Assembly (NCBI GenBank): GCA_950097015.1
Contig: CATNEN010000001.1
Coordinates: forward strand, 4,464,001 to 4,528,000
Source of the DNA: Macrostomum hystrix
Taxonomy: Eukaryota > Animalia > Platyhelminthes
Direction: 5' to 3'
DNA length: 64,000 nt
Both the position numbers and the translations under genes were made by a program. The first letter of the stretch is position 1, and each line of letters opens with the position of its first letter. Positions 1 through 64,000 of the stretch are shown piece after piece. The notes under the pieces were generated by a model. It saw only the letters and a list, made by a program, of their open reading frames with translations, was not told where the DNA came from and searched no databases.

Positions 1-252
1 GATACAAAAATGACCAATGCGATTTAAAGACGAACGAAAGGTACTTCAATAATGTGAATTGTAGCCAAAATTTAGTTTTTACAGTAAAATTTCGAAAAAA
101 TAGTTCTTTTCCTCTTACTTTTTTGTCTTTTTGTATTCAAATCTCGGATAGATGGCGATGACAAAAGACAAACATGTTTTAGGTTTTAGGTCTTGGTATT
201 GTTGATTTGTGTGACGTGTGTGTATAAATAAATTACAATGTGTTGATTATGG

Positions 253-690
253 GTTTAGGTTGAGTAGGGTTTGGGTTGAGAAGGATTTTGGTTGAGTAGT
301 GTTTAGGTTGATTTGGGTTTGGGTTGAGTAGGGTTTGGGTTGAGTAGGGTTTGGGTTGAGTAGTGTTTAGGTTGATTTGGGTTTGGGTTGAGTAGGGTTT
401 GGGTTGAGTAGGGTTTAGGTTGAGTAGGGTTTGAGTAGGGTTTGGGTTGAGTAAGGTTTGGGTTGAGTAGGGTTTGGGTTGATTTGGGTTTGGGTTTAGT
501 CGAGTTTGGGTTGAGTCGGGTTGAGAATTGTTTGTGTTCAGTAGGGTTTGTCTTGAGTAGGCTTTGGGCTTAAGTAGGTTTTAGGCTGAGTAGATTTTTT
601 GTTGAGTAGGGTTTCAGATAAGTAGGATTTGGTTTGAGTAAGGTTTTGGTTTGAGATAGTTTATAGTAAGGTGAGTTTAGGTTGGGCTTT
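253..690. repeat. G-rich 16-bp minisatellite (GGTTGAGTAGGGTTTG)n, degenerating to the right
   Basis: Direct tandem copies at 253-520, decayed copies to ~690. Confidence 0.9.
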
Positions 691-812
691 TTGGAGAGAA
701 TAGGGTAGGATTTTTGTTCGATTTTAAGCATAAACTGTGCAGTTCTTAAAAATATTTCGTACGACAATAAGGTAAAACAGGATAGTTAAGGAGGCCATGA
801 AACAGGACTCAC

Positions 813-926
813 AGACGTAGTACTTGGCCAAGCAGCAGCGAATGCAGAAAGCTAAATTGACAATTAGCGACACACAGAGCAGGGCTGGCACTCCGAATAC
901 GAAATCTGCGCGTGCGAACTGGATCA
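813..926 (-). CDS. Transmembrane-domain exon of a type I membrane protein (gene partial; last exon(s) not located)
   Basis: Acceptor aatccgcAG|926, donor 813|GTGAGT, both phase 1. Encodes IQFARADFVFGVPALLCVSLIVNLAFCIRCCLAKYYV: a hydrophobic helix followed by juxtamembrane Cys residues. Confidence 0.75.
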
Positions 927-1065
927 CTGCGGATTTAAGGCCATTGTGGATGATAGTTTTGTTTCTAACAAAAGTTAAAAATCGTTGGAATTGTTTTATT
1001 TGCTGTACTTTTTTACCCTCTCAGTCTCTCCCATCTTTCTCTTCTTTTAATGTATCTTTTCTGAC

Positions 1066-1665
1066 CTTATCTCTCTCCTATCTCCTTATCTCTCTCCTAT
1101 CTCCTTATCTCTCTCCTGTCTCTTTATCTCTCTCCTGTTTCCTTATCTCTCTCCTGTCTCCTTATCTCTCTCCTGTCTCATTATCTCTCTCCTGTATCCT
1201 TATCTCTCTCCTGTATCCTTATCTCTCTCCTGTTTCCTTATCTCTCTCCTGTCTCATTATCTCTCTCCTGTATCCTTATCTCTCTCCTGTATCCTTATCT
1301 CTCTCCTGTTTCCTTATCTCTCTCCTGTATCCTTATCTCTCTCCTGTCCCATTATCTCTCTCCTGTTTCCTTATCTCTCTCCTGTCTCATTATCTCTCTC
1401 CTGTATCCTTATCTCTCTCCTGTCCCATTATCTCTCTCCTGTTTCCTTATCTCTCTCCTGTCTCCTTATCTCTCTCCCGTCTTTTTATCTCTCTCCTGTC
1501 TTTTTATCTCTCTCCTGTCTCATTATCTCTCTCCTGTCTCCTTATCTCTCTCCTGTCTCCTTATCTCTCTCCTGTATCCTTATCTCTCTCCTGACTCCTT
1601 ATCTCTCTCCTGTCTCCTTATCTCTCTCCTGTCTCATTATCTCTCTCCTGTCTCCTTATCTCTCT
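1066..1665. repeat. 19-bp minisatellite (CTTATCTCTCTCCTGTCTC)n, intronic
   Basis: Tandem array; ORF 824..1594 shows the matching 19-aa period. Confidence 0.95.
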
Positions 1666-1807
1666 AGTATCTCATTTTCTCTGGCTTTATCTCTCTCTTC
1701 TCTCCTTCCACCCTCAAACTTAAATCTGATTGTCTCATCCTTTGATTTTTGTCTTTGGCAAAAAAACGAAGCCAGAATTGATCAAAATTCTCCCGACTCC
1801 AACTTAC

Positions 1808-1897
1808 ATCGCGCATCGTAATTGGTTGTGTCATCTCTGTTTCCAGTTTCGGTTGTTGCATCTGTCCCAGCTTGACCACTGTCTGGTTGGGGTTGCC
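1808..1897 (-). CDS. Stalk exon of the type I membrane protein
   Basis: Acceptor ttcatttcattctcAG|1897, donor 1808|GTAAGT; 90 nt, phase 1-1. Encodes QPQPDSGQAGTDATTETGNRDDTTNYDAR, in frame with both neighbouring exons. Confidence 0.75.
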
Positions 1898-2284
1898 CTG
1901 AGAATGAAATGAATTGTGTTGCCAATTTTAGCAATTTCTTCAGTAAGTTTTCGTTTAGGTGGAATCCCGCTGTGAGTTTATTGTGCAACTAGTATGAACA
2001 TAAACGTTGCTTTTAAAAACCTTTTTACTCTCACACCACTGCCTAAAATAGGCTTTATCTATTGGGCTCACGACTTGCTAAAAAATGACAGCCATTTTGA
2101 GTACAACGACTATGAGTTGAAGGAAACTTTTTCCGTTTAACTGCACCGGAAATCTTTTCTGTACGTAATGAGTGTTGTTACACTTGAAAGATTATAACTG
2201 AAATACTTTTGAAAGACCTCTCAGGTTTCTAGATATTGGTGATTTAGATCTAAAAAACTCTAAGGTTAATAGACAAAACGGATA

Positions 2285-3265
2285 GAGAGGAGAGAATAGA
2301 TGAGATGGAGAGACAGGAGAGAATAGAGAGTAGTGGAGATGGACAAACAGAAGAGAATAGAGAATAGATGAGATGGAGAGACAGGAGAGAATAGAGAATA
2401 GATGAGATGGAGAGACAGGAGAGAATAGAGAATAGATGAGATGGAGAGACAGGAGAGAATAGAGAATAGATGAGATGAAAAGACAGGAGAGAATAGAGAA
2501 TAGATGAGATGGAGAGACAGGAGAGAATAGAGAGTAGTGGAGATGGAGAGACAGGAGAGAATAGAGAATAGATGAGATGGAGAGACAGGAGAGAACAGAG
2601 AATAGATGAGATGGAGAGACAGGAGAGAATAGAGAATAGATGAGATGGAGAGACAGGAGAGAATAGAGAATAGATGAGATGGAGAGACAGGAGAGAATAG
2701 AGAATAGATGAGATGGAGAGACAGGAGAGAATAGAGAATAGATGAGATGGAGAGACAGGAGAGAATAGAGAGTAGTGGAGATGGAGAGACAGGAGAGAAT
2801 AGAGAATAGATGAGATGGAGAGACAGGAGAGAATAGAGAATAGATGAGATGGACAGACAGGAGAGAATAGAGAATTGATGAGATGGAGAGACAGGAGAGA
2901 ATAGAGAATAGATGAGATGGAGAGACAGGAGAGAATAGAGAATATATGAGATGGAGAGACAGGAGAGAATAGAGAATTGATGAGATGGAGAGACAGGAGA
3001 GAATAGAGAATTGATGAGATGGAGAGACAGGAGAGAATAGAGAATAGATGAGATGGAGACACAGGAGAGAATAGAGAATTGATGAGATGGAGAGACAGGA
3101 GAGAATAGAGAATAGATGAGATGGAGAGACAGGAGAGAATAGGGAATTGATGAGATGGAGAGACAGGAGAGAATAGAGAATAGATGAGATGGAGAGACAG
3201 GAGAGAATAGAGAATTGATGAGAATAGATGAGATGGAGAGACAGGAGAGAATAGAGAATTGATGA
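2285..3265. repeat. 34-bp minisatellite (GAGAATAGAGAATAGATGAGATGGAGAGACAGGA)n, intronic
   Basis: Period 34 (e.g. 2401 vs 2435); a few further copies at 3394-3500. Confidence 0.95.
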
Positions 3266-3306
3266 GACAATGAGAGTAGCAGTGCTCAGGAGGCAGGTTC
3301 GCTCAC

Positions 3307-3390
3307 TGGTTGGTGGCAGCTCCGGATCAGGCGGTGCTAGGGTAGGACGCTGAGGAGTTTTGGCCACCGCGCTGCTGGTGGTTGTAACGG
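3307..3390 (-). CDS. Candidate duplicated 84-nt cassette exon (T/P-rich stalk)
   Basis: Copy of 3543-3626 (offset 236). Acceptor tctctcctgtctgtcCAG|3390, donor 3307|GTGAGC, phase 1-1, no stop: VTTTSSAVAKTPQRPTLAPPDPELPPT. Confidence 0.45.
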
Positions 3391-3542
3391 CTGGACAGAC
3401 AGGAGAGAATAGAGAATAGATGAGATGGAGAGACAGGAGAGAATAGAGAATTGATGAGAATAGATGAGATGGAGAGACAGGAGAGAATAGAGAATTGATG
3501 AGACAATGAGAGTAGCAGTGCTCAGGAGGCAGGTTCGCTCAC

Positions 3543-4067
3543 TGGTTGGTGGCAGCTCCGGATCAGGCGGTGCTAGGGTAGGACGCTGAGGAGTTTTGGC
3601 CACCGCGCTGCTGGTGGTTGTAACGGCTGCAGCAGGCGGTTCAGTGACAATTGGCTGTCGACCCAGCACCTCCCTGCTGATGGCGACATCTCCGCTAGTT
3701 TTAGCTTGAAATCTGCAATACCAGTTGCCGGCTAGTTTAGCCTGACGAATATCGATTTGTAGATCGATCGATTTGGCGCCGTAGGTCGGCTTGGACATTG
3801 CGCATCTGACGGAGCTGTTCAACACGGCATCGGCCAATTCGCAAGCCTGTCCTATTCCAATCGAGCACAATGGGCTGCAGTCGTAGAAGCACGGACTGCC
3901 GGATTTAATGGCCGGACAGTAAAACTGGATCTTTTGGTCATCGATTGGACCAACAATGCCGCTGACGTGGCAGGACACTATGATCACATTGGCGGTGACA
4001 TTCAGGCTGAGTTTCACGTTCAGGTCGGAGCTGGACGAGGCCCTGCCGATGTCTTGAAGGACTGCGG
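3543..4067 (-). CDS. Ectodomain exon: Cys-rich Ig-like domain plus T/P-rich stalk of a type I membrane protein (signal-peptide exon not located)
   Basis: Acceptor ctttaacAG|4067 (alternative CAG|4061), donor 3543|GTGAGC, phase 1-1. Eight Cys, with IIVSCHV and AGNWYCRF resembling Ig B/F strands; coding-like GC content. Confidence 0.75.
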
Positions 4068-4088
4068 CTGTTAAAGTATGAGGGGCAC

Positions 4089-4243
4089 TTTTTTTTATTA
4101 CACCTGCCCTAATTTGGCCGGCAGATGTGTAGCCGACAGCACAGCCGCAGCTATTGCGCGGCGCATCTGAAGGCTGCGTACGGCTGTTCAGTCCATGGAC
4201 TGGGGGTACGCCACACTCAGCTAATGCTGACACCATTCAACAG
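4089..4243 (-). mobile_element. SINE family B, 5'-truncated copy
   Basis: Closely matches 47718-47880 and 46850-46972 (gcagctattgcgcggcgcatctgaaggctgcgtac...gtccatggactggggg); A-rich tail on the minus strand. Confidence 0.85.
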
Positions 4244-4465
4244 TAGAATGACCATACCATTTTTCACCCCTGGGGAAGGGGATATTTCAAATACGCACTG
4301 CCTATTTCACAATAGCTCCCAAACCACCGAATGACTGATTTTCGTGAAATTGAAATTCCTTCCATTTTCAACTTTCAACGCCACCCTAGTCATCATTATC
4401 GAGATATTTAACGATTCTTGTCGAAGATGCTGGTGACAATGTCAAGTAACATTGTTCTTGGTTTA

Positions 4466-4824
4466 ATAATAATAATAATAATTGCAGGAGGGCTGCGGGC
4501 GATGGCACATCGTTTGGTGACACTAGACCCGCAGCCAGGGAGGAGGCAATTCTGCCCATTTCGCTGACTCCTGAGCACACACGCACACAGATACTGTACG
4601 CAGGCACACACAGGTGTGTACATCTGCCCTGGCTTTCTCATCGTCAGGCAGTGTGCACTTCACTGTGCCTTGGAGGTTGGCCCTCAAGGGCGTAAATTGC
4701 ACGACAAGCCCCCAAGCCTTCTCTCCGCGGCTGCGCCCCAAATTAATGTGGCCTCGCCGCGGAATCGAACTTAGGGACCTTGGTGCGAGAGGCAAACGCC
4801 TTAACCGCTCTGCCACCGACCCCC
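4466..4824 (-). mobile_element. SINE family A, full-length tRNA-derived copy with target-site duplication
   Basis: Head GGGGTCGGTGGCAGAGCGG (A box)...GTTCGATTCC (B box) and (ATT)n tail. TSD TTG(T/G)TCTTGGTTTA at 4452-4465 and 4826-4839 (13/14). Further copies at 24787 and 61950. Confidence 0.92.
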
Positions 4825-5562
4825 TTTGGTCTTGGTTTACATGACGAATCAATATTGGGTCAATATTATATATAATTAACCATATTTTCAATACAATATA
4901 AATAACAATAATAGTCGAATGGTTAAGTGATTAATTTTTGTGAGAAGAAACTTTTTTGTCTTTTGCCACCAAACTCCACGACGAGAATGCTTAATTGAAG
5001 CAATATAGAGTTTAATTGTCTTGCTAAAGTACACAAATTGTTCATTGCACGACAAACCCTAAATTTTCTGGCCTAAGATGATGCCGCGAGATCTGTGACT
5101 TTGGCCACGAACCGAAATATCCTCATTGTGCGTAGATTATCTCGAAATCCCATCTAGCTTCTGCTTGGATAAGGGAACTAATAGGTTTTCTCATCTTGAC
5201 TGATGAGAATGATAGTTTAAAAAACCAGGGGATGAAATCATGCACTTTAAATGCTTTTATACGACGAACAAGCACTTCTTTTGTCGAGTTCTGTGTTATG
5301 AAAATCTCGTAATTAATATTTAGGTTTTTTAATTCAAGCTCGGTCAAGTCTTGAGTCAATCTACTCAGTGATTGAAGGGCTTTGGGCACTCTCGCGCAGG
5401 GGTGTCAATCAACCGCAACCTTCTCAGCTTCAATCCGACTTCCCGGTTGGACAAAATCGACCTAAATTACGCTCAGCAAAAGACGAAATCCTTACATTTG
5501 CGACTTCGCGCTAATATTACTGCGTTCTATCTGCGAATACTAAGTAGTCACTCTAATACAGA

Positions 5563-8201
5563 TGATAGATGAGACAGTGGTGAGATGAGACAGTGGTGAG
5601 ATGAGAGAGTGGTGAGATGAGACACGGTAGAGATGAGACAGTGGTGAGATGAGACAGTGGTGAGATGAGACAGTGGTGAGATGAGACAGTGGAGAGATGA
5701 GACACGGTAGAGATGAGACAGTGGTGAGATGAGACAGTGGTGAGATGAGACAGTGGTGAGATGAGACAGTGGTGAGATGAGACAGTGGTGAGATGAGACA
5801 GTGGTGAGATGAGACAGTGGAGAGATGAGACACGGGAGAGATGAGACAGTGGTGAGATGAGACAGTGGTGAGATGAGACAGTGGTGAGATGAGACAGTGG
5901 AGAGATGAGACACGGTAGAGATGAGACAGTGGTGAGATGAGACAGTGGTGAGATGAGACAGTGGTGAGATGAGACAGTGGTGAGATGAGACAGTGGTGAG
6001 ATGAGACAGTGGTGAGATGAGACAGTGGAGAGATGAGACACGGGAGAGATGAGACAGTGGAGAGATGAGACAGTGGTGAGATGAGACAGTGGAGAGATGA
6101 GACACGGTAGAGATGAGACAGTGGTGAGATGAGACAGTGGTGAGATGAGACAGTGGTGAGATGAGACAGTGGAGAGATGAGACACGGTAGAGATGAGACA
6201 GTGGTGAGATGAGACAGTGGTGAGATGAGACAGTGGTGAGATGAGACAGTGGAGAGATGAGACACGGTAGAGATGAGACAGTGGTGAGATGAGACAGTGG
6301 TGAGATGAGACAGTGGTGAGATGAGACAGTGGTGAGATGAGACAGTGGTGAGATGAGACAGTGGTGAGATGAGACAGTGGTGAGATGAGACAGTGGAGAG
6401 ATGAGACACGGTAGAGATGAGACAGTGGTGAGATGAGACAGTGGTGAGATGAGACAGTGGTGAGATGAGACAGTGGTGAGATGAGACAGTGGAGAGATGA
6501 GACACGGTAGAGATGAGACAGTGGTGAGATGAGACAGTGGTGAGATGAGACAGTGGAGAGATGAGACACGGTAGAGATGAGACAGTGGTGAGATGAGACA
6601 GTGGTGAGATGAGACAGTGGTGAGATGAGACAGTGGAGAGATGAGACACGGTAGAGATGAGACAGTGGTGAGATGAGACAGTGGTGAGATGAGACAGTGG
6701 TGAGATGAGACAGTGGTGAGATGAGACAGTGGTGAGATGAGACAGTGGAGAGATGAGACACGGGAGAGATGAGACAGTGGAGAGATGAGACAGTGGTGAG
6801 ATGAGACAGTGGAGAGATGAGACACGGTAGAGATGAGACAGTGGTGAGATGAGACAGTGGTGAGATGAGACAGTGGTGAGATGAGACAGTGGAGAGATGA
6901 GACACGGTAGAGATGAGACAGTGGTGAGATGAGACAGTGGTGAGATGAGACAGTGGTGAGATGAGACAGTGGAGAGATGAGACACGGTAGAGATGAGACA
7001 GTGGTGAGATGAGACAGTGGTGAGATGAGACAGTGGTGAGATGAGACAGTGGTGAGATGAGACAGTGGTGAGATGAGACAGTGGTGAGATGAGACACGGG
7101 AGAGATGAGACACGAGAGAGATGAGACACGGGAGAGATGAGACACGGTAGAGATGAGACACGGGAGAGATGAGACACGGGAGAGAGGAGACACGGGAGAG
7201 ATGAGACACGGGAGAGATGAGAAACGGGAGAGATGAGACATGGGAGAGATGAGACATGGGAGAGATGAGACATGGGAGAGATGAGCTATGGAAGAGATGA
7301 GACACGGGAGAGATGAGACACGGGAGAGATGAGACACGGGAGAGATGAGACACGGGAGAGATGGGACACGGGAGAGATGGGACACGGGAGAGATGGGACA
7401 CGGGAGAGATGGGACACGGGGAGATGAGACACGGGAGAGATGAGACACGGGAGAGATGAGACACGGGAGAGATGAGATACGGTAGACTGGGGAGAGATGA
7501 GACACGGTGCAGATGAGACACGGGAGAGATGAGACACGGGAGAGATCAGACACGGGAGAGATGAGACACGGGAGAGATGAGACACGGGAGAGATGGGACA
7601 CGGGAGAGATGGGACACGGGAGAGATGAGACACGGGAGAGATGAGACACGGGAGAGATGAGACACGGGAGAGATGAGACACGGGAGAGATGAGACACGGG
7701 AGAGATGAGACACGGGAGAGATGGGACACGGGAGAGATGGGACACGGGAGAGATGGGACACGGGAGAGATGGGACACGGGGAGATGAGACACGGGAGAGA
7801 TGAGACACGGGAGAGATGAGACACGGGAGAGATGAGATACGGTAGACTGGGGAGAGATGAGACACGGTGCAGATGAGACACGGGAGAGATGAGACACGGG
7901 AGAGATCAGACACGGGAGAGATGAGACACGGGAGAGATGAGACACGGGAGAGATGGGACACGGGAGAGATGGGACACGGGAGAGATGAGACACGGGAGAG
8001 ATGAGACACGGGAGAGATGAGACACGGGAGAGATGAGACACGGGAGAGATGGGACACGGGAGAGATGGGACACGGGAGAGATGAGACACGGGAGAGATGA
8101 GACACGGGAGAGATGAGACACGGGAGAGATGAGACACGGGAGAGATGAGACACGGGAGAGATGAGACACGGGAGAGATGAGACACGGGAGAGATGAGACA
8201 T
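5563..8201. repeat. 16-bp minisatellite with two subdomains: (GAGATGAGACAGTGGT)n to ~7090, then (GAGATGAGACACGGGA)n
   Basis: Period 16. Higher-order copies at offset 720 (6001 vs 6721) and 360 (7321 vs 7681). Confidence 0.97.
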
Positions 8202-9254
8202 GATTTAGGTGCTGAAAATGCCAGGTGAGCATTGAAGAGTTTTAAGCTTGAGTCCTGATTCCTGCCCTATGAAAGCGTATTGATTGTCTAATTATTATGT
8301 AACTGAAGATCACTTTACTCATTTACTTATATAACCTTACAGGCTACAGAAATCAATTTATTTTCATAGAACATGTACACTTGAGCTGAGGAGTATTCTT
8401 ATGATTTCAATTCATTAAAGCCACTGTATTTTTCCGGTCGTAGAAGCAGCCACTTGTGTTCTATACATTTTTCCACTTTACTATCTACATACGTATACGA
8501 GTAAGCCTATTTATTGTGAAGTCTATTGTTGAGCGTGTCGGATATTTAATTAAAACAGCATGGCACAACTGTGGCGTGTGGCAACATAAGCTACTTTTGC
8601 TTAGTGTCACAATTCGTCTAACTAAAGAGTTTGGTACATTGAAAAAGCCGGGTTATAACTAGAAAAATGGCATTGTCCATTGTTGCTAATAATATATGCT
8701 AGATTATTTTGGTCCACAGATTCACAGCCAATTTTGCCAAGTCAAGCCAATCAACTTGCTCAGTGGATTAGTAATTATTTGAAGTGTACAATGAATGGAA
8801 CCACATGGATCTAAATGGGAGACAAGGGGAGAGAATGGGAAGTGACTCAACTGCAGTCTAGCTGATTATTTTCTTCTCTCCTCCCAATCCGTTCCACTAC
8901 CCAAGCTGACTGGACTCAAAATTTTGCTCAACATGCACACTAAAATGAGAGGTACTGCATATAAACCATTAGTCTAACTCCAGTCTAACCAAAGCCCCAT
9001 TGTCGGATAAAGCTACTAATGGATCATAACACCTAGTATTGAATGGGATATAGTTATTTATTTCCAATTCTTAACATTATTCATACTGCTGTGGCTTTAA
9101 GGTTAGACTAAACACAGTTTTTACATTTGTTAGAACGCTTATTTTAAAATTTCGCGGAAAGACAAATTCAATACAATTTTATAAATAATAGCTTTTGTAT
9201 TCTGCACAATTTCCCGTGCTAAATATCGCTTCTCCGCACTTCCACCCCCTCATC

Positions 9255-11655
9255 CGCCCTCTCCCTCCTTCTCTTCCGCTCTCACCCTCCTTCGCTTCCG
9301 CCCTCTCCATCCTTCGCTTCCGCCCTCTCCCTCCTTCTCTTCCGCCCTCTCCCTCCTTCTCTTCCGCTCTCTCCCTCCTTCGCTTCCGCCCTCTCCATCC
9401 TTCGCTTCCGCCCTCTCCCTCCTTCTCTTCCGCCCTCTCCCTCCTTCTCTTCCGCTCTCACCCTCCTTCGCTTCCGCCCTCTCCATCCTTCGCTTCCGCC
9501 CTCTCCCTCCTTCTCTTCCGCCCTCTCCCTCCTTCTCTTCCGCTCTCTCCCTCCTTCTCTTCCGCTCTCTCCCTCCTTCTCTTCCGCTCTCTCCCTCCTT
9601 CTCTCCCGCCCTCTCCCTCCTTCTCTTCCACCCTCTCCATCCTTCTCTTCCACCCTCTCCATCCTTTTCTTCTGCTCTCTCCCTCCTTCTCTTCCGCTCT
9701 CTCCCTCCTTCTCTCCCGCCCTCTCCCTCCTTCTCTTCCACCCTCTCCATCCTTTTCTTCTGCTCTCTCCCTCCTTCTCTTCCGCTCTCTCCCTCCTTCT
9801 CTCCCGCCCTCTCCCTCCTTCTCTTCCACCCTCTCCATCCTTTTCTTCTGCCCTCTCCCTCCTTCGCTTCCGCCCTCTCCCTCCTTCTCCTCCGCTCTCT
9901 CCCTCCTTCTCTTCCACTCTCTCCCTCCTTCTCTTCCGCCCTCTCCCTCCTCTCTTCCGCCGTCTCCCTCCTTCGCTTCCGCTCTCTCCCTCCTTCTCTT
10001 CCGCCGTCTCACCCCTTCTCTTCCGCTCTCTCCCTCCTTCTCTTCCGCTCTCTCCCTCCTTCTCTTCCGTCCTCTCCCTCCTTCTCTTCCGTCCTCTCCC
10101 TCCTTCTCTTCTGCTCTCTCCCTCCTTCTCTTCCGCTCTCTCCCTCGTTCTCTTCCGCCCTCTCCCTCCTTCTCTTCCGCCCTCTCCCTCCTTCTCTTCC
10201 GCTCTCTCCCTCCTTCTCTTCCGCTCTCTCCCTCCTTCTCTTCCGCCCTCTCCCTCCTTCTCTTCCGCCCTCTCCCTCCTTCTCTTCCGCCCTCTCTCTC
10301 CTTCTCTTCCACTCTCTCCCTCCTTCTCTTCCGCCGTCTCACTCCTTCGCTTCCGCTCTCTCCCTCCTTCTCTTCCGCTCTCTCCCTCCTTCTCTTCCGT
10401 CCTCTCCCTCCTTCTCTTCCGTCCTCTCCCTCCTTCTCTTCTGCTCTCTCCCTCCTTCTCTTCCGCTCTCTCCCTCGTTCTCTTCCGCCGTCTCCCTCAT
10501 TCTCTTCCGTCCTCTCCCTCCTTCTCTTCTGCTCTCTCCCTCCTTCTCTTCCGCTCTCTCCCTCGTTCTCTTCCGCCGTCTCCCTCGTTCTCTTCCGCCC
10601 TCTCCCTCCTTCTCTTCCGCCCTCTCCCTCCTTCTCTTCCGCTCTCTCCCTCCTTCTCTTCCGCTCTCTCCCTCCTTCTCTTCCGCCCTCTCCCTCCTTC
10701 TCTTCCGCCCTCTCCCTCCTTCTCTTCCGCCCTCTCTCTCCTTCTCTTCCACTCTCTCCCTCCTTCTCTTCCGCCGTCTCACTCCTTCGCTTCCGCTCTC
10801 TCCCTCCTTCTCTTCCGCTCTCTCCCTCCTTCTCTTCCGTCCTCTCCCTCCTTCTCTTCCGTCCTCTCCCTCCTTCTCTTCTGCTCTCTCCCTCCTTCTC
10901 TTCCGCTCTCTCCCTCGTTCTCTTCCGCCGTCTCCCTCATTCTCTTCCGTCCTCTCCCTCCTTCTCTTCTGCTCTCTCCCTCCTTCTCTTCCGCTCTCTC
11001 CCTCGTTCTCTTCCGCCGTCTCCCTCGTTCTCTTCCGCCCTCTCCCTCCTTCTCTTCCGCCCTCTCCCTCCTTCTCTTCCGCTCTCTCCCTCCTTCTCTT
11101 CCGCTCTCTCCCTCCTTCTCTTCCGCCCTCTCCCTCCTTCTCTTCCGCCCTCTCCCTCCTTCTCTTCCGCCCTCTCTCTCCTTCTCTTCCACTCTCTCCC
11201 TCCTTCTCTTCCGCCGTCTCACTCCTTCGCTTCCGCTCTCTCCCTCCTTCTCTTCCGCTCTCTCCCTCCTTCTCTTCCGTCCTCTCCCTCCTTCTCTTCC
11301 GTCCTCTCCCTCCTTCTCTTCTGCTCTCTCCCTCCTTCTCTTCCGCTCTCTCCCTCGTTCTCTTCCGCCGTCTCCCTCATTCTCTTCTGCTCTCTCCCTA
11401 CTTCTCTTCCGTCCTCTCCCTCATTCTCTTCCGCCGTCTCCCTCCTTCTCTTCTGCTCTCTCCTCTTCCGCCCTCTCCCTCCTTCTCTTCCGTCCTCTCC
11501 CTCCTTCTCTTCTGCTCTCTCCCTCCTTCTCTTCCGCTCTCTCCCTCGTTCTCTTCCGCCGTCTCCCTCATTCTCTTCTGCTCTCTCCCTACTTCTCTTC
11601 CGTCCTCTCCCTCATTCTCTTCCGTCCTCTCCCTACGTCTTTTCTACTCTCTCCC
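9255..11655. repeat. 22-bp pyrimidine-rich minisatellite (CCCTCTCCCTCCTTCTCTTCCG)n with a 440-bp higher-order repeat
   Basis: Tandem array; ORFs 10339..10782 and 10779..11222 translate identically. Confidence 0.97.
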
Positions 11656-12519
11656 TCAATATCAAAAACTCAACAAAACTTACCAAATCCAAGGTCTGTT
11701 GCACAGCCAATCAGCAAAACGAAGAAAATAATCGATATCAATCGATTGCCATTTTCCATTCTAAACAATTCTTTGAAGAACGATAGTTAATATAATGATA
11801 ATAATACGTGTGGTGCTCAGCTAGGATGACTAAAAAGCAAACACGCTGGTCCACACATTCGACGGTAAACTCGAGGACAGATCGAAAGACTTGTCAACGC
11901 GGCCGATTCTCTTAAAATAATACCGTCGATTACGCAACGCCGTAGGCAAATCTCCGAGGCGTGTCAAAGTGAGACATTAATAAAAGCTCTCTTCTGTTGC
12001 AGCACTAGAGTTGTGTTAGGCCATACAGAAGTTTAGTAGAATATTGCTTCGGGTCTCTGCAATTTCGGTTTTTTTTATTTATAATACTACGAATGCGCAT
12101 ATATTTATGTGTGTTTTCGTGCGTCTAGTATTAGTTTAGCCAATCCCAAAGCGTCTAAAGCTAATTGAGTACGTTAACTTAAAATCCGCAAATTTGCATG
12201 CATTCTGGTCTAGTGAAATCGAATGCAATGGTAGGACCGTATGGGGTGGGTGTGCGGTGTTCGGGGCAGGCAGGAGAGTAAAGTGCCGTAGCTTTCACTG
12301 TGAAGGCCGAGTCATTGGTTGCACTGGTGAGAAATAGGAGAGAGACGTGGCTAAAGGTAAAGGTTGAGATTAGAATAAGCTTTGTTTTAGCTGTTCAATG
12401 TTCATTGCACGCTTCTGAACTAATGTTATTGTGATTTATAGAAGTAGTTACACGATTATAACTAATCTGCCGTGGGATGGTACATGCAGAAACTGCCACC
12501 CTTTGCCACTCTTGCCTTT

Positions 12520-13005
12520 CCTCTCTCTTTTCCGCTTTCTATACCTTTCTTTTTCCCACTCTCTACCTCTCTCCTTCTGCTCTCTACCTCTCTTTTTCCC
12601 GCTCTCTACCTCTCTCCTTCAGCTCTCTACCTCTCTTTTTCCCACTCTCTACCTCTCTCCTTCTGCTCTCTAACTCTCTTTTTCCCGCTCTCTACCTCTC
12701 TCCTTCTGCTCTAGTGCTCTCTAACTCTCTATTTCCCGCTCTCTACCTCTCTCCTTCTGCTCTAGTGCTCTCTAACTCTCTATTTCCCGCTCTCTACCTC
12801 TCTCCTTCTGCTCTAGTGCTCTCTAACTCTCTTTTTCCCGCTCTCTACCTCTCTCTCTTTCCCGCTCTCTACCTTTCTCCCGTTTCCGCTCTCTACCTCT
12901 ATTTTCCCGCTCTCTACCTCTCTTTGTTCTGATCCCTGCCCCTCTCTTTCCGCTCTCTACCTCTCTCTTTCTAATCCCTGCCTTTCTACTTTTCTCTCGC
13001 TCTCT
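12520..13005. repeat. Composite CT-rich minisatellite (CTCTCTACCTCTCT core)
   Basis: Alternating ...TTTTCCCG and ...CCTTCTG subunits. Confidence 0.85.
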
Positions 13006-16000
13006 TTCATCGGTTTTTACAAAAATTTATATGGAAACAATTTATTCAATAGTCTTACGTTGTTTCGTTTGAGTAGACGTGCTTGTTATTTAGCCTTGTG
13101 AACAGCCTGATGTTAAGGTATATACTTATTATTACGCAGCGACTGACTGAAGAAGGTTTTGAATAGGTTTTAAAGTTGCTGGTTTTGTTATAAAATTAAC
13201 CTGCACATTTGGCCTCTTTTTTTAGGAGCTAGTGGCGCTAACAGCTCTCTGTCGCTTCATCATCCCCCAGTTCCCTGGCTAGAATTTCCTATCCCTAGCC
13301 AATCACCAACCTCACTGCTCAACCGCGATCCCATTGTTTTTCACCGGCCACTGCTCGAAGACTCAAAATGTACATGATTTTTTTGCGAACGTTATTAAGA
13401 AACAGCCATGCTGGTCTCCGCCCAGTGTACATGGGGGAGCTTTTCTGGAGTGGATCAGTAGACGCGAGCTAGGGGAAAGGGGGTTTTGACGAGAGGAGTA
13501 GAGAAATAGACGGGAGCAGGTGGGTTAAGGGGATCTTTTTTTGGGGATTGCACACAGTGCTTGCGAAGTTTAGGGGAGGAATGAAAATTGGGATTTGGAA
13601 AGACGATCCCTGTCTACCTCTCTATTGATAGAGCGCGGTGGGCGTTTCCTCATGTAGGACCTACCCAGCTCTTTCTTCTCATTTTCTTGATTTTCTTTCC
13701 CCACATTCTCTCGTTCCATTCTCGATCTCGCCCCATGGCGAGTGTAAGGAGGGGGGAGAGAGCAAGGTACAGGTCTGACCAGGTGAGTCGGCCAACAGGG
13801 CGACGAGAATCGCCTGTACATTTCACCGTAGAGTCATTATAGGGAATCTGAGAGTCTATACATATAGGAGCCTATATTAGAAGAGCCTCCCCTCACTGAA
13901 AATCTGAGGGTTTTGTGTGTACATGTTCATTACTGAATGTGAGAAATGGACGTTGTGGTGGAGCCTGTTTGGGAATGACTTTGTTAGAGGTATAGACAAG
14001 GTGCAGAGCCGACCACAGTAGTATATAGCTGTGAGTTTAATTTTTAGGGTTACGATAAAGCTCATGCACGATAGCTTAATGCAGTTTTTTTAATCTGCCT
14101 ATGCGGAGATTTAGTCACGCCCTCTTAAAGATCTTAATTCAGCCGCAAATGCGCTGGATCGGCTCAATATTGTGAGCAGCAAAAGTTAGTAGTTAATTAT
14201 TATATTAAAAAATGAGTTCAGAAAGTGCACTACACTATCGTAGAGTACAATATAATTTGCACAACATAAAAAGCAAGAAGTACGTATTATTTGTAAACAC
14301 CAATGTAACTTGCACTGCAATAGGAATGCATGAGTAAATATAAATACATTGATTGTAACTGTTAAAATTAAAATGCAAAAAATTGGAAATTAAATACATG
14401 CATAAAACACGTCTTAGATATGTACGTACGATAGCTACAAGCTCTGCATGCCGTGAAATTTACGAGCGGCAAATAGAGATCGCTCTTATATAAATGCAGT
14501 TACTGCGACCGAGCTGCCGAAGTATTAAACAACTAATGTGAAGTTTGTGTGATCTGACTGCGCCGTCGGGATTCCAGATGCTGGTCACGTGATTAGCGTC
14601 ATAAAAAATAATTTCAAATGATAGGGCATCTGTCTCACTGCATACTTTTTTCCTACATGTTCCTCAAGAAAATTCAGAATAGGGGGGCCTATAGGGTTCC
14701 ACTTTGCAACTTATTAGGTTTGCGAAGGTTAGGAATCATAAGTTTTCTCTTAGTCAAGTGTCCGACACAATAAAAAAACACTCAAATCATGCACGTTATA
14801 AACGACCGTATGATCGCTTGGTCTGATCAAACCTAAATCTGCATACTTTTAAATAACCTGATTCTTTGATTATTTTCTTAAATTTGTGAAAACACTACGT
14901 ACTTCTTATATTAGTCATGTCCACTGTTATCAAACTGATTTTATGTGATTCTAAGTTACGCTGTCTGGATTTCTGTTGAACTGTTCATCAGTTTTAATGA
15001 AAAAAATTCTTGAACACAAATATTTATTGCTTAACTTGGCTAGGCTTATACTAGGCCTATGCAGTATAATATACTGTTATACATTTGCTAGACGAAGAAC
15101 ATTTTACAGAAAGCATTTTAAGCTATCCAAAAATTTAGCTGCTAGTTCGTTTTTAGTGTGTTTAGAATAATTTTTCTTTTGTTCACTTAGTTTAATGTTA
15201 AAGTGATTAAAAACTTGAGCGAAATATAGAAGAATCTAATTTAGTCATAAGTACTTATAAGTGAAAGGTTATTTAATTTAAGGAACTATTCTAGACAATA
15301 GCCTGTATAGGATGAGCCCTAGCCAACTGTTCTAAACCTATTCTATTAACCAATCTACTAACATTGTTTATGATCCCTCCAATCTTGATGCCTTAGGCCT
15401 ATTGCCTTACTGCCCTAAGAAAAATATGTGTAAGTAGTAATATTATAGCTCTGGCCAAAATTGTCATTCTATATCATCATATTATGTAAAGTAACATTTT
15501 TTAAGTTTGACAATCTTTTCATATTAATAAATTACTTGGGCCACCTTACCATTATTAAGACCTAGTAAACAGAAGTTGTATTATATTGATTTGCCTTGTT
15601 TGTCTCCAATTAACCTCTCTACCAGCATTTCAAGTCTTTCTACAGTTGAACTTTCCAATTCTGCTCTGCTAGGCCTAACTTAATTAAAGGTTCCTTCTAA
15701 ACCTTAGACAAAAAGCCTACTACAAATCTTTAGAAAATTTAATGTTGTGTGTTTAACTATATCAAACAATTCTGTTGCTAGTATTTTAACAAAATACTAA
15801 AGCTAAATTAGTATTGTTTCATAAATTATACATAATTTATAGTAATTTTTTAAACATTCTAAAGGAAATCCATGTTCTTTGGTAATTAAATAATTGTATA
15901 AATCAATGATGACTAGGCCTAAAAAGACAACTGTTAATAAATAAGTATATAATTACTGGTTGACTAAATTTGTCATAATGAATGCACTGTACATCATTCT

Positions 16001-16618
16001 GATATCTAGCTTATCATCTGGATATAAATTTAAAGTATGTCAATTTCAGCTCTAACCAAGTTTTTTTGTTGTTTATTATAGCTACACTACAATATCTGTA
16101 TAGTATAGCTAGGTAACTATTCACTTCAATAACAATGATAATTAAAATGAAATGTACGGAGCTATTGTTCTATAGTTATTGTGTACATAAGATTACTTTT
16201 GACATTTTTTTATTTTAAAATAATTTAGAACTGTCAAAAGTTGTTATATTGCTATTAAGTCTTCTATCTGTTAACCACATGTTCAAAGCAGTTGGTGAAG
16301 TGGCTCTTATTGTTTCTAAAGTGGCTGTTGCCAAAGTAAGGATTGTATTATTGTATAGCCAGGTATGGCTATTTTTTGATCCAATAATATATAAAATATT
16401 TTAATGTCATTCTAATGTTCTTATGTAGCCTAAACAGCAATAGTCTGGATCTGTTATGGTTTTAGCTGTTACTTCTGAGTTAAAAATTATAAAATAAATT
16501 TTATTAAAAATATTCCAAAATGCTGCATGATAAAATCCTATAGTTTCAGAATGAATAATGAATTAATATGATGACTGCTAATTCCTGTTATACTTATTAT
16601 TGCAGCATGTGAGATACA

Positions 16619-17067
16619 ATGGCTAGTGTTGCTGTCAACTCGCCTATTCGTTCTCAACAGCAGCAGCAGCAGCAGCAGCAACCTGTTCTATCGCAGCAAG
16701 AGCAGCCACAATCAGAATTAGTCATTCTGACACTAAAAAATGTACTTTTGCCGCCAGATCGTTTAGACCCAGCTAATAGTCCATCCAGGCACGATAGTCT
16801 GTCCTACACTGACGAATGGAATCTGCGCTATATGGGCTGCGAACTAATACAATCTGCTAGCATACTATTGAAATTGCCGCATGTTGCCTGCGCCACTGGC
16901 CAAGTGCTCTATCAGAGATTCTATTACTCTCGCTCTCTAGTCAGGCATCACTATGAGCACATGGCTATGGCTTGCATCTTTCTGGCTGCCAAAATTGAAG
17001 AGGAGCCTAGAAGGGCTCGCGATGTTATTAACGTGTTTCATCACATTAGACAGTTTAGAGAGAAACG
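16619..17067 (+). CDS. CCNL1: Cyclin L, coding exon 1
   Basis: SPSRHD...LRYMGCELIQSASILLKLPHVACATGQVLYQRFYYS...AMACIFLAAKIEEEPRRARDVINVFHH is the cyclin L cyclin box. Donor CG|GTGAG, phase 2; N-terminal polyQ. Confidence 0.96.
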
Positions 17068-17138
17068 GTGAGTTTTTATTATGAAACTGTTTTTGCAATT
17101 TAAATTCCCAAGATTTTCTGTCTTGTATTTTTTTATAG

Positions 17139-17259
17139 AGCATTCACACCGCTGCCTCTTGATGCCAACTATGTCAATCTGAAAAATCAAGTCATTAAAG
17201 CTGAGCGACGTCTATTGAAAGAACTCGGCTTCTCTGTTCATGTTCAGCATCCGCACAAG
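17139..17259 (+). CDS. CCNL1: Cyclin L, coding exon 2
   Basis: ttttatAG|17139, [40 protein letters not shown], then |GTGAG. Confidence 0.96.
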
Positions 17260-17336
17260 GTGAGGCATTGTTGTTGTTGTTTGCTTGTGTTTGTGCACAC
17301 ATCATAGTCATTTCGACTGAACTGTACTCACAGTGT

Positions 17337-18488
17337 GTGAGATTTGCTGTCAACTGAGCTGTAGTGACAGGGTATGAGATTCGCTGTCAACTGAGCTGTA
17401 GTGACAGGGTGTGAGATTTGCTGTCAACTGAGCTGTAGTGACAGGGTATGAGATTCGCTGTCAACTGAGCTGTAGTGACAGGGTATGAGATTTGCTGTCA
17501 ACTGAGCTGTAGTGACGGGGTATGAGATTTGCTGTCAACTGAGCTGTAGTGACAGGGTATGAGATTTGCTGTCAACTGAGCTGTAGTGACAGGGTGTGAG
17601 ATTTGCTGTCAACTGAGCTGTAGTGACAGGGTATGAGATTCGCTGTCAACTGAGCTGTAGTGACAGGGTATGAGATTCGCTGTCAACTGAGCTGTAGTGA
17701 CGGGGTATGAGATTTGCTGTCAACTGAGCTGTAGTGACAGGGTATGAGATTTGCTGTCAACTGAGCTGTAGTGACAGGGTATGAGATTCGCTGTCAACTG
17801 AGCTGTAGTGACAGGGTATGAGATTTGCTGTCAACTGAGCTGTAGTGACAGGGTATGAGATTCGCTGTCAACTGAGCTGTAGTGACAGGGTATGAGATTT
17901 GCTGTCAACTGAGCTGTAGTGACAGGGTATGAGATTCGCTGTCAACTGAGCTGTAGTGACAGGGTATGAGATTCGCTGTCAACTGAGCTGTAGTGACAGG
18001 GTATGAGATTTGCTGTCAACTGAGCTGTAGTGACAGGGTATGAGATTCGCTGTCAACTGAGCTGTAGTGACAGGGTATGAGATTTGCTGTCAACTGAGCT
18101 GTAGTGACAGGGTATAAGATTCGCTGTCAACTGAGCTGTAGTGACGGTATGAGATTTGCTGTCAACTGAGCTGTAGTGACAGGGTATGAGATTTGCTGTC
18201 AACTGAGCTGTAGTGACAGGGTATGAGATTTGCTGTCAACTGAGCTGTAGTGACAGGGTATGAGATTTGCTGTCAACTGAGCTGTAGTGACAGGGTATAA
18301 GATTCGCTGTCAACTGAGCTGTAGTGACGGTATGAGATTTGCTGTCAACTGAGCTGTAGTGACAGGGTATGAGATTTGCTGTCAACTGAGCTGTAGTGGC
18401 AGGGTATGAGATTTGCTGTCAACTGAGCTGTAGTTACAGGGTGTGAGATACGCTGTCAACTGAGCTGTAGTGACAGGGTATGAGATTT
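17337..18488. repeat. 37-bp minisatellite (GAGATTTGCTGTCAACTGAGCTGTAGTGACAGGGTAT)n in cyclin L intron 2
   Basis: About 31 near-identical head-to-tail units, no spacers. Confidence 0.97.
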
Positions 18489-18761
18489 TTTTGAGACAAA
18501 TTTTACAAATGGTGTGTTGTAAATCCATTAAATTTTGATTCAGTTACTCAACTAATTAAATTGATCTGCAAGGATGCTTTTCGGGTAAAATAGCTGTCAA
18601 ATCATATTGTAATCAATTGCTAACACAGTTTTGCAAGTTTTGGAATTAATTATCCTAAGATTTTATTAGTCAACAACAAGCTAACCTGTACGCTCCCCCC
18701 GTGTCCGCCCATTCCCATGGCGACTCGGGTGGCTGTGCCTTGAAATTTTCTAATTTCACAG

Positions 18762-18826
18762 CTGATACCAGTGTGGCTCAACTGGCTGTGTCTGGACGAT
18801 AATCAGCAGTTGAGACAGTCTGCTTG
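18762..18826 (+). CDS. CCNL1: Cyclin L, coding exon 3 (65 nt)
   Basis: tttcacAG|LIPVWLNWLCLDDNQQLRQSA(W)|GTGAG; bridges HPHK and NYMND in frame, as in other cyclin L proteins. Confidence 0.9.
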
Positions 18827-19189
18827 GTGAGTTCAATTCTCTTTTAATAATGCTTTAAGTTTGATTTCACTCATCAATTAAGAAGTATTTAATTTTTCTA
18901 ATGAAAATAAACAAGATACCAGCAGTCTTATCTGTTCTGCACTTTTCTGTTCTACTACAAAATTTAAAATATAAAAATAACAAATCGTTATTAAAACTTG
19001 TAAAATTTACCGTTAGAGACTCATTGTGGCTAAAGAAATGTGGTCTAGAGTTCTCTGCAACCGGTCCCTTTCTCGAAAGTACTACAGAACTGCCAAAGTA
19101 CAAATTGGGGTAGGTATAGCGGTATGGGATGGGATGGGATAAGAGATAATACAAAAGAGAGACGGGACACGGCACATTGCAGCATAGCA

Positions 19190-19792
19190 GAGATGAGACA
19201 CGGGAAAGATGAGACACGGCAGAGATGAGACACGGCAGAGATGAGACACGGGAGAGATGAGGCACGGGAGAGATGAGACACGGGAAAGATGAGACACGGC
19301 AGAGATGAGGCACGGGAGAGATGAGACACGGGAAAGATGAGACACGGCAGAGATGAGACACGGGAGAGATGAGACACGGGAGAGATAAGACATGGGAGAG
19401 ATGAGACACGGGAGAGATGAGACACGGGTGAGATGAGACACGGGTGAGATAAGACACGGCAGAGATAAGACACGGAAGAGATGAGACACGGGAGAGATGA
19501 GACACGGAAGAGATGAGACACGGAAGAGATGAGACACGGGAGAGATGAGACACGGGAGAGATGAGACACGGGAGAGATGAGGCACGGGAGAGATGAGACA
19601 CGGGAGAGATGAGACACGGCAGAGATGAGACACGGGAGAGATGAGACACGGGTGAGATGAGACACGGCAGAGATGAGGCACGGAAGAGATGAGACACGGC
19701 AGAGATGAGGCACGGAAGAGATGAGACACGGAAGAGATAAGACACGGGAGAGATCCATATCCGACCCGTGGGCCGTAGTTTGCGCACGCCTC
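19190..19792 (-). mobile_element. 16-bp satellite array abutting a degenerate hAT MITE end
   Basis: (GAGATGAGACACGGGA)n at 19190-19753. The reverse complement of 19755-19792 matches the MITE left end at 43837 at 28/38 positions, ungapped. Confidence 0.7.
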
Positions 19793-20324
19793 GCAGGAAT
19801 AAACATATTCGTCAATTTTATTAAGCAAAGAGCGCTAAAAATAACGTTTAATTCTACGATAAATGCTTTTTTGGCAATGCTGTTATCTAACCATGATCTC
19901 CCCCCTTTTGCCTTTCTTCCCCTTCTCCCTCCCCATCCCCAACCATCGGCAATGAAATAGATCCCCACGCAAAGTTCGGCGCAGATACAATTGCTTCGAC
20001 GCAAGTGTGGCTGAGCGAAAGAAAAGAAAATAACTCTGCTGATGAGAGACACGACTCGCCAGTCGCCAGTCTCCGTGCCAGCCACGCTAACTGGCCCGAT
20101 ACCGTTCATGTGCGATGATGGCTCGAGCAATCAGTTATCTGGCTCTGGCATATTGGCAAACTGCTCCGACTGCTCAGAGACTGCCGCTCCTTGTATTGGT
20201 TGGCCATTTTTGAAACTTTTCTTGCCAGTTTTTTTGAAACATTTTCGCTGTCTGTAGCGTGCGTGATGCTTCAAATCGACAAATAAGTTCGGTTGAAAAC
20301 CATTGAGGGACACAATACATTGAG

Positions 20325-21325
20325 GATTAATCCCAGTTCCCCATGAACTGTCAGATTAAATCCCAGTTTCTCAGGGACTGTCAGACATAATCCCAGATCC
20401 TCATAAACTGTCAGACACAAACCTAGATCCTCATGGACTGTCAGACATTCTGAGATCCTCATAAACTGACAGACACAATCCCAGATCCCCATAAACTGAC
20501 AGTCTGACAGATACAATCCCAGATCCCCATGAACTGTCAGATTAAATCCCAGATTCTCAGGGAGTGTCAGACACAATCCCAGATGCCCAGGGACTGTCAG
20601 ACATAATCCCAGATCCTCATAAACTGACAGACACAATCCCAGATCCTCATGGACTGTCAGACACAATCCCAGATCTCCATAAACTGACAGATACAATCCC
20701 AGATCCCCATAAACTGACAGAAACAATCCCAGATCCCCTTAAACTGACAGACACAATCCCAGATCCTCATGGACTGTCAGACACAATCCCAGATCCTCAT
20801 AAACTGACAGACACAATCCCAGATCCTCATGGACTGTCAGATACAATCCCAGATCCTCATGAACTGACAGACACAATCCCAGATCCTCATAAACTGACAG
20901 ACACAATCCCAGATCCTCATAAACTGACAGACACAATCCCAGATCCTCATGGACTGTTAGACACAATCCCAGATCTCCATAAACTGACTGACACAATCCC
21001 AGATCCTCATAAACTGACAGACACAATCCCAGATCCTCATGGACTGTCAGATACAATCCCAGATCCTCATAAACTGACAGACAATCCCAGATCCTCATGG
21101 ACTGTTAGACACAATCCCAGATCTCCATAAACTGACAGACAATCCCAGATCCTCATAAACTGACAGACACAATCCCAGATCCTCATGGACTGTCAGATAC
21201 AATCCCAGATCCTCATAAACTGACAGACAATCCCAGATCCTCATGGACTGTTAGACACAATCCCAGATCCTCATGAACTGACAGACACTCCGAGATCCTC
21301 ATGAACTGTCAGTCACAATCCCAGA
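20325..21325. repeat. 30-bp minisatellite (ACACAATCCCAGATCCTCATAAACTGACAG / ...GGACTGTCAG)n in cyclin L intron 3
   Basis: Tandem array with two alternating variants. Confidence 0.95.
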
Positions 21326-22328
21326 ACTTAAAAAAAACTGACAGGCTGCCTGTCTGCATCGAAGTTTCTTGTCATGGCTTGCCCACTATGTATTTATGTA
21401 TATATATTGATTTATCATGTTCGCTCGTATTCTACAGACTACTTGAAGAGCATAAGCAGAGCACAACATCCGGATCCTTGACATCGTTGGCGCGGAGTCG
21501 ACCTGAAATGACTGCAAGGCATTGCATTCTTGTTTTAATGCATATAAATTCGTGTTGATTTAATCCGAGCATTTCTGCAATGGTTTCAGCAGTTATTTTC
21601 CAGTCAACCGTCAAAGCGCTTGATAGTACCGGCTTATTCAAAGCGATTCAATGACTGACGAGGTGCCACTGCAACGAGAGTCGCGATAAGTCTTTGACTA
21701 ATGAACAACTTTGATGATTTGCTTAGCATAGACAATCTGTTTGTATCCTAGTTATAACTATGTAAAGTCATACTGATGTTATTAAAGTAGTAAGTAAGGT
21801 ACGCTTATTCAAAGCAAGATAATATTATATGAAATTTAAGCGACAATACAGATCTGAACTATATTCAGTGTATAATCTTAATACAGAGACCTATTAAATA
21901 ATAAATATAAAAGGATTTCTGAATAGATTTCTAACCTTGCAAATACTAATTTTGTGTCATAGTTACAATGACTAAAATAAACTAAAGCCTTCAGAATATT
22001 TTATTAATTTCTGGAACAAAAAGTTTAATATTAAATTTGCAATAATAATGCTTTGAACAGAAAATACAGAACAGGTAAGACAAAACTAATTGACTAGAAT
22101 ACTAGCTATTACATCTTCTATTCTATTCTATTCTTGTTTGCAATATAAATAAGGTCCTATAATTATGAAATTGTTTTTGTTGTCATTTATTGACCTTATT
22201 TTATTTGTTTTCTAAGAATGAATATAAAAGAAGTTTGTAATAATATAATCAGGCAAAAACTCTCGCCTATGTATTCTAGGGTAGTTAGTTTTTTTCTATA
22301 ATTCCCTAATCCTGTCTGACACCTTCAG

Positions 22329-23268
22329 GAACTACATGAACGACAGCTTTCGAACGCACGTGTTTTGTCAGTTCAGTCCGGAACAGGTGGCCTGCGGTTG
22401 CATCCTCCTAGCTGCTAGGAAACTGCGTGTACCCCTACCAGACAATTGGATGGAACTATTGGACTGCAGCTACGAGAATGCGGTTGATATCTGTCACACT
22501 CTGCTCAGCCTGTATGCTAGGCCTCCTGTTGATTGGTCCGCCGCCGAAGCGGCCGTTGTTGAAGCCAAAAAGGCGATGGAGCGGGCTAAACTGGCCGCCA
22601 AAAATGCGGCAAATAGCGGCCAGCAGCAGTTGAGCGGCCCTGATTCGGCTTCGGGCACGCCGGCTGGCATTGGAGCTTCGCGATTTGGCACCGTGGATTC
22701 GCCTAATCTTGCTGCCAATGCGGCTGGCGCTGATTCAAAACAGCTTCAGCTGCAGCAGCAGAAAAAGTCTATTTCTAAATCCGACCCCGTCACTTCCGAC
22801 AGTGTCAACAAAAAGTCGTCCAATTCTTCTAGAAAAAAGTCCAGCTCCAAACGAGATCGTCGGCATCGACGCAGCGACGATCGGCGTCGGCGTAGACGCG
22901 GATTCGACGAAGACAATGACGACGATGACGAAGAGAATAATGGTCACCAAAGCAACCGCGACGACAATAATATGGCCGACAATGACGACAACAATAACAA
23001 TGGCAGCTCCGGCGCTGACAACAATGACGACGGCAGTCGGTCAAGGTCTCGTTCCCGTTCCAGATCTAGATCGTTGTCTAGGGAGCGTCGGCGTAGGCAT
23101 CATCATCATCATCGGCATCATCGGAGGCGCAGTCGCGATAGTCGCGATATCGGCGGCGTCTCGCTGAGTGCGATTCGCGACTCTCGCGGCGACGGCGATC
23201 GGCGACGCCATCGAGATCGTCAGAACGGCTTCGGCTACGGTGGTCCCGCTCAGAAGCGACGCAGATGA
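22329..23268 (+). CDS. CCNL1: Cyclin L, coding exon 4 (end of second cyclin fold plus RS domain)
   Basis: accttcAG|G NYMNDSFRTHVFCQFSPEQVACGCILLAARKL...; RSRSRSRSRS and a poly-His tract. AATAAA near 23368. Joined CDS is 1575 nt (524 aa). Confidence 0.96.
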
Positions 23269-23516
23269 AAAAATCGACAGCATGCCTGCATAGAAACTGT
23301 TGGCTTATTTCTGCTCGCCACTGAAATCCATTTTATCGATTTGGTTTTTAATGAATAATAAAATCCAAATAAATATGTGTATATCTATTGCTATAGCAGC
23401 CTCGCCTTTTGTTGTTAATATATTCGAATCAACTTGTTTGCTTGTGTATTTATACTTTTTTAATTACTAATTTATGTAATGCAGCGATCATTTAGAGTTA
23501 AACTAGCGTAATTTTT

Positions 23517-23936
23517 CCCGCTAAAAAATAGGGATGTTTCTTCGGGTGATTCCAGTTGGAATCTGCGGTGTTTCCAGAAAAATAAACAGCCGAATGCTGG
23601 AAACATACCAATCGGATGATTCCATGCTTAGAATCTACCCAACTGGGCGGTTTCTCGGTGCTTCTTGGTGGCGAAATGGAATCACCCAAAGAATCCTCCA
23701 TTTCGGAAGATTCCATGCTCAGAAACCGCCGAGGAATCGCCCGTAAATAATTCTCTGGTTGTCCCATGGGCCACTGGTTCGGGTGATTCTTCGGCGGTTT
23801 CCGCACAATTTACGGTTACATCGGCTGCTTCCTGGGTGGTTTCTTTAACTCTTGCGAGATAGGGAGGATTTTGGTAGATTCCACTCTTATTTTGCACAAA
23901 AAACCGCCGAAGAAGCAGCCGAATTTTTTTACTGGG
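23517..23936. mobile_element. Degenerate non-autonomous TIR DNA element (CCC...GGG ends, possibly CMC/EnSpm-like)
   Basis: Left end CCCGCTAAAAAATAGGGATGTTTCTTCGG vs reverse-complemented right end CCCAGTAAAAAAAATTCGGCTGCTTCTTCGG. Internal TTCTTCGGCGGTTTC-like motifs in both orientations; flanked by TT on each side; a GC-richer island in AT-rich DNA. Confidence 0.55.
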
Positions 23937-24786
23937 TTAGGTCGGGAGTATCTTACCCTAGAAAGTGAATTAATTTATTTAAGATTCAATCCAGCATTCG
24001 AAATAATAGACGAGATTTCCGGCCCCCACCCCAGTCCATGGACTGAAAAGTCTGTGCTACCACTCACTAAACATTTTTATCTAAATATCGGTCGCTTTAG
24101 GTTAGGTTATTAATGTACTATTCTATATTCCAGTTCTGTCCAATCTGGCCAGTGTTAAACTGATGTGCTAATATAGTTGCTTAATTAAGTTTAAGCCTAA
24201 AAGGACGTGAATTTCAGGCATTTTCTTCTGTCTCGATGTGTACAGTACACAAAAATAATTGTAATAAAATAAAAAAACACGTGATCAACAATTGCTTCTG
24301 TACTTTTTTAAATTATTGCCTGTCTTTTGCTTTTTTGTCTCTCAAAAAATTGTATTTCCTACTTGTTATTAGTAGGTAGTTAAATACAGTTAATGTATCA
24401 AAAATTCCTTTCTGTCTACTAAAATAGTACTAAATAATTAGTGAATTTGTAATCTGTTCAACGCCAACTAATAATTGAAAATAAATATGTAGTTGCAGTG
24501 TCTGTTAATTCAGAAATAGGACATTTTTATCAGATTCAAACTGGTCATATAATACGTCTTTGTAAGCTATTTAATGTACCATAATTAAATAATTGATATC
24601 TATCAACAGTGGCTGCTCTATTTGTGTATAAAAAGCTGAAACCTATGTTTTTGTCTCTTTTTATTTCAAGAGGAATTATGTTGAGGCTAAGTATCTTATC
24701 CCAACTACTGAAAAAACATATCACTGAAACGTAATTTATAACTTGTATAGGTACAAATTAAATTCCCTATTTTGATTTCCCCCAAA

Positions 24787-24910
24787 CCTGAGCACACACT
24801 CACACAGGTGTGTACATCTGCCCCGACTTTCTCATCGTCAGGCAGTGTGCACTCTCACTTGTGCCTTGGAGGTTGGCCCTTATATGGGCGTGAATTGCAC
24901 GACAAGCCCC
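24787..24910 (-). mobile_element. SINE family A internal fragment
   Basis: Matches 4570-4712 (cctgagcacac...gtgtacatctgccc...ttgcacgacaagcccc). Confidence 0.88.
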
Positions 24911-25029
24911 AGATAAATGTAGCCTCCTCCCCGTAGTATCCCGATACTTAATGTGTAAAACAAACCGAACAACTCCTATAACATACTATTTTTCCAGCTC
25001 CAAGCTCGCCAAATCCTTATACTCCTACT

Positions 25030-25272
25030 ATGAGTAGCAGTCGACAAACTCCAAGTGATTTTCTTAAACGAATTATCAATCGGCCGGTGGTTGTTAAACT
25101 CAATTCTGGCGTAGATTATCGCGGTGTTCTAGTCTGCCTTGACGGCTACATGAACATTGTCCTAGACCAGACTGAGGAATATGCCAACGGACAATTGAAA
25201 GCTAAATACGGGAGCGCGTTTATTCGCGGAAATAATGTTCTGTACATTAGTGCGCAGAAGAGGAAAGTTTAA
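25030..25272 (+). CDS. LSM6: U6 snRNA-associated Sm-like protein LSm6
   Basis: TPSDFLKRIINRPVVVKLNSGVDYRGVLVCLDGYMNIVLDQTEEYANGQLKAKYGSAFIRGNNVLYIS carries LSm6-type Sm1/Sm2 motifs. Intronless CDS; AATAAA near 25295 and 25392. Confidence 0.97.
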   Translation: MSSSRQTPSDFLKRIINRPVVVKLNSGVDYRGVLVCLDGYMNIVLDQTEEYANGQLKAKYGSAFIRGNNVLYISAQKRKV

Positions 25273-25679
25273 ATTCATAATTAATCCTGCCTAAAATAAA
25301 AGCACCATTCATTGACTAAACTAAACTATTTATTAACTTGCTTGTTTATTCTTAAATTGCATTTTGTTTGTCTAAATTGTTGTAATGTCGAAATAAAGTT
25401 GTGAAAAAAATGCTACAGGACAGAAACTTTATAAGTATGACATTTGATACATTAAGTAACTACGTGTAAATATTATCGGTGCTTTAAAAGAACGTTTTGT
25501 AATTTTTTGATTGAGTCTAGGTGACTCGAAAAGGGTGTTACGCATTACAAAGTTAATTTTTTTAAATTAGCTTTGAGATATTGTAGATGTCTGTCTAAGT
25601 CAAATATTTTATATTCGCTTCTTAAAGAATGCAATTTTTAATAAAGAATAGAATAGATAAAGCAAAGGAGAGAAATTTA

Positions 25680-26365
25680 TAGATACAGATAAGACAGTAG
25701 AGAGATAGAACTGGATAGAGATGAGACAGAAGATAGACAAAACTGAGTAGAGATACGACAGGAGACAGATAAAACTGGATAGAGATGAGATAAGAGAGAT
25801 AACATACGAGAGAGCAGACAGGATGGATAAACAAGCAGAGGATAGAAATTTATAGATACAGATAAGACAGTAGAGATAAAACTGGATAGAGATAAGACAT
25901 TAGAGAGATAAAACTAGATAAAGATTCGACATGAGAGAGATAAAACTCGATAGAGATAAGACAGTAGAGAGATAAAACTCGATAGAGATAAGACATGAGA
26001 GAAAACTGGATAGAGATAAGACAGTAGAGAGATAAAACTAGATAGAGATAAGACATGAGAGAAAACTGGATAGAGATGAGACATGAGAGAGATAAAACTC
26101 GATAGAGATAAGACATGAGAGATAAAACTCGATAGAGATAAGACATGAGAGATAAAACTGGATAGAGATAAGAAATGAGAGATAAAACTCGATAGAGATA
26201 AGACATGAGAGATAAAACTGGATAGAGATAAGAAATGAGAGATAAAACTCGATAGAGATAAGACATGAGAGAGATAAAACTCGATAGAGATAAGACATGA
26301 GAGAGATAAAACTCGATAGAGATGAGACATGAGAGAGATAAAACTCGATAGAGATAAGACATAAG
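25680..26365. repeat. 30/32-bp minisatellite (GAGAGATAAAACTCGATAGAGATAAGACAT)n
   Basis: Tandem array, degenerate at the left edge. Confidence 0.9.
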
Positions 26366-27149
26366 AGAGATAGGATAGGAATCGCAGGAGAGACACATGG
26401 AGTTTGCACTTGGGATAGAGAAGAAAGCTAATTAACTTGGCGCAGCTCATGCTCTGCTCAAAATTGTCATGTGATTCAGCAGCGAATTTATATTAGTTCT
26501 TATCTTCAAGTGTTTAGGATTGTCCACTTTTACTAGGCAATAATATAGTAAACAATGGAACGCCTGTTTAAAGAACAATTGATAAAATTACCAGCGCATA
26601 AACAGGCTGTTTATAGCTTTTGCGGGCAAAGATGCATAGACACATACTCAGTTAGAAGACAATAAACAAGTCCATTTAGCTGCTAATAGTCTTGGCTTGC
26701 TTTTCTTTAACAACTCTGTTTTCTACCTCAGATTACAGCTAGCGAATAACACTGCATATATACTCTAGTGCGCTCCAATAGCAAACAGACATGTTATTTT
26801 GTTTACGGCCTATATACTGTAGTTAAGTTTCTTTTTTTCATAGCATTTTCCGAGTAACAACGGGTGTCGTTGCATATGTCAATTGGCTAATTGTGTTAAA
26901 TCCACATAAGTCTATTCTCCTGTCAACATGGCCAAGAGCATATTTGTTTAGCTAGATCGAGTAAACATACCTGTAGGTTTATACTCTTGAATGGGTATGA
27001 GTTTTGCTTGTGCAATCCTAGGCTTTAGGACTTGAGTTGAGTTAAATTTCTCATGGGCAAATTTCTTTCTTTCATTGATTGTTACGTGCGACCATTATGA
27101 AAGCTTTTCTGATCTGAAATCTTCTGAATCTCGTTGAGAATAGTTTATC

Positions 27150-30100
27150 GATTTTTCTGAAACTCTACCTGAGTTTTCTGAATCTCTACCTGAGGTTTCT
27201 GAATCTCTACCTGAGTTTTCTCAATCTCTACCTGAGGTTTCTGAATCTCTACCTGACTATTTTCTCAATCTCTACCTGAGGTTTCTCAATTCTTACCTGA
27301 GTTTTCTCAATTCTTACCTGAGTTTTCTAAATCTCTACCTGAGTTTTCTGAATCTCCACCTGAGTTTTCTGAATCTCTACCTGAGGTTTCTGAATCTCTA
27401 CCTGAGTTTTCTCAATCTCTACCTGAGTTTTCTCAATCTCTACCTGAGTTTTCTCAATCTCCACCTGAGTTTTCTCAATCCCTACCTGAGGTTTCTGAAT
27501 CTCTACCTGAGTTTTCTCAATCTCTACCTGAGGTTTCTGAATCTCTACCTGAGTTTTCTCAATCTCTACCTGAGTTTTCTCAATCTCTACCTGAGGTTTC
27601 GGAATCTCTACCTGACTATTTTCTAAATTTCTACCTGAGTTTTCTCAATCTCCACCTGAGTTTTCTCAATCTCTACCTGAGGTTTCTGAATCTCTACCTG
27701 AGTTTTCTCAATCTCTACCTGAGTTTTCTCAATCTCTACCTCAGTTTTCTCAATCTCTACCTGAGGTTTCTCAATCTCTACCTGAGTTTTCTCAATCTCC
27801 ACCTGAGTTTTCTCAATCCCTACCTGAGGTTTCTGAATCTCTACCTGAGTTTTCTCAATCTCTACCTGAGGTTTCTGAATCTCTACCTGACTATTTTCTA
27901 AATCTCTACCTGAGTTTTCTCAATCTCTACCTGAGGTTTCTCAATTCTTACCTGAGTTTTCTCAATTCTTACCTGAGTTTTCTAAATCTCTACCTGAGTT
28001 TTCTCAATCTCCACCTGAGTTTTCTAAATCTCTACCTGAGGTTTCTGAATCTCTACCTGAGGTTTCTGAATCTCTACCTGAGTTTTCTCAATCTCCACCT
28101 GAGTTTTCTGAATCTCTACCTGAGGTTTCTGAATCTCTACCTGAGTTTTCTGAATCTCCACCTGAGTTTTCTGAATCTCTACCTGAGGTTTCTGAATCTC
28201 TACCTGAGTTTTCTCAATCTCTACCTGAGTTTTCTCAATCTCTACCTGAGGTTTCGGAATCTCTACCTGACTATTTTCTAAATTTCTACCTGAGTTTTCT
28301 CAATCTCCACCTGAGTTTTCTCAATCTCTACCTGAGGTTTCTGAATCTCTACCTGAGTTTTCTCAATCTCTACCTGAGTTTTCTCAATCTCTACCTCAGT
28401 TTTCTCAATCTCTACCTGAGGTTTCTAAATCTCTACCTGAGGTTTCTGAATCTCTACCTGAGGTTTCTGAATCTCTACCTGAGTTTTCTCAATCTCCACC
28501 TGAGTTTTCTCAATCTCTACCTGAGGTTTCTCAATCTCTACCTGAGTTTTCTCAATCTCTACCTGAGTTTTCTCAATCTCTACCTGAGGTTTCGGAATCT
28601 CTACCTGACTATTTTCTAAATTTCTACCTGAGTTTTCTCAATCTCCACCTGAGTTTTCTCAATCTCTACCTGAGGTTTCTGAATCTCTACCTGAGTTTTC
28701 TCAATCTCTACCTGAGTTTTCTCAATCTCTACCTCAGTTTTCTCAATCTCTACCTGAGGTTTCTGAATCTCTACCTGAGGTTTCTGAATCTCTACCTGAG
28801 TTTTCTCAATCTCTACCTGAGTTTTCTCAATCTCTAACTGAGGTTTCTGAATCTCTACCTGAGTTTTATCAATCTCTACCTCAGTTTTCTCAATCTCTAC
28901 CTCAGTTTTCTCAATCTCTACCTGAGGTTTCTGAATCTCTACCTGAGGTTTCTGAATCTCTACCTGAGTTAGATTTCTCAATCTCCACCTGAGTTTTCTC
29001 AATCTCCACCTGAGGTTTCTGAATCTCTACCTGAGTTTTCTCAATCTCCACCTGAGTTTTCTCAATCCCTACCTGAGGTTTCTGAATCTCTACCTGAGTT
29101 TTCTCAATCTCTACCTGAGTTTTCTCAATCTCTACCTGAGTTTTCTCAATCTCTACCTGAGTTTTCTCAATCTCCACCTGAGTTTTCTAAATCTCTACCT
29201 GAGGTTTCTGAATCTCTACCTGAGGTTTCTGAATCTCTACCTGAGTTTTCTCAATCTCCACCTGAGTTTTCTGAATCTCTACCTGAGGTTTCTGAATCTC
29301 TACCTGAGTTTTCTGAATCTCCACCTGAGTTTTCTGAATCTCTACCTGAGGTTTCTGAATCTCTACCTGAGTTTTCTCAATCTCTACCTGAGTTTTCTCA
29401 ATCTCTACCTGAGGTTTCGGAATCTCTACCTGACTATTTTCTAAATTTCTACCTGAGTTTTCTCAATCTCCACCTGAGTTTTCTCAATCTCTACCTGAGG
29501 TTTCTGAATCTCTACCTGAGTTTTCTCAATCTCTACCTGAGTTTTCTCAATCTCTACCTCAGTTTTCTCAATCTCCACCTGAGTTTTCTAAATCTCTACC
29601 TGAGGTTTCTGAATCTCTACCTGAGGTTTCTGAATCTCTACCTGAGTTTTCTCAATCTCCACCTGAGTTTTCTCAATCTCTACCTGAGGTTTCTAAATCT
29701 CTACCTGAGTTTTCTCAATCTCTACCTGAGTTTTCTCAATCCCTACCTGAGGTTTCGGAATCTCTACCTGACTATTTTCTAAATTTCTACCTGAGTTTTC
29801 TCAATCTCCACCTGAGTTTTCTCAATCTCTACCTGAGGTTTCTGAATCTCTACCTGAGTTTTCTCAATCTCTACCTGAGTTTTCTCAATCTCTACCTCAG
29901 TTTTCTCAATCTCTACCTGAGGTTTCTGAATCTCTACCTGAGGTTTCTGAATCTCTACCTGAGTTTTCTCAATCTCTACCTGAGTTTTCTCAATCTCTAC
30001 CTGAGGTTTCTGAATCTCTACCTGAGTTTTATCAATCTCTACCTGAGTTTTCTCAATCTCTACCTGAGGTTTCTGAATCTCTACCTGAGTTTTATCAATC

Positions 30101-33100
30101 TCTACCTCAGTTTTCTCAATCTCTACCTGAGGTTTCTGAATCTCTACCTGAGGTTTCTGAATCTCTACCTGAGTTAGTTTTCTCAATCTCCACCTGAGTT
30201 TTCTCAATCTCCACCTGAGTTTTGTCAATCTCCACCTGAGTTTTCTCAATCTCCACCTGAGTTTTCTCAATCCCTACCTGAGGTTTCTGAATCTCTACCT
30301 GAGTTTTCTCAATCTCTACCTGAGTTTTCTCAATCTCTACCTGAGTTTTCTCAATCTCTACCTGAGTTTTCTCAATCTCTACCTGAGGTTTCTGAATCTC
30401 TACCTGAGGTTTCTGAATCTCTACCTGAGTTTTCTCAATCTCCACCTGAGTTTTCTGAATCTCTACCTGAGGTTTCTGAATCTCTACCTGAGTTTTCTGA
30501 ATCTCCACCTGAGTTTTCTGAATCTCTACCTGAGGTTTCTGAATCTCTACCTGAGTTTTCTCAATCTCTACCTGAGTTTTCTCAATCTCTACCTGAGGTT
30601 TCGGAATCTCTACCTGACTATTTTCTAAATTTCTACCTGAGTTTTCTCAATCTCCACCTGAGTTTTCTCAATCTCTACCTGAGGTTTCTGAATCTCTACC
30701 TGAGTTTTCTCAATCTCTACCTGAGTTTTCTCAATCTCTACCTCAGTTTTCTCAATCTCCACCTGAGTTTTCTAAATCTCTACCTGAGGTTTCTGAATCT
30801 CTACCTGAGGTTTCTGAATCTCTACCTGAGTTTTCTCAATCTCCACCTGAGTTTTCTCAATCTCTACCTGAGGTTTCTAAATCTCTACCTGAGTTTTCTC
30901 AATCTCTACCTGAGTTTTCTCAATCCCTACCTGAGGTTTCGGAATCTCTACCTGACTATTTTCTAAATTTCTACCTGAGTTTTCTCAATCTCCACCTGAG
31001 TTTTCTCAATCTCTACCTGAGGTTTCTGAATCTCTACCTGAGTTTTCTCAATCTCTACCTGAGTTTTCTCAATCTCTACCTCAGTTTTCTCAATCTCTAC
31101 CTGAGGTTTCTGAATCTCTACCTGAGGTTTCTGAATCTCTACCTGAGTTTTCTCAATCTCTACCTGAGTTTTCTCAATCTCTACCTGAGGTTTCTGAATC
31201 TCTACCTGAGTTTTATCAATCTCTACCTGAGTTTTCTCAATCTCTACCTGAGGTTTCTGAATCTCTACCTGAGTTTTATCAATCTCTACCTCAGTTTTCT
31301 CAATCTCTACCTGAGGTTTCTGAATCTCTACCTGAGGTTTCTGAATCTCTACCTGAGTTAGTTTTCTCAATCTCCACCTGAGTTTTCTCAATCTCCACCT
31401 GAGTTTTGTCAATCTCCACCTGAGTTTTCTCAATCTCCACCTGAGTTTTCTCAATCCCTACCTGAGGTTTCTGAATCTCTACCTGAGTTTTCTCAATCTC
31501 TACCTGAGTTTTCTCAATCTCTACCTGAGTTTTCTCAATCTCTACCTGAGTTTTCTCAATCTCTACCTGAGGTTTCTGAATCTCTACCTGAGGTTTCTGA
31601 ATCTCTACCTGACTATTTTCTAAATCTCTACCTGAGTTTTCTCAATCTCTACCTGAGGTTTCTCAATTCTTACCTGAGTTTTCTCAATCTCCACCTGAGT
31701 TTTCTCAATCTCCACCTGAGTTTTCTCAATCTCCACCTGAGTTTTCTCAATCCCTACCTGAGGTTTCTGAATCTCTACCTGAGTTTTCTCAATCTCTACC
31801 TGAGTTTTCTCAATCTCTACCTGAGTTTTCTCAATCTCTACCTGAGTTTTCTCAATCTCCACCTGAGTTTTCTAAATCTCTACCTGAGGTTTCTGAATCT
31901 CTACCTGACTATTTTCTAAATCTCTACCTGAGTTTTCTCAATCTCTACCTCAGTTTTCTCAATCTCTACCTGAGGTTTCTGAATCTCTACCTGAGGTTTC
32001 TGAATCTCTACCTGAGTTTTCTCAATCTCCACCTGAGTTTTCTCAATCTCTACCTGAGGTTTCTGAATCTCTACCTGAGTTTTATCAATCTCTACCTCAG
32101 TTTTCTCAATCTCTACCTCAGTTTTCTCAATCTCTACCTGAGGTTTCTGAATCTCTACCTGAGGTTTGTGAATCTCTACCTGAGTTAGTTTTCTCAATCT
32201 CCACCTGAGTTTTCTCAATCTCTACCTGAGGTTTCTGAATCTCTACCTGAGATTTCTGAATCTCTACCTGACTATTTTCTAAATCTCTACCTGAGTTTTC
32301 TCAATCTCTACCTGAGGTTTCTCAATTCTTACCTGAGTTTTCTCAATCTCCACCTGAGTTTTCTCAATCTCCACCTGAGTTTTCTCAATCTCCACCTGAG
32401 TTTTCTCAATCCCTACCTGAGGTTTCTGAATCTCTACCTGAGTTTTCTCAATCTCTACCTGAGTTTTATCAATCTCTACCTCAGTTTTATCAATCTCTAC
32501 CTCAGTTTTCTCAATCTCTACCTGAGGTTTCTGAATCTCTACCTGAGGTTTCTGAATCTCTACCTGAGTTAGTTTTCTCAATCTCCACCTGAGTTTTCTC
32601 AATCTCCACCTGAGTTTTGTCAATCTCCACCTGAGTTTTCTCAATCTCCACCTGAGTTTTCTCAATCCCTACCTGAGGTTTCTGAATCTCTACCTGAGTT
32701 TTCTCAATCTCTACCTGAGTTTTCTCAATCTCTACCTGAGTTTTCTCAATCTCTACCTGAGTTTTCTCAATCTCTACCTGAGGTTTCTGAATCTCTACCT
32801 GAGGTTTCTGAATCTCTACCTGAGTTTTCTCAATCTCCACCTGAGTTTTCTGAATCTCTACCTGAGGTTTCTGAATCTCTACCTGAGTTTTCTGAATCTC
32901 CACCTGAGTTTTCTGAATCTCTACCTGAGGTTTCTGAATCTCTACCTGAGTTTTCTCAATCTCTACCTGAGTTTTCTCAATCTCTACCTGAGGTTTCGGA
33001 ATCTCTACCTGACTATTTTCTAAATTTCTACCTGAGTTTTCTCAATCTCCACCTGAGTTTTCTCAATCTCTACCTGAGGTTTCTGAATCTCTACCTGAGT

Positions 33101-35185
33101 TTTCTCAATCTCTACCTGAGTTTTCTCAATCTCTACCTCAGTTTTCTCAATCTCCACCTGAGTTTTCTAAATCTCTACCTGAGGTTTCTGAATCTCTACC
33201 TGAGGTTTCTGAATCTCTACCTGAGTTTTCTCAATCTCCACCTGAGTTTTCTCAATCTCTACCTGAGGTTTCTAAATCTCTACCTGAGTTTTCTCAATCT
33301 CTACCTGAGTTTTCTCAATCCCTACCTGAGGTTTCGGAATCTCTACCTGACTATTTTCTAAATTTCTACCTGAGTTTTCTCAATCTCCACCTGAGTTTTC
33401 TCAATCTCTACCTGAGGTTTCTGAATCTCTACCTGAGTTTTCTCAATCTCTACCTGAGTTTTCTCAATCTCTACCTCAGTTTTCTCAATCTCTACCTGAG
33501 GTTTCTGAATCTCTACCTGAGGTTTCTGAATCTCTACCTGAGTTTTCTCAATCTCTACCTGAGTTTTCTCAATCTCTACCTGAGGTTTCTGAATCTCTAC
33601 CTGAGTTTTATCAATCTCTACCTGAGTTTTCTCAATCTCTACCTGAGGTTTCTGAATCTCTACCTGAGTTTTATCAATCTCTACCTCAGTTTTCTCAATC
33701 TCTACCTGAGGTTTCTGAATCTCTACCTGAGGTTTCTGAATCTCTACCTGAGTTAGTTTTCTCAATCTCCACCTGAGTTTTCTCAATCTCCACCTGAGTT
33801 TTGTCAATCTCCACCTGAGTTTTCTCAATCTCCACCTGAGTTTTCTCAATCCCTACCTGAGGTTTCTGAATCTCTACCTGAGTTTTCTCAATCTCTACCT
33901 GAGTTTTCTCAATCTCTACCTGAGTTTTCTCAATCTCTACCTGAGTTTTCTCAATCTCTACCTGAGGTTTCTGAATCTCTACCTGAGGTTTCTGAATCTC
34001 TACCTGACTATTTTCTAAATCTCTACCTGAGTTTTCTCAATCTCTACCTGAGGTTTCTCAATTCTTACCTGAGTTTTCTCAATCTCCACCTGAGTTTTCT
34101 CAATCTCCACCTGAGTTTTCTCAATCTCCACCTGAGTTTTCTCAATCCCTACCTGAGGTTTCTGAATCTCTACCTGAGTTTTCTCAATCTCTACCTGAGT
34201 TTTCTCAATCTCTACCTGAGTTTTCTCAATCTCTACCTGAGTTTTCTCAATCTCCACCTGAGTTTTCTAAATCTCTACCTGAGGTTTCTGAATCTCTACC
34301 TGACTATTTTCTAAATCTCTACCTGAGTTTTCTCAATCTCTACCTCAGTTTTCTCAATCTCTACCTGAGGTTTCTGAATCTCTACCTGAGGTTTCTGAAT
34401 CTCTACCTGAGTTTTCTCAATCTCCACCTGAGTTTTCTCAATCTCTACCTGAGGTTTCTGAATCTCTACCTGAGTTTTATCAATCTCTACCTCAGTTTTC
34501 TCAATCTCTACCTCAGTTTTCTCAATCTCTACCTGAGGTTTCTGAATCTCTACCTGAGGTTTGTGAATCTCTACCTGAGTTAGTTTTCTCAATCTCCACC
34601 TGAGTTTTCTCAATCTCTACCTGAGGTTTCTGAATCTCTACCTGAGATTTCTGAATCTCTACCTGACTATTTTCTAAATCTCTACCTGAGTTTTCTCAAT
34701 CTCTACCTGAGGTTTCTCAATTCTTACCTGAGTTTTCTCAATCTCCACCTGAGTTTTCTCAATCTCCACCTGAGTTTTCTCAATCTCCACCTGAGTTTTC
34801 TCAATCCCTACCTGAGGTTTCTGAATCTCTACCTGAGTTTTCTCAATCTCTACCTGAGTTTTCTCAATCTCTACCTGAGGTTTCTGAATCTCTACCTGAG
34901 GTTTCTGAATCTCTACCTGAGGTTTCTGAATCTCTACCTGAGGTTTCTGAATCTCTACCTGACTATTTTCTAAATCTCTACCTGAGTTTTCTCAATCTCT
35001 ACCTCAGTTTTCTCAATCTCTACCTGAGGTTTCTGAATCTCTACCTGAGGTTTCTGAATCTCTACCTGAGTTTTCTCAATCTCCACCTGAGTTTTCTCAA
35101 TCTCTACCTGAGGTTTCTGAATCTCTACCTGAGTATTCTGAATCTCCATATACACTTTGTAAATTATCCGAATCTTTACCTGAGC
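27150..35185. repeat. 8-kb 21-bp satellite (CTCTACCTGAGTTTTCTCAAT / CTCTACCTGAGGTTTCTGAAT)n with higher-order repeats
   Basis: Several hundred units; identical ORF translations recur at offsets 2395 and 1184. Confidence 0.98.
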
Positions 35186-35596
35186 TTTAAAACCTCATTT
35201 AAAAATAAAAGTACTAAATCTCCTTACAGTCTGAAAATTACCGCTGAAATTTTCTCTCACATCTTTTGCACATCTGTCACAGTTTGGCCCAAAAAGCTTT
35301 CGAATGGTTATTTAACTGGCACAGGTTAAATATGAAATTCTTGAGACACCCCCAACCCCAAGTGAAAATTCTTCTCTCGCAATTAATTGAATTCTCGTCT
35401 TCTTATTCAATGGCCACTAAAAAATACGAGGCAAAAACTGCAATAACACTGGCCTTCCATCCAGTGCTAGCCTGGGCCACTTGACAAAAACTCGCGGAAA
35501 GAACATATAAAATCTAACGCACACAATGCAGGCACTATAGGGTATAGAGTTTGTCCAAGCACCAAGACAGATAAGAGAAATCTTTTAGGAGCAGCA

Positions 35597-35995
35597 ATGT
35601 CTACAGACATTCACGAGCATCAGCATCAGCAGCAGCAGCAGCAGTTTCTGCAGCTGCCCAGGGCGTCGATGAATATAGTGGACCGACGCGGCTCCATAGA
35701 ATCGGCCTATTATTCCATCTACAGCGATGGTGACAGGCGCGGCTCCTGGCAGGACGGCGAGGTCGAATTGTCAGATAGCTCCGCCAGCTGCATCCGTCGG
35801 ACATTGTCTGGCTCGGTGCTGTGCGAACAATGCGAGTCAAGACGATTTCGGCCTACGGATCGGAGTCCGTTTCACACCAGGTCGCATGCCGAGGTGGTCA
35901 TGGCGGAGTTCGCTAGTCTTTCTGGCGAGAGGGCTATTGCTGCTGCTGCTGCCGCTGCTGCTACTTCTAAGGGTGGCTCTACGGCTGGCCTACAG
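35597..35995 (+). CDS. Uncharacterised disordered S/A/P-rich protein, coding exon 1
   Basis: Acceptor tcttttAG 8 nt before the ATG; donor CAG|GTTGGT, phase 0; GC-rich coding composition with polyQ, polyA and RRGS motifs. Confidence 0.75.
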
Positions 35996-36059
35996 GTTGG
36001 TTTTTTGATAAGTGTCGAATTTCGATTTGGGTTCACAGAAAGAGGATTAGGTAGATTAG

Positions 36060-36680
36060 AGGGATAAAGTAGACACGGTAGAGTGAGGAAAGTAGACGAT
36101 AGATTAGGAAAGTAGACAGGGTAGATTAAGGAAAGTAGACTGGGTAGATTATGGAAAGTATACAGAGAATATTGAAGAAAGTAGACAGGGTAGATCGAGG
36201 GAACTAGACAAGAGTAGACTAGGTTGATTATGGAAAGTAGACTGAGTAGATTGAGGAAAGCAGACTGAGTAGATTGAGGGAAGTAGACAGAGTAGATTGA
36301 AGAAAGTAGACTGAGTAGATCGAGGGAAGTAGACGGTAGATTGAGGAAAGTAGACTGTGTAGATTGAGGAAAGTAGACTGTGTAGATTGAGGAAAGTAGA
36401 CTGAGTAGATCGAGGGAAGTAGACAGGGTAGATTGAGGGAAGTAGACAGGGTAGATTGAAGAAAGTAGACTGAGTAGATCGAGGGAAGTAGACAGGGTAG
36501 ATTGAGGGAAGTAGACAGAGTAGATTGAGGAAAGTAGACTGAGTAGATTGAGGGAAGTAGACAGGGTAGATTGAAGAAAGTAGACTGAGTAGATCGAGGG
36601 AAGTAGAGAGAGTAGATCGAGGGAAGTAGACAGAGTAGATCGAGGGAAGTAGACTGAGTAGATTGATAAAAGAAGACAGG
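36060..36680. repeat. 23-bp minisatellite (GAGGAAAGTAGACTGAGTAGATT)n, intronic
   Basis: Period 23 (36241 vs 36264). Confidence 0.92.
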
Positions 36681-37125
36681 TCAGAGGGAGGTAGTTAAAC
36701 TAGTAGTTTAAATGCCAAAATGAACATCAAGTTGCAATTTAACAGAAAAAACAGGTTGAAATGTATTCAATTTTATTTTAATGAATAATATAATCTGCGC
36801 AGTAAGCTACTGAGATTGCAACTATAGCTTTAATAGGAAGTGCTTTTGATTGAGGCTGCACAATTTGTCCTCCTTAGACCTTTGTTGAATACAATATTGC
36901 AATTCAAAGCCATTGCTTCCTGCATAAAAAATGTCCATTGTATGCTAGATTATATGTTTTAGCCAGATGGACAGAATATAAAAGCTTAAATGTATGACGA
37001 TCAAAGTTTGATAAAAATAAACATTGGAAGCACTTTAAATCCCCTAGATTAACGTATTTTTAAGCTCGCTTAACTCTGGATTAACTAAGGTTTGTATACT
37101 GCCTTTAGCTTACTGGGTTTTTTAG

Positions 37126-37660
37126 TTTTACCTGAGGGATTCACAATTTACCTGAGGGATTCAAAATTTACCTGAGGGATTCACAATTTACCTGAGGGAT
37201 TCACAATTTACATGAGGGATTTACAATTTACCTGAGGGATTCAAAATTTACCTGAGGGATTCACAATTTACCTGAGTGATCTACAATTTACCTGAGGGAT
37301 TCAAAATTTACCTGAGGGATTCACAACTTACCTGAGGGATTTTCAATTTAACTGAGGGATTCACAATTTACCTGAGGGATTCACAATTTACCTGAGGGAT
37401 TTACAATTTACCTGAGGGATTTACAATTTACCTGAGGGAATCACAATTTACCTGAGGGATTTACAATTTACCTGAGAGATTCAACATTTACCTGAGGGAT
37501 TCAAAATTTACCTGAGGGATTCACAATTTACGTGAGGGATTTTCAATTTACCTGAGGGATTCAAAATTTACCTGAGGGATTTTCAATTTACCTGAGGGAT
37601 TCAAAATTTACCTGAGGGATTCACAATTTACCTGAGGGATTCACAATTACCGAAGGGATT
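37126..37660. repeat. 20-bp minisatellite (TTTACCTGAGGGATTCACAA)n, intronic
   Basis: Exact 20-bp register across the array. Confidence 0.96.
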
Positions 37661-37732
37661 TTTAGCCACCTACCCTGAGCGACTCCAAAGTTCCTGAAGA
37701 TCATTCGTTCACCACCTTTTATCCCAACGCAG

Positions 37733-38419
37733 ATGACAGCACAGGCGACATCGTCAACAGTTCCGAAGACGCCGACCCTCCTACTGCCAGCCGCGGCTCT
37801 GTCTCCGCCGCTGCATTCGCATCATCTGCCGCCACCGCTGTCACCGTCCGCATCCGTTGATCCGTTGCCGCCTCTAGCCGAAGAAGCCGACCAGCAGGCG
37901 GACGGTCAGGGAGGCGACGAGGTCGACGATGGCCGCATTGGCATCGCTGGCCGATTGAACACGGTGTCGGGTTGCGACCTTCGCCGACGAAGAAAATTGA
38001 GCACTACTCAGCCGGACCCGATGTCATCGACAACTTCGCAGGTTTCAACGGCTGCTGAGTCGTCGGCCGCAGCGGACGCCGATGGTGGCGTAGGAAAGCG
38101 AAAATTCTCTCTGGACGCGAGCACGCTGACAACGCCGAGCTGGTCCAGCCGATCAACGCAGCTTGTTCGAAGGACGTCGACTTCTTCATCGTCGGCGGCG
38201 GCGGCAGCTGGCGGCGGTCTGTTCCGACTGTTCCATCAGGAGACGACGCCGGAGCAGCTGGCCATGTTCAACAAAAGCCGCAGAAGCAGTTCCAAATCAA
38301 CGCTTGTCGGCGACGAACAAGATGAAACTGGGAGTCAGACTGCGCAGCCCGACCAGAATCCCAGTCGACTGTTTCGGAGATTTCAGTCGACTGACGATGA
38401 TTACTTTGTGGCTTTGAAG
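37733..38419 (+). CDS. Uncharacterised disordered protein, coding exon 2
   Basis: cccaacgcAG|37733 phase 0; donor AAG|GTGAGG phase 0; 229 codons. Confidence 0.8.
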
Positions 38420-38439
38420 GTGAGGAAGTGGAGAAATGA

Positions 38440-38730
38440 GATGGGACAGTTGAGGAAGAAGATGGGACAGTTGAGGAAGACGGGACAGTTGAGGAAGACG
38501 GGACAGTTGAGGAAGACGGGACAGTTGAGGAAGATGGGACAGTTGAGGAAGAAGATGAGACAGTTGAGGAAGAAGATGGGACAGTTGAGGAAGAAGATGG
38601 GACAGTTGAGGAAGAAGATGGGACAGTTGAGGAAGAAGATGGGACAGTTGAGGAAGAAGATGGGACAGTTGAGGAAGAAGATGGGACAGTTGAGGAAGAA
38701 GATGAGACAGTTGAGGAAGAAGATGGGAGA
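38440..38730. repeat. 21/18-bp minisatellite (GGGACAGTTGAGGAAGAAGAT)n filling a 365-nt intron
   Basis: Tandem array between the donor at 38420 and the acceptor at 38784. Confidence 0.92.
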
Positions 38731-38784
38731 AAATGGCATATCTCTAATGAGAGTAACAAAGCATTCGTCTGCAAAAAACCTTAG

Positions 38785-39327
38785 GTTGAGGAGCCGCCAG
38801 CTGAATCGTATCTGCCGGCTGTCCGTGAACGCCGCAAGCTGCTATCGATCGGCGAGGACGGCAGCACGGTCGTCACCGAATTGTCGGCAATCGCCGAACA
38901 GCCAACTCCAACATCGACGCCAAGTGCAGAGACGCTGGCGACGAATTCGGCTTCGTCGACAACGGCGGGCAGTCTGGACTCGTCTCAAACCGAATCCGAG
39001 ATTGAAATCGCTCTGCGACTAGCCCGGAGTTCACCATTCGCGTATGTACCGCCGGCTAGGCTGCAGGAGGCTCCGGCATCGGACTGTCGGGCGGCGTCGT
39101 CGGCGTCGGAGCGACGGCGACCGTCAGCAGGGCCGACCACTTCGCGGCCGAGTCTTCATCAGCCTCAACAGCAGCGGGATGTCAACTGGAGGCGGTGCGT
39201 CTCTGAGCTGCAAACCGCTTCTGATTCTCCTGGAACCACCGCTGCCTCCGCTGGTGCTTCAACATCCGGCGTTGATGGTGGCTCACGCGTGAAACGCTTG
39301 ATGGCCAAATTTGGCGACGGCAATTAG
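38785..39327 (+). CDS. Uncharacterised disordered protein, last coding exon
   Basis: ccttAG|GTT GAG GAG CCG..., in frame with ORF 38881..39327; ends GSRVKRLMAKFGDGN*. Joined CDS is 1629 nt (542 aa). Confidence 0.8.
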   Translation, partial: VEEPPAESYLPAVRERRKLLSIGEDGSTVVTELSAIAEQPTPTSTPSAETLATNSASSTTAGSLDSSQTESEIEIALRLARSSPFAYVPPARLQEAPASDCRAASSASERRRPSAGPTTSRPSLHQPQQQRDVNWRRCVSELQTASDSPGTTAASAGASTSGVDGGSRVKRLMAKFGDGN

Positions 39328-41920
39328 CTTCTAGAAGAAGACTGCATCGATTTTCAAGGGAACTAGCAACAACAGTGAAAAAAATTTTATACAAAGGTCG
39401 GGGGTTCGTATACCTGTTCTAGGGAAATTTACTTTTTATTTTCAAGGCAAACATCTTGCCAAACGAGGTCAGTTGTAATTAATTCCTTCTGTCTAAATTT
39501 TTTAAGTAAAAAAATTATAACTATAACTGGTTTCTAAGAAATTTGGCAAAATTGAACCGTTTTTTAAACAAAGTTTATCATATTTCATACGACGAGTAAT
39601 ATATAGTTTGCTTAATTGTACTTGTATTTTCCTGATAATTGAAAGATTTCTTTGGATAACTAAAATAATTATTACAGTCGAATATTGATTTTGGCGCCAT
39701 AATTTTTTATTTTGTTTTACTACGCCTGTACGCGTTTGTAAATCGTAAATTTCATTTTCTTTTAGATGACAAACTTGTATAAATATTCGTGGCTAATAAA
39801 CAGAAAAAAAGAATTGTTTTTTTATGGTAAACGTTTTGACGCTGCTGAAATTTTTGCATATTGTTTTTAATGTGCACTTCATCGAAACCTCATTCCCTCA
39901 AGTACTTATATTTTACGGTGCATTTTTCGATTTATTTTTTTAAAGTGGATTATAATATTATTTTTTAACGGTTATTCTTGTAATAAAAAGGTGACATAAC
40001 ACTGATCATTCCGGATTTTTTCAAAGAAAATAGAAATGTTACTATATGCGTTTTTAGTTCTACTATAAGTAGAGTAATTTAAAAGCTAAATGTCTCAGTA
40101 AAAATGACAATATAATAAAACGCTAAATTAATTTTCCGAGCGAACTTTCTACTCACGCATAAAACCCTATGAGTACCCGTACTCATGCTCACTAGCAAAC
40201 AGGAAGTGATCAATTTGTCATCTAAATAATGGCGAAAGATGAAAGAATCGATTTCCGGAGACCAAAAAGGCTTACAATATCCCAATCGTTTATCGAGAAT
40301 ATAGTTGCCGGTTTATAGCGAGCATATATTATAAACATATATTAATGTACATAGGCTTTAATAAAAATATAACTCTACCTTGTCTAGTTAGGCAAGGTGA
40401 AAATTCGCTCTAATTGCTTCACTTAAGATGCGAATCGAACTCGCGACCTTTCAAGCAGAAAGTTCTACCAGCTCTCTCTCCCTCTACAAGTGCAGATAGA
40501 TGAACAAACATAAAATTATATATTATAGATTTGTGTGAGAATAGCCACTGCTGCCTCAATTTATCCTTAAAGCTCTCTGCACTGACCAGACCCCCTAGTA
40601 GCTCCATGTACAGCGACTGGGTTAAATGGAATTTTCATTGATTTTGTCCTCTATTGGCCACTTTTTTGCCTCTTACTCTCTCACTGTCACTATCAGTGCT
40701 GTCTCGTGTGTAGATCGCTCTAAATATGCGATCTATATAATACAGCTGAGCAGTGAGACCAATGTTACTCCATCTGAGCAGCATATGCTCAAACAACTTC
40801 GGCAGCATTTTTATGTTTTCATGTACTCGTAGGTCGAGCATACCATGGCAACTGTGAATTACACTGGTGTAGTATAGAATCAGAAAATGATGCCAAGCAT
40901 ACGCTAGCAACTATCGCGAACTACGAGCTAGATAGAATTCGTGCAGGATTTTTACTAAGCGGAGAATACTCTAGAGCCAGAGGAACGAGAGAGTGTGTTG
41001 GTGAGGGGGGAGTGGATTCCTCAGTCCATGGCTGATGAGTTTTCTGATTTGGGCTGTAGAACAGGATTGGCTGGGATATTTTGATACCAACTCAGTAGCA
41101 ATGAAACATTCTTGGCAGATTCACTCTACTAAAGATTTCAACTAGCTCCCGTTCCTAAGCAGAACAGATTATGAGGTAGAGTACAAGTTTAAAAAAAAGT
41201 TTAAATTCTTAATTAAAGTGCAGTCAATATGAGTACGCATAATGGTCAGTGAATGTTTTACAATTCTTACTTAATGAGATATGATGATGACACAGAAACA
41301 GTTGCTATGTACGAGTATACTACCAAGCATGGAGACCATCTACGAGTATACGGGAATTGTAGTGTCTGTACGAGTACTGTAACTACTATACGAGTAGTTA
41401 TAAATCGTTAGAAGTAAGTGACTTGAAGTCGTGAAGTCGTCATACATCTATTTGCGATCTCATTCTCATTATTTATTCCCCTCTCACCCTGCATATATCT
41501 CCTTCTCACCATCCATCTATCTCTTTCTCACCCTCCATCTATCTCGTCCTCACCATCCAAGAACGGTTGTTTACGAGTTAATTCTCAGTTCCTAAATACC
41601 AAATCATTATCCAATTCTTTCCCATATTGATATCACAAATCAACTCTAAATATGCTCGTACTTACTTTTCACATTCCCCATCGCAGTTTCTAAATTTTCC
41701 TAGCAATCCTGATTTGCCAAAAATCTTATCATCCCACTGTTCTTTCGACCATAGTAATTATTTCCTATTCTTATGTTGAAGGCAAGAAAGTCAAGATAAT
41801 GAACCTAAGCTTGCCAATAGTATTTTTTTACATCGAATCGAAAATAAGAACCAATGTACTTTTATTCATAGGCTTTTTGCTAGTAATTGCGTTAGGTTTG
41901 TTCTGGTGTCCAGACAGAAC

Positions 41921-42987
41921 AGGGGACAGACCCTTCAAGGACAGACCCTTCAAGGACAGACACTCCAAGGACATACCCTTCAAGGACAGCCACTCAAAGG
42001 ACATACCCTTCAAGGACAGCCACTCAAAGGACAGACACTCCAAGGACAGACACTCCAAGTACAGACACTCCAAGGACAGACACTTCAAGGACAGACACTC
42101 CAAGTACAGACACTCCAAGGACAGACACTTCAAGGACAGACACTTCAAGGACAGACACTCCAAGGACATACCCTTCAAGGACAGACACTCAAAGGACAGA
42201 CACTCCAAGGACAGACACTCCAAGGACAGACACTTCTAGGACAGACACTTCAAGGACAGCCACTCAAAGGACAGACACTCCAAGCACAGACACTCCAAGG
42301 ACAGACACTCCAAGGACGGACACTCCAAGGACAGACACTCCAAGGACAGACACTCCAAGGACAGACACTCCAAGGACAGACACTCCAAGGACAGACACTC
42401 CAAGGACAGACACTCCAAGGACAGACACTCCAAGGACGGACACTCCAAGGACAGACACTTCAAGGACAGACACTTCAAGGACAGACACTTCAAGGACAGA
42501 CACTCAAAGGACAGACACTCCAAGGACAGACACTCCAAGGACAGACACTTCAAGGACAGACACTTCAAGGACAGACACTTCAAGGACAGACACTCAAAGG
42601 ACAGACACTCCAAGGACAGACACTCCAAGGACAGACACTCAAAGGACAGACACTTCAAGGACAGACACTCCAAGGACAGACACTCAAAGGACAGACACTC
42701 CAAGGACAGACACTCCAAGGACAGACACTCAAAGGACAGACACTTCAAGGACAGACACTCAAAGGACAGACACTCAAAGGACAGACACTCAAAGGACAGA
42801 CACTCCAAGGACAGACACTTCAAGGACAGACACTTCAAGGACAGACACTCAAAGGACAGACACTCCAAGGACAGACACTCCAAGGACAGACACTCCAAGG
42901 ACAGACACTTCAAGGACAGACACTCAAAGGACAGACACTCCAAGGACAGACACTCAAAGGAGAGACACTCCAAGGACGGACACTCTA
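41921..42987. repeat. 15-bp minisatellite (CAAGGACAGACACTC)n
   Basis: Exact 15-bp register. Confidence 0.97.
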
Positions 42988-43836
42988 AAAAAGAACGAAT
43001 AAAGTGCAGATGTACTTTAAACAGTGGCACAATAAGTTCAGATCAATCAAGGCTAGTAGGGACAATATTGTTCTTAACTAAGTTAGTCGTATTTTTCTCA
43101 CAAATCTCTCAAAGTTAAGCTGAAAATATTAGATCTGAAGCTCTATTCCCTGACAAACAAAATCCCCTTTCAAAGACTCAATCAATTTCAACAAGCGGCA
43201 ATAAACCATCAAGGATTTGCTGAAATCTTTCTTTCACAGAAGCGTATAAGATTGATGCTCGAAATTTGAGATCGGAATCGAGTTCTTTGACGCCGCTATT
43301 CCTGAATGTGAAAGTTCTCAAATGTTAAGATTTAGAAATCTTGATAGATACATTTTTCTACATCTTCAATAAACACGAGGAATTGAGAAGAGAGATAAAT
43401 TTGAGAAATCTAGAGATGAACACGAAGGCTGTAAATGAATTTACAAGCAATCTAAAAGCTATTCCCGCCTAAATATACACGGATAGATTTTATAGATGCC
43501 TATGCCTGCGCATACATTTATTTACAGACATTTCAGACTCAAAGTCTTCCTATAGTTAGTTTTTTTCCAATTCGGGATTAAGCTGCCAGTGGGAGGGTTA
43601 TATACGTAGGGTTAGTGCTAGAGGATTCCTAGGAGGAAGATTCTAGCCGATGAAGAGGCTCTCACAATGTGTTGACATTGTGCCAAAATGTTCGCCCAAT
43701 TTTCTTGCCTAAATCAAGTCCTGCTCAATTCCATTAGAGAGTAAATTGAAGGCTGCTTGGCTATTGTGTTTGAGGTTAAGCGCAAACCTATAGACTTTCA
43801 CCAAATCAACTATCCTTTTCGTTGATAGCTTTAGAG

Positions 43837-44879
43837 CAGGGGTCGGCAAACTCCGGCCCGCGGGCCAGATGCGGCCCTCGAAGCTCCCAAATCCGGCCCG
43901 TTGCCCCTTCTGACATCTACAGTGTCCTGTTTCATCTCTCTCGTGACTTATCTCTCCCGTGTCTCATCTCTCCCGTGTCTCATCTCTGCCGTGTCTCATC
44001 TCTCCCGTGTCTCATCTCTCCCGTGTCTCATCTCTCCCGTGTCTCATCTCTCCCGTGTCTCATCTCTCCCGTGTCTCATCTCTCCCGTGTCTCATCTCTC
44101 CCGTGTCTCATCTCTCCCGTGTCTCATCTCTCCCGTGTCTAATCTCTCCCGTGTCTCATCTCTCCCGTGTCTCATCTCTCCCGTGTCTCATCTCTCCCGT
44201 GTCTCATCTCTCCCGTGTCTCATCTCTCCCGTGTCTCATCTCTCCCGTGTCTCATCTCTCCCGTGTCTCATCTCTCCCGTGTCTCATCTCTCCCGTGTCT
44301 CATCTCTCTCGTGCCCCATCTTTCCTGTGTCTCATCTCTCCGGTGTCTAATCTCTCCCGTGTCTCATCTCTCCCGTGTCTAATCTCTCCCCTGTCTTATC
44401 TCTCCCGTGTCTCATCTCTCTCGTGCCCCATCTTTCCTGTGTCTAATCTCTCCGGTGTCTAATCTCTCCCGCGTCTAATCTCTCCCGTGTCTCATCTCTC
44501 CCGTGTCTAATCTCTCCCCTGTCTTATCTCTCCCGTGTCTCATCTCTCTCGTGCCCCATCTTTCCTGTGTCTCATCTCTCCGGTGTCTAATCTCTCCCGC
44601 GTCTAATCTCTCCCGTGTCTAATCTGTCCCGTGTCTAATCTCTCCCGTGTCTTATCACTCCCGTGTCTCATCTCTCTCGTGTCCCATCTTTCCTGTGTCT
44701 TATCTCTCCCGTGTCTAATCTCTCCCGTGTCTCATCTCTCCCGTGTCTAATCTCTCCCGTGTCTCATCTCTCCCGTGTTTCATCTCTCCCCTATCTCATA
44801 TTTATACAGTCAATGCGGCCCGCTGTCGTCTTTTAGGTTCTCTCTTTGGCCCGCCAGCAAATAAGATTGCCTACCCCTG
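43837..44879. mobile_element. hAT (Charlie/Buster-like) MITE containing a 16-bp satellite
   Basis: TIRs CAGGGGTCGGCAAAC / GATTGCCTACCCCTG (13/15). 8-bp TSD CTTTAGAG (43829-36) / CTTTAGAA (44880-87). Subterminal GGCCCG motifs; interior 43930-44790 is (CTCATCTCTCCCGTGT)n. Confidence 0.92.
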
Positions 44880-46024
44880 CTTTAGAATGATAGATAGATC
44901 CCAGTGTATGGGGATGCTTTTCTGTTGAGCGTATACAACATTTTTTTAATTTCTGTAAGGTTGGATTGGCTGACAGCTTATGACTAAAATACTAGTAGGT
45001 TCAGCTATCGCCCTTTCGCCGTTGGATCACTCGCCGACGCGAAAGTCGACCAATCAGGCGCTTCTAAGTGCATTTTCGGGCAATCCCTAACTGGAGTATC
45101 AGATAAAATCCCTGAGAGAGGGACTCGAGGAGCAGCTATGCAATGACAAGCAATTCAATAAGCTAGCTAATCATTGATGATCATCATTGAAGCATTTCAT
45201 TCAGTTCACGACTGAATTTTATAAGCACAATTTCACTCGAGCAGCTCGTTAACAGTCGATTGTTAACACTCCTAATAGCAAAGGTAAGCTATTTGCAATA
45301 ATATGTACTTCTATAGTTCTTCTATAAGTAGGATTCGAGCATAACGATTAAAATGGTGACAGCTGATAGTTATAGGTCCAACCCTATGCCAAGATGAACT
45401 CTATACTTCTCATTCTGTGTGTGTGTGTGCGTGTGCGTGTGTGTGCACGTGTCATTTTTGCACACTCATCACCATTGTGACTAAATTATTTAATGACTTA
45501 TGCTTAGCACCACGCATCCATCTGTCACTCTCCGCGCGTCCCTATGGTTGAAATACTAATTCGATTCTGGCCAGCGATACTGGGAGTGTACAGGACCCGC
45601 CTCGGGAACAGAACAGTACACACAGACAGTCGAACAGAGCAGTGAGAACAACTGAATGTGATTATAATTACTGGGCTTCGACCATTTCGACAGAACCAAC
45701 GCAGCTCGCACGGCTAGGCCAATTGTGTCCAGTATCACTAAAACTTTTTCTAATTTGTGCCAATTTATCTCGAGCCTGGTAATTATTCTCATTTTTATCT
45801 AATCTGGAGCTAGAAGCAAATGTTCTATAACATTTAGCGCCTTCGAAATTGATACATAACTTAAGATTTTTGCACTTTTTTCCCGAGCAGTAAAAGCTTA
45901 ATTTTCTGCATTGCTAAATCGAATTAGCAGTTTTGTCTGCAAAATAGATTCAAATTGATTTTTTGGTCGGCAAATTTGATTTAAGATTAATGCCTGCTTT
46001 GAACAAATCGAGAATAGACAATTC

Positions 46025-46420
46025 AGTGTACACTCTCTAGCCCAGGGATGTACATCTACCCGACTTTCTCATCGTCCATTCAATGTACACTCTACTATAG
46101 CTATGTACATCTACCCTCACTTTCTTATCCTCAATTCAATGTACACTCTACTATAGCTATGTATATATATACTCTGACTTTCTCATCGTCAAGATATTGT
46201 ACACTCTACTATAGCTATGTACATCTACCCTGACTTTCTCATCGTCAAGATATTGTACACTCTACTATAGCTATGTACATCTACCCTGACTTTCTCATCG
46301 TCCATTCAATGTACACTCTACTATAGCTATGTACATCTACCCTGACTTTCTCATCGTCAAGATATTGTACACTCTAGTACGTGGGTGGCCATCTGGTCTG
46401 ACATTCTCATTATTAAGCAA
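46025..46420. repeat. 56-bp minisatellite derived from the internal hairpin of SINE family A
   Basis: Unit GTACATCTACCCTGACTTTCTCATCGTCAAGATATTGTACACTCT... vs SINE A GTACATCTGCCCTGACTTTCTCATCGTCAGGCAGTGTACACTCT; about 6 copies. Confidence 0.88.
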
Positions 46421-46849
46421 GTGCACTATCATTAGTTTACAAAATCAGATTACTTAGTATATTATTATATTATAATATAAATATTTAACCTAAACCTACA
46501 GTTGAGAAACTCTACTCCAAAAATACTTTGCCACAATTTCCCGTGCTAATAGTGTTATATAAGACTGGAAATTCGCTAAAACAGAAGCGGATTATAAAAG
46601 TGTCCCTGGCTAAGTTCCCTAGTGCTAAGTGGGTTGCCCTGTTTAAACACATTCACACACACACATGCACTGATGCACGCCAGTAGATAAGTGTTGGATT
46701 GAGGATCTGACTGCCTTTGCTAACCAAATTCACGCACAATGGAAGCACAGTTCTGCAGTTGGGGACAAGTTTAAAACCCTTTTTTGCCCACTTAGGTATA
46801 GGCGTTCGCATTTTTCTGTAGTGTGTCGCGTTTGCAGTTTTTTTAATTT

Positions 46850-46972
46850 GCAGCTATTGCACGGCGCATCTGAAGGCTGCGTACAGCTGTTCAGTCCATG
46901 GACTGGGGGGACGCCACAGCCACCCTCATTTATCCCAGTTAATGCTGGTACCCATTTAACAGCTGGGTGAAT
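46850..46972 (-). mobile_element. SINE family B internal fragment
   Basis: Matches 47762-47883. Confidence 0.88.
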
Positions 46973-46994
46973 TTTAGTTCGCTTGTCTAGGGAG

Positions 46995-47135
46995 TGGGAG
47001 GGAGATAGATGGAGGGTGAGAGGGAGCTAGATGGAGGGTGAGAGGGAGATAGATGGATGGTGAGAGGGAGATAGATGGAGGGTGAGAGAGATAGATGGAG
47101 GGTGGGAGGGAGATAGATGGAGGGTGCGAGGGAGA
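46995..47135. repeat. 22-bp minisatellite (GAGAGGGAGATAGATGGAGGGT)n
   Basis: About 6 units; a related reverse-complement array lies at ~41490-41558. Confidence 0.85.
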
Positions 47136-47256
47136 AGGAGGAAGACGTTAGAAAGATGACTGCGATTAAATTTTCTTGCAGCTTAATTTTTTAGTTTTGA
47201 GTTTTGAGCTTTTATCAGAAAAATTCAAACCTGAGTACATTACCACCTGTGTCCAT

Positions 47257-47293
<37 letters not shown>
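47257..47293. repeat. (CAG)n microsatellite
   Basis: About 12 perfect units, with no supporting ORF. Confidence 0.9.
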
Positions 47294-47295
<2 letters not shown>

Positions 47296-47700
47296 ACCTC
47301 AAGCAAGCAGCGGTTTATCATGGGTTTTAAGTATTTTTAGCTGTCGTAAATTATTAATAGATGTACTGGGGTAATTCCTGAACGTTGCCTCATTTCCTAG
47401 GTGTTTCACTCCTTCTAAAAGAAGATTTATAGCTGACTAAATAAATGCTCAATCACTCAGGCAACTGCTTAGAGTGCGACGGCGGCGTGGGACCGACCAG
47501 GGGAACCAGAACCAGATAAAGTTATTGCATCCAAGCAATTGCCTGTAATAACATTTTGTTATACTGTCGGATAGTTTTCGAAATAATATTTTCCGTCCCA
47601 ATCATTGTTAGAAACTTCGATAAAAATTGATAATGCACCTGAGTTTTTCTATGAAAGCTTTTTAAGCAAGCAAGCCACTGGTAATATATAACCAGTAATT

Positions 47701-48003
47701 TATAATAATAATTGATTACACCTGCCCCAATTGGGTCAGGTGTGCAGCCGACAGCACAGCCGCAGCTAATGCGCGGCGCATCTGAAGGCTGCGTACAGCT
47801 GTTCAGTCCATGGACTGGGGGGACGCCACACCCACCTTCAACTATCCCAGCTGATGCTGGTACCCATTTAACAGCTGGGTGAACTGAAGCAATGCAGAGT
47901 TAAGTGTCTTGCTAAAGGACACAAATTGTTCCAGTGGAGTCGGGGATCGAACCCCCGACCTTTAAGTCGTGAGTCCGACTCTCTAACCACTAGGCTACAA
48001 CCT
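47701..48003 (-). mobile_element. SINE family B, full-length tRNA-derived copy with a CORE/Meta-like central domain
   Basis: Head GGTTGTAGCCTAGTGG (A box)...GGTTCGATCCC (B box). Body GTGTCCTTTAGCAAGACACTTAACTCTGCATTGC...CACCCAGCTGTTAAATGGGTACC. 3' hairpin ACACCTG.CCCAATTGGG.CAGGTGT and (ATT)n tail. Confidence 0.92.
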
Positions 48004-48604
48004 CTTTCAGTAGGATGGACATAAAACCACATTCTTTAATCTTTTAAAGCTTTCGGAATAATCTCTCTATTCTTCTAGATAGTTTAGGAAATAAATTTTA
48101 TCAAGAAACTTCTACATTAGAAAAAATAACATCCGTGGAACACCCGCTTCAATTGGACACTTTCTGAAGCTGAGAAAGTTAAGGCCAGATGTACACCCCC
48201 CCTACACGCCATTGTAGCTTATGTTGTTAGTATTCAAGGTAAAGCATTTTGTTAAAATCATTTTCTTAGAATTTTGTGCTTCTTCTTAAACCCAAAAGCA
48301 ACTTTGCACTTTTAGTACGCTTTTTACTAATCCATTCTTTGCCCAGTTTTTTTATTTGAAACAGGAAAATAATGTGTCAATCAAGGCAAGCTGCCAATGG
48401 TTCAGGCTAGTCACGTTAGCCAGCACACTTTAGAGTTTCGGAAGAATTTCTGGAAACAGCGTTCAAAGCATTTTAGTGCTAAACTATCTGGAATGCTAAT
48501 AATTCTATCTAGAAAGGATTGTCGATTTATTTCGAATCTGTCAACTTTTACCTGTCAGCTTGATTAAAAAAAACTTTTAAGGATTCTTAGGGAAATATAA
48601 ATTA

Positions 48605-49160
48605 GGGATCAGGGGAGAAGGGATCAGGGGAGAAGGGATCAGGGGAGAAGGGATCAAGGGAGAAGGGATCACGGGAGAAGGGATCAGGGGAGAAGGGATC
48701 AAGGGAGAAGGGATCAAGGGAGAAGGGATCAAGGGAGAAGGGATCAGGGGAGAAGGGATCAGGGAAAAGGGATCAGGGAAAAGAGATCAAGGGAGATGGG
48801 ATCAAGGGAGAAGGGATCAGGGGAGAAGGGATCAGGGGGAGAAGGGATCAATGGAGAAGGGATCAGGGGAGAAGGGATCAAGGGAGAAGGGATCAAGGGA
48901 GAAGGGATCAGGGGAGAAGGGATCAGGGAAAAGGGATCAGGGAAAAGGGATCAAGGGAGAAGGGATCAAGGAAGAAGGGATCAAGGGAGAAGGGATCAGG
49001 GGAGAAGGGATCAGGGGAGAAGGGATCAAGGGAGAAGGGATCAAGGGAGAAGGGATCAGGGGAGAAGGGATCAGGGAAAAGGGATCAGGGAAAAGGGATC
49101 AAGGGAGAAGGGATCAAGGAAGAAGGGATCAAGGGAGAAGGGATCAGGGGAGAAGGGATC
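48605..49160. repeat. 15-bp G-rich minisatellite (GGGATCAGGGGAGAA)n
   Basis: Tandem array with occasional 14-bp units. Confidence 0.95.
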
Positions 49161-49859
49161 ATGGCGGAACGCTTTAATAAGGGCTTTAAAACGCAAAAAA
49201 TTAGAATATTTTCTGCTCTAAACTATACATTGTTGAAGAAAATGCATTATCGAATCTTACGTAGGCAAAGGAATTCATCTGTTTTTCTTTATCTTAGACC
49301 ATTCGGTCAGGAAATCCTCAGCTGCTGCTGCTGCTGCTGCTGGAAAGTGTAAGACTGCAAAATTGGTTCCGCGAGGTACAGCGGCAGGCAGAGTGGAGTG
49401 GAATTTTCATAGCCCTTTCGCTGTCCAGATTATGGCAGATTCTGCACGATGTCTGCTGTACAGGCACACGGTGAAGCCAGATGCCCGTATGTAGATGGGG
49501 TTCAAGTTCGACTAATCAATTGGGCCATTTTTCTTCAACAGCCTCTCAGTGTTCGCGTCTGTCCTTCGCTTTTTCCTTCCTGGCCGGCCAAATAATTTTC
49601 AGCTTTCTTTACAAGATTTTAAACAACTGCACAGCTATTTTAAATCGGGAATGAAAGAATGTGAAGAATGTAGTTATAAGATTCAGAAATTAAAGATAAT
49701 AATGTAATGCAATGTTGATTAAAAAAATAGACTTATGGGAAAAAAGTAGATAAACGGATACTGCAGAGAGGAGAGGTATATGGAAGATGGAGAAGGAGAG
49801 TTAGATAGATTGATAGATGACAGAAGATAGAGGGGTAGAAAAAGAGCTAGATACAGAGG

Positions 49860-49924
49860 TAGATAGATAAATAGATAGATAGATAGATAGACAGATAGAT
49901 AGATAGATAGATAGATAGACAGAC

Positions 49925-49966
<42 letters not shown>

Positions 49967-49987
49967 GTAGATAGATAGATAGATAGG

Positions 49988-50023
<36 letters not shown>

Positions 50024-50030
50024 CAGATAG
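49860..50030. repeat. (GATA)n microsatellite
   Basis: Directly visible tandem tetramer. Confidence 0.95.
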
Positions 50031-50414
50031 GCAGGTTAGAAGGCATGACCATTATTCAAATAAAATGAGTAAGCTGTGAGTCCAGACAGTTAGACCATGT
50101 AAGTTAGGGTTGCAGAACAGTAATGAAAGGTGTCAATTGTCAGAGACTTAAGGTAGTTAGGCCTACTAGAGGTAATTACTAGTGGTACAGCTTTCGTGTC
50201 ATTGTAATGCCAATTACTGGGGCTGCTAGCATAACACTTCTCATGAATCCAAAATAAAATAGGACTTTTGTGACAGTCTGAGAGTCAGAAATTGTGACAA
50301 CTTTTAAGAAAAAGAAGTTCCATTGTAGGACTCGGAAATCCTATTTTCCGACTTAAAAATTTCATATTATCCAAAGAAATATCTTGTGGTTGGATTTTTA
50401 TAATTCTATCTTCT

Positions 50415-51325
50415 GATTAAGAAAACCCAATGTCAACGATTCAGAAGTCCCATTGTCAACGATTAAGAAATCCCATTGTCAGATTAAGAAATCCCATTTT
50501 CAAAGATTAAGAAATCCCATTGTTAAGATTTAGAAATCCCATTGTCAGATTAAGAAAACCCATTGTCAAAGATTAAGAAATCCCATTGTTAAGATTTAGA
50601 AATCCCATTGTCAAAGATTAAGAAATCCCATTGTTAAGATTTAGAAATCCCATTGTCAAAGATTAAGAAATCCCATTGTCAGATTAAGAAATCCCATTGT
50701 CAAAGATTAAGAAATCCCATTGTTAAGATTTAGAAATCCCATTGTCAAAGATTAAGAAATCCCATTGTCAGATTAAGAAAACCCATTGTCAAAGATTAAG
50801 AAATCCCATTGTCAAAAATTAAGAAAACCCATTGTCAAAGATTAAGAAATCCCATTGTTAAGATTCAGAAATCCCATTGTCACAGATTCAGAAATCCCAT
50901 TGTCAAAGATTAAGAAATCCCATTGTCAGATTAAGAAATCCCATTGTTAAGATTTAGAAATCCCATTGTAAAAGATTAAGAAATCCCATTGTCACAGATT
51001 CAGAAATCCCATTGTCAGATTAAGAAATCCCGTTGAAAATCCCATTGTTAAGATTCAGAAATCCCGTTGTCACAGATTCAGAAATCCCATTGTCAGATTA
51101 AGAAATCCCATTGTTAAGATTTAGAAATCCCATTGTAAAAGATTAAGAAATCCCATTGTCACAGATTCAGAAATCCCATTGTCACGGATTCAGAAATCCC
51201 ATTATCAAAGATTAAGAAAACTCATTGTCAGAGATTAAGAAATCCCATTGTCAGATTAAGAAATCCCATTGTGAAGATTTAGAAATCCCACTGTAAAAGA
51301 TTTAGAAATCCCATTGAAAATCCCA
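50415..51325. repeat. 21-23-bp minisatellite (GATTAAGAAATCCCATTGTCA[AA])n
   Basis: Tandem array with length variants. Confidence 0.93.
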
Positions 51326-53234
51326 TAATCTGTCCTTATTACACAATTAACTCACTTTAAAATGCGATTTTAATGTTTACAAAAATGTTCAGCAAAGTGA
51401 GAGAAAGAAATTAGAAAGGGTGGAAATTTCTAGCTTGCGTGGCAACAAAAAATTTGTTGGCCCTGTACATGCAGTGCGTGTGTGAGAGACAGTTTAGCTG
51501 AAAGCTAAAACGGAAGTAACCCGTTTTCAACAGCACTCCAAGATTCTCACTACAGCGTTACGTGGGTAGGTTAGCAGGGGGAGATTTTTCCTGTGAGGAT
51601 TCCGACCTTCTCCGTGAAGATGAGGAATGAAGGCTTGAAGACAGCCTTGCAGACACACTTAGGCGGCTTAAATCAGGATTAGTATACTGGTATATAATAT
51701 AGTACTGTACTCAAATTTACTAGCATTCTTAGCAAAATAAAATTTTCAATGCTTTCTTTGTGTGCAACTTTCATGCTTCGTGGTGCGTCTAAAATGTGTT
51801 GGATTTTTGCTTTCATAACAGAAAGAGAGAGACGAGCTTGCAATTTTTCTTCTTAACTAACTCAACGGTTAAAAAACGAGGTGTACATGATCTTCGAGCT
51901 AAAATCGACAACTGTCTAAAATTTTGATTCCCCAAATTCTCAATACCCAGAAATGCCAATCCAATAAAACTTTTATTTGCTTCAATCACGATACCAAAAA
52001 ATCCCCTTTTTATTAAAAACAGCGAAACTAAAAAATCCCAACTTCAAAAAATGCCACAACCGTTAAAATCCCAGTTACCCAGAAAATCACTTTCCCATAT
52101 TGAGAAATTCATGGACCTGTGAACTCCCTTAAATTACTGATTTTGTATATCCTAATTTCCAGAAATTTCACTTCTTAATAATCCCAAGTTTCTAAAAAAT
52201 CCCCTATTTCCAGGAAATCCTAATATCAAAATATCCCTGTCCCCTAAAAACCAACTTAACCAAATATTTCAAAACGCTAAAATTTCTCTTTCCCGCAATA
52301 CGGATTCTCGATAATCTTAAATCGCAAAAATCCCTATCAGCTGATGTGAAGCCAACCCGGAAATCCCATATTTCGCAATCCACAAAAATGTAAACGTCCA
52401 TAAAAACAAAATTTCTGAACGACTGCTTTCTAGAAATCTTATTTCCCTAAAATTCTACTTCTCTAAATCCATGTCCCAATAATCCCAACTCCGGAGAATC
52501 ATGTTATCCCTAATCTGTTTCTAAAATGTTGAAATGTCCCAAAAGTCCAGATTTTTGGGAATTTCCTAAAATCCCGATGACCTTAAAAATGCAATTCAAT
52601 AGAATGTTATTTGTCAAAATCCCAGATCCTAACTTTCAGTTAACAAAAAATAGCTGTAATAAAACATGGCTAAAGCCTTCAAGACAAATTTTCTTTGCAT
52701 TAAAAAATGTTCCCATTTAAGCTGTGGGATTACAATTGACAGATTAATCCCATGTAATGCCCCGCAATTACAAATTATAGACTTAATGAAAGCCGCTAGC
52801 AAAAGTCCGTTGCCAACAATCAGCATTAATGCCTAATTGATTGATAAAGAGTTCATTGTGGGCACCCTTATTTTCGTCTGATAGGAAAAGAAAGAACAAT
52901 TATAAGACAAGTTTACCCTGTCATACAGTTAACAGGTTCTGGATTTTTGTTGACCGCTAATCTTTCCAACCGCGAAGCCTTAATAATATATTCTCTAAGG
53001 ATAATCTCAATCGGCGCAGTTGCCCCAACTCCTCTAATCCGACCGAAGCCACTAGAAACCTGACATTCTTGGGCTGGAAAAGAATGAGTCGATTTTCAGA
53101 TAGTAAATCAAATCTAAGCCGACAAAGTGGCCTAAATCCGTGGTTGCACATTCTTTTGTGTTTGCCTGCAGTTATTTTAACCATAAAATCTGTTTGCTTC
53201 TCAAAATGTCACTGTCTATATTTCTCCTGTTGTC

Positions 53235-54070
53235 ATTTCATTTCTCATCGCTGTCTCAATCCTCATTTCTCATCTCTGTCTCAATCCTCATTTCTCATTT
53301 CTCATCTCTGTCTCAATCCTCATTTCTCATCTCTGTCTCAATCCTCATTTCTCATTTCTCATCTCTGTCTCAATCCTCATTTCTCATCTCTGTCTCAATC
53401 CTCATTTCTCATTTCTCATCTCTGTCTCAATCCTCATTTCTCATTTCTCATCTCTGTCTCAATCCTCATTTCTCATCTCTGTCTCAATCCTCATTTCTCA
53501 TTTCTCATCTCTGTCTCAATCCTCATTTCTCATTTCTCATCTCTGTCTCAATCCTCATTTCTCATCTCTGTCTCAATCCTCATTTCTCATCTCTGTCTCA
53601 ATCCTCATTTCTCATTTCTCATCTCTGTCTCAATCCTCATTTCTCATTTCTCATCTCTGTCTCAATCCTCATTTCTCATCTCTGTCTCAATCCTCATTTC
53701 TCATCTCTGTCTCAATCCTCATTTCTCATTTCTCATCTCTGTCTCAATCCTCATTTCTCATTTCTCATCTCTGTCTCAATCCTCATTTCTCATTTCTCAT
53801 CTCTGTCTCAATCCTCATTTCTTATTTCTCATCTCTGTCTCAATCCTCATTTCTCGTTTCTCATCTCTGTCTCAATCCTCATTTCTCATTTCTCATCTCT
53901 GTCTCAATCCTCATTTCTCATTTCTCATCTCTGTCTCAATCCTCATTTCTCATTTATCATCTCTGTCTCAATCCTCATTTCCCATCTCTGTCTCAATCCT
54001 CATTTCTCATTTCTCATCTCTGTCTCAATCCTCATTTCTGATCTGTCAATCCTGATTTCTCATCTCTGTC
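53235..54070. repeat. 25/32-bp minisatellite (TCTCATCTCTGTCTCAATCCTCATT[TCTCATT])n
   Basis: Two unit lengths differing by a 7-bp subrepeat. Confidence 0.95.
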
Positions 54071-55004
54071 TCATTCAATCATATATCATGTCTCACATTT
54101 ACTCACTTCTCAATAATTTGTTCCTAAAAGTGACCCAAGCACTTTAATTCCACCTGATTTGAGTTCTATAGAATATCCTGTTTTTTCCTGAATTCCAGAT
54201 TAAGGTCTGATCCATTTCAGTCCTGTTTTTCTCTCCCTACGTACGAGTATTTATAAAATATTATTTTCCAAATGTCAGTCCAACTGCACTTTCTTGTAGA
54301 TAGATCACTCGACAGTGACAGTAAATTTCCCCAAGCAAGAGAACGGTTCGAGGAAAAACGGGGATTATAGAAAATTCAAACAGAACGCGGTCTTGTAAAT
54401 TTAGTGAGTGAGGAGAAATGTTAAATTTCTGAGCACCAAAAACTTGCCACTTTTTAGTTAAGAAAGCACAGTTCAGGCCTTTGCACACGACTTTCCACTT
54501 TTCTAAAGGACAGCTTTTATGCTCCTAAAAGTTGGGATAAAGTTAAAATAGTATTCGGGATTTCTTCGTTGATTTTAAGGTGGAAGAAATTCTAATAGAG
54601 TATTCTCCAATCCTTCTTTTATTATTTTTCTCCTTTGCCTACAGAACTGTCTTTCCATCGTGCAGCAATGTAGCCAAGTACAAATATAGTTTCCGTTAAT
54701 GTGTATGCAATGGCAGTGCATTCTTTTTTTAATTTCCTGGCCAAATCGGAAACCTGTCCTACTTGGGGTCTGCTTTCGCTGCATTGGGATGACGGGAGTT
54801 GGGAAAAAGAGGATTCGGGATTGACACTTGATGAAGGCAACACCGATCAAGAGGTGAAGGGATATTGTCTCACGACCCGAAATCACTGCTTCCACTCAAC
54901 TTACTCAATCCTACAACATCCTGTGTTCCCAAAACTGACATTTTCTTTCTCCTTAAGTCATTACCAAGCAGCTTCTCACTCTCATTCTTCATTCTCCCTC
55001 AGCC

Positions 55005-55530
55005 TCTCATTCTCACTCTACTTCTCACTCTACTTCTCACTCTACTTCTCACTCTACTTCTCACTCTACTTCTCACTCTACTTCTCACTCTACTTCTCAC
55101 TCTACTTCTCACTCTACTTCTCACTCTACTTCTCAATCTACTTCTCACTCTACTTCTCAATCTACTTCTCACTCTACTTCTCACTCTACTTCTCAATCTA
55201 CTTCTCACTCTACTTCTCACTCTACTTCTCACTCTACTTCTCACTCTACTTCTCACTCTACTTCTCACTCTACTTCTCAATCTACTTCTCACTCTACTTC
55301 TCACTCTACTTCTCACTCTACTTCTCAATCTACTTCTCAATCTACTTCTCACTCTACTTCTCACTCTACTTCTCAATCTACTTCTCACTCTACTTCTCAC
55401 TCTACTTCTCAATCTACTTCTCACTCTACTTCTCACTCTACTTCTCACTCTACTTCTCACTCTACTTCTCACTCTACTTCTCACTGTACTTAATACTCTA
55501 CTTCACAATGTACTTCTCACTCCACTTCTC
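55005..55530. repeat. 12-bp minisatellite (CTACTTCTCACT)n
   Basis: Directly visible tandem array. Confidence 0.96.
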
Positions 55531-56096
55531 ACTCTATCTCCTACTACCATTCCATCAAGCCCTCATTCTCACTCTCATTCTCAATATACTTCTCTCTCTC
55601 TCACTCTACCTTAATAATTCATTATTCATAAAAATAAACATAACGAATAATATATATCTATAACAGATCAGATCATCCTGTTAGGTATTGAAAGATTTTG
55701 ACCGAAAATAGAGTGAGTAGCTTATAGTCGGTCAGATACTACGAGCTCGTATCTCGTACCTCGTGATCTCCTATTTTGTGCAAAGCTTAACCACGAAAAA
55801 AACACTCACACAAACCAACGCATATTAAGCATTACGGACACACAATTGCGAAATCATTCGACCAAAAAAACTTGGCAAAACGGGGACACGAAGAGACCCA
55901 GAAATAGCGGTCGTTTCCGAAAAAAAATCGATAATAACAAAAAACATGGCATACTTGGCCAAAGAAGATTTCTTGTCTTGATGAGGCTTGTTTCGGGCAT
56001 TCCAGGAAACCGATTTTCTGCTATATAATATCCTTTATTTTATAGGTATTGTCGCAGTATAATTCTCATTCACTTAAGTAAATTAATCTCCATCTT

Positions 56097-57622
56097 ACTC
56101 ACTCTCCCTTGTCACTCACTCTCTCTTGTCACTCACTCTCCCTTGTCACTCACTCTCCCTTGTCACTCACTCTCCCTTGTCACTCACTCTCCCTTGTCAC
56201 TCACTCTCCCTTGTCACTCATTCTCCCTTGTCACTCACTCTCCTGTGTCACTCACTCTCCTGTGTCACTCACTCTCCTGTGTCACTCATTCTCCCTTGTC
56301 ACTCACTCTCCCTTGTCACTCACTCTCCCTTGTCACTCACTCTCCCTTGTCACTCATTCTCCCTTGTCACTCACTCTCCTGTGTCACTCACTCTCCTGTG
56401 TCACTCACTCTCCTGTGTCACTCATTCTCCCTTGTCACTCACTCTCCCTTGTCACTCACTCTCCCTTGTCACTCACTCTCCCTTGTCACTCACTCTCCCT
56501 TGTCACTCACTCTCCCTTGTCACTCACTCTCCCTTGTCACTCACTCTCCCTTGTCACTCACTCTCCCTTGTCACTCACTCTCCCTTGTCACTCACTCTCC
56601 CTTGTCACTCACTCTCCCTTGTCACTCACTCTCCCTTGTCACTCACTCTCCTGTGTCACTCATTCTCCCTTGTCACTCACTCTCCCTTGTCACTCACTCT
56701 CCCTTGTCACTCACTCTCCCTTGTCACTCATTCTCCCTTGTCACTCACTCTCCTGTGTCACTCACTCTCCTGTGTCACTCACTCTCCTGTGTCACTCATT
56801 CTCCCTTGTCACTCACTCTCCCTTGTCACTCACTCTCCCTTGTCACTCACTCTCCCTTGTCACTCACTCTCCCTTGTCACTCACTCTCCCTTGTCACTCA
56901 CTCTCCCTTGTCACTCACTCTCCCTTGTCACTCACTCTCCCTTGTCACTCACTCTCCCTTGTCACTCACTCTCCCTTGTCACTCACTCTCCCTTGTCACT
57001 CACTCTCCCTTGTCACTCACTCTCCCTTGTCACTCACTCTCCCTTGTCACTCACTCTCCTGTGTCACTCACTCTCCTGTGTCACTCACTCTCCTGTGTCA
57101 CTCACTCTCCCTTGTCACTCACTCTCCCTTGTCACTCACTCTCCCTTGTCACTCACTCTCCCTTGTCACTCACTCTCCCTTGTCACTCACTCTCCTTTGT
57201 CACTCACTCTCCCTTGTCACTCACTCTCTCTTGTCACTCACTCTCCTTTGTCACTCACTCTCCCTTGTCACTCACTCTCCCTTGTCACTCACTCTCCCTT
57301 GTCACTCACTCTCCCTTGTCACTCACTCTCCCTTGTCACTCACTCTCCCTTGTCACTCACTCTCCCTTGTCACTCACTCTCCCTTGTCACTCACTCTCCC
57401 TTGTCACTCACTCTCCTTTGTCACTCACTCTCCCTTGTCACTCACTCTCCCTTGTCACTCACTCTCCCTTGTCACTCACTCTCCCTTGTCACTCACTCTC
57501 CCTTGTCACTCACTCTCCCTTGTCACTCACTCTCCCTTGTCACTCACTCTCCCTTGTCACTCACTCTCCTGTGTCACTCACTCTCCCTTGTCACTCACTC
57601 TCCCTTGTCACTCACTCTCCTT
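56097..57622. repeat. 17-bp minisatellite (CACTCACTCTCCCTTGT)n
   Basis: Directly visible; 17-aa periodicity in all three plus frames. Confidence 0.97.
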
Positions 57623-58319
57623 TTGTAAGTCACTCTCTTTTTACCTCATTTTAGCTATTTTTCAACCCTCGACCGTTAGAATTCACAAGGGAGTTTTGGA
57701 AACCAAATTATTCAACAGAACAACCTCAGTACGAAAGAAGGCAGACATTTATCAGTTGTCACGTTCTAGGTAAAAATATCCGTTTTCTTAGCCTATGCAT
57801 GACAATTTAGATTTGTGAGTTTTGTCACGTGTCTGACGATTGCGTAACTATGGTTAAAAAAAATTTTTTTTCAGTACAGAGAGTTCTGATTTCATAATCA
57901 CGATCACGACGATCAAAAGGATGATCAAGACAAAAATAAAATTCAGTAGGTCTAGCCTAACGATACAATCAGGAGTTTGGCTTGTAAAATAGCATTAGCC
58001 CATCATTTGGTCAAGAGGCCGGTGTTACTATGGTCAGAATTCCACGATATACTGCGATTGCTATGGGCATATTTTTTTAAGCCTTTAAGCCGATGGGTCT
58101 AATGACCCTTATTCAACTGAAACGGTGGATATTTGCTGTAACCAAGGCCTCAATGAAGTATATAGATAGTAATGCGCGTGTGCATATGGGTATATAATCG
58201 ATTTTTAGTTTTAGTAAAGACTCAGACAGAAGAGAGAGAAGGCCAGAAAACACAAAAAAAGTTGGATAGAATATTTCAGAAAGTAAGAGGGACAATTTCT
58301 TAGAGCAGTGGAGGGTGAA

Positions 58320-59080
58320 GAGGAGAGGAGAGGAGAGGAGAGGAGAGGAGAGGAGAGGAGAGGAGAGGAGAGGAGAGGAGAGGAGAGGAGAGGAGAGGAG
58401 AGGAGAGGAGATGAGAGGAGAGGAGAGGAGAGGAGAGGAGAGGAGAGGAGACGAGAGGAGAGGAGAGGAGAGGAGAGGAGATGAGAGGAGAGGAGAGGAG
58501 AGGAGACGAGAGGAGAGGAGACGAGAGGAGAGGAGAGGAGAGGAGAGGAGATGAGAGGAGAGGAGAGGAGATGAGAGGAGAGGAGAGGAGAGGAGAGGAG
58601 ATGAGAGGAGATGAGAGGAGATGAGAGGAGAGGAGAGGAGAGGAGAGGAGAGGAGAGGAGAGGAGATGAGAGGAGAGGAGAGGAGAGGAGAGGAGAAGAG
58701 AGGAGAGGAGAGGAGAGGAGAGGAGAAGAGAAGAGAGGAGAGGAGAGGAGAGGAGAGGAGATGAGAGGAGAGGAGAGGAGATGAGAGGAGAGGAGAGGAG
58801 AGGAGAGGAGAGGAGATGAGAGGAGAGGAGAGGAGAGGAGAGGAGAGGAGATGAGAGGAGAGGAGAGGAGAGGAGAGGAGATAAGAGGAGAGGAGAGGAG
58901 AGGAGAGGAGAGGAGAGGAGAGGAGAGGAGAGGAGAGGAGAGGAGAGGAGAGGAGAGGAGAGGAGAGGAGAGGAGAGGAGAGGAGAGGAGAGGAGAGGAG
59001 AGGAGAGGAGAGGAGAGGAGAGGAGAGGAGAGGAGAGGAGAGGAGAGGAGAGGAGATGAGAGGAGAGGAGAGGAGAGGAG
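58320..59080. repeat. (AGGAG)n pentamer microsatellite
   Basis: Directly visible tandem array. Confidence 0.97.
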
Positions 59081-59514
59081 GGTTGAAAACAGCGAAGTTT
59101 CACATCTTAGTATCCCTAAGATGGGGATTCTTAATATCCGCTCCGGCCCCGGGATGAATATTATCATCATTAAAAGCAGACCATATTATTCTAGAAGGTG
59201 TGAGAGGCAAATTTCACCTTAAATGGCCTCCAACCTGAGCCTTGGCCTGCTCTTTGCTGAAATAATTAGGGTTTAGCAAGCCTCTCAGTATTAGTGGCTA
59301 GCCTATATTTAAATTGGCTCTACCCCTTCGTTACACTTAATTATCTTAGTTTTTTTATAAGTCTTCGTAGTTTGTTCTTACCATCGCGTCTTAATGAGGT
59401 TTGGGAACATTTTAGATTTTTACGCTCAGTAAAATTCAATTGTTTGTCAACTCCTGAGATTTACATTCCTAATCTGCGTCTTTCAATGCGTTTTATCATC
59501 TAACCCTCAGTGCC

Positions 59515-60195
59515 CCTCCTCCTCTCTCTCTCCCTCTCTCCCTCTCTCCTTCTCTCGCTCTCTCCCTCTCTCCCTCTCTCCCTCTCTCCCGCTCTCCCTC
59601 TCTACCTCTCTCCCTCTCTCCCTCTCTCCCTCTCTCCCTCTCTACCTCTCTCCCGCTCTCCCTCTATACCGCTCTCCCTCTCTCCCTCTCTACCTCTCTC
59701 CCTCTCTACCTCCCTCCCTCTCTACCTCTCTCCCTCTCTACCTCCCTCCCTCTCTACCTCTCTCCCACTCTACATCTCTCCCTCTCTACCTCTCTCCCTC
59801 TCTACCTCTCTCCCTCTCTACCTCTCTACCTCTCTCCCTCTCTACCTCTCTCCCTATCTACCTCTCTCCCTCTCTACCTCTATCCCGCTCTCCCTCTCTA
59901 CCTCTCTCCCTCTCTACCTCTCTCCCTATCTACCTCTCTCCCTCTCTCCCTCTCTCCCTCTCTCCCTATCTACCTCTCTCCCTCTCTCCCTATCTACCTC
60001 TCTCCCTCTCTACCTCTCTCCCTCTCTCCCTATCTACCTCTCTCCCTCTCTACCTCTATCCCGCTCTCCCTCTCTACCTCTCTCCCTCTCTACCTCTATC
60101 CCGCTCTCCCTCTCTACCTCTCTACCTCTCTCCCTCTCTCCCTCTCTCCCTCTCTCCTCTCTTTTTATCCTCATTTCTCCCTCTCTCCCTCTCTC
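59515..60195. repeat. CT-rich ~8-bp repeat (CTCTCTCC/CTCTCTAC)n
   Basis: Directly visible tandem array. Confidence 0.92.
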
Positions 60196-60619
60196 CCATT
60201 TTAAAATGGATGATATTTCTTTAGTTATCTAATATTCTTTTCCATGTGCAAATCTCAAGCAGCATAGATCTAAGCGCTATAACAGAAATCTAGTTGTATT
60301 CTTGTCTTTATAACGAGTATATTACTTTGGTATATAAATACTTTACTGTCCAGCTTCGCTAGCGGTTTTACAACTTTTCCGGGGAGTCTCTGCAATGATG
60401 GCACGATAGGTTCTGGTTGCGGGTCGCTAGCCTATAGCTCTGGTCGCAATTTTCTAATCTATTTTAATACTCAGCATCTGCTAAATAAACTTAACAATCT
60501 GTCGTGTCTGTGAGAGCTCTGTAGTTTATTCAACTACTGTGCAGTAGTATCTAATTTAAATCGTGACCCTTTATTTAAGAAACCAGTATAGTTAGCTAGT
60601 TCTCATTACATCTCCGTCT

Positions 60620-61015
60620 CATCCTTCTCCACCTCCCTCTCCTCCTCCCTCCCTCTCCTCCTCTCTCTCATCCTCCCTCTCATCCTCCCTCTCATCCTCC
60701 CTCTCCTCCTCTCTCTCATCCTCTCTCTCCTCCTTCCTCTCATCCTCCCTCTCCTCCCTCCCTCTCCTCCTCTCTCTCATCCTCCCTCTCATCCTCCCTC
60801 TCATCCTCCCTCTCCTCCTCTCTCTCATCCTCTCTCTCCTCCTTCCTCTCATCCTCCCTCTCCTCCCTCCCTCTCCTCCTCTCTCTCATCCTCTCATCCT
60901 CCCTCTCCTCCTTCCTCTCATCCTCCCTCTCCTCCCTCCCTCTCCTCCTCTCTCTCATCCTCTTTCTCATCCTCCATCTCATCCTCCCTCTCATCCTCTC
61001 TCTCCTCCTCGCTCT
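60620..61015. repeat. ~12-bp CT-rich repeat (TCCTCCCTCTCA)n
   Basis: Directly visible tandem array. Confidence 0.9.
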
Positions 61016-61949
61016 CTTTCTCCGAAGAATCTTTTTAGTTTTGTAAGTCTCCCCATCTTCATAAAAACCCATTACAGTTGCGCGACAAAACCTTTAACGC
61101 AAGCTTTCAATATCAATTCAATCAAGATTCAACCTTAATAATGCTTTCTGTGCAAGGTAAGTCTCAATTATTGTCTAGTACGATAGCATACGGCAACTTA
61201 CAAAAGTACTAAATAACTGATACATTTTAGAACATATATTATAGCCATCAGTTTTGCAAGGAGTGAAATTTAGGTAAGTAATTTTTTATCTATCGTTTGT
61301 TTCTGTTATCTAGAAATGGAATTAGAAATTTCTATTAGTTTAAAATAAAAAGTAGAAATAAGAATAAACGAGATTGGCAAAAATTTTCGCAAATTTTGCA
61401 TTATTGACTTGTATTTTCTGACTGCACTACTTTTAGTAAAAATACACGCAAATCATACGCGCAAATTGAAAAATATGTCACAACATGGCCCCGCGTGCCA
61501 TTTCGACTCAGTCGCGTTTTTTGTAATCCGGCTTTCGATTCTGTCTTCTCCCAATTTTTCCCCTTGCACGGCACGCTACAACGCGTCGTTGCAGTGGAAC
61601 AGGGGAAGGAGCATTCCTTCCCAAGAATGCAGATCCCAATGATAGCGGGATGATTAAAAAAAGCGTGAGCACACCACTAGCCTCTCGTGGAGCTCAAATT
61701 CTCCTCGCCTTCGGTTGTTGCTATTTTTAGCATCGGAACGCGTCAAACATTTTGAAAACCGATTTCTCTAGCTGCTCACTGCGAGCTCATTTAAGACCCC
61801 ACAGTCGAATTGCGTGACTTATACACAACACCCTCGCGCAAAGAAGTCGTGACTCTCATGCCTTTCAAATTGCTGAAGCTCTGCTGCACTCACTGATTAT
61901 GCAACCGTTGGTTTGTTAAACGATTAACTGCTAGGCGGATTGGGTCAAG

Positions 61950-62240
61950 TAAGGTTCCTCACGCCAAGGTCCCTGAGCTCGATTCCACGGCGAGGCCACA
62001 TTCATTTGGGGCGCAGCCGCGGAGAGAAGGCTTGGGGGCTTGTCGTGCAATTTACGCCCTTGAGGGCCAACCTCCAAGGCACAGTGAGAGTGTACACTGC
62101 CTGACGATGAGAAAGTCAGGGCAGATGTACACACCTTGTGTGAGTGTGTGCTCAGGAGTCAGCTGAATGGGCAGAATTGCCTCCTCGCTGGCTGTGGGTC
62201 TACTGACACCAGATGATGTGCCAGTGTCCAACAGCCTCAC
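61950..62240 (+). mobile_element. SINE family A copy with eroded ends
   Basis: Reverse-complement match to 4500-4790. Confidence 0.9.
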
Positions 62241-62399
62241 TGAATATACGTTATTCTTCGTTTACGGCTTTGAAACGAAGCGAGTTCTACAAATTTGTTA
62301 CAACATGGTGAGTGGGACTTATGTCGATTTGAATATTATATTCATTTGTTATCTTACTTAACTTCTTTATAGCCTAAACTGCTCCAAAAACATACAATG

Positions 62400-62699
62400 T
62401 CCAACAGATTCCTGTCTAACAGACTGTCTACTAGACTTTACTGTGTAAAAGATTGTCTAACATATTGTCTAACAGATTCCACTGTCTAACAGATTCCACT
62501 GTCTAACAGATTACACTGTCTAACAGATTCTACTGTCTAACAGATTCCACTGTCTAACAGATTCCACTGTCTAACAGATTCCACTGTCTAACAGATTCCA
62601 CTGTCTAACAGATTCCACTGTCTAACAGATTCCACTGTCTAACAGATTCCACTGTCTAATGTCTAACAGATTGTCTAACAGATTCCACTGTTAGACAAT
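62400..62699. repeat. 17-bp minisatellite (CTGTCTAACAGATTCCA)n ending in a fold-back
   Basis: Period 17; terminal inverted copy at 62688-62699. Confidence 0.92.
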
Positions 62700-63851
62700 A
62701 AATTAGAAACCAATATTAACCCTACCTAAACAAGAACATGTTAATATTATGGCAATTAAAAAAACTAGCCTAAAGATAAGAAACCTTTGTAAATTGTTGT
62801 CGGATTAAATAAACACAGTCATTACAATAAACAAGGCTAAAAATAGACACTAGAAAATAAGGGAACTCTATTTGCCCTGAGTTACTACAGTATATGTGTA
62901 TATATAGCATGGAGAGTAAACCAGTTTTAGTAGATTGGGCAGATGAAAAAGCGTCAGGGATTTGCTTGCTTGTGGTGTGCGTGTCTTCCTACTCCCCTAT
63001 CTCCTATAGATTCTCATCAATATGAGCAGCTTCTCAGTACTCACACACACACACAGACAGACACACACACACACACACACAGACAGACAAGGATGGACAC
63101 TGAAAAACTTCCACATGCAACACCAGACCTCATCTCGACCTACTCCACTCACCCACCCCACCCTCCTCGTTCCTCTCTCCCCTATTGAAAGAGGGGCTGC
63201 TAAATTGGACCGACCGCGCTGATTGGCTGCAGCGGTCTGAGGCGGGTGGGGTGGGTGGTGAGGATTTTTGGCTGAATATACTTTTTCGCATTAGTCGGGA
63301 CTAAAGAAATAAAAAGCAAGCTGCAAAAGCAGGGCGTCGACTAGGGAAGAGAAATGGAGAGAAGGAGAGAGAGAGAGATAAAGTGAGGTGGCTCAAATTG
63401 GATACTGACCCTTGGTCAACAGTGTTCTCAGTCTCAAGCCAGGTCCTACCTAACTCCCCTCCCTACTCACTACTGTATTCGCCCACTCTTCCCCGTGAAG
63501 ACAGCCAATGAATAGTCTCGGCCGCTAGGGACAGCTGGGTTGAGGGGGGCATTGCTTTTTCCTTCCCATTGGACTTACAACCAACCCTCCTCCTTTCTTT
63601 CCTATTGCTCCCAAATAATCTCTTCCTGTCTCCTCAGCCGTGTCCGCATCCCATCTCTTTTACCCTCGAGGTGTCAAGAAATCAGAAACTGTTACATTGT
63701 GCTTAGTTTGCCATCTCAAACAAAAACAAATGTTTGTCAGGCAGAAATGAACTGAACGATTAGAGGTTAGGGACATAGACAGTGATTGATAGGGAGCAGG
63801 TGGCGATAATTAAACAGATTCTTAGAGCGGTCCTACGCCTCCACCGGCAGC

Positions 63852-64000
63852 ATGACTCGAGGCGGTGTGATGGACGCCGGGTTCGTCCTGAAGCTTGGCA
63901 GAATATTTAAGACACCTTACGGTGGTCACGGCGTCGATTTTATTGACCAGCTGAACTATCAGTTCACTGGCGGACTAATGACTATATTCATTGTGATCAT
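63852..64000 (+). CDS. inx: Innexin (gap-junction protein), N-terminus, truncated by the window edge
   Basis: Not in the ORF track. MTRGGVMDAGFVLKLGRIFKTPYGGHGVDFIDQLNYQFTGGLMTIFIVI contains the DFxDxLNYxxT motif leading into TM1, typical of innexins. The start may instead be the ATG at 63870. Confidence 0.88.
   Translation, partial: MTRGGVMDAGFVLKLGRIFKTPYGGHGVDFIDQLNYQFTGGLMTIFIVI

What the first reader, a model, noticed from the sequence alone, without database searches (positions are those of the whole stretch)
3158..3629. Candidate exon birth: a 236-bp duplication fuses an exon end to a satellite that supplies the 3' splice site
Seen: 3394-3629 is repeated 236 bp away, copying the end of the ectodomain exon together with its GTGAGC donor. 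On the sense (minus) strand the copy starts at an exonic CAG, directly after the pyrimidine-rich strand of the 34-bp satellite (…TCTATTCTCTCCTGTCTGTCCAG|CCGTTACA…). The result is a perfect 84-nt, phase 1-1, stop-free exon (3390-3307) behind a 152-nt intron. Inference: the satellite serves as a ready-made polypyrimidine tract, and inclusion would add a second 28-aa T/P-rich mucin-like stalk unit to the receptor.
Basis: partly seen in the sequence, partly recalled or inferred. Interest (0 to 1): 0.8.

Follow-up and report, generated by a model that had tools for sequence, protein, structure and literature searches.

The report
Young duplicated exon end, mostly skipped
In a flatworm membrane-protein gene, a likely very recent 236-base duplication copied the end of an exon and set it behind a repeat that looks like a splice signal, but the shallow transcript data examined show only the normal message, so the extra piece is likely skipped and this is a new case of a known kind of exon-edge duplication.

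Summary
3394-3629 is repeated at 3158-3393 (235/236 identical), and an 84-nt, in-frame, CAG/GTGAGC-bounded candidate exon (3390-3307) follows a 152-nt intron whose last 130 nt lack any other AG. The duplication is real: an RNA-like public run holds the exact satellite|copy junction. The host is a Macrostomum-type gene for a predicted Ig-fold type I membrane protein; its exon 1-2 and 2-3 joins are seen in transcript contigs.

Exon birth is not shown. None of 4 spliced runs has the 3543->3390 joint. In the only run proven to carry the duplication, the new acceptor appears unspliced. Depth is low (3-9), so inclusion of half or more is unlikely (p about 0.006 if all four carry the allele; 0.1-0.4 from the proven carrier alone), while a quarter or less is not excluded. 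The 'perfect' exon arises in about 12% of random duplications of this kind. The closest known case is the amphioxus 'mirage' exon-edge duplication, which leaves splicing normal. Verdict: a young, probably polymorphic duplicate donor, mostly silent, with a latent satellite-backed acceptor.

The parts
3394..3629 (-). Original unit of the duplication: last 87 nt of exon 2 plus the first 149 nt of intron 2
3158..3393 (-). Tandem copy, 235/236 identical; 2-nt microhomology (CA) at the breakpoint
3307..3390 (-). Candidate 84-nt phase 1-1 exon (28 aa of stalk); inclusion not seen
3391..3542 (-). Candidate 152-nt intron between the first donor and the new CAG; AG-free last 130 nt, YTNAY 34 nt upstream
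3537..3542 (-). Original donor GTGAGC of exon 2
3301..3306 (-). Duplicated donor GTGAGC
3392..3503 (-). Stranded piece of the 34-bp satellite (82% pyrimidine, no AG on the sense strand) upstream of the new CAG
2284..3255 (-). Main 34-bp satellite array in intron 2 (28.5 units)
3364..3441 (.). Stretch held letter for letter as one 78-nt contig in run X2: the satellite|copy junction, unspliced
   Evidence: table 8; unique in the window
3543..4067 (-). Exon 2 (525 nt): predicted V-type Ig-like domain and start of the stalk
11684..11759 (-). Coding part of exon 1 (predicted signal peptide); its join to exon 2 is seen in X2
1808..1897 (-). Exon 3 (rest of the stalk); start seen in X2 and X8, end predicted
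813..926 (-). Exon 4, predicted; transmembrane segment nearly identical to that of the M. lignano relative

Best explanation
A likely recent local duplication copied the last 87 bases of exon 2, its donor and the start of a satellite-filled intron, and the spliceosome likely keeps using the first donor, so the copy is mostly removed with intron 2 and the normal protein is made. Shown: the copy, its junction in an independent run, and the normal exon 2 to exon 3 message. Inferred: origin by template slippage or break repair at a 2-nt CA microhomology at the edge of an unstable satellite; young age; first-donor choice; inclusion below about 5%. The satellite-backed CAG is a latent acceptor that a later change could activate.
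For: No 3543->3390 joint in X1, X4 or X2, X8. X1's 2467-nt contig runs unbroken over 3542-4068 with 0 differences at depth 8.7; an included copy would make a loop in the assembly graph and break it. Depth in X1 and X4 is flat over 3575-3644 and 0 over 3260-3364. X1's 2.45 in bin 3365-3399 equals 8/35 of the satellite depth 10.7, so no further contig lies there (my arithmetic). All 5 X2 records are listed and none is an inclusion junction; one holds the acceptor unspliced at depth 2.8. Chance of missing the junction if all four runs carry the allele: 0.006 at 50% inclusion. Youth: run X6 differs from the window at 4 sites within 3456-3629, where the two copies differ at 0; the M. lignano relative has a single stalk of 88 aa against 91 for the skip form. 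Background: 25 near-perfect tandem duplications in 64 kb, 46% of which is tandem arrays. Precedent: amphioxus mirages do not disturb splicing (PMC3087553, passages); identical downstream donors in human F7 stay silent (PMC1557585, abstract).
Against: Depth is only 3-9 and contigs drop k-mers seen once (PMC12424806, passage): at 25% inclusion the chance of seeing nothing is 0.16, at 10% it is 0.66. Only X2 is proven to carry the duplication; from X2 alone even full inclusion is missed with p 0.11. The candidate acceptor looks good on paper. Short reads cannot tell which donor joins exon 3, so first-donor choice is not directly seen. Tissue or stage restriction was not testable; whether each run is RNA is itself inferred from spliced contigs.
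Confidence: 0.6

Rival explanations
1. Minor cassette exon: in carriers a minority of messages (about 5-50%) splice 3543->3390, using the satellite as pyrimidine tract, and make a protein whose stalk is 119 rather than 91 aa.
For: CAG acceptor, 130-nt AG-free zone, YTNAY at -34, intact donor and frame kept; 119 vs 91 aa stalk; low depth leaves this open (p 0.16-0.66 of no detection at 25-10%); a paralogue in M. lignano has a 109-aa stalk, so length looks tolerated.
Against: 0 of 4 spliced runs show the joint; the acceptor is seen unspliced in the carrier X2; native acceptors of the gene do not rely on long pyrimidine tracts.
Confidence: 0.27
2. Full exon birth: the exon is included in half or more of the messages from the duplicated allele, and was missed because most runs come from non-carriers.
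For: Only X2 is a proven carrier; X6 and X7 (intron-covering) show no junction, so non-carriers may exist; X2 alone misses full inclusion with p 0.11.
Against: X1 is from the same study and organism label as X2 and matches the window at all 527 aligned letters, including sites that vary in X6, yet is unbroken. In X2 the shared 88-nt piece has depth 4.3 against 3.8 and 6.8 upstream, not double.
Confidence: 0.06
3. The second donor competes: a sizeable share of messages keep the 152-nt segment and splice from 3307 to exon 3, which shifts the frame and stops at 3337-3339, lowering output or making a truncated protein with a hydrophobic, satellite-coded tail.
For: In X2 the unspliced junction piece (depth 2.8) leads into the piece that continues to exon 3; read-through gives a stop 30 nt before the second donor and two 19-aa stretches of mean hydropathy 1.84-1.85; in human CBS 844ins68 the duplicated site is the one favoured (PMC2630376, passage).
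Against: X2 has no piece over 3486-3541 and no branch at 3543; X1, X4 and X8 show none of this form. The piece may be 1-3 molecules of pre-mRNA or DNA: X1 carries about 0.7x intron-like background.
Confidence: 0.05
4. The duplication is an assembly artefact at the edge of a satellite.
For: X7 (intron-covering, depth 117) and X6 (depth 27.5) pass 3629 unbroken and hold no junction piece.
Against: X2 holds 3364-3441 with 0 differences, including the variant at 3396, and its neighbouring contigs break at 3600-3629, exactly where a 31-mer graph must branch; 33 of its 31-mers are unique in the window. It has 30 letters on the copy side, one short of the tool's 31-letter bridging rule, which is what a k=31 graph gives when the next word is shared with the original.
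Confidence: 0.02

Closest known systems
Amphioxus 'mirage' duplications of exon-intron boundaries (Adh3, BflGb6, BflGb9; PMC3087553, passages)
   Same: Tandem copy spanning an exon-intron boundary, carrying a splice signal. BflGb9 holds a duplicate of the 3' boundary of exon 2 (157 bp). Reported not to disturb regular splicing; the paper already models an exonic part of a unit turning into a real exon.
   Different: Flatworm rather than cephalochordate; 236-bp unit, two copies; the copy abuts an unrelated pyrimidine-rich satellite that gives a ready-made acceptor; copy-number instability not shown here.
Human F7 intron 7 37-bp VNTR (PMC1557585, abstract)
   Same: A repeat starting across an exon-intron boundary leaves identical downstream donors that are functional but silent, the most upstream one being chosen.
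   Different: There the minisatellite itself carries the donors; here one larger unit copies 87 nt of exon and creates a possible acceptor between the donors.
Human CBS 844ins68 (PMC2630376, passage)
   Same: Polymorphic small duplication of a splice junction that leaves a normal mRNA.
   Different: [quoted passage not shown]
Tandem exon duplication (PMC9013439 and PMC12343006, passages) and intron gain by tandem duplication (PMC3443670, passages)
   Same: Intragenic duplication supplies new exon or splice-site material; partial, inter-boundary and intronic matches are reported as more frequent than full-exon ones.
   Different: The acceptor is not copied but newly composed from satellite plus an exonic CAG, and no new exon or intron is shown to be spliced.
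Alu exonization (named in bioRxiv 10.1101/009282, passage; the role of the Alu's U-rich tail as pyrimidine tract is recalled)
   Same: A repeat supplies the pyrimidine-rich part of a new acceptor.
   Different: Here the repeat is a tandem satellite and the exon body and donor are copied from the gene's own exon.
M. lignano BOX15_Mlig009626g1 (PAA94197.1) and paralogues
   Same: 49-52% identity over exon 2; near-identical transmembrane segment; same order of signal peptide, Cys-rich domain, stalk and membrane anchor.
   Different: Single stalk without the repeat; all are uncharacterised, so 'receptor' is an inference from architecture.

Membership tests
Mirage-type exon-boundary duplication | Tandem repeat unit spans an exon-intron boundary and carries its splice signal | tested here: met
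   87 nt exon + donor + 149 nt intron, two copies
Mirage-type exon-boundary duplication | Regular splicing of the mRNA continues | tested here: met
   Normal exon 2-3 message in 4 of 4 spliced runs, at depth 3-9; only one is a proven carrier
Mirage-type exon-boundary duplication | Minisatellite-like length variation between haplotypes | tested here: inconclusive
   Junction in X2, none in X6 or X7; graph cleaning beside a deep satellite may have removed it in X7
New cassette exon from tandem duplication | Copy bounded by a plausible acceptor and donor, frame kept | tested here: met
New cassette exon from tandem duplication | Inclusion junction present in transcripts | tested here: not met
   0 of 4 spliced runs; the test excludes only high inclusion
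Intron gain by tandem duplication (Rogers model) | A purely exonic AGGT-type segment is duplicated and the span between the copies is spliced out | tested here: not met
   The unit includes an existing donor and intron sequence; no new intron is seen spliced
Immunoglobulin superfamily, V-type domain (host protein) | Ig beta-sandwich fold | tested here: met
   Model of mean pLDDT 65.8 from 9 sequences; best matches are antibody V domains, Z 10.9, rmsd 2.9, 110 aligned; Foldseek E 7e-5
Immunoglobulin superfamily, V-type domain (host protein) | Sequence match to a curated V-set or Ig profile | tested here: inconclusive
   0 Pfam families at E<=1; weak Atlas look-alikes at 0.84-0.90; UniRef names some relatives 'Ig-like'

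The most novel reading that the evidence does not exclude
A still-polymorphic exon caught at birth: a satellite's AG-free pyrimidine strand serves as the 3' splice signal for a copied exon end, giving carriers a minor isoform of an Ig-like surface protein with a 28-aa longer stalk. With 22 of 33 arrays in this window having a strand of 70% or more pyrimidine, satellites would be a general source of new acceptors in this genome.
Probability: 0.3. Interest if true: 0.5.

Novelty: new member of a known kind. Interest (0 to 1): 0.25.

Why it matters
As it most likely stands, it is one more exon-edge duplication tolerated by splicing, extending the amphioxus 'mirage' pattern to flatworms. It matters mainly as a natural test system: two identical donors, a ready-made satellite acceptor and probably carrier and non-carrier animals in a lab-tractable genus, so one RT-PCR can ask whether a tandem repeat can act as a 3' splice signal and which donor an invertebrate spliceosome picks. 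If inclusion were found, it would be a clean case of exon birth from satellite plus copied exon. My two searches aimed at that combination (0 papers, 11 listings) and a related one showed no such case in their listings.

Tried and rejected
No whole genome is held for this window, so paralogues and other haplotypes of the assembly could not be searched. A protein search with the stop-to-stop frame 3544-4236 at near lengths found nothing; the relative is 513 aa and appeared only with 'longer'. Pfam gave no family. Folding without an alignment gave pLDDT 44. P0005 and P0007 were dropped as low-complexity stalk matches; P0010 was left out of alignment A2. Of 20 runs listed, 7 were laid; X3 and X5, which hold 68-69% of the words, were not, and 11 runs with shares of 0.19 or less were ignored. 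X9 covers only 3591-3848 and says nothing on the joint. Absence of the junction in X7 and X6 is not taken as proof of polymorphism: contigs show presence, not absence, and a short link beside satellite nodes of depth 943-1223 may be removed in graph cleaning (recalled behaviour of the assembler). Holes in cover (X2 3486-3541; X7 3930-4065) prove nothing. Three cyclin L acceptors, placed by eye, were 55-72% pyrimidine, so some native tracts are richer than this gene's; one was set 2 bases off. Gao and Lynch 2009 is not held and was seen only as a citation. No earlier finding overlaps this place. No supplements were read; Additional file 4 of PMC3087553 may bear on how alike the mirage units are.

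Full report
Observation. The sequence is as described. 3629-3394 recurs at 3393-3158 with one mismatch (3396 vs 3160), 2 nt from the breakpoint. The unit holds the last 87 nt of an exon, its GTGAGC donor and 149 nt of intron, ending in 34-bp satellite units. On the minus strand the copy begins with CAG, leaving an 84-nt candidate exon (3390-3307) after a 152-nt candidate intron. That intron has AGs only 149, 132 and 2 nt from its end, a YTNAY motif at -34 and 85% pyrimidine in the last 40 nt. The breakpoint shares only CA between the exon start point and the satellite end point.

Host gene. Transcript contigs define exon 2 as 4067-3543. In run X2 the loose end at 4068 is the end of exon 1 (located at 11685) and, in X2 and X8, the loose end at 3542 is the start of exon 3 (located at 1867-1896). 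Exons 11759-11684, 4067-3543, 1897-1808 and 926-813 give an open frame with a predicted signal peptide, Cys-rich domain, stalk and membrane segment; the ends of exons 3 and 4 are predicted. The relatives found are uncharacterised Macrostomum lignano proteins (best 49-52% identity, 513 aa) and one unnamed protein. The window is therefore likely from another Macrostomum species, which I did not determine. A model from 9 sequences (mean pLDDT 65.8) matches antibody V domains best (Z 10.9, rmsd 2.9, 110 aligned; Foldseek E 7e-5), while Pfam gives nothing. 'Receptor' is a fair guess from architecture; no ligand is known.

Is the duplication real? Yes. X2, whose contigs are spliced, holds a 78-nt contig identical to 3364-3441, across the satellite|copy junction, at depth 2.8. 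Its neighbours break at 3600-3629, where a 31-mer graph must branch if two different sequences lead into the shared piece. It has 30 letters on the copy side, one short of the tool's bridging rule, as expected when the next word is shared with the original. Two intron-covering runs show no junction: X7 (depth 117, 1 difference over 3466-3929) and X6 (depth 27.5, 5 differences). This hints at polymorphism but may be graph cleaning. X6 differs at 4 sites within 3456-3629 where the two copies are identical, so the duplication is likely younger than the split from that haplotype, unless gene conversion homogenised the copies.

Is the exon used? Not detectably. Of 20 runs listed, 7 were laid and 4 are spliced (X1, X2, X4, X8). 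None shows the 3543->3390 joint. X1's contig is unbroken from 4068 through 3542 and on for 1471 more letters. Depth in X1 and X4 is flat across the duplicated part and zero over 3260-3364. All 5 X2 records are listed and none is an inclusion junction. In X2, the only proven carrier, the new acceptor is seen unspliced, which fits pre-mRNA, DNA background or use of the second donor. The test is weak: depths are 8.7, 3.8, 3.4 and 3.9, and words seen once are dropped (PMC12424806, passage). Poisson chances of seeing nothing, if all four carry the allele, are 0.006 at 50% inclusion, 0.16 at 25% and 0.66 at 10%; from X2 alone they are 0.11 at 100% and 0.43 at 50%. Short reads cannot tell which donor joins exon 3, because both are preceded by the same 87 letters.

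How surprising is the anatomy? Modestly. Tandem arrays cover 46% of the window, and 22 of 33 merged arrays have a strand of 70% or more pyrimidine. 25 near-perfect tandem duplications of period 60-1500 were found, 24 inside arrays; this is the one that reached unique DNA. Given such a duplication, an in-frame YAG within 10 nt of the junction arises in 11.6% of breakpoint pairs. The gene's own acceptors are 40-50% pyrimidine over 40 nt and three cyclin L acceptors placed by eye are 55-72%, so a long tract is not required here. Inclusion would lengthen the stalk from 91 to 119 aa; M. lignano relatives have 88 and 109 aa.

Mechanism. Most likely (0.6), slippage or break repair at the satellite edge made a young duplicate donor, the first donor is still chosen, and the copy leaves with intron 2. 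The copy, its junction and the normal message are shown; origin, age and donor choice are inferred. Rivals are minor inclusion (0.27), major inclusion in carriers (0.06), sizeable use of the second donor with a frameshift and stop at 3337-3339 (0.05) and artefact (0.02).

Comparison with what is known. An earlier scan note (e1-7276239) pointed to amphioxus 'mirages', which I checked in print. These are tandem duplications of exon-intron boundaries; BflGb9 holds a 157-bp duplicate of the 3' boundary of exon 2; they appear not to disturb splicing; and the authors already model a unit's exonic part becoming a real exon (PMC3087553, passages). Human F7 shows identical downstream donors staying silent (PMC1557585, abstract). 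CBS 844ins68 is a harmless polymorphic junction duplication (PMC2630376, passage). Partial and intronic exon copies are common in genome surveys (PMC12343006 and PMC9013439, passages). The case fails the inclusion test for a new cassette exon and the definition of Rogers-type intron gain (PMC3443670, passages). The one twist is the satellite as source of the acceptor. Searches for it (listings, plus passages of PMC8819188) showed no matching case, but the library lacks most subscription papers.

Verdict. Real, young and well formed, but exon birth is unshown and shallow RNA evidence leans against it. New member of a known kind; interest 0.25. If carriers include the exon (probability about 0.3), interest would be about 0.5.

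Noticed in passing
window 4122-4216: A very high-copy short repeat in intron 1 just upstream of the exon 2 acceptor: summed depth about 2.4 million against 117 for single-copy DNA in run X7, roughly 20,000-fold; a SINE- or MITE-like element is a guess.
   Followed up: no
window 16619-23268 (+): Cyclin L-like gene (PF00134 hit; RS-rich tail) with a polyQ N-terminus and three satellite arrays in its introns; the subfamily name is recalled from the architecture.
   Followed up: partly
window 3600 and 3606: Run X6 carries two G>A changes (sense strand) at first codon positions of stalk alanines, which would give threonines: the stalk varies between haplotypes.
   Followed up: partly
window 3542-3337 (-): Read-through of the first donor encodes two hydrophobic 19-aa stretches (mean hydropathy 1.84-1.85) from intron and satellite sequence before a stop, a possible alternative membrane anchor if that form exists.
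   Followed up: partly
window 7288-8163, 10139-11389, 29106-31622, 56144-57059: Near-perfect higher-order duplications (periods 360, 440, 1184 and 374) inside satellite arrays, showing recent array turnover.
   Followed up: no
window 1065-1665 and 2284-3255: The satellites of introns 3 and 2 share a core motif but lie in opposite orientation (70-76% complementary over 38-40 nt), so the pre-mRNA could pair around exon 3.
   Followed up: no
window 3543-4067 (-): The exon 2 domain belongs to a small Cys-rich Ig-like family found here only in Macrostomum plus one unnamed protein, with seven invariant cysteines in the 9-sequence alignment; no Pfam model covers it.
   Followed up: partly
run X4, contig over 3542-4068: The contig ends 29 letters beyond 3542, as if the assembly graph branches at the start of the next exon; the letters were not shown.
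   Followed up: no
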